The notes under the pieces: generated by a model | Databases searched by the model: none | What the model was told of the DNA's origin: nothing | The model's input: the letters and a program-made list of their open reading frames with translations, nothing else | Assembly (NCBI GenBank): GCA_036172245.1 | Contig: JAYWIR010000023.1 | Span: 496,001-560,000, forward strand | Reading direction: 5' to 3' | Length of the DNA stretch: 64,000 bases | From: Raillietiella orientalis | Lineage: Eukaryota | Shown: in pieces, positions 1 through 64,000 of the stretch | How positions within the stretch are numbered: the stretch's first letter is position 1 | How the letters are laid out: each line of letters begins with the position of its first letter | Translations under genes and position numbers: made by a program

Positions 1-615
1 AACCGCGTTCGGGCAGGTTCCGGCATCAACAGCGCAAGGACAGTTCCCTGCTTGTATCACCAGATTTGACCTCTTCCTCGGAGAGTGAATAGTGCAACCA
101 TCGCTTGGGAACGAGGAGGGACTGGATCAGATATTCACGCAGGGTAGTTTTTTTCTGGGGATCTGTGACCTCACGTCGTGGTGTTGGGCAACATTCGGAT
201 AAACAGCATTCCAAACGACAAGAGGCAGAGATCATCGATGAATTCGTTTTCATAACGAAGTTGACTTAATTTATTCACAGTGTCCGTGGTCCAATCCCGG
301 AGGAGATGCGTCCCGTTCCCACAAGGAAGCATGTGGGCAGTCCGACCGAACTTCGACGGAGCGGCCCGATTTCTCCCGCGCGACCTTGCAAGCGAATTCC
401 TCTTCGTCTTGTACCGAATTCGGAGTGATGCTGCTCAAGCCAGCCAGGGTCCAGCTCGGATGGGAGAATTTTGAACTCAAATCCAGACTGAGGTCATTCC
501 CGGAGAGTTTATCATAAAAGTGGATTTCAAGATTGAAAACAGTCAAATTCAGCCACAGCCCGTCGGCACGACTAGTCACGCCCGGCACGACGACGGCGAA
601 TACTGCAGCTGCCAC

Positions 616-713
616 GCCCATAACAGTGGGAGGAGAAGAGTGAAAGACCCGACATTGCAGACGTTGCGGATGCCGGCCAGCACACCTTGAAAATGCTCCC
701 GGGCTACAAGTCG
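616..713 (+). repeat. 98-bp direct repeat, copy 1 (copy 2 at 2879-2976)
   Basis: gcccataacagtgggaggagaagagtgaaagac..gggctaca(a/g)gtcg present twice, with 2 mismatches in 98 nt, read directly. Confidence 0.95.
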
Positions 714-859
714 CCTTCAAAATGGGGGTCGGTACGAAGCGGGGCAGCAGTCTGCGAAGTCGCGCAGTCCGCAGTGTGCGAGGAAAACGCTGGCTTTCCT
801 CGCGGGCAACTGGAAGGACACAGACCCGACGCGGCCAAGAATCCAGCGTTTCCTGTAGA

Positions 860-1490
860 CCCTTGCGCACCTGAAATGCGTTTCTAGGAGTAAGGAGTTA
901 TAGGTCAAGGAACTCACCTAGATGATCCCGCTGTTCATCAGAGTCCCTTGAGAAACGGGAGACTGGATCCAGAAAACTAGGAAAACGAATTTGGAAGAAT
1001 GCGAGCGACTGTCAAACAGCGGAGTCATCCACGTACGAAGAGTCCTGCGCACAAGGGAACATTGAAGGGAAGGATAACCCACAGGGCGCGCGAACTTTGG
1101 CAAGACTGAGGCCCGCAATGGAGGTACGGGGTGAACCCCCAGATGAACAACCTAAAGATGCTGGAAGAAGCTGCACCATCCAAAGCGCTGGGAAGGATGG
1201 GGTACAGGCTAGGGAACGCTGCCCTTGACCCACTGGCGATCGGGACGATCCTGTGGAGATCCTCCTTGCCACCGGACATCCAGGATTGACTCCTGATGTT
1301 CTACCACTGAGGCATCCTGCGCGGCACGAGGCTCCAACACTGAATCGGGAACCCCGACAACAACTATTGTTTCCCACGCGCGTCGACTGGGGACGACCTG
1401 CACATCTACACCTACCGAACCCTAGTCCAGGACTGGAGAGGGGTTTTCACCCGGATGTGCCGGGGCATTTATTTGAAACAAATAAAATCA
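860..1490 (+). mobile_element. Decayed 3' end of a non-LTR retrotransposon (CR1/L2-like ORF2 C-terminus)
   Basis: Frameshifted peptides FLGV.., (L)RPAME/YGVNPQMNNLKMLE.., FYH/LRHPARHEAPTL..LLFPTRVDWG resemble the CR1/L2 ORF2 tail (LVRPxLEY..LE..RGH..FFxxRVxxWN); AATAAA at ~1481. Family call is inference; boundaries approximate. Confidence 0.35.
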
Positions 1491-2300
1491 CATTTTACTT
1501 TCTTGTGGTGAACTCAAGGGCTCACCACTCCACAACAGCAAGCTAGTTGCCGGCGCAATGACCGGCGAGGTCCATCCAACGCGCGGGGGTAGGAAGAAAT
1601 AAAACAAAGAACAAACAAAAGGAGAAATGTAGGGAGGGCACGAAGTTCTGGAAGTGGGGACGGGCGGGGATGGGATCACACTGCGCGTGGATTGGTCCTC
1701 TAGATCCTGTTTAGGATCCTAGCGAGCCGAGTCCCGTTCACGCCCAGGTGGGGCCACCTGGAGAGCTTTCGTGCGAATATTCGCGTCCAGTGGGTGGCAC
1801 CCCTGCCATTCGTGCACCTTCTCGACGCATTCCATGCCGCCACGATTCCGCGTATGCAGTACAGCACTGCTAAGGAAGCGGCGGGGGGCAAGGAGGCACG
1901 CGAGAAGAGTCGCAGGAAAATGTCCCTGGGTGTACCTCCGTCAATGTTCAGGATCGTAGCAAGACGATTCCAGAGAGGACGGAGGGGTGAGGCGGGCCAA
2001 TCGGGATGGACGGTACTTCGAAAGTGAAGATCCAGCGAGGACCGTTCGAGGGAGGAAATGGTGTCCTCCGCTACAACGCCACTGCTGTGGATGATCGTTG
2101 CCTTCTTCGTGAGGAGCATCCTCATCAGGAGGACGAACCTGACAAGGGGCCGCGCGTGCAACGCCCGTGACATCCTACAAGGACACTCCTGAGAAAGGGA
2201 AATAACCATTCGTGATGTGAGGGCGAATGCCATCCCGGACCCTTCTGCAACTCCTGGAAACAGTCAGCAGCGCGGACAGGACGTCGGTGTGGGGTCTTAC
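1466..2300 (-). mobile_element. Decayed 3' end of an L1/Tx1-like LINE (ORF2 C-terminus plus 3' UTR)
   Basis: ORF 1700..2233 (EDT..LH....LRPLWNRLATIL....AAWNASRR) resembles the zf-RVT-adjacent C-terminus of Tx1/L1 ORF2; it is followed by a pyrimidine-rich UTR ending in AATAAA near 1466 on the minus strand. Confidence 0.4.
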
Positions 2301-2878
2301 TCGCGCGAGACGCAGTGACTTGCAAGCGACCCAGAGGTCGCGAAAGTGTTAAGTGTGTGTGTTTTCTTGGGTGCGCCTGTTGTGTGCACGACTCTTAAAT
2401 AAGTTTATCCCGCCGCGGACCAGACTGAGGAAAGGAGGAAGACTAACATTTCGCGCATCCAGGCCGTCGTGACCTTTGCGAACGAATCTTCAATCTGCAA
2501 GGGCATCGAGGACCTGGATGAGGCTTTCGTGGAAGGAGGAACCAACCGGACGGGTGGAGCGTGGGATCAGCGGGACGGCCATCATCATCATCGCATCCCT
2601 GTCCGAAATCAGTTGAGCCCATCCCAAAAGACGACCTTGGACTCCTCCTTCAGGCATTTTGAAAAAGGTCTGAACAAGGAACTTCTTGGGAGCCTCTTCC
2701 CGGGAGGGATTCTTGGTCAGAATGAAGATGTACGGGAACGTTCAGGTCTTAGGCGTCGTGTACAATCGGCTCGCCTTCTCGGGATGTGGAGGGCGACCTC
2801 CTTTCTTCTGCGGAGCGTTTGGGCACAAGGGGGAACATTTCCCCGAGGGTCTGTGCTACACATGCGGCCAGGCAGGTT

Positions 2879-2976
2879 GCCCATAACAGTGGGAGGAGAA
2901 GAGTGAAAGACCTGACATTGCAGACGTTGCGGATGCCGGCCAGCACACCTTGAAAATGCTCCCGGGCTACAGGTCG
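2879..2976 (+). repeat. 98-bp direct repeat, copy 2
   Basis: Matches 616-713 at a constant offset of 2263 nt. Confidence 0.95.
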
Positions 2977-3224
2977 TTGCTTGCAGCGCCCGTGGCACCC
3001 AGTCTCAAGAGAGGGCTCGCTGAGTAGCTCAAGAGCCGTCGCGCGCCTCGCGGCGCACGCAGCTCTTTGACACTGTCCCACGCCACCCTAGGGATGAGTG
3101 TAATTCTTAAAGATAGGGGCAACCCGGGAGTGGTTCTCCCTATGAATCCAGGAAGGACTCGGAGTCCATTGCTCTCGTGCCTGTGGAGGGATCCCTTGAA
3201 TGGAGATCACCTCCCCCCTGGACG

Positions 3225-3345
3225 TCTCCGAAGGGAACCTGGAAAGGATCCGCTATGGGAATTTCTTCCCCGGAGGGAACTTGCAAGGGAACCGCTCCTG
3301 TTTGCTCCTCCTCTGAAGGGAACCTCGAAGGAACGCTTCCGAAAT
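3225..3345 (+). repeat. Degenerate 42-bp tandem repeat, about 3 copies
   Basis: Units start at 3225, 3267 and 3309 and translate as SPKGTWKGSA / SPEGTCKGTA / SSEGNLEGTL. Confidence 0.75.
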
Positions 3346-6300
3346 TCGGAGGGGCTCTGCTTCCCCGAAGGGAGTGACAAGCTTCCCTGCACTCTCTGGA
3401 GAGGTGGCTACACACCTACTCCATCAGTACGAGGCGGAAGAATCCCCCACACTGCTGGGTCCGCTCTTTTGCATAACCGGAGGGGGAATTCCCACCCCCC
3501 CACTCTTTGATTTCTGGAAGGACCCTAAGGTCGACTCTTATTGTCCCGGCCCTCATCGGGGGCATCCGGATTGAACCGCTACCAGTGTCGCACCCGAATG
3601 AATGGAGGCCAACCAGCGTCATCTTGCGGAAGGCACTCGAACCCACGACGCACTCGCACCCACGAGTCGATTCATTTCGGAACATCTGAACCCGCGACGA
3701 TTGGTGGTGCCACGCGCGGAGACCGCAGTAGCCACAGGGCCTCTGACGCGGCCTCAGGAGATGGCAGGGCCCGAGAAGTGCAAGGTGAAAAAGTGCGAGC
3801 CGCGGTTTCAAAGCGGTCGCACGGGAGAAGCCTGCCGACATGCAAGCACGGAGACCCTGAGGCAACTAGGGCACCCGGAAAGCATGCTTCTTGTCCGGAA
3901 GGCTTCGGAGATCGAGAAAAGGGAATCGGAGCTGCACAGAACAGGAGGATTGTATCCGGATAGTGTGACTATGGGTGAAGAAGGATGATTATCAGAAGGG
4001 ACGGAGCATAAACAGCAACTTTGCGAGAGCCAGGCAAGGACAAGGCAAGAACACAGTGAAGGAGGGACAGGCACTCTAGAAATTAGGAGCCCTGGATGTG
4101 GACGGCCAAAACGCGATGGGTGAGCGTGAGAGGCACGAGGAGGAAACTCAGCCGCATGACAGCATCTATCTCTGCACCAGCAAGAGAAGAAAAGACGACC
4201 AGTTAGCTGAACCACAGAGCGTGACACAGAAGTATAGTGTCCTCTATCCCCTCACAACGGTGACTACCGAAAAGTCCATCATCCAATTCTCTTGCTCCTT
4301 GAATGGAGTCGACCGATGATGGACAAATTCAGTGGCAAATAAAGACACCAAGACCTCGTCTACTATTCGGAAGAGATGAAGAAAAATCCAATGCGATATT
4401 GGTATGAACACGGAGCTGCAGTCTCGGGAGCGGTCCTCGGCCTTTGGAGAGAGAAAGCATGTGCTCCGAAATACACGACCGGCCTGATAACTGATCCAAG
4501 ATGGCCTCGTTCCTGTTGGAGTCTGGAAATGGGTGTACGGACCAGGGGCGACGGAGGCGGATCCTGTGAGACTCATCGAGCCTGATCACATTTCTCAGTA
4601 CCCATGAGCTGGCCCTGAACATTGGGCCTTGTAAGCTACCGTGTGTAGAGACATAGACGAACCACGCTTCGATGCCTCTAGGGGGTGAACGGTTCTTGAG
4701 TACTTAGCAAACCGAAAGGAAAGCTGGGAGAAAGAAGCAAGCAGAGATCCCACGCAAGATGTCCTTTAGTCAAAAGTCTCCTCTCGAGGTCGCTACTTGT
4801 GTAAAAACACAAAACAAAAACAGGAGCTCGAAAGCCATGCCGATGCCCATCTCTTGACCAGAGACGGTACCGAGAACAGGAAGGAGGTGAAAGCTCTCGT
4901 TGGAAACGATTTGAAACAATCCCGGAAACATTCGTCGCTTGGGAAGACCGGATCGCTGGAATCGGGATCCCCTGTTCCAGAAACGTTCGCCTCTTCTTCC
5001 TGGTGAACGTGAATGGACCTCCGCGAACACAAACTGCGTTGCGTGGAAGCTCCGGGAAAACCCCTCAAGAGTGAGAGAACTCCTAAAGACGTCATCGAGG
5101 AAACTGAGAACCCGGCACAACTATCCGAAGTTGAGCGAGTCTCAGGGGATAACGGGCTACCGAGAAAGTGTCTGGAGATCCCGAAATGAAATGGCTGGTA
5201 GCGAGCCAAAAGTCAATAGATACTGCACAGTGAGAACTTTGGCAACCGCCTGCGTTGGGTCCGAAATACCTTTCTCCCGGGCCATCTCTTGGTGCAGTTC
5301 GCCGCCAGGATAGGGAGAAACATCAAAGGGCAGCCAGCAGAAGGGCACGCCTCGAAGCGTGATTGCCTATTTCGCTAGCTTGGCCGTGCCACCAAGAATT
5401 CACTGAGGCTATTCTGTGGAACACGATCGTTCTCAGCGTCGACGGCTGAGGCATCAGGAAAATAACAACCCATCTGTTCTGCAGCATACAGCACAGAGAC
5501 AGGGAACTCGGGAGCCAAGCGTGCCGGGAGATGAATGTTCAAGATCTTTCCTCCTCGGAGTACTGGAACTCGTGCCAGAGGAAGTACGCATTCAGGGATG
5601 CGGGATCATGGAAGGAGAATGAGGGTAGTGGAGAAGAGGGACGTAGCCTCTGATATCTTCCACATCCATCTCGTGGACCGCGAAGACCGCGAAGACAGAA
5701 AGAATCACGCACTTGGCCTACCGAGCCGAACTCCTCGTCTTCATGAGAGATGAGGTGGATCTGTATGCGTTCTTGGATATCGCCAGATGGATGGAAGACG
5801 GACTGAGCTCGGCAATCGATGTCTCCCAATCGAAACTTTTAAACATCGGAATCTCGAACATTACCCCTTCCATGACGACGGGATTCAACGTGATTGACTC
5901 AACGAAGTCCCTGGAAATCCACATTGTCAATGAGCCAACGCTAACGTATTAGAAGGAAGGGAGAGAGAAGAAGAGAGCAGCTGCAGTAGGTAGAACTATC
6001 CCTTCAAAAAATTAGTCAACTTGTGGAACAGGGTACAGCTTCCCAGTGTACTCTTCGGAGTAGTCTTCTGTACAATCAGACAGAGAATCGAACAACAACC
6101 GCTGAAGATGTAGCGAAATCTCCTATGGAGAAAGTACGGGCAGAGCGAAGCTCAAACATCTGTGTCTCGCTAGTGAAAAAGGTTATTTCATGCCCATCCG
6201 TTGGGGGGGCAAACGGGCCAGTGGATGAGCATAGATCCAACGCGACCAAGGAAGCAAGCGCTGGTGTACACCAACAGGCTAAGTGCGATCTTCAGAAATT

Positions 6301-8399
6301 TTGGGAGGAAGCAACTCTATTAAACCCTACTCCATGCCAGTACCGTAGGCAACGGGAAGGATCCACCGGAAACCTGATGTGAAGCTTAGGCAGTGAGACA
6401 AGTCTGCAGCGGGTGGGAACCTCCACGAGATGCAACTGATTGCCGAGATGCCACAAGCAGACAGCAGGCCATGCGACCCACCAAACTAGGGAACTCTGGA
6501 GAGATCAAAGATCACTATGGGCTTTGCTGATAGCGAACTACATGGAAGATCGAATCCAGGGAAGTGGAACCAGTGGGCCAGAAGGGCAGGCTCTCCCATA
6601 GATATAGAACAATGCACGCTGACAGCAGAAAGATTCGTAAAACAAATTTAAAAGTTCAATTTGACCATCGCAAATTCATGATGGCCTCACGACCTTTTGA
6701 TGTTTTATCATGCAAATGTTCTGTGTGGCGCGCGACCCTCTTCGGGAAGAAATCTGCAAGGCGTCTGGAGAGAGGGGACACTAACTCCACTTATCCCCCC
6801 GCTACACTCTGATCCAAAATCTGAAAGCTTCCCAGCAACCATTACTTAAGCGAGGGACTCGCAGAAGAAGATAAATGCGAGGATCCTGAGTGGACTGTTT
6901 GAAGGAGGAGAGATGGTCAACTTACAAAACCACTGAATGGTGCGGAGCATTCATCGCCTCTTCATCACCACCCTCGTGTTAGGAGTATCGAACATCCTAA
7001 AGGGGAAACTGTAGCTGCCATAGGAATCCTAATGGACTTGTTAAGGAGGGATGAGGATTCGTAACTGCGGAATAGCTCCAGTCTGGAGCCATAGGTAGGT
7101 CTTCCAAAAAGTGCAAAAGTATGCAAACAGGCGTCCTCACCCAAGAGAATCAAAACCACCCAAGTTAATTGTGAATGGGAAACAAAGGGACGATCCCGTC
7201 GTGGGCGTTTTTCATAAGTTTACTTCTGCATGCAGTTCACTGTAAAGATGTTTTAATTACTGGCTGGGAGAAAATCCTTAGTATAATACCAAGTGGTGAG
7301 TCATGACATGAAGTAAGACGGCATTTGTTTAAGTATCGTAATATGTGATGAAGTATGCTGTATGGTAAAGTGTGGTAGCATGTGGCAGGCGTTCTTGTAA
7401 TGCACGATAGGGCGTTGCAAAATGAACCGTTAATTATCAATTAATCAGTGAACACCGTTAAACCATTATTAATCAGTGGATGAATAAACAACCTTCGTCG
7501 CAGTTGCAAGCTGCTTAATCATGTATCTCCATGCTCATTGCTAGGACGCACGCCTATGGGTAGGCTGATTTTGAGGGTGCGTATGATCTGAAGGAAGGGT
7601 TGGCCTCAGATGGCAAGTGCTCGACATTGCACTGCGTATGGAGGATTCCTTCCTACCTCGGGGGCAACCGTTTCAAAGTTCTTGTGATTACTGAAATAGG
7701 TGAGGGGCAAAAGAAAAAAAAAAGACTCAACAAAAGTCTATGTACTCTAATGTGCAGAATGGACACGATAATGGAAGGACTCAGTAATGACTCTGTATGA
7801 TGCAAACAGATGTAGGGGAAGACTCGACGGGATATGAAAACAGTAGAGGTGTGACCGCAGGCTAAGGAGTTGATTTCTGGAGTGAATAATCCCTTTTGAC
7901 TTCGAACCGAAAGTACTGCACATCAGCTTGAAGCACACATTGATTTGGGGTACGTGGAGGCACACTCGTGATGTGGACTTTCTCGGGTGGTGGTCCATCA
8001 GAATCACATATGCAGCTAGGGTTGGGAGGGATCATGAACAGAAAAGAAGGGGATAGTTTGTGAGTTGCTTAGTATGAAAACCACCTATAGTATGAAAACT
8101 TCGAGGTGTGCAAGGTTGCTACTCGCTTCTTAGCTTGATTTCTCCCACTTCCAAGACCACAACGAATGGAGTGCGATGATTTTAAACCGACATTCAGGAC
8201 GGGGATGGGAAGAAGAGACGGATGCTTCAACCGATAGCACTTTGGAATGAGCGGAAGCCCAGAAAAAGAACAGCTCCCAACAAATGATAATTAATAGAAA
8301 GGCTTAAAAAATGATAGCGATTATTATCAGCTTCAGTCGTGTTCGGAAGTAAGCAGTGGATATATGATGATGTGAAACTGGAATGAAGCAACTTTTCGG

Positions 8400-9700
8400 A
8401 AAGTCATGATTTAAAAACAGCCTCTAGCTCAGCATATCTTTGTTCGCTTGGGTCACGAAGATGGGTGAAGTCTGTGTCATGAAAATCAGCGACTTTCGTA
8501 GATCTAGCGTTGAGCAACGGTGGCGCGTTTCGATGAGCTTTCGGGCTTCCATCTCGAGAAATCCTCGTTTTCTCTCCTTTATTGAATGAAAATTAAATCC
8601 TCAATCTCTCTGGCCTAATCTGTTTTCTCCATGTCACACGCTGCCGAAGGCAGTTTCTGCAGAAGCGATTCGATTTTCTGCTCCACACAGATTTGTTCCC
8701 ATGGCTCCCTGTCTGAAATCTTGAATTACGAATTGGTTGGATCGCTTACAGATTAATTTTAATCGGTTCCACATGACATGGCTTCTTGATGGGATAAGTA
8801 ATCGCATTGATTCCTAGTGTTATGAGAAATATTGCTTGTCTTGCCATGGGGACGACTTATCAGGGAGAGTCGGAATGTATTTTAACCTGGCATAGTAGTG
8901 TAGTGTAGCGTATAAATCGTACGAAAGAAATAAAATCAAAAGTTCCCTGGAGGAATTTCACTGCAGTTTTGTTTGTAGCATTGTAGATTTGATAAACGTA
9001 GAAGGGTCTGAAATCTACTCCCACTCCTGCTTTGCTTACGACTGTTCTTGCATTCCATTTTCTTGGGTCATGCAATTCTGAGCTATCTCCTGACCATCTG
9101 AAGTCCAGAGCTTTGATCGAAGCAACGGGAACCACCCTTTTCGGGAATTCCAGCTTAAAAAGAAGAACGATTTCACAGACTGGATTTATGGGTTGAATAT
9201 TTTAGAGAGATAGCATATCTCTTTGGTGCACAATTGTTGATACCATCATTATGATGTCAGGCAAGCTAACGATTCAATCCCATTCTTCTCTGCTCCATCG
9301 ACTCTGCAAAGACGCTCTTATCTTACATGAATCTGCGACAGATCACAGGTGATCAGCACAAGGAACTGGGGATGCGAAAAATATAGCTTCCTCTCGAAGG
9401 ACCTCTGCTTCGTTACTTCCGCAGTTATCAGAGGATTTCATCTGAGTGCGAATAGAGCCAAGTATGTCATTGCGACTTGAAAAGCCCTGCACTAATGACG
9501 TCATTGAGCTGACACAGTTTCTTGGGTTTTACCTCTCCCCATTACTAAGCCTGTTGGTTTGCTTTCCGTGGTGAAATAGCTCAAGTCATCACTCCCTGGG
9601 CTGCTGTTCGTGAACAACATTGGTGGGGTGCTGAATCTCCTTTTGCCTCTCAAACTTCCCTATTCCCTGAGCGATCGCTGCTTATGAGGTTTCGCGCCTT
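8400..9700 (-). mobile_element. Decayed LINE reverse-transcriptase fragment
   Basis: ORF 8860..9135 contains PRKWNARTVVSKAGVGVDFRPF, resembling the LINE RT motif PxxWxxAxVxPIxKxG...YRPI. Extent uncertain. Confidence 0.3.
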
Positions 9701-12700
9701 CACAGAAGAACTGTAAATAATAAGCTATAAACATTCCTTGCCAAGCCAGTCACGTTCCTCTGATTCAGGAAATGCCCCAAAGCAAGGATGCCATCCCGGA
9801 AGTATTTCGACACGGCATTCTCTTTTCAACAAGAAGGGCATCATCAGCGCTATCTTCGTTTCGTAGAGACCACAGTTCTTAAATCCAGGAATCTGTCTCG
9901 ATAGGAAGCCCAAGTGAAATAATAGCATATCTTTGAAAGTGATCACTGAAGCTGGGGCTGAACTTACACTAGAAATAATCTCCGGTGAGAGTTTGCTTCC
10001 CGAGCACCGCTCAAGTCGACCCAGAGAGTCCACAGCTTGCGTACCGGAAAATCCTGCAAAAGGAAGCTTTGCACCTCCAAGTCTAGCCCTATAAATAGCT
10101 TTTGGTTCAAGGCACACAGAAGGAAGCAAATCATCGGTTTTCTGCGCTGGTGCTGCAGCAAACTTTTTATGCTGTTGTAAAGTACAGTCTAAAAAGTTCA
10201 GAAAACCGATGATGCTTTGGTCGTGTAAGAGCTTGTTCCTTCCTCTTCAGATGCAGAAATGCTTTCGAAAAAGCAGAAAGAAAAAGAGGAATCGATCGTT
10301 GCTCAGATACTACGACGAAGACATGTCTTTGAAATGCCTCCCACATTTGTGAACCCCCTTTAGGCGCGTAGGCGATGTCCCTATAGCTAACGGGTGGCAT
10401 GATTAAAAAAAAAAAAAATTGACGTAAGTACCTTGGGGTGCTCACTCTCGGATTTCTCTCAGTTCGCCGTTACAGAAGCTCAGCTGATTTTTGCTGCCTA
10501 TCTCAGCTTGCTGATTCGTTCACTCCGCCCTCCTTACCCTTTGGCTCTAAGTTTAGTCGAGAAAATAAAATCGTCGCGAAAAGTTCGCTCCCTCGCTGTT
10601 ATTTACCGTCGTCTTCTTCCCTCAACTGGGCATCGAGGAAAACGCGATTTATGGCTCTCTCACGACATTTTGATGTTCTTGTTGTCACTGCCCAAAAGCT
10701 TCTTCCTTTTTTCTTTTTCATTTCAATGGAGATGTTTTTCCATTTTTGACCTTTTCCTTCGTCCCATGAATGGAATTTTGTTTGGCGAATCTTGCCTTGT
10801 CTTCTGCTCACCATTCTTTGGCTTGCTGTACTGCCGACCCACGTCCCTCACTTTCACGCATCCCTTCCTGACGGTGCAACGTGCTTTGTGGGATCTGAGG
10901 ATGATTGCAGAGCGCATCCCCTCGCCGTGAGGATGAACCGACATCGAGCCTCGCGCGTGATGCCAGCCTCGGCCAGGCTGTCCGCAGGGAGCAAGACGCG
11001 CTCCAGCTGACCTTCGAGGAGAGCGAGGAAGGGGTGCAGGGAAAGAGGGATTTCCTACCAGAGGCGGCAGGCCGATCCCGGAGACGAGGCGCAGCCCCCG
11101 CAACGAGTCTTGAGAGGCGTTCCATGAGTACTCGTGGACGCCGGTAACCGGGCAACCCTTGCGCTTCCGGAGGGAGTTTGGCGGCCAGTCTGGGCCCGAT
11201 GAGGTGCTCAGGAGAATCCGGGAGGGACGCCGTGGTCAGACTTGCTGGCAGACCTGACCTTCGATCCCTTCCGCGATGGTTTGGCTCTCCGCCAGGTGGC
11301 ATCGAAGTGGCACGACGAATCCGTGTCCTTGGATTCCGACTCCCTTCGGGGCACTCTTGGCACCGGAGAGGCGCGCCCAAGTCGATCATGAACGTCATCC
11401 GACTGGACGGTGAGGCCGGCTGGTGGTTGACGCCACCGTGCATGCGAGAGCACGCGGTCTGGTGGCATCTGCTCCAAAACACTTACGTGCGTCACAGGAG
11501 TCACGAAGGAGCCACACCAAAGAGCGGAACTGAGGAAGCTGCGTCCGTTGAGGGGTACTCCATTTCCCTTCTTGCTAAGGAAAGGGGAGGGGGAGGCCCT
11601 TCCATCTGATAGGTACAGCTTCTGAACATAATTCCAGTGGCGGCGCGTGTCTGTAGCAGGGAGATGGCATGTGCTTCTATAGTAGGGCCTGACTGTTGTG
11701 TGTGCCACGGGAGAGCTGATTTTTTTTTTCCCCTTGACCAACTTACGGCATCGCGCCTGTTCTGCTGGATGACATCGCATGCCGGAGACATCACAGTCCA
11801 GGATAGTACGTAGTCACATTGCAGATGGGTCAAGGAAGGAGGGGGAGAATCAGAAGGCAAGACTCTCTGCTTCCACTCCTCGGCCTTTCGCCTCCTCCTC
11901 CTTCCTTTCGCTTCGCCCGACCGCTCATCTTTCAGCGCTCTCAGTAACACAGCTTCCTCCGCGTGCTTGCGGTCAGCCTACCGAGACGGTGGGAGAGAAA
12001 TGGCGGTTCCTCCTCATCGTCATCCTCGCAATCCAGGCCTTACCCAAATGAGGCGGCTCTCCTGCCTGGATAAGCTGCGGCAGCGGAGTGCAGGGCGGCC
12101 TGCACCTCCGTGATGAGCGTCGGTCTTCAATCTTCGTGTGCCTCCGCTGGACGGAGGATGGGGAGGAGCTCTTTCGTGCTAATGTGAGCATTCATGGGTC
12201 CCGTCGAGAAGCATCTGTAGTTTGACACGCTCATTTGAGCGTTTTCCTTGCCTTTTGACCTGCTGCTGACGCCATTGATGACGTCTATGTGCCGCAGCTT
12301 GCAAGACACCCACCAACGGTTCCTGATGCAAGATGCCAGAGGCTTCTCATCCACCATGCACCCAATCTAAGCTCCTCCCGGTCGTTTCCAAGGAGACGGA
12401 TGCTTCTTCAGCCGAGCGCGGAATGCTGCTCTTGCATAAAAAGGGCCCAGGTTCTTGTATCCCTTCAAGAGCGCGCTCAGTCAGTCATCTAAAGAACCCT
12501 TCTTCGCTCTCTTCTTCCAATATCCTTGTGAGGAAGGATATGTTCTCAACTTGGGGCTCGTTCTCGACCTCAAGTCCGCGCCGCTTGAGACTGGTGAGAT
12601 TCCGAGAGAGAGCTGCTAGCTGGTGAGCTCCGGGACTCACGGCGCGTGGGCGCTCATCTTTACCGGACGGCGTCAACCACACTTGGGAGAGCTCCAGGAG

Positions 12701-12899
12701 AGAGAAAAAAAACTCAGCAGGGCGTGAAAGGAATACGCATCTGTCAGAAGGGAGCTGTCAGTCTCGGATCATTCCCGAGAGCTAGCTGGTCCGAGAGGAA
12801 CAGTCAGGCGATTTGACTCCGACCTGAAGCTGCTCTCGGTGAACGACTCTAGCCGCCGCAAGCGGTTCCACTTTTCCCAATCCCAGGTCTGCGAGGAGG

Positions 12900-14200
12900 A
12901 CTGGGAGGCCGGATGCGGCCAGATACGCGCACCGTGGTGGCGGACGTGCCCCTGCGACTTGCCCCTCATTCACCGTAATCGCGGGCCGTGTTCCCTGTGC
13001 TGTGCTGCTTCGGACTGCACGTCGCAGGTCCGTTCCTTGTAAGCATCTGCGCGCCTCGAAGGGACTTCCGTGGAGAACATAGGAACCTGGTCCGTTGCCA
13101 AAGCTGTCACGTCGCCACGGAAACGAGCCGACCTCTTTGTTCTTCCTCTCGGGTTTCCCGAGAGATTTTTCGTCGAGGTAGAACGTCGAACTCCACGAGC
13201 GCTCTCCCTTTGCTCGCAGCCCACCCTTGCGGGGGGAGCGAGGAAGGCTCGCTGCCCCTTTGTGGGTCTGAGGGAGGAATCCGGAAGTCGTCTCCAACTG
13301 TGTGACCAGGCGGAGCGTCACCGCTTGCCCTTCTCGTCGCCTCTTCCGCGAAAGGTCGCAGAGAGGAGGCAGGTCCGTAGCTGGGTGGGCGCGTTTCGAC
13401 TCGCTTCCGAGCTGTCCCATCCCCAAAAGGCCGCTGCTCGGAAGGTGGGTACAGGACTGCAGAAGCGGACTGTCTGATGCTCAGGGCAGGTCGTCCGTCA
13501 TCTAATACTGTCTCTTTCCGCTTTGGCGACGGCGCACCATATGGCCAATAATGAGCTCCGTCAAAGAGTCCTCTTTCCATGCAGGTTTCCCTCTTCCCTT
13601 CCTCTTCCGCCATGCTCCGCGAACTGATCTCGCTTGGAAGCCACGGTATCTCCGACATCCAATGCTGATGCCCAGCTGAGGTACCACTCTCTGACGATCA
13701 AAGTTCGCATTGGGGGCACCTTTTTTAGGGACCCTCGCGCATCCTCCAAAACAGGGATGCCAGATGCCGCGGTATCCGTCTCGGATCCGGCTGCCCTATC
13801 CACACTGCTCTGCCTGCTTGGCTGCGGTGCGGGGCGAAAGAAGACATCAGGAGAGGTTCAGGTTCTCAGAAGTGGACCCAGTATTTCGTAGTCGCCTTCT
13901 CGCGGCAGCGCTCACAGGGAGATGGAACGCGAGCTGCACGTCGCCGACAACCTCTCGCTGCTGTCAGAGATTTTTTCTCCACTCACTGTTTGCTCACTCG
14001 GGTTGCACATGTTCGGCAGAACGCTCATGGACGCCCACCGCTAGCCGGATCCTTGCCAGACGTTGCTGGGATCCCCCTTTGAGAGAAGGTCTTCTTATGT
14101 CTCCAAGGAGTCCCGGATCAGCCGGCACACACCCACGTTTCCTTGCTCCCTTCAGCATCACAGCAGAGAGGTTGTGAGCGAGCGCACCGCCTACCACACC
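12900..14200 (-). pseudogene. Possible decayed ankyrin-repeat gene relic
   Basis: Across shifting frames: KKGAPNANFDRQ.., LTELIIGH/GAP..DDGRPALSI, GSFPWRRDSFGNGP, LQGTD../HSTGNTARDYG, resembling the ankyrin consensus LLxxGAxxNxxDxxGxTALHxA. No intact ORF; the GC-rich coding-like sequence continues down to ~10800 but is unrecognised. Confidence 0.3.
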
Positions 14201-14357
14201 CAGAAACCAAACAGGGATGTCCGAACGGACTCCGGGTGCATCTGACCCGCGGTCTTGCCGCAGGAAGGGAGGACCGCCACGTGACAGCCTGGGGTTCGGT
14301 TCGAGGTTTCGAACGATCCAAATCCTGAAGGTCGAAATCTCAAAAGCTCACGAAAAA

Positions 14358-14915
14358 CAAATATGTATATTAGTATATATCATAAAGATTTTTAAAAATA
14401 GATATATATGCTTGTTATGTATATTAGTATATCTATCCTGAAAATAGCATCCATCAGTTATTATATCCATCCATCAGCATTATATCCATGTTAAGGAAGT
14501 TTCATTTATGGAGTGTTGGAAATGACAGGAAAATGAAATTGCAGAATTTCCTTTTTGTTCCTTAATTTGTTTGCTTTTTATCTTTTTCCAGTATTTTTAA
14601 TTGTCACCGTTATTTTTTATTTGTTATAAGTCCACACACGGACAGACACATATACATATATTCATATCTATTTATAAGTCGATATACATATATGTATACA
14701 TATCGACTTTTAAAAAAAATAAATGTCTATCTATATATATGTATATACAAGCATATTAATAATTATAAAATGTGATTGTATGTATAGATATTTGTATACA
14801 ATCATATTAATAACATGTGCATCAATAAATATAAACAAAATAAATATGTATGTTAAATAAATAAATTTGCATACTAACCTATATACAAATATATATTAAT
14901 ATACATGTATATTTG
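14358..14915. repeat. AT-rich low-complexity spacer with (AT)n tracts, an imperfect palindrome (14676-14709) and a short tandem duplication (atccatcag..ttatatccat x2, ~14450-14490)
   Basis: Read directly. Confidence 0.8.
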
Positions 14916-17040
14916 ATCTTTCGAGGTCTCGTGGTTCGGGATTTTCATTGGCTCAGGATTGCACGTGATCTCGAACGGCCGTAGCATCCGCTCGCACGAC
15001 GAACGTCGACCAGGGTTGCCCTGGGCTACGCGGGACGTGCGGCTGGCGGAAGCGTTGCCTACGTGCTCGATCGTATCCCAAGGGAACGTGCACCGCGTGG
15101 AGAGACGGGTCGCCTTCCCGACGCGGGAGACTGCACTTCTCATGGCAGTTCCCGATTCTTGGTGAGAAAATCTTCCCGGGTGAAGCGCGTTTCCTCTCTT
15201 ATCTGGAGCGCAATACCAAAAAGTGCGATCCCGACAGATACGCTTTTCTTCGACTAAGGACAGAAAAGTCCTCAGAACGGAATCGTGGTGGCTCTCAGCA
15301 CTGGTCATTTCGAGCAGGTGAACAGGCTGACCACAAGCGGGATGTGTCGTAGGCGGTGCCCGAGGAAAGTATCCTGCAAGCTTATTCAAATAAAAATCAT
15401 TCTTCCCCTCTGCTAACGTCAGAGTCTCTCCAGAAGTTCCAGATATGTCACTTGTGTGATGAACGAGTCAGATTGACTACCGCGGCCGTTAACTCGACAT
15501 TCGAGAAGATTACTCGAGGAACACTCAGCTTCTACAAGTTCGGTGGGGAAGATAAAAATTTTAAGCACCTGCGGCCACGTGATGAAGGGAGCAACCAAAT
15601 CGTTCACTGATCTGTTCTCTCAAGAAATGCACCGAGTTGATAGCACTGAGGTGCCTACCTATCCCTCCTATCGCTCGTGACCCCACTTTCCGAAGATGAG
15701 GTATTTGAAATCCTCAAGAAATGCGGGGCGATACACACCACACGCTCCCAACTGTGTCCCATGCAATGCAAATGATGCAAATTTCCGTTTTCTGGAGAAT
15801 GATTGGATTTCCAAGTTGCAGGCAGAGTTCCGAAAGGCATCCAGAAATGCAATCTCCTTCTGGAGGAGAGATGCCCCAGAGTTGCATCCACAGAATACGA
15901 CTGACCACCCACGAAAATAGGATTCAACAGTAAATACGTTGAAGGGAGATCGAGTTTATGAATGATCTTCCAGAAAACGGGGACAGACGGTGAAAAAAAT
16001 ACATCTACCAAGACCTGTGTGAAAGCAGACCTGCACTGCCGAATCCTCTTCTTCCACTCACGGCAGAAGATATCGAACTATCTTTGTCTCTACTTAGATG
16101 AAGCACGAGAGTCTCTTTTAGGGAACCATTTCAAACTCGTAGAGGTTACGTTGTGGAATGCCAACGTAAGGAGCTCTTCGGGAAGTGAAGCCTTCAACTC
16201 GAATCGCTTTCTCTTCAGAATCATACGAGACAGATCGCAATTTTTTTTTTTTTACAAGAAAAGTGGAGTTTCGTGATAATCCTACTGCTTCAGAGATCAT
16301 GATGGAGTATACCTCAAAGTGGAATAGCATTCTTCTTTCCAATGCTGGTTGCGTCGTTATCCCTCTATTCTGAAAAAGAAAAAAAAAATGCTTCCAGGAC
16401 TTCGTTGACTACAACAGGAGCTGCAGAAGTTTTTCAGGACTTTTAGAATATTCCAAAAGTTCGTCAAAGTGAGTTACCCCACTCCATTGCTCCTTTCTTC
16501 CTAATGAGGTGTGACCGGAATTCTTAATGAGCTCGTCTTCAGAGATCCCATTTCCACCACAGGATGGACAATTATAAAAAGCGTTACCGCAATCCTTCCG
16601 GAACTGGCTCATTCCATCCAAAAGTCTGCGTTTCCTCAGAGAATTCCTTAGGAAGACTTTTTTGTTCTTTTGTTGTCTCATCTACAAAGGATGCTGTCAA
16701 TGTGCTCAAGCCACAAGCTGTCGATTAGTATGCATCCAAGGATATCCCAAAGCTCATAAACCACTGGAGGAATCCTAGCGGTTCGTGAATAAAAGCTGAA
16801 AGGAAATCTCTACACCTGCGAAATTAATCTTTTTCACGAAATACAGACGAGAAATCCATATTAATATGTGAAATAGGAAACCCAACATTCCAGAACCGCA
16901 AACCATATTACATCCTCATCAATACGAACCGATGAGTTTGTGGTTCCTCGACAAGAGTAGCATAAGACACTCCCCTCCGCCATATGCTCCTCAGCATTAT
17001 CCCATCCTACACATTTGGAACATCACACGTCTCTCTGTCT

Positions 17041-17409
17041 CAGTGCTTTCCAAACTTATTTGGCCTACCGCCCCTTTTTCAGATAAAAACTTACTCAGCG
17101 CCCCCCCTGGATCGTTCCAGCGCCCACCAGGGGGCGGTATCGCCCACTTGGCAGACTTGCATTTTGTGTGTTTATTTGGGAAACAAAGTACCAAATCACT
17201 ACGACTTCCCACGTTACACAGCAGATGAGACTTGTGCGAACGGTTTTTTAAAAATCTTCTCATCATCTCCCCTTTCTTTATTCTTTCACTGCTCCCCTCC
17301 CCCTATTTTTATTCAGTGCCCCCTAATTGCACGCGAGGCCACTGTCGCCCCCCCTGAATCGTTCCAGCCCCCACCAGGGGGGTGGTATCGCCCACTTTGG
17401 GAGGCACTG
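17041..17409. mobile_element. Non-autonomous hAT (Charlie-like) DNA transposon / MITE, 369 bp
   Basis: TIRs CAGTGCTTTCCAAA (17041) and TTTGGGAGGCACTG (ends 17409); 8-bp TSD ctctgtct / ccctgtct (1 mismatch). An 8-bp TSD with CAG termini is characteristic of hAT. Confidence 0.8.
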
Positions 17410-17949
17410 CCCTGTCTGCATTTTTAACCCATGACCCCGGAAACAACCACTGTCCTTTCATGCATGATTGAGACATTCATCCAATAAAGTTCACAAGATA
17501 CCATTCGAGATACACAAAGCACTGCAGCGAATTGATTATCTTCCTTTCAGCCTCACATCTTCCATACCCTCAAGAAGCGTACACAAACCTTGGAACAAGT
17601 CGTTGAACACCGTTTACACCTTTTTTTTTTTTATTTTCCTTAACATCTTTAAAAAAGGGATGTGGGAGATCCTTCCCTATGACCAACCTGATTTCTTGCC
17701 TGCCAGCTTTGCAAAGCCCAAGTCCTTGGTTGTATTTGTACGTCAATCTCATTACTACTCGTGCGTCGTATTCCAATTTGCTCTTTGTCAACTCAACACT
17801 TACCAAGCAATCGAATTGTCCTTATTTTTCCGTTGACGGATTCCAAAAGTTCCCCAATCAAGAAAATGATCCCCCCTTCTTGACCTTTCGAAATGATGCA
17901 TCGTTACTATCACTTGAATTGAATCTTACAGGGAAATTAAGGATCCTGA

Positions 17950-20500
17950 AATTATGGTGCTGGAAATCATAGTGTCTTCGTTCTCCTTGGTTCTGCCGAC
18001 AGATGTTTATTCTTGCACAGCCTACATAGAATTCTCAAAGAGTGCAAACGGACAACTTGTCAGCTTGAACTCTACATAAAAGTCTGTTTATGAGACGCTA
18101 AGCACGTTTATCCCTGGAACACATCATCCACTTCTGTTCATTCTACCCGCTGTGAAGGCTCTTTTTCCTCCGCGCCCCCCAGAAAAGCCTTCCTCGTTTT
18201 GCCAGCTTTCCTCCACTGGTGTTCTACTCCTCTTCTTTAATGCTCCTCTCTCCCTATTCAAGCAACTGGGAGTTTCCTCCGTGAACCATTTAACGAGTGA
18301 GATCCGTGAAACCCACGTCTACTTCCTGCCACGTGCTTCCACTATTCGATTTACTCTTTTTAACCCAAGTGCTGTGGAGTTTCGTGTTTGTTCTTCTTCA
18401 AAGTACAATTTAGGAAAGAACAGTCAATTTGAGAAGATGCCGATTCCTTGATGATCAGTACTTTGATATTGGAGAACGAAAAAAATTCTATTTTCTCTCT
18501 CTTTTTTTTACTTTTGGAAACGAGTCTCCCTCAAAAAAGGCGAATTCTCCAAATGTCATCTTTTATATCTGTTTTTTTTTTTCCATGCTACTCCACCTAG
18601 CCCCGCAGTCTGTGGTAAAATAAGAACTGGTCTCTGTGTCAAAGTTGTACAGATGTAATCCATCCAAGAGGAATACCTTCTTCTTAGTGCTGCTCTGGTA
18701 AGTGAACCCTCTGCTTTAGCTTCCGGGTCAGCCAAATTCTTCGTATCAACACCAAGCAGTACTTCTGATGCTTTCTCTCGTCATTTTCTATTCGAATTAT
18801 TCTAAACCTGAATTTAGGAGCAAGTTGAACTGAATTTGTGACGCATGTGTTCCCAGCGAAGATTCCTCCTTGCCGTGCTTCTACAGAAAGCAGTTCACCT
18901 TTGTTTTTGTTATTTACCATTATACGTCACAAGGAAGAAACCCCTCTTGCGAAACGAAGGATTCAGAGCATACATCAGATGCTGAGGTTCATGTTTCTGT
19001 TTTCCGTGGTTTCAAGAGGTTTCTGATGGAATGGGTTGCCATTCCTTCTCATGGCTTTCCACGCTCATTTTTGCAAGTGCTCATAATCATCTTGAGCGAA
19101 AGAATGTTCAAACTTTTCCTTTAGACGCTCGTAATCGTGTTAATACCAGGCATCGGATAAGTATTTTCGGATAAGCAGTGTACAATTAAGGTGTGTGCTG
19201 AGAACCCAGATGCAATGAAAAACTCGCTTTCAAACTAAATCACACACAGCAATGCAGTGCTGTGGTATAATCATTCGTGCTCTTTCCAGCATTTTCGCGG
19301 GGCGCTGAACATGAAAACGTTTTCCCTTTTCTCCCTTGATTTATCTACCATGAAACACGCTCAATGAAATTTTCTAAAAGTATTTATCACTATTCCCATG
19401 AGCAGCCCCACGAGTAGCACTGATTTTCATGATATATGGTCCACATGGCTCATTCTCGGCTCAATTGATTAGCAGAGTAGCGTTCGGTAAGATTTTAACT
19501 TCCAAAGAAGCATCACTGCGTTGCCAGGGACAGATGGAATTTTTTATCCAATCGCCTCCTAAACATGTTTAAGTATTTCGCTTTCGAACTCGGGATGTCT
19601 GCCTGTAATTGATACTCCGTTTCAGAATGGAAATCGGAACGTGTTTCTCTCTTCCTTCCGTGCAAACCAGCTAGCGTTTTCTTCACGAAGATACCGATTC
19701 CTCCGATTCATTCATTAATTTTTGAATTAACGACGATTGCACTTCCTTCACCTTTCGCTTCGCTTCAAGTCCACTTCAATCCTTCAGTTCATCCTTCTTG
19801 GAAGACTCACTTCAGGTCCTGAAAGGCTGGATTTTTGTCTTCCAGAATTTAGCAACAGTTCTTGCCATCAGCAAGTTGCGATGAATGGTCCGCAGGTATC
19901 CTTCCTTTCCACTCGACAAGACTTGATTCCACTCTTCGTGATTTCCGTGTTCCTTTCACCCGTTAAATCGTGAAGAGCTGTTCCTTCAGCCATCCTAGTC
20001 ATTTCCTCCCATTCTACCTGTCTGGCAGTGACCTGCTGCCCGGTTTCTTGGCTGGATTTAATACTCCTTACCCCCGAAATCAGTGAAACCATGTAACCCC
20101 TTGGTTCTCTACAGCTGTTGTCGGTCTCACCAAGAAGTGCTCGCATTCCTTATGCCTCTCCATTCTCATCACGACTCCGTCGTTTTTTCTTTTTCTTGTA
20201 TCAGCCTTCCTTCATCTCTCCGATTTCCTCACGGATGACAACTGCCGCTGTATTCTCGGGAATCTCTTCTTTTCCTAGTTGCATGCTTTTTGATTCCACT
20301 CCAAGCTCAAGTGCATTCCTCCTCAAGGAGCCACAACTTGCCCTACACAAACTTTGCCATGCCCCTTTCCCATGTTTTATTAACAGTCCACACCAACACC
20401 AACAGTCCACACGTTTAGAGAATCCTTTAGATTAACTGCTAGGAATGTAAGAGTGCGACCACGTTTCCACTATTACATCGAGTATCCTCAACCAGAAAGT
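17950..20500 (-). mobile_element. Decayed LINE (possibly RTE-like)
   Basis: VNNKNKGELLSVEARQGGIF (ORF 18684..18920) resembles the RT 'VRQG' motif; purine-rich coding-like minus strand on both sides. Clade and limits uncertain. Confidence 0.3.
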
Positions 20501-23500
20501 TCCGTTTATTAACCGATTGTGATTGAATTGCTTTTTTTCACTCGTTTGCCTACCGAGGCTATGCTCTGCAGCCCAAATGTGGATTTTATTTGTGAGGTGC
20601 ATTCTCTTCATGTGTGAAAGAGGCGCATAAGCTGAACGAAACCATTAGGGTGATTACAAAGACGTGGTATTTCTGTCTTGCGGACGCCAATTCCTCTTAA
20701 GGACTCACATTCACTGAGCATCGAGTGCAGTGCGTTTCTTTATTCCAATTTTACGGTCGCAGTCCTCATCCTGGGAATCTGCCCGAAATCTATCGTTTGA
20801 AAAGTCTCATGCATTCGGATTAGTCTCCAATGGGTTGTGAATACCAGCACCGTACACAAATAACCATGGCTTTCTTTCACGGAATTCGTTGCTCGGGAGC
20901 CCCGAAAGTCGATATTTCCAGAAAACATGCAGAGGCATGGCTGTTTCGAGGGGTCGTTACTTCATGTGCTTCCTATGGTCACCCTCTCGAAAGAGCACGC
21001 TCGAGCCAATATCCGTAAACCCTTGCATGAGGACTCTTAACAGATGCTTACTTAATGTTGAGATCGAGACGATCCTTTGAGTGAACGGAAATCGAATTTT
21101 CCCAGATGTGAGCGAAATTAGTTGGCGCCGTCGCCACAAAATCCATTCCAGATACAATCATGAGATTGTCCCATCCTAACGCCAAGAGAACTAACGAACA
21201 CAATAGTTGTTTCCTTGAACTCTCATGCCGTTCGTTCCCTTTGATTCGTTCCCGTTCAGTGCATGAATCCAGCAAACCTCGAAAACTGAATATGGAAAAG
21301 TAGAGAAATGCGAATAAGATGTCGAAGACTCCCTCTGCAACTGTCTACAAAAGCTGGTCACCTTGTCAACTTTGACGTGAACGCTCAGAGAGTCTGATAT
21401 GGTCCATTATGATCAGCAATCCTCCTCCTTTATCACGACGACTTCAGAACTTTATCGGAGAAACCTGCTGTCCCGTCTTTCAAAAAGAGATGCGATTCGA
21501 ATCACAGTGCGTTCCGTCCATTTCATATTTTTTTTTTCTGCGTGTTTACTGTACGCAAGGAAGCCACATTCTAGGAACATGGGTTTCTGGAATCACTCTG
21601 AGTTCTTGAACTCATTGATTTAGAGTTATCCCGCAAATGGGAGCGCATTCCTTCCAGGAATGCATGGAGAACAATTTAAACACTTGTTCTCCTTCTACCC
21701 AGTGATTTAGGCAGGAAGATCCGACTTAGAGATTAGATTTAATCCAAGAAAACCTGCTGGAGTGCGTGATTTATGAGAACTTCACGACGTTTCCTGAATT
21801 CAAGAACACGAAGTTCACTCTGCACCCAAAAAAACAACTTTCGATTTTGGTACTTCAGCATGCTTCCATAGATAGCCAAGTGAATTTCTGGACCCAAATC
21901 CTCCAGGAAGGTTCTTTAGGAATTCGGCGGGACAAAACACCCCGGTAGATCAACTTTAAGGTAGGAATGTTGGCCCGCGACGTTGCGAGTTTACACGCGA
22001 AGTTCATTCCAACGGAAAAAAAAATATCCCAGGCGACTGAGCTTTGAAGTAACACGCCTTTGCAGCTGCACAGATCGAGGATGCGAATTCTGAGATAAAG
22101 CTATAAGATTGACTTCAGGTCACAGTGCTGCACTCCTGGTGTGAATCTGTAAGCAGGCACGCGGAGCATTGAATTAACGCGCTTTACACAGGTGATGACG
22201 AAAATCTTTAATAATCGAATCTACTTGTTTTACTCGTGAATCCCGGATCACTCCAAGATCTTGTCCACGTTTAAAGGATGTGCCGAAGAACATGTCTTCA
22301 AGGGAAGGAAAACATGCGGAGCCGGTGAGTATCGAGCAAGTGCGACCATTTTTTGCATGGCGGGTTCTTCTAGAAAATAACGCAAATGATCTTAATTGAT
22401 GGCTTCCCTGCTTGTTTTCTTGGAATCCAACAGCCTGCTAAAATCACGCCGATCTCGATTATGGATTTTAGTTTCCCTCTTCGGGGATCTTTCACAGACA
22501 AGCAGAATGGTGGGCTCTCTCCGAAGAGACTTCCTGGTCGAAAGAGGCGGGAATCACTTTCGGCCCTTGGAGTGCACGTAACACGAAAGCGTGATGTTCC
22601 AGCAAGTACAACTTTATCATTGAGTTGGTTGGATTTTTGCTGCTCACACTGAGCTTGCCGTAACACAAATTTCTGGCCGGACAAAGGAACGGAGCAGGAG
22701 AAAGAAACAAAAGCAAGCATTTGAAATACACGATCGTGTCTTGCTAAGCGACAGTTTCCATTCATCCATTCCATTCATGGACGTTGGTGTTCAAGCATGC
22801 ATTTACGAAACGATTACTTTTATTGACCGGTGGTACTGCTTTCATCTCCAACGCTGCACCCTTCAGCCTTTTGTTTTCTGGGAAACGGAACGGTATCTTA
22901 CAGTAAAGGGCATTGATCGCTCGCGGGTACATTGCTGACGAAGTTCTTGGCAGCTACAAAATTTTCCCATCTACATGGGAGGCCTTTTCTTGATACGTGA
23001 AGTCTCAACCCTATACGGCGTATTTATAAAATCTGCTTTCCTCTATCCTCTTCACTGTAGCAAAACATCTTCCACCTACCTAGACTTTTCAAACTGATGC
23101 GACGCATGGAGTTCCCCATGGCTTCCGAGCCGACAGTTGAAGGTCTTTTCTCCACTGCTTTGATATCTTTGCAAGAGCAGGGCTGTAGGGTGTGTAGGCT
23201 CTGGGATTTGAGTTTTCCTCGAGACTAACGCAAACCTTGCATTACGATGTACAGAGTCCAAAGTTTACAACTATCGTGTGAGTCTTAGGCGTTGATGTCC
23301 GTGACCTTGTGGGCACTCATCTGTGGATGATGCAAGATCGTTCCAATCTAATTATCAAAGTTCTTTCGGAGATGTTAGGAACAAAGAATACCTTTCCAGG
23401 ATGCGTATGAGAAACAGTAAGTAATAATAGGTGAATATCAATGTCGATTTCGAAGGGCGATTCTCATGAGTTATTACATGGATATCTTCCTAATGCCTCT

Positions 23501-26500
23501 TCTAGGTGCTTGACAATTAAGAAATCATCCAGAAATCATGTATGAGCATTTTCCCTTGGAAATGTCCAGCTTCCTGCTCTTTAATCGGTCCTTTGGACGC
23601 ATTCTTTGAGTACTAGATTCGGAAGAGACCTTTGGAAAAAACTTCTCCATCAGTATATGCAATTTTTTTGGTACAACAGGGAATCGCGAATGCCTTCAGA
23701 TGCTCGACGATCTATGCAAGAAAGCTGGACTTTTTATCAACTCCAGCAAGTGTGCGTAGTCCGACTCCCGAGTAACGGCACCAAGAGTCAGAAAAATAAG
23801 CTTTAGGGTTGGTAAACAGGACATCATAACCCTTGTGTCAAAGCAAGCGTACCGATATCAAGGAAAACTGCTTGAAGTCTGGGCATATTCACATTGGAAT
23901 TCACCGAACTTCAGAGGCCAAGGCAGTTGGCATAATGAATTGCGGACTGCTTCCCCGGAAAAAGTGGATGCCATGAAACTTTCCTTTTTCCCAGCCCTCC
24001 TTTGGACCAAGTGAAGGGGGGGAGGGGAGGGCAGAGTCTTTTCTTGGTCAGATACTTTACAATGAAAGAATGCCATGCTCCCTCGCTCTCAATCTTTCAC
24101 TAACTGTTCATACTTTTCCTCATGTGTTCATCAAAAGTTGCATCTTCAAATGTGATCTCCAGCACATTTTCTTCAAAAGACCACGTTATCAGGGTAAGAC
24201 GCTTGTCTGCCAATCGCCTTATAAGTGTTCCTTCCATGTTTTCTCGCACGAATGGTCCCGAATCCCTTCATCTTTCTGTGGAGTCTGCAATCTCCTTTAT
24301 CACCTAAGGTAGCGTTCTTCGGGACAAATCCTGTATAGCTAGACCTGGTGAGGTTGAGTTTAAAGCCACCATCTACTGCGAAGTTGTCGGTCCTGTTCGA
24401 TAAATGAGGCGATTCCCCTGAAATCATTGGCATACACAGGGGTTTACCTCTTTGTCTGGTACATTTAGTTACTTGGTGAGTTGCCTTCCGCAGTTCGAGA
24501 ACACCTTGAGTGCTTCCTTGAGTGTTCCTGGGACTAGCAACGTGCGTGTTTGGAAATGTTCAGGAAAGCACATTCAAAGAAAATTTTTTTTTGCATTTAA
24601 TTCTATGTCGAATGGGACCAAATCTTTTTGTGTTCCAACTGAGTATGTACCACAGTTCATCGATAAGATTTCTAGTTTCCATGTATTGGGAATAACAAAA
24701 TTCTTGGAATGATCTGTTCCTAGTAAAATGACTTGAAGCAATGAAATTGATGAGGATGTGAATATCCAGAATTGAAACAGTTCCGCTTTCTTAGTAAATA
24801 TTGTTTTGAATCTTTATACTATTTTCCTTTTCCTCGAGACCACCATCGTTTAGCTACTTCCAAGCCACTCAAATATTGAATCCGTGGGTATAGATAGAAC
24901 CGTGTTTTAATATATGATCTAGATTAAATCCATATCGGTGATTTCACTCAATATCATTTCAATAGTATCTTTTGTATCATGCTTTTTACGAAATCAGCAA
25001 AGAAAATCTCAGAACAGTGTAAGTGTAACTGTCCTTATTATTAGAAGTACCATGCAATGATTAAAGTGGTACCTGGTTCACTAAACTTCAGCTGCATAGA
25101 AATGATAAAACAATAAAGACAAACATTATCAAAAGTCACGGATTAAGAGTCCAGTCATTTGACTTGACATTGACAACAGATTAAAGAGAGATCTCTCTTC
25201 CTTGAAATCAATAATAAAGAGAATGTGTACTGTAAGTGAATAATAAATACCTCAACAGATGAGCATCTCTGGTCCAGATTTGAATCATTGCAACTTTATC
25301 AGGAGCTTCTTTTTTGGTTTTCTGAAGACACAGACAGCTGTGTTTGGAACACTACTAATGGGTCTTGAGGTAAATTATTCAAAGAGATCTTCATAGCTAA
25401 ACTGATACTTTTTGCATTGTTGATTCCTGGATAGCCTGTAACATTCCAATATATGGCAGAAATTATATGTAACTTCTAGGAACTGAAGGCTTTCAACAAC
25501 TGTTTGTAAAGCCATTATTGCATATTCGATTGCAAACAGACAGCTTTGCACTGATAGTTTTGTTAAATGTCTGTTCCAGTATGCATGTACGCATTCTAAT
25601 TTTTAAAAATGTGCGATTTTGAACTCATGATATGAACAAAGTTTTATGAGCATGTTTGGTATTTAATTCGCTTTACATTTTTTTTTTTGGACCTGGAACA
25701 ACTAAATAGCATTTCATGGTTTCAACAATAATAGATTTTTTATTTTTTTTTCATGCTTTCTGATACTTTATGATATAAGAACTTTCTTGTAGTATTTGAT
25801 TAGGATTCACTTAGGAAAGCCAAGAAACATTGGGTATAGAATTTCAAGTATTCGAAATTCATTCCATTTTAGTCTGCATGAGAATAAAAACTTGTGCAGC
25901 AGCTTTACAGCAAGGATTTTTGGATTACTTTAATTTTATTAATTGTAATTTGTATTACTTGAGTGAACAGGCCAGGAATTTATGGTGAAACAAGCGCTCT
26001 TTGCAAATCATGGAACAGAAAATGGAACCTCCGAATATCTGCTACCGAATATCATTTCAATTATAAATAATTGTAAAACAAACAGACTTGCATGGAACTT
26101 TTTCATATCTGAATTTATTTATAAATGTATGTATTCTGTTCAGGATACAAAAGGAACTAAAATATATGAATACTTTATTTTTTCTCTGATAATACTTTAT
26201 AACATAATTCATCTTTAGATTACATAATTTTGCACACATAAGCATCAAATAATTATCTAAAAGTAAAATTCAGGGTACTAGCTTTAGGTACTAAGAGGAG
26301 GAGAATGAACAAAGAAGAGGATACACATAATAAATATTGCATAAGATCGTAAAATAACAGCAGAGATACAGATAGGAAACAAAAAAAGGTGAGGAACTTG
26401 CATTTCTGAAAGACATTAGTATCTATCACCAACCAACCTGTTTTGTTAGAGGCAAAGGAAAGTAGTCAAGACTGCACATTTCCCTGAAATATAGCTGTCG

Positions 26501-26517
26501 ACATCAATTTATCTTAA

Positions 26518-26757
26518 TCAATCAAATCCGAAGTTTGGCAATGAACAGAGTTCCTTCAACTTGCCTTCTGGTTTTTGTTGCAAATGTTCCTCAATGAACT
26601 GACACATGCAACGAGAATTCTTCATGTGTCTTTCAGGAAGTGGACGGAAGGTAACATCGTTCCTTGTCATAGGAACATGCAGATCAAGTGCTTTTTTTAA
26701 AGTCAATTTTGTCCATCGTTGTGAATAACGAAGCAACAAAAGAGCTGCGCGCTCTCT
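26518..26757 (-). CDS. TMEM268: Alternative terminal coding exon B of TMEM268-like (paralogue of exon 27061-26780)
   Basis: Phase-0 acceptor tttctttcag at 26758; open frame RERAALLLLRYSQRWTK...RHMKNSRCMCQFIEEHL...FD*, homologous to exon A. Confidence 0.8.
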   Translation of the reverse strand, partial: RERAALLLLRYSQRWTKLTLKKALDLHVPMTRNDVTFRPLPERHMKNSRCMCQFIEEHLQQKPEGKLKELCSLPNFGFD

Positions 26758-26779
26758 CTGAAAGAAATATATCCTTAAA

Positions 26780-29700
26780 CTAGGCAGAAGACAACTCTTG
26801 TGATCTCTTCACACAACTATTATGCAGGAAATGATAAACGCGGGATGGAATGGTGGGAGTATCATGAATGTTAGTCACTGGTTTGTAGGCCAAATGCTCT
26901 TCAATGTACTGGCAAGGGCAGTAGCTTGTGTGCAAGTGACGCGATTTAGGCGAGACACTTCCTATGTTTTTGTGGGATTCTGTTTTCCAGGAAAGTCGAT
27001 TCCGCAAATAATCTTTAGCCCATCGCTGAGAATAGCGCAAGAGAAGTCTCCTAGCTCTATCCTAGACATGCAAGAATCATCGCGCATGCAAAACATGCAC
27101 AAATCTACCTGTTTGCGGGATATTTTTCCCATATTGGGGCCACTGATAACAATATCATGGTCTTCGATATCCATTCGCTCACGCAGTGACTTTTTATATT
27201 CTTCTCGGTTTACCAAATTGCCTTGCGATTCCTCCTTTTCTATGACTTCATGTAGCTTTTCCTGAATAAACACTAGTGTGTAACAACTTCATAATGGAAT
27301 GCTCACCAAGCATTTGGAACAGTCAAAGTAAATGAAAGTTAAGCTGACTTTATGACAGGACATGTGGCCTCTGTCATCTAATCCGATAATTATGTTATGA
27401 GTAATAAAATGCTGGTTAATTCCTGCTATGCATCGCTCCAAATTGCGACTGAGCTATTCACCAAGGATCCAGCATTAAGAGATGCTCTGTACTCACCTTC
27501 ACTTTTAGCCACATACAGAGAAATATGGTAGATGCATTAAGAACAAGCCATAATACACCACAAGCAAATAATGTCAAGCCCTTCAAACCAGAGAAAAGAA
27601 GTGCTAATAATATAGCTAAACCAATAATGATCCACATCATCAGAATGCGTTTGTAGCAAATATTGTACAGTGTAAACCGCACATCATGAATCAGCATTTC
27701 CAAGGCTTGTACATACTCCTCAATGGTTAACTAAATGCAAGAATGTATATAATCATCAGAAACACACTACCGTCAGTCCATTAGCCATAAGTTCTTCAGG
27801 AACTAAATCGGAACGGAATTCTGGTGTAGTAACCCATGGCAATTTTGTGTTAAGAGGAAGCAAAGTGACAATAATGTCTCCATTCTCTGCAAAAACAAAA
27901 ACATGTTTATTGAAAAAAAACACGGAAATCAATCGAAATATGAAGTAAATAAAAGGAAAAGAATAACATGCACACCAATAAAGAGAAAGACTTTAAACAA
28001 TTTTTCTATTCTACAATATGTGCCCTAAATATCCATATTCCATGTTACTTTAAAATGAAGGCATTCAAACTCTAAAAACATGAAGTCCTGCGATTATAAA
28101 ATTTCATCCTCAATCACATAACAAAAATGTCACTCGACATATCAGAATGCAAAAAGTCTGGGTAACTTCTGTTGGATAGTCTCATAAACTGGATAACATT
28201 TTTGGGTGGATAACTAAGGTGTGGTGACTAAACTGCTTATAGTTGACTCTTTAACAGCAACAGTCTTCAAAAAAAAAAAACAAATAAAGCAGCCTAGGAT
28301 TGGAATACGAAACTTAAAGATACATTTCAAGGTTTGTAAAAATTGAAACAAAAAATCTTAACAAGGTAATCTTAACATCAATGTAACACACTAAATACAC
28401 CAGGAGACATTCATCAATAAATACATTACAAGCCTTTTGGATGACATGGAGAGTACTTTATAAAATAATCAAATCAATAAATTAGTCACCTCCAACAGGA
28501 TTACTGAAAGTGCCTTAAAATCAAATGTCCTGGCTGCTATAAAATTCATATAAATTTAACACGAAATAAGGTGCAAATGATTTGATCCATGTTTGTCTTA
28601 GTGATCAATGAAATCGTGGTTCCTTCACAACTGGATTACTGAATACATACTGGACTTCGAAAATTTGAAATACAAGAACAAATTCTCAATTCCCCCCTTG
28701 AAGAGAGAGCAAACAGAATACAATCCAATGTTTCAGAAACACTGCTGAGAAACACTATGCTCCAATTCATTTGAATTTTCCAAAATACAGCTGCACATAT
28801 CTGGAAAAACATGCACATACTGTATCATAAGGCAGTGCAAGATGTTGCAAACCATATACTAATTTTCTGAAACTATTCTTCCACAAAATTCCATTTAGTT
28901 GAAGCCAAAAATGGTAAAAATAAATTTACACTTCAGGATAATTCATGTGAGAAGCAGAACATTTGTATCTACTAAATTTACATGTGCGATTCCAAAAAGA
29001 CATCAATTAGTCATAATAATATGCATTACATGATCCAAGGCTATAACACTGGCTCACTGCAATCACTTAGTGAAATGCTGAAGTGAGTCTAAGACCAAAA
29101 CTTTATTTGTATTAAAAATTATATGACAATTTCTTTTCATAAAATTCCTAATTTACATATAATTTTAACACTTGAAAAGCTTCTATTTGTAAAACGTTCA
29201 AATCTAATTATCTGAAAAAAAGTATCAGAATCTGAAAGCCTTCTCTTTAATAATCTTCCATAAAATGCGAAAATTCCGAAATTTCTCGACTTTAAATGAA
29301 GTTCGGAAATCTTTTTATCGGATGGATGTTTTAGATTTCCCCTTCATATTCATTTTACTTTGTTATCTAAATAAAATTGTAATCATAAGAAATGCAGAAA
29401 ACTTTTCGTTGAATCAGAAGATCATTAACTAAAATACCATAAGCAAAAAAAGCTAACTTCCTCTAAGACAGTGTCTTCAGTCTACGTTTCTTCCTTTCAT
29501 AACGTTTCCGACAGCATAACTTCTTGATTTTTCCAAAATTTAGAATCACATGTCATGTTTGATGCATTGAAATTTTCGAGGAAAATTCAATTTGGTTTTC
29601 ATTGCTAGTTTCAGGGTAATTTTATTTTCCAATTCAAAGTATTCTATTTCACTAGTTTTGAAAATAGAGACTCATCTGAGTTTATTAGATGCCTTTCGTA

Positions 29701-32320
29701 TTATTGCATCTATTGTATTGCAGTATGTTTTCAAGGTTTACTTTCATTGTCGTTTTCTTTTTTTAACCTTTATCTGACCTCTCCAATCTGAATATATTTG
29801 TTTTTAAAAAGACTTTCTCTTTAAACCATTACCAGAAACATTTTTTTACCCCGAAGATGATCTCACAATATTTAACATAATCATATTTTTCTCTTATCAA
29901 TCATCATGATGCTTGACTTTTTGAAATGATGAGTGGCCACAACTTTCTCTCAGTTCACTTTGTTCTGAATATGCAAAAGCAAGATGTATTGCAATTTTGT
30001 TACAAAAATCTTATTGTATGTCATATTTTGATTACTGTCAGGAGAATGGTGCAACTACTTGGTTTCTATAATTATGCTAGTTTCTATCTGTTTTTTTTGT
30101 TCTTAATTCTGTTCCTTATTTTGACATTCTGTTATTCTGCTGTTTGATATTCTGTGTTGACTATACATACTTTTTTGTTAACTTTTAGGATTTTATTAAC
30201 AGCATCGCATGCATGATGATTCTCCAACAATTTACTAAGCAATGAACTCCCAAAGGCGGTTTCATAAACATTTAGTTCTCAAATATACCAAGCCAATTCA
30301 TAAATGTTTGCATGATCTCACTGTCACATTTGTTTTTTTCTACAGATTTTTTTTTGCTGAGATGCGTTTTTAATAGTATTCTGCTGCAAGAATCTTATCA
30401 AAATTTTTTGAACAACCTAGACATATCACTCAAATAAATTTTACTTCTGAAGTTATCATGTAAACTTTTTTGGACTGCAACAATTTTAACAACCAGAATT
30501 TGCCTTCATCTTTTTACTGCTTGAGAACAATTGATACGAGTAGGGGTTAAAATCTTTTGACAACATTCCACTGTGTTAATTTTTGTAAATATCACTGATA
30601 TATTCACCAAAGGCTGTCTGATGTCCTAAACTTCTTCTAGAAACGTTCATTTTTTCACGATTCTTTGAGGATTCATTCAACTGTTCATTTAGAGGAACAG
30701 TCTTCAGATCTTTCAAAGCCACAATCTAAAAATGAGATGTAAGTTTACAAGATATAACAAACGTAAAGAAATTTGAATACATAATTACTGATGCAAATGT
30801 TCTGCAAAGTTAAAAGCATCAAACCTTCCTTGAATGTATTATTTTCTATTGAATAAACATTTCAAAATAGACATATTTACTTTAAACAATTAAACTTATT
30901 ACAATGCTTTGATGAATTAATTATTAAATTATTATTAAAATAAACCAATCTGTTTATGAGCATTTTTTCATATTAGCGTGCATTGTGTTTTTGCTAGCAA
31001 GGTCAAACGATTTGGCTCGTTATGCATTAAAAAATTTCCCACTGTCCTTCAATGGGATTTGGAACAAATGAGTAAATTTTTCCCCTCCTGGTCACAACAT
31101 ACATATAACCCTTCTACATTAGTCTTTGACAAAAGGATCGCTTTAGTCTCTGTGCATAACATGAACACTGTTTTCATCTCTGTTCATTTCTTGAACACTG
31201 ATTTCACTTGTTTATAGAATCCAAAACTTAAAGCCAAAGCTACTTTACTCCTTACTTTATGTCTCATTGTAAAGTAGAAGTTGAGCATAAATTTATTATT
31301 CCATAATTTTTGAATGAATGCAGCAATGTCTAGTAGAATTCCCTTATTTCATTGCATAACTATGATATATATTTCAAGACCAAAATGAAAAGCTAAGATA
31401 CATAATTTTTATTTATTGTGCCTTTAAAGTAAACCAGTTGCTTTCTCTATGCAATTAGAATCTTTTTCCATGAAATAAATTAGAAAAAAAACTACTCAAC
31501 ATGAATTCGTTATCCATTCTCTATTTGTAAAGAATTAAAAAGAAATCCTAGATCTGCTGGAAGCATCAATAATAATCCGTATATTTAGTTCCTAGAAACA
31601 GACACTAAATATAAAATTATAAATGCGATCATTATAATCATTTTCTAAATAAACGTTGCAACACATTCTGTGTGGTACCTAAAACAGTGACTTGTTTCTT
31701 AAATTTAATATAATGTATCAAAAATTTAGTGAAAACTTACATTCTATAAAAGTTATACATGTTTTTTATAATCCTAGTTGAAAATAGTCAAATTCACATT
31801 CAGGAAGCGCAGAATCAGTCACTTCACCTTCATTCATTCAAGACGCTATACATTATTGAAAGAGAAACCATGTATTTTCATCCTTATGCCATATGCAACA
31901 CTCAATAAATTAAAAATTCAGCAAGGAAGAAAGGAGATGCAGAGCCACATTCTATCCAAAAATATATTAATGCAAATGCACAAACAAAGCATTCCCAAAT
32001 CAATGAATTGATATGACTGGATTACACCTGCAATCTCATTATAGTGCTTAGATGCTATGATAACAATTGCTGAGCAAAGGTGATACCTGATGCATATTTA
32101 CTCTGCTGTCTATTTTCTTTGGCAAGTCTTGAGCATTTGCTGAATCTGGCAACTGCTGATTGTTGAAGGTAAGTTGAATGGATTCAGTTTCCAATATAGG
32201 TGGTGCATCCTGGGCTATTGCATTGGAGCCATTTTTGTGGTCCTCATCAAACTTAACCCAGTTCTTTGGCTCTCTTTCTTCATTAGATTCAATTGCATCT
32301 ATTTTATCCTCCTCAGCCAT
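26780..32320 (-). CDS. TMEM268: Transmembrane protein 268-like (isoform using terminal exon A)
   Basis: Minus-strand exons: 32320-32087, 30725-30608, 27886-27771, 27730-27497, 27453-27307, 27261-27109, 27061-26780; all GT-AG and phase-consistent. The protein has NGDIIVTLL, two hydrophobic TM segments, FIYFDCSKC and C-terminal RH...CPCQYIEEHL, matching the recalled TMEM268 (C9orf91) pattern NGQVLTVL/VYFDLENC/CPCQLIE. Confidence 0.85.
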
Positions 32321-33097
32321 AGTCTATAAAAACAAATACCATAATTGGAGTAATACATTATATGAAATACATAAATGAAATCTTTAAACAGCAAATGAAT
32401 TATGGAGAATGAAACAAATGATAATCTTCATAACATGAAATGCGTTTATAGATCAGCAGTATTATTTTTCATGATGAAAACCAGAATACAAATTTTGCTG
32501 ACAGAAGTCTACACTACATTTTTCTTAAAATGATCTGTTTTTCATATTAATTACCTAGTGTTCAAATCTATGGAATACTTTTATTTCATGTGCATCTTGG
32601 CATTTGTTAACAACACAAAAAAGCAATTCACCATCACGAGTCCATGTGAATCACTGCTTAGGAAAAAACAAAAATTACTTCTACTATCTAATGCAGAAGA
32701 TAGAATAAAGTCGTAATTACCTATTTTGGAGAAAAAGTCATAATTAGCATGCAAAGATATTACAATTCATTTATCAATAGATTTGATTCATTTATCAGCA
32801 CCAGAATCATTCAAAAAGGCTCAAACATATCACATAGATGCATTAGAATGTTGAAAAATTCTAGTGCACTTATGATATCCTCATTGATGATTTTAAAGAC
32901 ATCTCTATGAAGTAAAACTGGAAACACATGGGAGGTATATCAGGACAGTCCTTTCCTCCCTTATGGGCAATAAAGTAAAGCTTTTGCTTCACTAATGAAA
33001 CATTAAAATGGAAATGGAAATGGGTTTCCATGCAAATTTGCTCTGCTGCAACAGACTCTTTGTACTTATCTACTAGGCAAGTTACCGAAAAACGAAC

Positions 33098-33103
33098 TTT
33101 ATT
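33098..33103 (-). promoter_or_regulatory. Candidate polyadenylation signal of DENND1
   Basis: AATAAA about 50 nt after the stop on the minus strand, followed by GT/T-rich sequence. Confidence 0.4.
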
Positions 33104-33150
33104 GCATAAAATATATAATAAGATATTAAATGGAAAAATATCACAAAATC

Positions 33151-36100
33151 TCATTCGAATTTAGTCCACTTGCTCTGTACAGTAGTAACTAATGGTTGGG
33201 AAACAGGAAGCCCTTGTGGTTCATTATCAGATGATGCAGACAATCTGTGGAAATGTGGCTTGTTTTCCAAAAAAAGTCCATCATCTGAAGTGAGGAAATC
33301 CATGCTATGCCTTTTATCAGCCTTTAATTTTTCAGAAAACTGTGTGGTATGTGTGGCATACAAAGGATTGCATTGTACCGTTTTGTCAGTAAGTGGGTCT
33401 AAGAGACTTAGTGAAGACAGGTTCACATCTAACTGAATGAGGTCCTTTCCATCATTCTACAAAGATGAACAATTAAAAGATCGTTAAAACACAATCACAA
33501 ATCCTCAACCTCAGAGGATGATGATAAGTCAACATCGCTTGTTCTAACTGGAGATGAAGAGAAAACATCACTGGTGCTTTTAGACTGCCTAAGGGTTCCA
33601 TTTTGCACAGAAGAATCTAGGGTACATTTGCAGGCTTCAGTTGAAATTGATTCTTCAGAAAAACTTGGAAGAATATGGAATTTGTCTGAGTAACGACATT
33701 CTTCTTGTGATGCAGGAGAATTCAGCAAGATCCTAGAAATAGCATCGACAAATAAATACAAACACAAACAAAACAAAACCCAAAAGCAAAGAATCAAACC
33801 TAGCACTAGGTTTCTTATATGACTGAACAGCAAATACACTACGGATCCCAAATCCAGGCAATGTTACCAGATGACGTTTGTACTGAGGAGAAGGGGGAGC
33901 AGAAGAGCTCTTTTTATGGTGTTCTTCCTCTTTGGAGTTATGTAATTCACGAATACGAGAGCACAAACGCTGACTGTGAGCCTTGACATTTTTTCCTGTC
34001 TGCTTTACAGATTTGACAACAGTACGCACTGCAGGGTTGGTACGGTTTCTGACAGATTTCAGCCACTCTTTAGGCACTGATTCTAGCCACTCACGATACT
34101 GTGATAGACTAGAGGCATCTCGATCTGAATACATGCACACTTCCATCTCAAATTCATCTGAAAATCCTTGTCCACTGTTGAGCATAGCTAAACGTTCTTC
34201 TATAAACTGTTGAAAAATCTGTAGCTGCAGCATTTTTTGCAAGAAAGGCTGCATGGCTGTAGGTCTGCTATGTACAAAAGCTTCAGGTGAGAAACTGATT
34301 TTTTCGCCTTGCTTAAAGCGAAGGGCATCTCTGTAGCCACCAATTAACTGCACAAGAGCACGCAAAAACGAACGTGCTACACCATCACCAAGCATAGACT
34401 GGGGATTTTGCAATCTTTTCCGTAGTGCAGATACAACTTCAATTGGAAGACTATCTAAGTCTGAAAAAGGAGTCATCACTTTGTTGGAATCTGCATCCAG
34501 AATAACAACATCGCCTAGATCTTCTAGAGAAATCCTCTAAGCAAGTTTAATGCATCCATTTTGTGTCACCCCAACGCACCTCAAGCAATTGTGTAGGAAC
34601 TCCAATAAGAAAAGGCATTGGTGCTGCTAAGTAATCCAATACATGTTTGGGAAGAACAGGAATAAAAATATGTTGCCAGATCATCGGAGTGAGCAAAGAA
34701 TTTGCAGCTTGCACGCAAGCACTGAGTCTGGATAATCGGGATGATTTTATAATAATTCTACGCTCATACAACATTGATGCAAACAAGATCATCATGTTGT
34801 GAGCATTAATGGCATTGAAATATTCAGCTAGATTTCGCTGAAAACAACAAAAACTACACTGAGAAAACAGTGGACTCTTACATTTTCTGGGATGGAGGGG
34901 AGTTTATTGATATCTGGGATCTGACAAATGAACTCCTGTAAGCAGATCCTGATGACTATAAAATTCACAGTCAGCAGTTACAAGCTCACTTGTTTTCCTT
35001 GATGATACTTGTAAGAAAGTTTTGTTCCAGGACTAGGAACCTCTGAGTTATACAGCAAATCCAGAAGTGCATCAAAGTCTGTTAAATCTTTCATCTGCAT
35101 AGTTTCAGCTAGGGCATTAAGAGCTTTGTAAAAGACTTCATGCCAAGGTAAGCAACTTAAAATAACCAAAGCTGTTTCACCAACAGCTGTATGACGACAG
35201 AATCCAAATCTCCATGTTGAATCAGAATTGGTCAAAACAAAACTGAAGTTCATGACCGCATTGCTTAAAAGAAATTGCCAGTCAATATTTTACATGTTTT
35301 TACATCGGCTTTCATTACTCATTCGGAGTACGCAGCATGATTCCAATATAAATATTCATTTTCATCGAACCTTTTATTGTGAAAAAATCACCCAAGATAA
35401 AGAATATTTGGCCATAAAAAAATGAAAAATTGCCAACAAATAATAGTTCCTTAAGCAATTAACTCGCTATTTAATCACTCTGGGTATATTTGAAATGTTA
35501 AAACAATAGCAATTTCTGTTTACATAGATGCAAATGAAATGTTATGTATTACCACGTGAATTTACAAGGAAATGTAAATGAAGGAACTGATTTGAGGATT
35601 TCTTTATCCATGTAAGTGTGAGGAAACTTCTGCACTATCCATGGATTTTTTTCTGGGCTTTCTGGAGCAACAATTTCACAGAAACATTCCATCATCTTTT
35701 TGGGGTTTTTCCTAAAATAAACAGTAAAATGAAATGCAATAAATTTCATAAACATAATAAAAACCAACAAACAAAATGACTAAACTCCAAGCTACAGATA
35801 CCACAAAATCAGTGAAGTACTTCTACTTAAAAAAATAATTCCAAATTAACAAATTTCCAAATTCTAATGCAGATGGTGCAATGTTTAATTAACCAACTTA
35901 TTATTAAGCATGCTTGACTTTGATATGAGCCAAATAAAGTACTGATTGATTAATAAATAAGAAAGCATGCACTATAAACTGCAATTGAGTCATGCGTTTT
36001 TCTCCAAACCTGTGAAAAGGTTGTTAGCTAGTCTTTTTGTATGAAAGTTATCTTTTCTTGGATTAAATTATTGATTTCTTAGCATGATTATTCTATTATT

Positions 36101-36939
36101 GCAACTGCAATGACTGCAATAATAGAATATTTGTGATTAGCATTTCACATACATGTATTAAAAATCAGTTTTTCCAAAATGCACAAAAATTGGCATTTAT
36201 GTAAATTAATTTTTTTTTATTATCAATTTCTAGTTTACTCATAATTTTACTTTTAAAGAAATGATCTTAGAAAATACTTGAAAATTTATGGATGTAAACA
36301 GTTATGTAATTTTCTTGCTTAGTGATTCTCTTTCCATGAAAGCCATGTGCATATTTTAGAAAATCTCACACTCAACAGCTTGAAATTTTTAATTTATAAT
36401 AATCAAATTATATTTCCACAAGTAAGATTTGGAATCAACCAAGGCTCAAACTTTGGTGTTTGCATCAAAGTTTTTAGATTATTGAAGTTTACACAAACAA
36501 AAAATTATTACCCTCTGACCAATATATGTTATCAAAGTTAATTGTAGTTTGATGATGCTCTAATTTAACAATGATGGCATCTTGTTCATCTTAATAAGTT
36601 CGAATAAAATCGCATTATTGTCAATAAAGTTTCAGTAAAAACATGAATTTACACTCAAATTCAAATTCTTATTTTGTATTCTTAAACATACACAATACTT
36701 GTTTCCATGTATCATCAATACTGTCCAAGAAATCTGTACTTTCTAAAAGACTATTTTTATTATTTTTCATAAAATATTCAGATCAAAATGACTTGGAATC
36801 TTACAACCATGAAGATTACAAAAGGTAACGAGTTTTACTAGTCCAATCAGTATAAAATTAACCCAACGTAACTTGCATAAATGTGCCACATTCGTTTCAG
36901 TATAAGGAACGTTTACCTAATTCTTGATCCCAGAGTCAT
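33151..36939 (-). CDS. DENND1A: DENN domain-containing protein 1 (connecdenn, Rab35 GEF)
   Basis: Minus-strand exons: 36939-36917, 35711-35553, 35263-34990, 34935-34882, 34837-34580, 34536-33868, 33822-33800, 33732-33510, 33456-33151 (the last three junctions are less certain). N-terminus MTLGSRIRKNP, DENN motifs FSFVLT..RFGFCR, LSCLPW, ERRII..SRLS..WQHIFIPVLP..APMPFLIG, LGDGVARSFL, FQQFIEERL; C-terminal WTKFE* like connecdenn WETFE. The A/B/C paralogue label is not resolvable. Confidence 0.92.
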
Positions 36940-38872
36940 TATTTCTGAATATTTACTACAGCATATCAGCGCATATTCAAATTTTGAATTTTTTCAATTC
37001 TCATTCCACTCCTTCAAGGAATTTTGTCAACATAATTGCTTGAACATGGCAGGCAATATCCTCATCCTGGTAGTAACTTCGACCTTTTCTCTTAACCTGA
37101 AATTCAGATAAGAGTGATGCAACCGTCGTACTTTAAAACCATGCAAAATACATATGCAAACAGTCTCATGAATTTCGAAGGCTTTTCTAGAGTCACCTAC
37201 TCATAACAGTGAAATTTCTTCTTTTGATTAAATCTCGTGCCGAATAAAGAGGCTTGTAAGCTCACAAAAAGCAAAATACACTCTTTGAGACAGGCGACCT
37301 TTACAGCTGTAGTTCACTTGTGCTCACCAAATCGCACTTGTGCTTCACAAAAAACTGATGGGTACAGCGGCGGTTATCACGTAGGCCTTCAAGGAACCGA
37401 TAGCAAATACCGCATGATGTTATCTAAGGAGAAATCGTTGATTTTGATCAGTCATTCTAATCATGTTGCTGATTTGCATAACTTTGCTATAAAAAATCAC
37501 AGTCACCAGTCACAATCAAGATCTTCACAGGAGCACCGTCAGAAGAAATTACACAAGTAGACATACCTTTCTTTAAGAATTTCGTTTTACAATCCCAGAG
37601 CTCCTGAGAGTTCAGAAAATATAGTTTATTGTAGTACACATGCTGTCGTAGCATGGAGAGAATCCAAAACAAAATTCAAATACATTCATGACAGAAGGAA
37701 AAGGAATCAAAAATTCACTGAACAGTTACATCTGAATAATGGTTAAAATAACCTTTCTAAAGAAAATAAGAATTTATAAATTATTTAACGAAGCAGTGTA
37801 TCCATAAAGGCCATTGTTTTCACGTATAGACTTTTCTATAATTCTAGGTGTCATTAGCTTCCCTTCAAGTATAAATTAAATGCTAAGTTCCTGGAAGAGT
37901 TCATTATTTTTTTAAACGTCTTCACACTAGTTCGACGAAAGCGATTACATACCTTTTCTTAGAGGTTTGAAGCAATATGCACATCTATCCTGATTTTTCT
38001 CGATCCCTATATCTATAGGAAATAATCTATCCTATAAGTCAACTTATGCTACATTTCCTACAGAAAAATATTTTTCTTGTATGTCATCGATGTTACGTGT
38101 ACTGCATTTTGCAGAATGTTTTCATTTCATGAATTCGTAGCTCAACACCTTTAAGGTGTTTTGAAGAGATTAACGTTACATTCCTCAATTCGTATTTCTA
38201 GATTTTTTTACTGAAATACATATAGATCGGTAAACTTCAATAAAAACTGACATGGTTTATGTACATGAATCAAATATTTTTTTTATGATTGTACTTCCTT
38301 TTTGAATCTGATTATTGTTTATATGAGATGCTTCCAGAATCTGAAGTCTTTCAGTGTTAAGGAGAGTTTATGGTAATAACGGAAGCAAGATAAAGAAAAA
38401 ATTATTTTACAAAAATCTTGCATTATAGAACAGTATTGCTGAATCCTGGAAGTAATAAAAACTAAATGACGAACATTATGCAATCCAGAATTCATAATAA
38501 GACTATAAAGTGACCCCAGTAAAAAACGAGAGAAATTCTAAGATAAAATAAATTGAAATAAATCGGGATAATTTGTCATTAAAAATGTTTTAAATCAATT
38601 AATAAATGAAATATGGCCAAGAACAATAACCCTGCTCCCTGGTTTGATACAGAGGATTCAATGCTATAGTTTCTGGTTTCAACGTAATGTATCATGGTAA
38701 GACTGAAAACTTCGTATGGAATGCTATACCGATCTGTTTATGTTGTGAATTTCTTGCACATCAAGGATGGCATTCGAAAGTAGACGGTGGTTACTTCTAG
38801 ATTGTATTAATGGCTTGGGTTGGAGAGTTATGCTGCCTTTGTAGTGCTTAGGTATAATTTAACTTTGGAGAT

Positions 38873-41335
38873 ATGGCGTTAAAAACTTATGGTGAAAAAC
38901 CGGTCAGTTTCCAACTAGAAGAAAATGGAGAATTTTATTGTATTGGTTCTGAAGTAAGTGAAAATACACAAAGCATGGAAACATTGTTTCTTCATTATTG
39001 ATCAAATTGCATTTCTACATGTGAATTTTAGGAATTTGAGTCCCTGGATGAATGGTTGTCATGAACGTATTTTGCTATCCTTAGTTTTAAAACTTTCTAA
39101 ATGAATGTGATTGATAGGTTCAAATAAGTAACAGCATTGTAATAGTATGCATGAGTGTATTTTTCTAACGATTTTCGTATGATATCCATTGAACGTTTGC
39201 TGAGTGAGTCTTTGTGTATTCTAGTGTTTGTGTCTTTACTTAAGAAAGTGACAAAGACGAGAGACGTAATTATTTCAAAGCTGTCAAGCAGAAAACTTTA
39301 TTTGTTAGTCACTTTCTAGCTCTTTCCGTTATGACAAAATGTGGTTTTTTGATTTCATTGTGTCATTACAGGTTGGCAATTATCTCCGATTATTTAGAGG
39401 TTCTTTGTATAAGAAATATCCTGGGATGTATAGAAGAACTATCACCCCGGATGAAAGGAAAAAGTTATCAGAGTTAGGTATGTCATTTCTATACCTTGAA
39501 AGTTCTTTGTATGGTCTTGCTACTCAGAAAGTCTTAAGAAGAAAGAAACTTACTATCCAGACCATTTAAAAAATACATTATGAAACAGGAATGCTCAAAG
39601 TTTTAGTGTATTTTCTATGTACTTTTAAATGTGTTTTCATAGGTCTTAGTCAGCACCTGCTGGCATCAAATATATCCCTTTTGAAAGCCTCTGAAGTGGA
39701 AGATATCATTGAGGGCAATGATGAAAAGTATAAAGCAGTTTCTGTTCATTCTGAGCCTTTAGTTTCCAGGTAATTTTTGCTTTGATTATAAAACTTCTAT
39801 GGTTAGCTGTAATCAATTATAATAAATTGGAACTGTTCACAAACAAATATTTCAAAAGTCCTAATAGTCCCTCCTTTAGAGGGACTTGAGGGTTCTTAAG
39901 AAAGTGACAAAGATGAGAGACGTAATTATTTAGAAAACACTCATAATTAAAGATTTTCAAGACTGTTATCTGAAGGTTACCAAAATCAAAATATCTGTTT
40001 TCTATAATTTAAGTATAGTATGAGTGCATTGCTAAATTTTGGTTAATCCATATTTTTAAATTTCATGTTTCAAAATAGATTTGTTTCTCATGAGCAATGT
40101 GATGCTGATTTTGGGGATTTTTATTCACATAATTTCTTTCTTTCTTTGCCAATAAGCCCTTATAATGAAAAGTTATAAGAAATGCTGAAAAAGAAGTTTT
40201 AAATTTCAAAATCAGAGTTAATTTGTGCCATGATGAATTGTTGGCAATGTTGTATTTGGTCCAGTGAAATCCTGAAATGTGGATTTGTGTCATGTATGCT
40301 TCCAATCCCTGCATAAATCTTGGCAGATTCTAATTTGTTTTCTGACTCATTATTTTTAAGGGAGATAAAAAATAGGAAAAGTACATGGCTGCCTCCTGTT
40401 CCCAACAGCTCTCATCACTTAGATGCTGTACCCCAAGCAACTCCCATCAACAGAAATAGATCAGTGAACAAAAAAGTTCGCACATTTCCATTATGGTAAT
40501 TGCACTTCTCTGTCGTACACCGTTATGGCCAGTTCTATAGTTTTGATGACACAGATCCAGCCTCCATTTATGAAAATGCAGCATCTTCTGAAGTTCTTGT
40601 ACCAATCCGACTTGATATGGAAATTGATGGACAAAAATTAAGGGATACATTTTGCTGGAATAGAAATGAATCGTTAATTACTCCCGAACAGTTCGCAGAA
40701 ATTCTTTGTGATGATCTGGATCTCAATCCAATAAGCTTTGTTCCAGCTATTGCTCAGGCAATTCGACAGCAGATCGAAAATTTTCCCACAGATAATATTT
40801 TGGAAGATCAGATGGACCAGCGGGTGGTTCTCAAAGTGAGTTCCTTTTTTCACCTCAAATTCAGGCATTCTTTAGCTGAACATCCATGTTGGCAACATAT
40901 CTTTAGTGGATCAGTTCGAATGGGACATGTCTGAGAAGATGAATAGTCCTGAAGAGTATGCACTGAAGTTATGTGCAGAACTGGGATTGGGTGGAGAGTT
41001 TTTGACAGCCATCGCCTATAGCATACGTGGACAACTTGCTTGGCATCAACGAACTTTTGCCTTCAGGTAAGCTTATGTGACTGCTGGCAGGACATTTGTG
41101 ATGTTTCAGTGAGAATCCACTATCTACTGTTGAGTGTCCTTTTCGAAGCACACCTGAAGCTGAGCACTGGGCACCATTTCTTGAAACTCTTTCTGATGCA
41201 GAAATGGAAAAGAAGATACGCGATCAGGATAGAAATACTAGGTATGATCATATGTGGTTCTCCATGGGTGCAGAATATTGTATTTATCTGTATAGGCGCA
41301 TGAGACGACTAGCTCAGGCCACTCCAGGATGGTAA
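38873..41335 (+). CDS. SMARCB1: SWI/SNF core subunit SNF5/Snr1 (SMARCB1)
   Basis: Exons 38873-38953, 39372-39477, 39643-39769, 40361-40495, 40541-40835, 40876-41066, 41110-41241, 41296-41335; all GT-AG and in frame. [44 protein letters not shown]...[23 protein letters not shown]...[20 protein letters not shown] is clearly SNF5. Confidence 0.97.
39239..39275 (+). repeat. 37-bp repeat in SMARCB1 intron 1 (second copy 39895-39931 in intron 3)
   Basis: cttaagaaagtgacaaaga(c/t)gagagacgtaattattt, 1 mismatch between copies. Confidence 0.9.
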
Positions 41336-44300
41336 ATAAAAAAAATTACTCAAAGTGGGTGAAGTTTGCCAGATTTTGCGCCTCCATTGAGAGATCCGAA
41401 ATCAACGAATCCATGAATGAATTCTTTGCTGTTGGAATCCACATTTAATTGTATGGCTGTGACCAATAAGCCAGCCATGTAAAACTTTTAGTGGATTTGT
41501 GAAGACCACAGCATACTAATATAGCAACATGTTGATTATCAGATTAATGAAATCCCCAAAGCAATGCATTGCACATGTTCTGTGGAACTAGGATGACTCC
41601 TCCTCTATTGTAACCTTCTTTAGACTCGATGGAATTTGAATTCGTCCTAGGCTAGAAGGTTGGCAGAGAAAGGCCAAATGATGAATGGAAAGAACCTGAG
41701 ACTATGTCTGCATTGCATCACTGTGCAGGTGCTATGTTTGTGAGCTTTCAAGTGAGCATCTTGCTTCCTGGTCCTTCTGCCAGTGCTATGCTGTCATCTA
41801 GTTGATGAATGCTGTCATCACCACCTCATGACAGCTGGCAATCCATCTGCAAGTCATCTGGCTGGCTGCATGCTTGGCTTGCTCATTTTCTCAAAGAAAG
41901 GCAATACCAACCCAAGAGCTCTGGCAATAAGATGTTCTGGTCAGAATAATCTCAGAATGGTTTGCAGCTGAATCCTCCCTTTCTCCCAGTCCCTCCATTA
42001 TAGGCAGATTCGTTGCTTGGGTTGAACTCTGGTCCTTTCATTTGTTCGTTTGCCTCTCTTCTTTATTGGAAACATGGCTATATACCATCACTTTTGTCTG
42101 AAGGATGCAGTAACATCACTGGACGAATTTCTCCAGTGATCAGTTGCCCATTATGCTCTGCAGATTGCCTCTGGATTTTACCCTTCTCATTTAAAGGAAA
42201 CTTCATTTCAAGAATTTGCAATCTGAGCTTCATTGCGAATTTTGGCATTTTGTCCTTGCTCTGGGTGTTGACAATGTCACCATGTGATTCCCCATCGCTA
42301 TCTGTTTCTCCACAGCTCATTGGAGCATGCAGAATATTACGTTACATGCTGCTTGCAAGTATAGGGGCGAGATTTGTCTGTGAGCTGACTGCTACCACAG
42401 TGCTCCAATACTATGTGAACCATGTGGGTTCACATTTTCTGGATAGAGAGACGAGTCAGTTGACATTAAAACGTGCACTGTCATTATCCTTGTCTCCCAA
42501 ACTTCACAGTGTGCTTCACGAGTACTTCAAAAGCATTGGAGTGAAGGAGCTTCATGCCAGTTGGGCTCCTGCAGTGGGATCATTGCTCAGCTTGGTTACT
42601 GTTGGTTCCAGGTGTCTGGTTCGTAGGCGATCAGCCTTTGCTTGCATTCCCACGCCAGTCGAGCTAGCAGTAACAGAACCATTGCGGGGATGGAATTCCT
42701 AGGCGTAGTGATAGGAAAGTAGAAGCCGCGCGGGGAATTTGTTACTCGGATCGTCCGGCTCGGTTTTCGTGTGAGAGGACTTTGACGGTCTCCGGAAATC
42801 TACCTGCAACGTGCTGCCACCAATTCTCAGCAACGGGTGATCCTTTCGAAAGACGCAGAGTGGAAGCTCTAAGCGGCAGCGTCATCTGCAGACCTCTGTA
42901 GACTCATTATAGTTCGCATCTTCCCTTCGATTCTGTGCAGCTTGCCCTTTTCTGGGAGGCTTGTTTCCCGATCGTCATGACTTCTGACGAAGTCTTCGGG
43001 CTCAAGTTCTAGATTCCTTGCGAGATGTGGAACCTCGTCTTCAGAAACAGGAGCGAGCGAGCTGCCTAAGAGGGAGGGATTCCGACTTGCCGAAAATGAT
43101 TCCAGTATGCGCTAGCAACTTCCTGAATTCCTGACACGGGATGTGCATTCGAAAACTCTCCGGAAACGTGCACACAACTATTCGAAAGATCGAGGAGAAC
43201 GGATAATGCGATGTTGCTTTCCCGAAGTGCTCCAAGGGAATCGCAACCTGGGTGCACATCATTATCATGGAGTCCAGACAACGAATAAGCAATTAAAGAT
43301 CCGGAAATGGCTCGTTGATACGTGTGTCACATGAGAAAACTTTTGGTGTGTTCTAATATCGGATCTAGCAGAGATTTATGGTATCGACTCACCCATGCTC
43401 CCGATGACACGAAGATCGAATCCAGTAAGAGAAACAGGAAGTAGCCCGTGCTTAAGATAGAGAAAAACTGTTAACAAGGCACGATGATGATACGACAAAC
43501 GAACCCGCCGCGGGTTCCCAAATCCATGTGAAAATCTCCCCCCTAAAACTACTAGGGGGGACGTCTGCTTTCGGAATGCGACTCCGGAACAGGTCTTTAA
43601 ACGCTGACGGCGATGTCCTTCCCAAACATTCTGAACGTATCGTTTCCGTAGGTCACATCGCTGGAGAATCCGTATCTCCAGATTTCGAAGAAGCTAGCCC
43701 AAACGTTAGGAACAGCAGTCAATCCGGACGACATGACTCTGGGGAAGCTGCAAGACGATCATGAACCGTGAATCGTCATCTCTTTGTCGAAGTACAACCA
43801 CCGGTAGCCGATCTGGCCAAGCAGCCCAAACCTCGGATGTAACAATCCTCCCGCTTGACCCCATTCACTAACCCCACCGTTCAATAAAAGTGTTGTTAAT
43901 TGTGCGTTAATAGAGAAAGAATATATATGACATGGTGTCAGGGCAAGTGATGAAACATGAGTGTGTGGTGAATTCGATGGCTCAGACGGTCTCTGACGAG
44001 GTATGTATAATTACGGTGATGATAGGGGTGGCGCTCTGCGCGTTGCAAGATAGTAGCTGGGCTCTGGTGGACCTCGAAGAGGTTCACGGAGTTCCGTAGG
44101 CTATTCGTGGGCTGGAGGTGAAGGGGTAGAAATGCTGGTTATTGCTCGTTCGTCTTTTGTCTTTTGCTGAGAGTGACTTGTGGGGAGCACCGAGGGGTGA
44201 ATTGGGGAGGATGGCTCGGGAGTGTTTACCTTTTCGCTGTTGTTGCAACATGGATGATGGGTAATCGTATGCCGAGGTGAACCGAGGAGGCAGTGGTTAA

Positions 44301-44599
44301 GGGTATCCTTTGTCATACGCGGTTTTGTGTGGCGAGGCCGTTGGTTTCATTATGGTAATTCGATATGATGGCGTGTACAGGGAGAGAAGTGATCTTGCTC
44401 CAAAGGGATTGGGGAGGAACGAGGTGAGTTAATTTGGTCTGTCAGTTGAGCTTGTTCAGCAGCTGGATTATTTATATGTGCATGTGAACGGATGTGAATG
44501 CTGGGTAACAGAGGAGAACTTCACATCGGTGGAGGGTACAGGAAAGAGTGTGCCTCAGCTAACGTCGGGCTCTCTCAAGATCCCGAAGCGTGGGTGCTC

Positions 44600-45900
44600 G
44601 GAGAGCTGATTGGCTGCGTTGCCTTCCGGCAGGTTCGAGCGCCTGATGTGGCCTGGGAGCAAAGCTTTTGTTGCCAGCCGGGCAAAGCACGGAGGGTCCT
44701 CTGGCCTGTTCGGTGTGCTTCCTCTTCCCTCGCTGTTGCTCTGGTCGAGCGCCCTTCCCTCGCCTACCTCTCGGAACGGCGCTCCGTCCACCGGAAGGAA
44801 ACTTCCCCTTTATTTCCAATCTCAGCGGAAGGGTTGGAGTCTACTTCCTGCCTAGGCAGCAGCTTTCTGCGTTTCGAAATCAAGCCCCCGCTCCGAGGTA
44901 CGCGGACGAGGGCTCTGAGACATTGATTCGGACCTTGAAGGGTTCGCGGGCTGATGAGACTTGTGATGCTGCGGCAAAATCCCGAAGTTAACCCGCAAAA
45001 TCGTGGAGCAGCGCCCCGTAACCGTCAGCCGCCTTTGCAGATTTGGGCAACATGCAGCGTCCCTGGAAACACGCACCTTTTGATGTGTACGCTCAGTAGC
45101 TGCTTGCGTGCTCAGTGCGATTCGTCTCTATGATTGATTCGGTTCCGGCTAAAATGAAGGTTTGAAAGCCATGCATGCCTACTCCGTTCCGAAAAAGAAA
45201 AATTGTCTTGGCGAACGGAGATCCAAGGAAAATTGCCACCTTTCCCCCCCCCCCCTCTCTCCTCTCGAGATCTTCCCGCGGTAAACGGAATCCATCTTTG
45301 TTCCACAAGTAGAGTGGAGCAGAAAAGGGTCGTAGCTCTCCCAGACTCACCCAAAATACTGGCCGAAGAACAGCAGCAGCGGTGGAGCCGGGGGTCTCTT
45401 CTCAGGGTGTTGCTTCCTTTGCTCGTCCGAATCCGAGAGCGTTCGCATCCAACGGAAGCGCTGAGAGAGGCGATGTGCATTTTCTGGTTTCCTAAGGACA
45501 CTTCTGATGTCTGCCCTGTCTTACTGCTCGCGTGCTGGGGGTAAGAACCTCGAGACTCACAAGACGCAGGTGCTCGCGAACATTTCGGGAAACCTTGAAG
45601 GGAACGAGGAATTCCAGAAATCTCTCACTACGAATAAAGTTTGGTTGTGAGACGATTCTTCCCGGTAAATTGATTATGGATTCTTTGTTTGGAGCCCTAC
45701 CCCTTCCCAACGTTCATCTGCCTTATGGCATTATCAGCATCATGGGATGCATAGAAGACGTGGTGCTCCGCAAGATTTTCGTCTAAGATTTTTTTTTCTT
45801 CAGGATACGTGCACATTTCGTTAAGCATTTTCTGCTCCAGATGCTGTTCTGGTTCATTATTCACAAAGGGAAAACGCAATCCTCCTAACTATTCATAATT
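44600..45900 (-). mobile_element. Decayed LINE reverse-transcriptase region
   Basis: RT-like motifs in the expected order on minus: DNAIRQMNVGK (~45700; 'AIxxMxxGKAPG'), RAVRQG (~45510), PFAKTIFLF (~45215; FADD-like), AYLG (~44895). Confidence 0.4.
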
Positions 45901-47639
45901 AGGTGGCGGATATTCTCCAGAGTATCGTGAAGATGTTGCGTATGCAGCTGATTTGGCCTGCACACAGTTCAGGAGAATTCATTAAAAGATGCATCAAGAG
46001 GAGCGCAGCGAACGCTTCCGATCATAAAGTGAATTCAAATCTTTTTTTGCGTCGACCGAGCTTTCCCTCTTCAAGTGCTTCCGTCTCAACAGCAGTCATT
46101 CATTGTGGACGTCACTTGTTCTTCTACCTTTACCTGGGAACCTTTCTTAAATGTCAGAGTTCCTCCGGCTTTTGCTGATCCATTGAAATTCGTAGTCTGT
46201 TCCTCGTCTCCGACTCGCCGGTGCTCTTATGCTCTTAGCCTTCACCTGCGAATCTGCTGAAGAAATTGTGAAGAAATTCCTTTTCGATTCTCACGTCACG
46301 TTTTCGATTTCTGATCTCGTTATTTCTGTTCGCCTTCCCTCCGTTTCCTCAGATACTGAGATCAATCAAGCAAACAAGCAGTCTTCCATGAACTCAACGT
46401 GAGACCTTCGAAGTTCAGACATAGCCGGCGACGAAGTACTTGAGCTGTCGCACTTGCTTGAGATCAGAGCGTCCGCCACAGAGATATTAGAACTTGTTCC
46501 GAAGGTGAGGTCCAGTCTGAGCAATGCTATGTGTTCCACTCAATTAAATCTCAGATTCCCTCTGCTGTTTGAATTTTGAATAAAAACGGAACGACCTAGA
46601 GAGAGCCATCGCTAGGTGGAAGGAGGTTCCGATGCGCCCAGTTCTTCTGCTTTTTGTCATTTCCTCCTTATCCCACGAGAGCATAGAGAAGCTGTCGTCT
46701 CTCATCATTCACCTATGACGAAAAATTCTTTGGAATTTTTTTCCCACGGGAGATTTCTCATGTGCTTGTGAGATTCCAAGCTCTTTTTTTCACTCCCTTG
46801 GTCAGAGTGGTAGTCGATAATAAGTGGTCATCGACCAAATTAAAGCATTAAAGGGTGAGAAAAGATAATGATTAGAATCAATCTCAAGATGAAGCAAGAA
46901 GGATGAATTCTAGGTTAAGTTCCTCTAGCATGGTACAAGTTCCTTAGCATCTGCGAGTGAGCTGAGATTTCTGAAAGCAGTGACATAATTCCTCTGCTTC
47001 TTTTATCAATGCTTGATTGCCTTTCTCTGGTTATTCTGTTCGCTGAGGTCAAACAGGCTTGTGACATTTGGAACGAATGGGAAAAAGGCTGAGTTCGCCC
47101 TACCATCCTGTTCAAGAGTCGCGGTTTCCCTGCAGATGCTGCCGATTTGCTGTGATATGTTTCTTACATGTCCAGATTGTTCGAACTTTACATTGTCTGC
47201 TGCTATTTAGGATCATCCTTTTTCTTCCTACCTGGAAGGCACTTTGAACTCAACTTTGGATTTCTTTCCAGTTCCCTTGAGAATGGGGCAGCAACTCTCT
47301 TCGCTCCCCAGACATGCATGGAGAAAGCATATGACCCCACATGCTCGTTCCCGCGTTCTTTTGGCTCAATCGTCTGTTATTGTGATTCATGCTCCAGCTC
47401 TTTTCGACACCATACCACTTGTCCGATTGCACCCGAATGGAATGAGTTTTCTGTTTTATCATCCCTGTCGTTCGAGTCCTCACACGAGTTCGCAAGCACC
47501 ATTCTTATCATCAACCATTTTCTTTCCGATAACCGCATCCGGATTTTGGCTTTCATGTACTTAAAAAAAAACACACACACATAACGTCAATCCTGAAGTT
47601 CTGTTTTTGTGTGTGTTACTGAGAAATCCATGGTTACAT

Positions 47640-48715
47640 AAGACAGTGTAAGGCAGCGCTTCTCCACAAATTCCTCCGATTCCTCGACCCATCCAGCTTA
47701 ATTGCTGTTTTTAACCTGGTTACTCCGAGATACTCGATGATGCTTTCCTGCTTCTTAGGACCATTCAGGACACCACGAGTCCCCAAATGCATCGATAGAA
47801 GGAGGAAAACGCGGATACTTCTGCAGCGTGGGAGGTGATCTGCCGACTCGCGGGGAAGTCACGCCCAAATCAGACTGAAGATCCGCAAAGGTGGACAGAG
47901 TTTCCCAGCATTCCTTGTGGAAACTTCAAGATCCCAAACTTCCCGGGGGACGCTTGCATCCCTCCCTTTTCTCCCCTTTCCTTTACCAATAGACCGCCAT
48001 CTTGCTGGTAAACTGAGCTCTTCTCTGTAACGGAGAACATCACCACGCCTCAGCGGGGAGAGTGCATCCACTGAAGTGTAGTGGAGACACCTCTGCACGT
48101 GCTCCCAGAACATGAAAGGCTTGATCGGAGGCTGGAAACGCACTGCTGAAGAGGTTCATTTTCCCGATACTGCCCTCAGGGCATGTCCAATGAAATCTTC
48201 GCTTCCCCAGGCTTATCGGTTGCCTCCTTGCTGGCGATTCTCTGAGACTTGCCAGCAACGGTGACCGCCAGAATGGGGGCAGAGAGCAGCCGCCGTCATT
48301 CCGGGCCGTCGCTTGCAGTCGCCATCGCCTACGTGCGAAGGGCAACGAAATGGCACAGTCTGGGATCTGACCAAAAGTAGAACCAATGGACGATTGTGGG
48401 CAGGCTAACCCAGCACCCGTAAGTAAACTCCCATCCTTTCCCTCTCTTCCCTCCCTACTACGCAGGCTCTCGGGAATCATGCTGAATGAAGTATGGCTAC
48501 TCTATCTCTCGATCTATTTTATTTGTTGTCCCTCCTTTCCTCTCTCTCCACTTTTCCTTAGTCTTGTCCCGGTGAGGGTGGTCCCTTTGGGTACAAGCCG
48601 ACGCATGTCGGTCACAAACTGTATGTTTGTTTTGATTATTTACTTATGTCAAATAGATTTCCCGGCTATCCAGGAGAAGGTCACTCTGGTACGCTTCGCT
48701 CAATATATAAATAAA
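47640..48715 (+). mobile_element. Decayed 3' end of an L1/Tx1-like LINE
   Basis: CIH*SVVETPLHVL (~48063-48105) fits the ORF2 C-terminal CxxC...ETxxH zinc finger; followed by a pyrimidine-rich UTR ending ataaataaa at ~48715. Confidence 0.45.
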
Positions 48716-48719
48716 TGCG

Positions 48720-51100
48720 AAAGGAATAAAAAGGATTATGTCGATCCTAGGTCGGTATCAGACAAGACAAGAAAGGTCGGTATCAGCACAAGGAGTGGGG
48801 GAAAGGAGAGAAAACGAAATAAAAAGTGAAGGAAATCGGCAAGCAAACCGGACCAAAGCACATTAAGAAATGCTTTAACCCTTTGGGTGCAATGGTCATC
48901 AGATTCGAAAGTTCCGTGTCGACGGCACGCGAGTCGCAGTGGCGATCCCGGTGGACGGAACGCTTTCCGCGTACCGATTGACTTCTTAAAGTGCTGGTTA
49001 AAGTTACTATTGTAATTGTTTATTTACACCACATTAAATAAAACATTTTCATTTTTCCCAAACACACATAAGTTATTCAAAAAGTATAATCATAACTCCA
49101 ATGAAATCAATAATCCATTTGGGTGTTGCACAATATAATAAATTATATTATGCTATTCTCGTTTTTTCAGAGAGGGGACTGAAAACACGAGAACAGTTAG
49201 CCGATGTAAATAGAATTTTGTTTCCTGTCGTTTCCAAGGGAATTATGAGAACGTAAGGCTGTGTCCATCTCAAACATTGATAATATCAACTTGTGCCGCG
49301 ATTGTAAGGTAAAAACATTTGGCCAAATGCATATGTGTAGTTTTCGTCATATGCATATATGCGTCCACAGCACTCAAAGGATTAAAAGAGGGATGGGTCA
49401 CTAGGTGCGGGGTCTACCGCATCGCAATTCAGGGAAGGGTAGGAAGGGAAGAATCGCCGGACAACTGCCCCCGTGTCTTCCTTGCAGCCTGCCTGCGGCG
49501 TAGGGGGCGTCCTCGGTGCGACTTTGGATAAGGGACGAGGTCATCTTGCCAGGTTTCTCACGAGAGATAAGAAATGGGCACCAGTCCTCCTATGCTGCGG
49601 GTGTTCTCCGCACGGCTAGTCGTTACTGGCGATAGAATGTTCCTCAACGTACATTTAAGGGTTGTGGGAGAGAGAGAGGAGAGTGGTGGTGCTCCTTGTC
49701 GAGATAAGGGATCGAGCTCTGGACCTTCCGCTCATTTCTTGGGGGAAGCGGAGGGGAGTAAATCTGTTGGACCACGTCGGCTTCCTTAATTGGGGATGTT
49801 GCATGGGGGCAATGATTGGTGCTCTTCAGCTGCGCTCTCGGTCGTTCCCAGGGGATCCTGGCGCCGATGCTTTCGGCAGATTTTTCAAGTGTTGGGTGGT
49901 GGGAGACGCTCTGGACTTGCTGGATTGGTTGCTCACATTCGGGGGAAGCTCCAGTTCCTTTCGGACGACATCTTTCTAGGGACCCCAGTGACTAGGCGAC
50001 TGGCAAGCTAACTGACTCCTGAGTTCTTGAGGATAAGGGGGAAAGCGCATCATCAAGGAAAATAGTGGACACTCCCAGATCATTGCTTATACCCCCCAGG
50101 CACATGATTTGTAAACTAGAAAAATGAATAAATCGTTCCTGCTTTCTTGAACGCTGTCGTTGTTCATCCGAATGGGCAGTACGAGTCAAGTGGTTCCTTT
50201 CTCCCACGTCGAGGTCGGGTCTCAACTACAACTCCGCTTTGCATGCCTCTTGGTCTCAGGCCAGGATCTTCAGTTTTGCTTATGTCTCCTTCCTGAAGTT
50301 GCCTCCAGGTGCACAGTTGAATGTGCTGCCCTCAGCAATTTATAATGTCCGCCAGCGTTTCACTCCCTTTCCGGGAAAGCGGGAAAGATCGATCTCTGAG
50401 ATGCCAGCAAGCAGGTACTCAGATGGGACATGCAGAGCGGGTGAATTTGTGTCCCTCAGCATGTTGACATTAATAATGCTGCAGTGCAGGGGTTGAGTTT
50501 GTTGTTTTTCTTTGCCACCTGGCCAACCATACAAGCGCTGGAAAAAACGCGCGCGCGCTCACGCACGCACATACGCACAAAATCAGTGGACCCCTTCCCC
50601 TATCCTTCCTCTCCTTATCTTTTACCTCTCTCGATTTCCATCCTCATCTTTGCATCGAAGTTGTGCTGGCACGAGGGAGAGCATGTCGTTTTTCAAGTGG
50701 GGTCATTGCAGTCTCTTTCTTACTTGCCCATTGTTCCAGTGCATGCGCTCCCATTGCAACACGTGGATGTCGATAAGCACGGTTCGATCTATTGTATCCC
50801 TCAGCGACTGGTGTCCCGATGGCTCTTCGTCGCTCCTCGTCCGAATACTAATCGGTTCTGCTTTTGGTTCTGTAGGATCTGTCGTGCATCCTTAATGATG
50901 CCGAAAGCCCTCTTCCTTCCTCTTTCAGATGGTTGGAAGCCAGCGCCAGATCCGACAGTCGAGGGTGTAATCAGATGTTTAACCGGCCTCTCGGGAGATC
51001 GGAGCTCGAGAAATCTCCTCACCATCCCCGTTCTAGCTCCAGAAGGAGACAAAATTTGAGAGAGCGCCTGTCTTTTAGTCTCGAAAACTTTGCAAGAAAC
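48720..51100 (-). mobile_element. Decayed, internally deleted LINE (Cys-rich ORF1 relic, endonuclease start, ORF2 tail and 3' UTR), interrupted by the piggyBac MITE
   Basis: Cys-rich CLST..CCNG..C..ERDC..TTCSPSCQH (~50650-50780), followed by LHCSIINVNMLR..AGISE (ORF 50340..50534; resembles the APE endonuclease N-terminus 'NVNGL..ISET'). Confidence 0.4.
48879..49381. mobile_element. Non-autonomous piggyBac-type MITE, 503 bp
   Basis: TTAA|CCCTTTGGGTGC ... GCACTCAAAGGA|TTAA: TIR 10/12 identical, TTAA target duplications at 48875-48878 and 49382-49385, AT-rich non-coding interior. Confidence 0.75.
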
Positions 51101-54100
51101 GCTGGAAGCCTGAAAATCCCCGATCACGAATCCCACATCTTCCTCGAGAGGAGGAACCAAATTCTATGAGCAATTAGAAAGATTATTGGAAGGAAGAAAA
51201 ATGCACCATACTTCTCTTGGAAGGAATGAGCTCTCTTCATACTATGACGACATTGGAGAATGCCTTTCCACTTTATACAAATCCAGATTCCTTCCATTTC
51301 CATTCATTCCTTCCATTCTCTTCATGCAGCATAGGGTCGATCTGGAGCAGGAAAGTGCATCTCATCCTGTGGACACTTGGCAACCCAGAAGCACCGGTTC
51401 CCATTTCCGTCACCAAACAAGAAACTGGGGTGTATTTTTAGAGAAAGTTTTGCCAGAGGTCATTTCGAATGTCGCCATCTTCCTCTAAGAAGTAAATTGG
51501 ACGAAGAAAAAAAAAACCGATTCTGGAAAACTTGGAACCTTAGTCATACGCATCTTCGTTTTCTGAATTGCCTTCTCCTTGACCGCAACATTTATCAAAA
51601 TCTCCGAGCTTGAGGGATGATGTCTACCCAGTTCAATTTAGTCAAAGATTCTCTGCTACTAAAAAGAACAGAATCTCTGGCATAATCTCTCAAGTAGCGA
51701 ACCGAGACGAAAAAGGGAGCTGCGTCCTGGAACTCGATGAGTGCTGATCCTGTCCAGCAGTCACTGAGCCGCAAGCACTGCTATAAGAGCAAATGATTCA
51801 TATGGATGGATGGATGCCGTCCAGTGAAACAGTTTGGAAGCTGGGCGTAGGTCGTTGAAAACGGAAGAACGTGGGTGAGCTGCCATATATTGGCGAAGCT
51901 GGAGCTACTGCTGCCTGGAAATAAGAGCTTTTTGGCGAATGCTCCTTTCAAGAGAGGAAGTAGGCCTCTTGTGATGCTTTTTCTTGGCGTCGGGAAGCTG
52001 GAAATGCTAAGGAAACTTATCATACAGTGGAGAACCTATATTCCTGAAAGAGGAGGAATCATTCCTCGTAGCAATTCAGATTTGAAAGTCCTTCAGGAAT
52101 AGGTTTTCCTCTTTGCTCTGCCTTATAGCAGAAAGCAGAGCGAATCCACTTGCAGGATGAACCGCTCATTTTGATTGCTACTCTACAACAGACTGAACAA
52201 CAATCTCCTAAATTCCTCATGCTAGGTACCCATACATTCCAAAAAAACATCAATCAACATGCTCTACTCTCCATTTACTCTTCTATTGCACACTCCTGTA
52301 GGTCATGACCCTTCCCTGTTCTAGCACATACAGCTCATCGCACTCGCGTGCTCAGCTAGCTGACCTTTTGGAGGTCAGCTTCATTTTCTTTATCAACCTC
52401 TCCTCTCCCCTCATCTCACTACCTTCTTCAAACTTTCAATTCCAGGACGACTTCCTCTTTTATCCCCACCTGTCCAGCTGTTCCTCTCGGGACGGAGAAA
52501 ACAAATGCAATGGACCGAATGGTACGCGCTTGTCTTTCTCTCAGCTGAGACGTACGTCTACTGATGAGGCTACTCTCAAAATAGCGGAGTCTTCGGACTG
52601 TTCACTGGAGAAATGTCTCTTTCGACCTCAAAGTTCATCAATAGTTAGTCAACATCCCTTCAAGGTCTCAAGGACTTTCTCTTGAAATGTACTTCTCTTG
52701 TGAGGCAGTGATACGGGATGATTTGAAGATGCCGTTCTCCCATCAGCAACCAAAGGAAAGGAGACCTCTGCAGCAGCAGTCAGGCTGACTGCCTGCTGAG
52801 GCACATCGATCATCAGCAGGACGCCCGTGGGATGTGCTGTTTGTTTTTACCTTTCGTCACGCACATCTCCTTCCTCTCTCCACATCATTATTCTCTCTTC
52901 CTTCCTTCCCGCCATGATGGCGACTCTAGGATCTGGAGAATGAAGATTTTCTCATCTCCATGAAATAGGAGTGGAGGAAATGGAGATCTCCTCTCATGAC
53001 TACTAAACTGTACTATGGCTGCTCTCTTCCTCCCCCAGCATGGAGGTAGAAAGAAGGGGAGAAACTTTTAGTGATTCTTGGATCACCAGAGGATTGCTTT
53101 TCAAGACAGAAGGGAACGAATCACCAGAGGAAGAGTGGGAAACCGGGAGGGTTGTTTAAAGAAGTTTGAGGGAAGGAGACAGATCGTGAAATCTGGGCGT
53201 GACGGGGACCTCCATTTTGTCCAGCAGGCATCCAGTAGCTAGTAATCTCTGAGAGCTGCTTCTCGGGTGAACCGACTATATCGACGCACTTGAGAGTTTT
53301 CCATCCTTTCTCCAGAGCGTCTTCTCTCCTTTCGCCAGCAACTTTTCTGACCTTCTGCTTGTGAATGGCATTCCAGCGGTAAACAAAGTGGAACAAGATA
53401 GTCATTGAGAGTACTGCTTACTTGGTATCCCACGGAGGGAAGAAAATCAAACTTCTTGCTGTTTGCAAGCTGAGTCAAGTGCAAGTGAATGCTGGGAAGG
53501 ATTTGCGTCAGGAAACTTTCGAGTTTAACAAAGTCAGCAATCATCCAAAAGATAAAGCATGCATTGGCAATGGTGCCTTGTACTAATGGGAACACGCGTC
53601 TTTGAGTTCTCCTATCTTGAGGCCGTTGCCAGGGCTGTCGTTCTCGAAGGTACTACTTTTCTTCGAGCGGTTCACTTGTGGACTAGGTGCATTTTACCTT
53701 TCTCTGGTGCTATGATTGAGTAAGATTATCACAGAAAAAAAAGAAAGGCCTTGGTCATTCCCATTCTCATCGATTGGTACCAAAATTCTTTACGAATGCA
53801 CCTAAGGACTCCTTAGTGCAGACAGAAACCAGAGATCCAGTCGAGGAAGCCGCAAAACTAATCATGAACTCGGTATTCTGTGAAATCATTCAAAGGTATG
53901 AGGACGCCATTAGCTCTAGAGTACGTTATCAGTCCGAGATAGGGGAAGAGAAGGAATTCATCCATGGCCATTTGCTTGAGTCAAAGAGTGTTATGGGATG
54001 CATTGATTCACTTATCATTTTTCTTTTTAAAGGGAAGAGACGTTTACGAATCCAATGACAAAAATAATCTCGTTTAGGATTCCACTGAGCACTTTGCTTC

Positions 54101-56690
54101 CAGAAATTCCTGAATTCTCCTGGAAAGACGATAGAGACAAAGATGAAAAACAACAGCATATTTAGATGTGAAACAGTAAGACCAGGCCAAAAAAAATGAT
54201 TCGAGGATACAAACGAGTGCTTCTCCCTCGACTGGCATTTGTACAGTACTTTTCTTGAGAGGAAAAGCGAATGGTGAATCGGCCTAATATTCTTATCCTA
54301 ACGAAACATTCTTTGATGAGATGTGATGAAAAACAATTGCATTTCCATTTACTTTTTCTGATACATGATTTAGAGGGATGATTCTTTTCAGAGACTCTGA
54401 GTACTTTTATTTTGTGTCGTAAGCTTCCTAAGCTTCCGCAGTGTGAAGAGTTGCACACTGCGCTCTACTGCATTGCATCAAAAGTCGTTAATGACCATGG
54501 GTCCTGTTTTTATCTTTTTGATGACTCATGATGTTAAGGACTTGGTCACATGCTGCATGTAGTAGCAAATTTTCTGGTTAGCTGAAAGATAACTATCATG
54601 AATTGCATTCCAAAGAAAAAACTGTATGAACCGGAATGCATTTTCCAGAACCTTTTAGGAATTACTTTAGAACATCAAATTATTTGAAGTGAATGCCGCT
54701 GCTAAAGACTTCAGAAATGCTATCCTCCTGGTTTCAGTACAAGGTTTTGTTACTGAACTTACAAAGACACCGAATAAGTACCGAACAAACGAGCAATTGG
54801 AATCAGGAAATATTCATTGCCCGAGGTATGGAGATTCGGAATAAGATCAGGATAATTATGAAGAATCATGCTTCTAAGGTCTACTGTCTTTATGAGGACC
54901 TTGAGATAGAAATCAAGTTTTGTTTTGTTTTGTTTGACGTTGCTATACGGTACTTCTTTTTTTTTGTTTTCTTGACAGGACTTATCAAGTATCTTCATTT
55001 TCCTTACATACTCGATCCATATCTTGTGTTCATTCTCTTTGCTATTTTGCTAAGTCAATTGATCTAAGTGTCTCTAAACACCTATGTCAAGTGAATTTGT
55101 TTTCAATACTGCTTATGACGCTTCATCTCGAATATTAGCACTCGTTTTAAAGCAAAACAATCAAAAATCATGAAATTTGCTGATATATATATTTTTTTGT
55201 TCAGTGTTTACTTTTAATTTAGCCACAATAATGTGTGTTGAGATGTGATGATGTTGATGACGCACGTTTAAAATATTTCGTTGCTTCGTTTCAATTTGCA
55301 TGTTTGTAAGCCGTTTCAATTATTTGTTTCTGCTTCCATACGATTGAATTTTCTTACTACCTAAGGTTCGCAATGTCTGAAAAAATAGAAACCCAGTGTT
55401 TAGAGAGGACACTGAGAAATACATCAAATATAGTGCATGTTTGAAGTAGCTATTTTTATTATCTTAATAGAGTATTTCTTGGAGAATCGGAAAAGTACCG
55501 TTCATTTGTTAAAAAAGGAAGAGACGTATGAATTTAGAATAAATATGACATCGAAATCAGTACCCCGTATGGTACATTTGCTAATTTCCTTGAAAACAAT
55601 TTTGAAATCTCTCTAGGACCAATGGTCAATAAAATAATAAAATCCATCGCACCGTGAAATGTTGCAGCAGTTGACCACTGGTCGCAGTGACCAGTTTCGA
55701 TCTCAGTGCTCCTTTTTTTTTTGAATATTTTAGTTTTGGAATTATTTTTTCATCTAGATTGATAGCACTGGGATATTGTATTTGAAACTTTCACCCTAAT
55801 TACAATTAGAATGCCTTATTGTTTTTGCATGTGAACAGCTAGGGTTGAAATGTTTGTTGAGGTATGAAATAAAGAAAAAAGCAAATGTGTCCATGTCATT
55901 TGAGTGATGTATAAATTATAAAGACGAATAAAGAGTGCTATTTGTTGATATCTTGTAAGAAGGATAAATTATTGAATTATCACAAAGAATCCACGAACCA
56001 AACATTCTTTAAAACATGCCAAAATACGGACATGGCTTCCCATTTCAGAAATTATGATTAAGAGTTGATTGTCATTGTAATATTAATATCACTTCAGAAT
56101 AGTATCAAAAAAGAAGAAAAAAATTATCAGTGAAGACATTTTGGAAATCCTTCATCCGAGAAATTTATATTATATTTTCGAAAAAATCCTGCTTCTTGCT
56201 TCATTTTTCATTTGTCCATATTTTAAAGGATCACACAATAAGTAATTGGGTGTTCGATATAGGACTCAGCACTGAAATTGGTAGTGTGCAAATTCCATGA
56301 AAGTCATAGTAAACAATTCCACTGCTTTCTTACTACTTTTTCCAGTAACTTGTTTGTGCAATGCATGATCCATGTAAACCACGAAAGCTTTCCTAATGTT
56401 CAAAATAGGTATAATACTCGAAAGCTTGACAAAATAAATGAAACTAACAGTAAGATGTTCTTAATTTTTAGTACAGTGCAAATATAAATCGCTATGAGCA
56501 ACCGGATTGCTTTTGTCTGAATTATCGTCCATGCATTCCATATCTACCTAACGCCACTTATTGCATTAGAGAACAAATAATTCAATGAATGAATCCATTC
56601 AGGCAGCAAAAACGCTTGGCGCAAGCGTGTTGTCATGTATCATTCATACGTAAGTCGACCAAAACATCAACTGTGAGATGCAAGCCTAGA

Positions 56691-59600
56691 ATGGCTTCGC
56701 AAAAGCCAATAGAATGGATCAGTTCTCTATTAATCAGATTCGAAGAACAGGTATAATTGAGCTTAAATTCGATTTTGATTTAATTTCTTAAATTCTGGAT
56801 GGCAATTAAAGGGTGCCAATGAAATGATTGCACTTCAGTATGAATGGGCATTCCGGGTTTGTACTTTTGCATGGAAAAGGTTTATGGTTTCTTAGAGAAA
56901 AGTAAATTTTTATCGAAGTAAAACAAAAATCATAAAGTTCATCCGAACGGTATCTCCCTGGTTCTAGAAAACACAGAGAACTTGAGATTTTTGTTTAAAC
57001 ACGAAAGCACAATGAGCCTTTGACACAGTCATTATTCTTTCAGTTTTCAAATCGTATTCTTCCCTGCCTTGCTTCTTAAGATCGATTACCAAGGTGTTAG
57101 TAATAATTAATTTTTTGGAAAACATGAAAGCGTGTACTCATTTTCACAAAAGCCCATGTCAGTGCATACTAAAAACCGAATCGAGTTTCGAAATTCTGAA
57201 CTACATCTAGACATTAACATAATTTTTAGGTACCCGCATTTAATTTTTGAGAGTAAGTAGTTATGTTTTGAACTTTACCAAATAAATCGGCACTAGTAAT
57301 ACATGAGTGTCCAATTAGGTTAAACACATTGGAGAGTTTTCCCTAGAAGGAAAGCTACTTTAATGTCCAAACAGTTTTTTCCCCTTGTTTTTTTCCGTCG
57401 TTTTGGATTAAAGCAATGTATTCAAAAGAGTTCTTAAACGTATTCTATAGAACATCTCAATGTATTCTTATTTAGTTAACTTTGTAATTAGAAAAGAAAA
57501 AGAATAGCACTTCCCATCTTGTTGTACACAAGTTGCTTACATGGGTTTTCCTGAATTCCTTTGTACCTGTCCTTCTCTGACAAGTTAAGGATTATACTGT
57601 GCATTATACTAAATGATCTTATTCCCATGTGTAGTTTGGCACAAGTCTGAATATCCACATAATCAGATTAGTGCCATAGTATATGCATCACACCAACATA
57701 TAAACATAAAATGTCTCACACTAATGTAATTATTTTTTCAAATTGCCTGAAACTTTGCTATTACTCTGAAAGATTCATTTGACGCAGACAACCATGCTAT
57801 TTCATGCAATTTATATTAGCTTTTTTCGTAAGCAATTTTTATGCTTATTTGTGTGATGATCATGAATATATTTCTCTAAATATAAATGTTTATTCTTATG
57901 TACTCATAATCCAGGAAAGCCATGTAAACCAAACCAGTGGAGTATTTATCGTAAATGTATGTTATATTGCAAACAAAAAAGTATCTCATGTGAAGCTTTG
58001 ACTGAGTATATTCATAAAGAAAAAAATGCATGCAGATGTTTCAGTATTGTAGTAATTCACTTTCCATTTAAAATTCATCATATCAAATTGCAAAGAGAAC
58101 CCAGCAGAATATTGTTTTATGATTATGTTTCAATTCTGTTGTTTGTGGAAGATTACAGTAAATTGTAATTATGTAGGTTATAGGATATATTCAGTATTTT
58201 AATGCATGTTCAACATCCTAACAATGAATTGAAAAGCAGCTTCAAAAAATAAACTTCAGGAATGTAGAGCAATATTAAAGTTAAACATTTAATTAAGTAA
58301 CACTGCCTGAGTGAAAGAATTATTCAGATTTTGTGTTTCATTTGATATTACCAAGCATTTATTAATATTAATCTGAATTCTTAAAACGATTTCTGTTTCT
58401 GTAATTTTCTATATTCATAAGATATTAAATTAACATCAAATGAATATTACAGTGTAGCCAATACTGTAAGTTCAGTGAAAGATGCAGGTAAAAAAGAGTC
58501 ATGTTGTAACTCGAATTAACGTGTTGAAATAGATCGCAAATGAGTGAGCACATCTATTTATATTAATTATTGGATGTTTCAAATGGTCAGAAAATGTTGG
58601 TTTGGTTCAAATAAATATACATGAAACAGCAAGTGTTTGTAATGTGAAATAGCTGCCATTGATTATGAAAAGAATCATTAATCACCGGTTTTCATTCAGT
58701 AATTATTAAGAATACAAACAAATTCGTAAGTGCCACATACTGTATCCATGAAGTCTCAAAAGCCATTTACAAATGAAAGAGCAAAAGCTGGTAACTACGA
58801 TCAAAATTTTCTTCATCTTAGATAAATGAAATGAAGAAACAATAAATGAAAAAAATAGTTTTTGAATTTTGAAATGTTTAACATAGAAAATGCCTCACAC
58901 AAAATTCTTGGAACAGTGGCAACCAAATTCCCAGTTTTTGCACCAAAAGTAAGGCAAAAAAATTGTTCAAGTCGATGATGTTTATTTTCAATAAAGCTTT
59001 TGGCATGATAGAAGAAAATACAAGATGTATGCACAAAACGGAAACCGTTTTTAAAAATAGCAAGCCCAGAATCATTTGTTTGAAGGATTGTAAGCTAAAC
59101 TTGGAAGACTATCTAGGCAGTGAAGCTTTGAAGTACTCATTTGTTTCCATATGAGCATCAATTTTGATTAATGCACAAACTATAATTAATGTAAGACTTT
59201 TGCAAGATTGCAGTTGAATAATTGAGATACTATAATGCAATGTTGCAAGCAGAGTGCAAATATCCCAATGTAAACAAAAGCATTTAATGTTGTCAGATAA
59301 GATTCAACATTATATCTTAATATGCATAGAAATAAAAAAAGGCGTTACCCATTACAGTTTCAAAATTACATTCAAGGATGTATCGGAGAGAAGTGCCAGT
59401 TTTAAATTAATGGAAGAATTAAAGTTTTCAGAAATTGAACTAAAAATATGGTTGAAAAATCAAGCCATTAAAAGTATAGAAGCCAGAATGGAAACAGACT
59501 GGTTTTTACATCAAATTGATCATGCAGTTGGTTGAGTTTGTTTGTCAGAGTTTCTAAATCCCAAGTCAAATTGTGTTTTTGATTTTTGTTGTTCTACAGA

Positions 59601-62600
59601 ACTCATTTTTTTTTTTACAGGAACGTGAATTTGCCTTTTGTTTGATTTCCCAAACTGTAAAATGTATGCTTTCAGTGCAAGTAAGTATTTGCAAAATTTC
59701 AGTGAAGAAAGAAAAGGTACTTAAGATTTATTGTAATAGTGCATAAACATTTCTTTATTCAGTAAACATTGTTTATCATAGCAATATATTTTAATACATT
59801 CTAGTATATGAGAATTGCTCAGTCAGATTATTAGGAAATCAGGCATCTTCTAGTCTCAAGTTGAGAGAATTTAATAATACCTAATTATTGATTAAAATGA
59901 ATTGAAATTTTCACATGTGCGTTTCCATGTCTATTAGTCTTGAGAAATTTTCATTGTTAAAGTAATGACATTTTAAAAATTTCATTAGTTTTGCATACCC
60001 TTAAGGTGTATTAAAAAATTCTTTTAGATATGTTGCAATTTTCTTTAGTCATAAAGATCCTCCAAGTGCACAGATAAGAATTCCTATAAATCTTGTTGGA
60101 TTATAGCATATTAATATTTTACAACTGATTATTGCCAATTCTTACAATGATAGAATCAGTTTCAAAATTACTAACCAAAGGAGTAATTGCTTAAGACATT
60201 CCACTTCCAAAATAGCATAATCTGTGTTGAGACAAATGAGAAGTACCTCTCAATTTGGGGGATAACTGAAGGCACAAAAAGATCATTCTTTTTGTAATAC
60301 TCAAAGATGTAAAATTCTCCATAATGTTGAAAGTTGAGTATAGGAAAGACTTTGCATGAAATGCTGTAGTATAAAGCAGTATTTTTAATCAAGAAACAAA
60401 TCTTGGGTTTCATAAGAGTAATTTTTTTTACTGTGTTATTCAAATTCCAGTATATGATAGCATGACCATATAAATATTTCCTGTGCTGTATCTTTCCCTG
60501 GTATCTAATGTCGTCATTGCAGCATATTGATTTCCCTCTGCATTACATCAGTAAACTAAATCATCTAATAGACTCATGATAGCCTTGTTTTATTTTTCTC
60601 TATTCTAATGCAACTTCAGTGACTTATAGAGTACTGTCCATGTGTGTTTAATTTAAAAAACTGTTGTGGTTCAGTTCACCAAGCAAATTTTGCAATAGGT
60701 GTATTTATTAAAATTGCTTATAATTTCCAATGATTTATCAACCATGTCTAACTTTTAAAAATTACTTGTTTCAGTTGGAACTTCAGCTATTGGGAGTATT
60801 ATTATTCCGTATTTCACAAACAGAATGAAGGCACTTTTACTTCTGCTAAAGATTTGGGGAACCATTTTCGATATTTTTTTTGGTTCAACTGAAGAAACAA
60901 TTCTTACACAAAAATATAGATTTTGATATTTCTCTGTGTGCAGAGTTATTTAAAATTCACGTCTGCTACATAATTGCATCAAAGTACATAATTGTTGATA
61001 TTCAGTCCTTGCAAATTCAGATTTCTCAAGTGAATTTTCAATAATTGAATCTTCAGAAAATTGAGAACAGTATTTGCCACAAAAGCTAACAGAATGTAAA
61101 GTAACACATAAAAATGCTAGTTGTTTTGCAAAAAATAAATGAATTACATTCTTTTGCAAAATTGTCTTTTTTGTTGTTGTTGTTGTTTCGTAATTCCTAA
61201 TCTTGGGTGCATTGACGAGGTTTGTCAGTTTACTTGGTCAGTGCATCAGGGGCATGAATTTGAGTTCTCTGAATAATGGTTGTATCGTCAAATCCGTGAT
61301 TTAGTTTTTGAAAACATTTCAGATATATTAATGTAGGTAATTATTTGCATTTTTACACTTACTATGTTTCAGTATGGTTTTTGGTTTGTCTAATTTAAAT
61401 TTTTGTTTAGTTACCATGTCGTACTGGGTCATATACCACACATTCCAAAATGAATATTGAGCAGAACAAAGAATGCCTTATTGCAATTAGCAGAAGCAAG
61501 TTCTCATTAGTTGTATCTGGATTAACAAAAATTCTTCAAAGGATCAATGAATTGGTAAAACGAGTTTTTTATTCAGGGGATCTGATTGTATTTGAAAAGA
61601 AGTCTTATGGATGCGATCCAGAAAAAAGTTACTATGATTCCGTAGTAATTACATTGGATACATTAGAAAAATGTCTTAGTTTGCAACCAATTGATGTTTC
61701 CAAATATGAAGAAGCCATGAATGTTAAGCTGTTAATTAGAGAATTGTGCCAGTTTATTGATATGCAGATGGAAAGTGTCATGTTTTCACAATTAAAAGTT
61801 TTGGCATCCAAAGTTCTTTTTGCGTTAAGTTTAAACAACTTTGGTTCCGTATTTAATAGAATTTCAGGAAGGTTCGCACATGATTTAAGAATGATTGCTG
61901 TAAGCTAAGGTTTTTGATTCTAGGTTACAGGAACTGACTAACTGTACGGAGGAATCTGTGGATCTAGTAGATATTGAACTCATTCAACATATCAACGTAA
62001 ATGAACAGAGATTAATAAAACTGCTCAATGGTAACATGATCTGGTAAACTTTTTGAAACACATGTACATTTTTTACACTTCAGAAGTGCTGTCCAAATTA
62101 AAGACCCTTAAGAAACCAGCATATACTGTCCTCATGAATTCTTTAGAGAAAGCTATTTGGAATTGGATAAGTACTTATCCTGAGGAATTTTCCAAGTCAC
62201 AAGTTAGCTTTGGGTTGTTTGTTTTTCCATTTCCGAGCTGTGATTATTTTTCAGAAAGTCCCTAATGAAGAACTGATCAAATGTTGTGATCGTTTATTCG
62301 AGCACTTGGATGTGGTAACTGAAAATAACAAAAGAAAAGCATTATTTTGGCCATTGCAAATTATGTTACTAATTCTTTCTCCTGTGAGTTATCTCTCTCT
62401 CTTGCTTGGTAAGATAGTTTTAGGCTATAGATGGCTCTTGAGGAGATTGTGAATACTGATGCAAGTACTTCCTGCCCACCAAAGCTCCAAAAAAAGAAAA
62501 TTTTTGTAGAGCAGCTGCGGAAATATTTAGTTCCTCATGGTAGCAGTAAGCAGTTTTCCGAAGCTGCAGCTGTCACTTGTGTCAAACTCTGCAAAGTAGC

Positions 62601-64000
62601 CACCTACATTAATCAAGCCAAAGATTCAAATAATGTGATTTTGATTCTTTTTCAGAATATTATCACAGATTTAAAAGTAAGTCAGATAGGATTGTATGGT
62701 TCTATTTTTTCCGTAGTTGTTGTTGTTCAATCCCAGCAAACCTTTTTCGCGTGGTCAGCATCTTGTTAGTCAAGATGTGGAACTGATGATTGATTGTTGT
62801 GTATCTCATTTCCGCATTTGGCCCCATAATGCTGATTTGATTAAAGTGTGCCTAAGCCCTAGTTCCCCTTCCACTTTCCATTTTGTGTTGGCAAATAGTT
62901 TGTATAGGTAAATTTCTAAAAAAAAAAAAACATTATCCTTAAACGAATTGCTTTAGAATAGCAACTCAGTCACGGCTTCCATGGTGGTCAGATATTAAGA
63001 TAATTTACAATGAATCCACTGAACTGAGGAACATGTTCACAGAAACTTTGACAAAAGTTATCCAAGGGTATTGTACACATGCTCCTCTGAAGCAGACTCA
63101 GGTAAATTTTTTTTTTTTTTTCATTTGTTTCCATTTATATGCTCAATTGGGTTTTCGATGTTGATGTTCTGTTTTCAGAGCCTTACTCTCAGGGAAAAAG
63201 TTACTACTTTAAAGTTTAAGGAGAAGGCTATGGAAGAAGGACCTAGCTATCGCAACTTGTTGTTATGGTTGGTACGACTCATCCGCATTGATCCTTTAAT
63301 TATGCTCTATGTATGTTATAACCCATTATTAATCCTTTGAAATACTTGATCATTTCCAGAGCCAAGGTCAAGCAGGTCATGAAATTCAGAGCTCAACTTT
63401 GGAAGTGATCAATGGCTTGGTATCACTTGTCCAGCAACCACTAATGTCAGATATAGCACAAGAAGCTATGGAAGCCCTTTTAATTCTTCATAAACCAGAA
63501 AATATTGAAATGTGGAATCCAGAAGCCCCAATTAACACATTTTGGGATGTTAGGTAAGTTCATGTGAAATCAGTAGGACTTTATTGTTGTTTAGTTCCCA
63601 AGTATTATTTTCCATATCACAAAAACTTATTCAACATCAAATAATGAATTACATCGAAATTTTGAAATGGTTGAAAACAGTTCTTATATGCCGCAACACA
63701 TTTTTGTTGAAGCATCGAGAATATGCTAATGTGGGAAGTCAAATTCCTATTTGCAAACAAGCTCATATCAAATTGGAGGTATCCATTTTACTGGATTTGC
63801 TCATTATTCATATGGAAATCGTTGTAGGCTGTGTTCTTTATGTATTTGTGGAGTGTCGACATTGATGCAGTACTCATTGCAATGTCATGCTTTGCTCTTT
63901 TGTATGAAGAAGCAGAGATTTGCTGTGGGTCTAATGAAGTTAGCATCATGTATTCACTGCCCAACAATGCAGTATATCAAGATTTAGCAGCAGCATCCAC
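56691..64000 (+). CDS. NF1: Neurofibromin (NF1), 5' portion; gene continues beyond the window
   Basis: Exons 56691-56750, 61411-61554, 61600-61871, 61924-62030, 62084-62202, 62255-62383, 62431-62676, 62717-62907, 62957-63101, 63179-63310, 63360-63553, 63595-63778, 63828->64000; GT-AG and in frame. MASQKPIEWISSLLIRFEEQLP, NKECLIAISRSKFSLVVSGLT, LSLNNFGSVFNRIS, WPLQIMLLIL, CVKLCK, LLFNPSKPFSRG, IAQEAMEALLILH, WNPEAPINTFW match the neurofibromin N-terminus. Confidence 0.96.
59621..59680 (+). CDS. Candidate in-frame cassette exon in NF1 intron 1 (EREFAFCLISQTVKCMLSVQ)
   Basis: Acceptor T11-acag, donor CAA|GTAAGT, 60 nt, phase 0/0, no stop codon. No expression evidence. Confidence 0.4.

Follow-up and report, generated by a model that had tools for sequence, protein, structure and literature searches.

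Two tandem paralogous terminal exons, probably alternative, in a TMEM268 orthologue of Raillietiella orientalis

A gene on the minus strand of a 64,000-nucleotide stretch of Raillietiella orientalis DNA (assembly GCA_036172245.1, contig JAYWIR010000023.1, positions 496,001 to 560,000; here called the window) has two related coding exons at its 3′ end, exon A and exon B, which probably form an ancient pair of paralogous alternative terminal exons, swapping a two-helix cytosolic tail. The spliceosome would join the single donor that follows the codons for ...SRKQ (27109/27108) to one of two acceptors. If the near acceptor (27062) is used, a 47-nt intron would be removed, translation would end within exon A, and exon B would become part of the 3′ untranslated region; if the far acceptor (26758) is used, 351 nt including the whole of exon A would be removed and translation would end within exon B. 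Summing the exons, the A-form and B-form proteins would have about 387 and 373 residues, respectively, with the first 294 in common. Use of both junctions in Raillietiella orientalis is proposed from the sequence of the window and from the gene models of its relatives.

Identity and Exon Structure of the Gene

As judged from its sequence, the gene is the TMEM268/DUF4481 orthologue of a pancrustacean arthropod. The TMEM268 label had been given by an earlier, sequence-only reading of the window, and it is correct: a search with exon A found 18 proteins, of which 16 have the domain PF14800 (DUF4481) and several are named transmembrane protein 268. Colinear tblastn matches were obtained across five exons with four relatives (P0005, P0006, P0001 and P0011; combined E 6e-75 for P0005). 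The exon encoding the membrane helices (exon 3), used as a query, retrieved 143 proteins, and the 120 that were listed are named TMEM268, uncharacterized or unnamed, all being from arthropods or unnamed sources. The best identities of relatives to the protein were 62% in the search with exon A and 72% with the membrane exon (among the matches listed); the protein itself was not found in the collections searched. A Pfam scan of five single-exon translations (38–93 residues each, rather than the assembled spliced product) gave no match to PF14800 at E up to 1, and even full-length arthropod proteins reach just 33–55 bits. Exons A and B alone had no Pfam match.

The open reading frame of exon 1 includes the N-terminal motif of the family, K-x-W-V-K-F-D-E, and has a weak tblastn match to P0006. 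The donor of exon 1 is ambiguous, with an alternative, AGA/GTAAAT, 15 nt upstream; similarly, exon 2 starts at 27884 if it is joined to exon 1 in phase 0, and a second AG would give a start at 27886. Exon 3 is predicted to encode two adjacent membrane helices forming a hairpin: in structure models of orthologues, the helices extend over residues 163–192 and 197/198–241 (pLDDT about 74–91), and the part of the orthologues that forms this hairpin aligns with exon 3 at up to 72% identity (among the matches listed). The protein would cross the membrane twice, as a hairpin with both ends in the cytosol, and its A and B forms would differ just in the last module.

Table 1. Positions of the features of the gene, counted from the first nucleotide of the window
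Feature	Position	Strand	Details
Exon 1, first coding exon of the TMEM268 orthologue	32087..32320	-	ATG 32320-32318; ends ...CAT CAG before GTATCA
Exon 2 (NGDIIVTLLPLNTKLPW...ANGLT)	27771..27884	-	Acceptor within ...tttgCAGAG; donor ACG/GTAGTG; tblastn 58-73% identity to P0005, P0001, P0011
Exon 3, two adjacent membrane helices (predicted)	27497..27730	-	After 40-nt intron; 60-72% identity with the 120 TMEM268 proteins listed, from arthropods or unnamed sources
Exon 4 (LSRNLERC...DDRGHMSCHKVSL...)	27307..27453	-	After 43-nt intron; sequence read plus tblastn
Exon 5	27109..27261	-	After 45-nt intron; ends ...GKISRKQ at the single donor (GT 27108-27107) serving both terminal exons
Terminal exon A, A-type module (WAKDYLRNRLSW ... 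RHL ... CPCQYIEEHL)	26780..27061	-	93 codons + TAG (26782-26780); phase-0 acceptor AG 27063-27062; 47-nt intron
Terminal exon B, B-type module (LDL ... RHM ... CMCQFIEEHL ... KPEGKL ... LPNFGFD)	26518..26757	-	79 codons + TGA (26520-26518); phase-0 acceptor; 351-nt intron
Candidate intron inside exon A	26758..26812	-	Donor-like TGT/GTGAAG (GT 26812-26811), phase 0, to the exon B acceptor, would give A (83 aa) + B; sequence reading only
First canonical poly(A) signals downstream	26119..26184	-	AATAAA starting 26179 and 26119; likely the shared 3′ end region, use presumed

The Two Terminal Exons

The donor shared by the two terminal exons is in phase 0: the upstream exon ends in ...AAA CAG at 27109 and the intron begins with GTAGAT at 27108. 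The acceptor of exon B, tttctttcAG at 26759–26758, has a good pyrimidine tract. The sequence-only reading had assigned to the two exons their coordinates, stops, phase-0 acceptors and introns of 47 and 351 nt, all of which are correct when the sequence is read again; its spacing of 22 nt between the stop of exon A and the first base of exon B (26779–26758) is exact. It had also called the exons paralogues, and in a single comparison they align with 30 of 74 positions identical (41%) and 41 of 74 positive (E 2e-17), with the motifs LLRYSQRW, RH and CxCQxIEEHL in both, a likeness far greater than chance would give. In random sequence with the G+C content of the window (41.9%), 79 codons in a row would be free of stops with a probability of about 0.008 by our own arithmetic. 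Thus, the pair consists of adjacent homologous exons that have the same phase, share a donor and have their own stops.

In a pattern scan, neither AATAAA nor ATTAAA was found between the stop of exon A (26780) and 26179, which is consistent with the earlier suggestion that exon B would lie in the 3′ untranslated region of A-type mRNAs. Given the spacing of just 22 nt and the lack of a canonical poly(A) signal between the exons, the cell more likely chooses between two 3′ splice sites with a single 3′ end region, i.e., at splicing and not at the poly(A) site. As to RNA structure as a possible selector, there are four short inverted repeats, including one of 13 nt through which the exon B acceptor would pair with a stretch within exon B itself, and the fold of 26610–26785 has a z of -1.20 with 29 of 200 shuffles as good; repeats and fold are not distinguishable from chance. 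No Rfam family was found in the whole 64-kb window.

The B exon of Hymenoptera, termites and Drosophila can be spliced, after K-P-R(G), to additional tails, for which no counterpart was found in the window: when the final 60 residues of 13 proteins were used in tblastn, the hits within 20000–33000 were to exons A and B only, and four loose motif patterns had no match on the minus strand within 18000–26560. A putative donor of these tails in the relatives, G/GTAAGT, is deduced from the alternative tails and was not read as sequence. Its counterpart at the G-K-L codons in the window is G/GCAAGT, with the cut after 26565; this could be a donor of the rare GC type or one that is no longer in use.

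Terminal Modules in Other Arthropods

Among 192 relatives, 69 proteins have an A-type module only, 72 have a B-type module only, 12 have a single chelicerate-type module, nine have both A and B, and 30 have none. Five insects have pairs of isoforms, from the same species, which are identical from residue 1 to an ...SR(K/R)Q junction and then continue as either A or B: Manduca sexta X1/X2 (LOC115441024; 317 residues shared before the split), Epargyreus clarus X1/X2 (315 residues), Aricia agestis X1/X2 (LOC121738217; 310 residues), Nylanderia fulva X4/X3 (399 residues) and Drosophila navojoa X1/X2 (LOC108658627; 472 residues). The point at which they diverge corresponds to the donor in the window. 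The isoforms of the relatives are database gene models; RefSeq models labelled “isoform X” in general draw on transcript data. Alternative use of the two exons, as proposed by the sequence-only reading, is supported by five isoform pairs split at the same junction, which is comparative evidence and not direct evidence. In many of the A-only proteins the last residues are ...RGI, ...RGID or ...RGIN, so that the position of the stop is conserved, and in the models with two modules A precedes B in gene order in nine out of nine.

A word-index homologue search with exon B gave 59 candidates, none of them at E up to 0.01; an exhaustive search with exon B found 55 proteins. When metagenomes were scanned with exon 5, a single locus (L001) came up, with a best tblastn E of 0.034; it is not a TMEM268 gene.

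Age of the Duplication and Selection on Both Copies

The duplication had been suggested to be old, and two results agree with this. Exon A of the window lies inside a clan of 61 A-type modules (itself included) from insects, a barnacle and a copepod, with support of 100/96, and of 96 in a quick tree; and synonymous sites between exons A and B are saturated (pS 0.78, compared with pN 0.49). Exon B lies outside the A clan on a long branch (1.13), and its placement among the B-type and chelicerate modules is ambiguous. By profile score, exon B is closest to the B-type (86.0 bits with an HMM built without it, compared with 74.6 for the chelicerate and 62.2 for the A-type); it matches the second module of ants with 68.2 bits and the first with 45.4; and its nearest relatives by identity are B modules from thrips and termite (57%). 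Exon A scores 88.5 bits with the A-type HMM and 82.2 with the B-type, a difference of only 6.3 bits.

Both copies appear to have been kept by selection rather than to be decaying, again as had been suggested. Exon A keeps all 19 columns that are invariant in A-type proteins, exon B keeps all 12 of those that do not vary among 34 B-type and chelicerate proteins, and 15 of the 30 residues that are identical in A and B are encoded by different codons. The invariant columns and the excess of pS over pN point to purifying selection on both copies, the latter in a comparison of A with B.

Alternative Explanations

The two modules could be consecutive rather than alternative: if an extra intron of 55 nt (Table 1) were removed, the stop of exon A would be intronic and both modules would be in tandem in the main product. 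The donor-like site is in phase 0 and 55 nt fits with the introns of 40, 43, 45 and 47 nt in this gene; the acceptor of exon B is strong and just 22 nt behind the stop of exon A; nine of the 192 relatives are modelled as A then B; and the junction in ants, ...FLRDRGI + ERAELLLL, aligns with ...FLHNSC + RERAALLLL in the window. However, the nine models (four from ants; P0121 from Drosophila navojoa; P0156 from Bacillus rossius, in RefSeq; and the unnamed P0038, P0047 and P0049) conflict as to where the modules are joined, i.e., after ...RGI in ants, after C-Q-Y-x-E-E in P0047 and P0049, after ...GINC in P0121, and by read-through in stick insects, and therefore look like the ab initio joining of neighbouring open frames. 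Moreover, the same Drosophila navojoa locus has an A-only (X1) and B-only (X2, X3, X5) isoforms in RefSeq, the 69 A-only proteins include many that end at the conserved stop, and GTGAAG is a weaker donor match than the GTGAGT and GTGAGC of the gene. A tandem product is therefore considered unlikely. That exon A alone is used, exon B being a leftover copy still open by chance, is most unlikely. The near acceptor would give an intron of the usual size for this gene (47 nt), the nearest site is favoured in genomes with short introns, and the word-index search with exon B found no relatives; but exon B has kept its 12 invariant columns despite saturation of the synonymous A/B sites, reaches 86 bits with a B-type HMM built without it, and has retained a B-specific tail (K-P-x-G-K-L...L-P-N-F-G-F) like those of thrips, termite, ant and unnamed proteins; its phase-0 acceptor is clean and includes a pyrimidine tract, and no fewer than five insect species have B-only isoforms in their annotation.

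A third possibility is about origin only: the pair in the window could have arisen by a separate, lineage-specific duplication, or have been homogenised by gene conversion, and so not be orthologous to the A and B of insects. This would fit with the motif L-L-R-Y-S-Q-R-W, which is exactly the same in both copies, with the score of exon A on the B-type HMM, which is close to that on its own, and with an approximately unbiased (AU) test, in which a tree constrained to have exons A and B of the window as sisters is not rejected (p 0.181). Yet that constrained tree is worse by 22.45 log-likelihood units; the best tree has exon A within the A clan and exon B outside it; exon B is without five of the 19 columns invariant in A-type proteins (D334, R337, R339, W342 and P363), all of which exon A has, and favours the B-type HMM over the A-type by 23.8 bits; and the saturated synonymous sites argue against recent gene conversion. 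A separate origin is very unlikely, and alternative terminal exons derived from an old duplication are the preferred reading.

Structure and Possible Function of the Exchanged Module

In structure models, which are of the Manduca orthologues and not of the protein of the window and have a mean pLDDT of only 59–63, the module is predicted to consist of a long helix (...LLRY..RW...), a loop with an invariant R-H, and a second helix that starts from an invariant C-x-C-Q. The helices themselves (residues 315–337 and 357–367 in the B form; 315–339 and 363–373 in the A form) have a pLDDT of about 70–87. The A-type module keeps K-D-x-L-R-x-R-L-x-W and a tail of its own; conserved in the B-type module are L-D-L, C-Q-F-I-E-E-H-L and a tail of K-P-x-G-K-L...L-P-(D/N)-F. 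Because the two forms would differ only in this last module, and each type has kept motifs of its own, the switch most likely alters which cytosolic partner is bound by the tail, with the module as the putative binding surface. The A-form orthologue model had 74 matches in a fold search of the PDB at E up to 10, none of them at E up to 0.001, and the ESM Atlas gave no usable match with exon B. A zinc site made up of H, C, C and the H of ...E-E-H-L was considered and rejected as a general feature, as the last H varies in A-type modules, where ants, moths and flies have W, I, V or L.

Perhaps these features belong together, although this joint reading is tentative and rather doubtful: the switch of tails would be at least as old as the winged insects (or as old as Pancrustacea, if the A-type modules of barnacle and copepod are true orthologues); the modules, each built around the invariant R-H...C-x-C-Q, would either bind distinct partners in the cytosol or carry a metal ion; and the codons for G-K-L in the B tail would double as a splice donor to further tails.

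Comparison with Known Systems

The closest likeness is to the RefSeq isoform pairs of TMEM268 in insects (e.g., Manduca sexta, Aricia agestis, Drosophila navojoa X1 compared with X2/X3/X5, and Nylanderia fulva), which are of the same family and have the same split point, the same types of module, and A upstream of B in those models that have both. They differ in that the tail of exon A in the window, after ...Y-K-P, is longer and scarcely resembles the insect ending ...F-C-P-x-W-S-x-F-L-x-x-R-G-I. The sequence-only reading was not aware of such an arrangement having been described for TMEM268: no paper on arthropod TMEM268 or on alternative C-termini was found among the papers listed for TMEM268, DUF4481 and C9orf91, but the public RefSeq annotation of many insects already includes isoforms of both types.

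Homologous alternative 3′-terminal exons that arose by tandem duplication are described, in the available text of two papers, for human CAPZB and for Drosophila Mhc, pip and PGRP-LC (PMC3228551, PMC9013439). In those systems, as in the window, adjacent related exons of similar length and the same phase have their own stops; one is used per transcript, as would also hold for the window, judging from the isoforms of relatives. The available text of these sources treats such exons mostly as a choice of poly(A) site and does not name TMEM268 (PMC3228551, PMC9013439), whereas in the window there is no canonical signal between the two. Internal, mutually exclusive clusters of the Dscam type, with competing RNA structures, are alike in their origin by tandem duplication and in the use of one copy per transcript, as proposed for the window; however, according to the same portions of text, they are flanked by constitutive exons on both sides (PMC3228551, PMC9013439), whereas the pair in the window is terminal and both exons end in stops.

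For human TMEM268 (C9orf91), the available part of one study describes two transmembrane domains and a DUF4481 region, with residues 104–342 (i.e., to the C-terminus) mediating binding to integrin beta-4 (PMC6748091). Two adjacent membrane helices, as predicted for the window, and the DUF4481 region are common to the human and arthropod proteins; the arthropod proteins differ in matching just positions 2–179 of the 293-position Pfam model. Alternative C-termini are unmentioned in that part of the study (PMC6748091).

Significance

The kind of arrangement is known, and this case of it is already present, unremarked, among the isoforms that RefSeq gives for many insects. What is new is the recognition of the two endings as ancient paralogues kept under selection. 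For annotation, the locus should carry two isoforms and not one fused model, as ab initio predictors tend to fuse both exons into an artificial two-module protein (seen in four ant models and one of Drosophila navojoa). The biological gain is modest, the arrangement being real but fairly ordinary. Few classes of alternative isoform have good odds, a priori, of being functional; those from tandem-duplicated exons are one of them, and here the swap would affect the tail that a conserved membrane protein extends into the cytosol. Its sole studied relative, human TMEM268, is in the available part of that study a binder of integrin beta-4 (PMC6748091).

Gene structure and the two terminal exons

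The last constitutive exon of the TMEM268 gene ends, as read from the minus strand, with ...GGAAAAATATCCCGCAAACAG (...GKISRKQ) at 27109, followed by GTAGAT. This single donor and the acceptors of exons A and B are all in phase 0, with a gap of 22 nt between exon A and exon B. The sequence-only reading had described them as tandem homologous terminal exons, and every one of its coordinates is correct: in a pairwise alignment their products share 30/74 identities (E 2e-17). The first intron is about 4.2 kb long and the later ones are 40, 43, 45 and 47 nt; the gene model is least secure at its 5′ joint. Upstream of TMEM268 lies a neighbouring DENN-domain gene, and further features of the surrounding DNA are also listed in the table. 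The G+C-rich blocks contrast with the 29-37% G+C of the DNA around the genes and carry, on each of the two strands, long open frames that overlap; they may be repeats or mobile DNA.

Features of the TMEM268 gene and the neighbouring DNA
Feature	Position	Strand	Remarks
Shared exons (sequence reading)	32320-32087, 27884-27771, 27730-27497, 27453-27307, 27261-27109	minus	followed by A or B
Exon A	27061-26780	minus	acceptor AG 27063-27062; 93 codons; stop TAG 26782-26780; intron removed 47 nt
Exon B	26757-26518	minus	acceptor AG 26759-26758 behind tttctttc; 79 codons; stop TGA 26520-26518; intron removed 351 nt
Potential 55-nt intron	26758-26812	minus	phase-0 donor-like TGT/GTGAAG inside exon A; ends at B acceptor
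E-G-K-L codons in exon B	26560-26568	minus	GAA GGC AAG TTG
13-nt inverted repeat	26624-26636 / 26758-26770		85% complementary
10-nt inverted repeat	26999-27008 / 27112-27121		90%
Long open exon, dDENN domain	33736-34536	minus	PF03455, E 3e-10
SNF5/SMARCB1/INI1 orthologue, exon	40500-40931	plus	PF04855, E 2.8e-25
G+C-rich blocks	1-6000, 10000-14000, 44000-46000		51-58% G+C

Exon A matched 18 proteins, of which 16 carry PF14800 (DUF4481) and several are named transmembrane protein 268; four of these proteins also gave colinear tblastn matches to the upstream exons. The membrane exon matched 143 proteins, and the 120 listed are insect, copepod or unnamed, with 60-72% identity. No protein identical to the TMEM268 of the window was found in the searched collections, from which this copy seems to be absent, and a metagenome scan returned only one locus, unrelated to TMEM268.

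Endings in relatives

The searches with exon A, the membrane exon and exon B (the last, exhaustive, giving 55 proteins) were pooled to 192 relatives, which we sorted by a simple motif rule of our own. By this rule, 69 have an A-type module only, 72 a B-type module only, 12 a single chelicerate-type module (two of these being named mites), nine have A then B in one protein, and 30 have no module (fragments or other endings). In five species, two isoforms agree at every residue from the first up to ...SR(K/R)Q, beyond which one is A-type and the other B-type: Manduca sexta X1/X2, Epargyreus clarus X1/X2, Aricia agestis X1/X2, Nylanderia fulva X4/X3 and Drosophila navojoa X1/X2. Their point of divergence is the shared donor of the window. 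Weaker pairs, differing elsewhere too, occur in Cryptotermes secundus (an exon is also skipped) and Ooceraea biroi (the N-termini differ). A stop right behind ...R-G-I(D/N) is common among A-only proteins. Two isoforms, P0142 (Thrips palmi X3) and P0182 (Ceratina calcarata X3), have a third, unrelated short ending after the ...SRKQ junction, so this junction appears to serve the family generally as a branching point.

The nine two-module models comprise project annotations of ants (P0001-P0004) and of D. navojoa (P0121), a RefSeq model from Bacillus rossius, a stick insect, in which the frame runs on through a spacer (P0156), and three unnamed proteins (P0038, P0047, P0049). In all nine, A precedes B, as in the window; the positions of the A-to-B joints differ among them, and for the locus of P0121 RefSeq additionally gives A and B as distinct isoforms. 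Most of these models are, in our reading, the work of gene predictors joining adjacent open frames, and real tandem A+B isoforms are possible in some species. The models of the stick insects B. rossius and Timema (P0037) run in frame from the A module via a spacer into the B module; here, the stop of A may be gone, and the protein may genuinely have two modules. The potential 55-nt intron of the window, if used, would likewise yield a protein with both modules, and its length is in the size class of the gene's other introns.

Selection on and age of the duplication

The sequence-only reading had also held that the exons are an old duplication under selection rather than a decaying copy, and this is supported. 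Exon A keeps all 19 columns that are invariant in 37 A-type proteins, and exon B keeps 12/12 of those invariant in 34 B-type or chelicerate proteins, with only 14 of the 19 A-type columns. Between the exons, the proportion of differences is 0.78 at synonymous sites (saturated) and 0.49 at non-synonymous sites, and 15 of the 30 identical residues have different codons, some two or three steps apart. A copy left to drift over such a time would have lost invariant residues or its open frame, and both survive despite saturated synonymous sites.

Module cores were excised from all proteins (173 modules, 152 distinct) and, after removal of five chimeric or truncated rows (both parts of P0038, P0017, and the first parts of P0047 and P0049), gave a tree of 147 rows and 67 columns. 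Window A falls inside the clan of all 61 A-type modules (support 100/96 in the careful tree, 96 in the quick tree), which takes in the barnacle Amphibalanus and the copepod Tigriopus. Window B lies outside this clan on a long branch, without firm placement among the B-type and chelicerate modules. A lineage-specific origin of the pair draws on the shortness of the alignment and on an AU test in which window A and B as sisters were not rejected (lnL lower by 22.45, p 0.181). HMM profiles built without the window sequences gave 88.5, 82.2 and 80.2 bits (A-type, B-type, chelicerate) for window A, and 62.2, 86.0 and 74.6 bits for window B; against the ant proteins, window B scored 68.2 bits with the second module and 45.4 with the first, and it has the B-specific tail K-P-x-G-K-L...L-P-(D/N)-F. 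We regard a lineage-specific origin as very improbable, and conclude from these sequence comparisons that the duplication is older than winged insects and probably older than Pancrustacea.

Choice of the ending

The choice would be made between two 3′ splice sites, the pyrimidine tract being poor at the near acceptor (A) and good at the far acceptor (B). A pattern scan of the minus strand from the stop of A to 26179 found neither AATAAA nor ATTAAA, so A-type mRNAs should carry exon B as 3′ UTR. Through the 13-nt inverted repeat, the B acceptor, including its AG and pyrimidine tract, could base-pair with the interior of exon B; the stretch around this acceptor folds no better than shuffles (z -1.20), and since the local fold is unremarkable we give the repeat no weight. 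One arm of the 10-nt repeat is formed by the final bases of exon 5, immediately before the shared donor; the other is inside exon A.

The alternative tails of Hymenoptera, termites and Drosophila leave exactly after K-P-R(G), which points to a donor within the G-K-L codons; its counterpart in the window would be a GC-type donor, G/GCAAGT. Searches by tblastn (hits between 20000 and 33000) and by motif patterns (minus strand, 18000-26560) found no downstream exon matching these tails.

Module structure and significance

Arthropod proteins reach only the first 179 of the 293 positions of the DUF4481 Pfam model, and coverage ends before the module. For the B and A isoforms of Manduca, AlphaFold models (built from alignments of 34 and 37 relatives; mean pLDDT 59.4 and 63.0) share one plan: the N-terminus is disordered, and a membrane hairpin of helices, a small beta unit, a further helix and a disordered linker come after it. 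The module follows, its loop lying between a long helix and a shorter one (helices roughly pLDDT 70-87). A PDB fold search with the model of the A form gave no match at E up to 0.001.

Homologous alternative terminal exons arising by tandem duplication are of a described kind (PMC3228551, PMC9013439). That the arrangement is undescribed for TMEM268 holds for the literature covered, subscription journals aside, in which neither arthropod TMEM268 nor alternative C-termini of it came up; it fails for RefSeq, where the A/B endings are already annotated as isoforms. The interest of these endings is modest. The paired endings are real and were rightly interpreted, their usage in R. orientalis being predicted from the comparison with relatives. 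In human TMEM268, residue 104 to the C-terminus is reported to mediate integrin beta-4 binding (PMC6748091), and the likeliest effect of the A/B swap would be a change of cytosolic partner.
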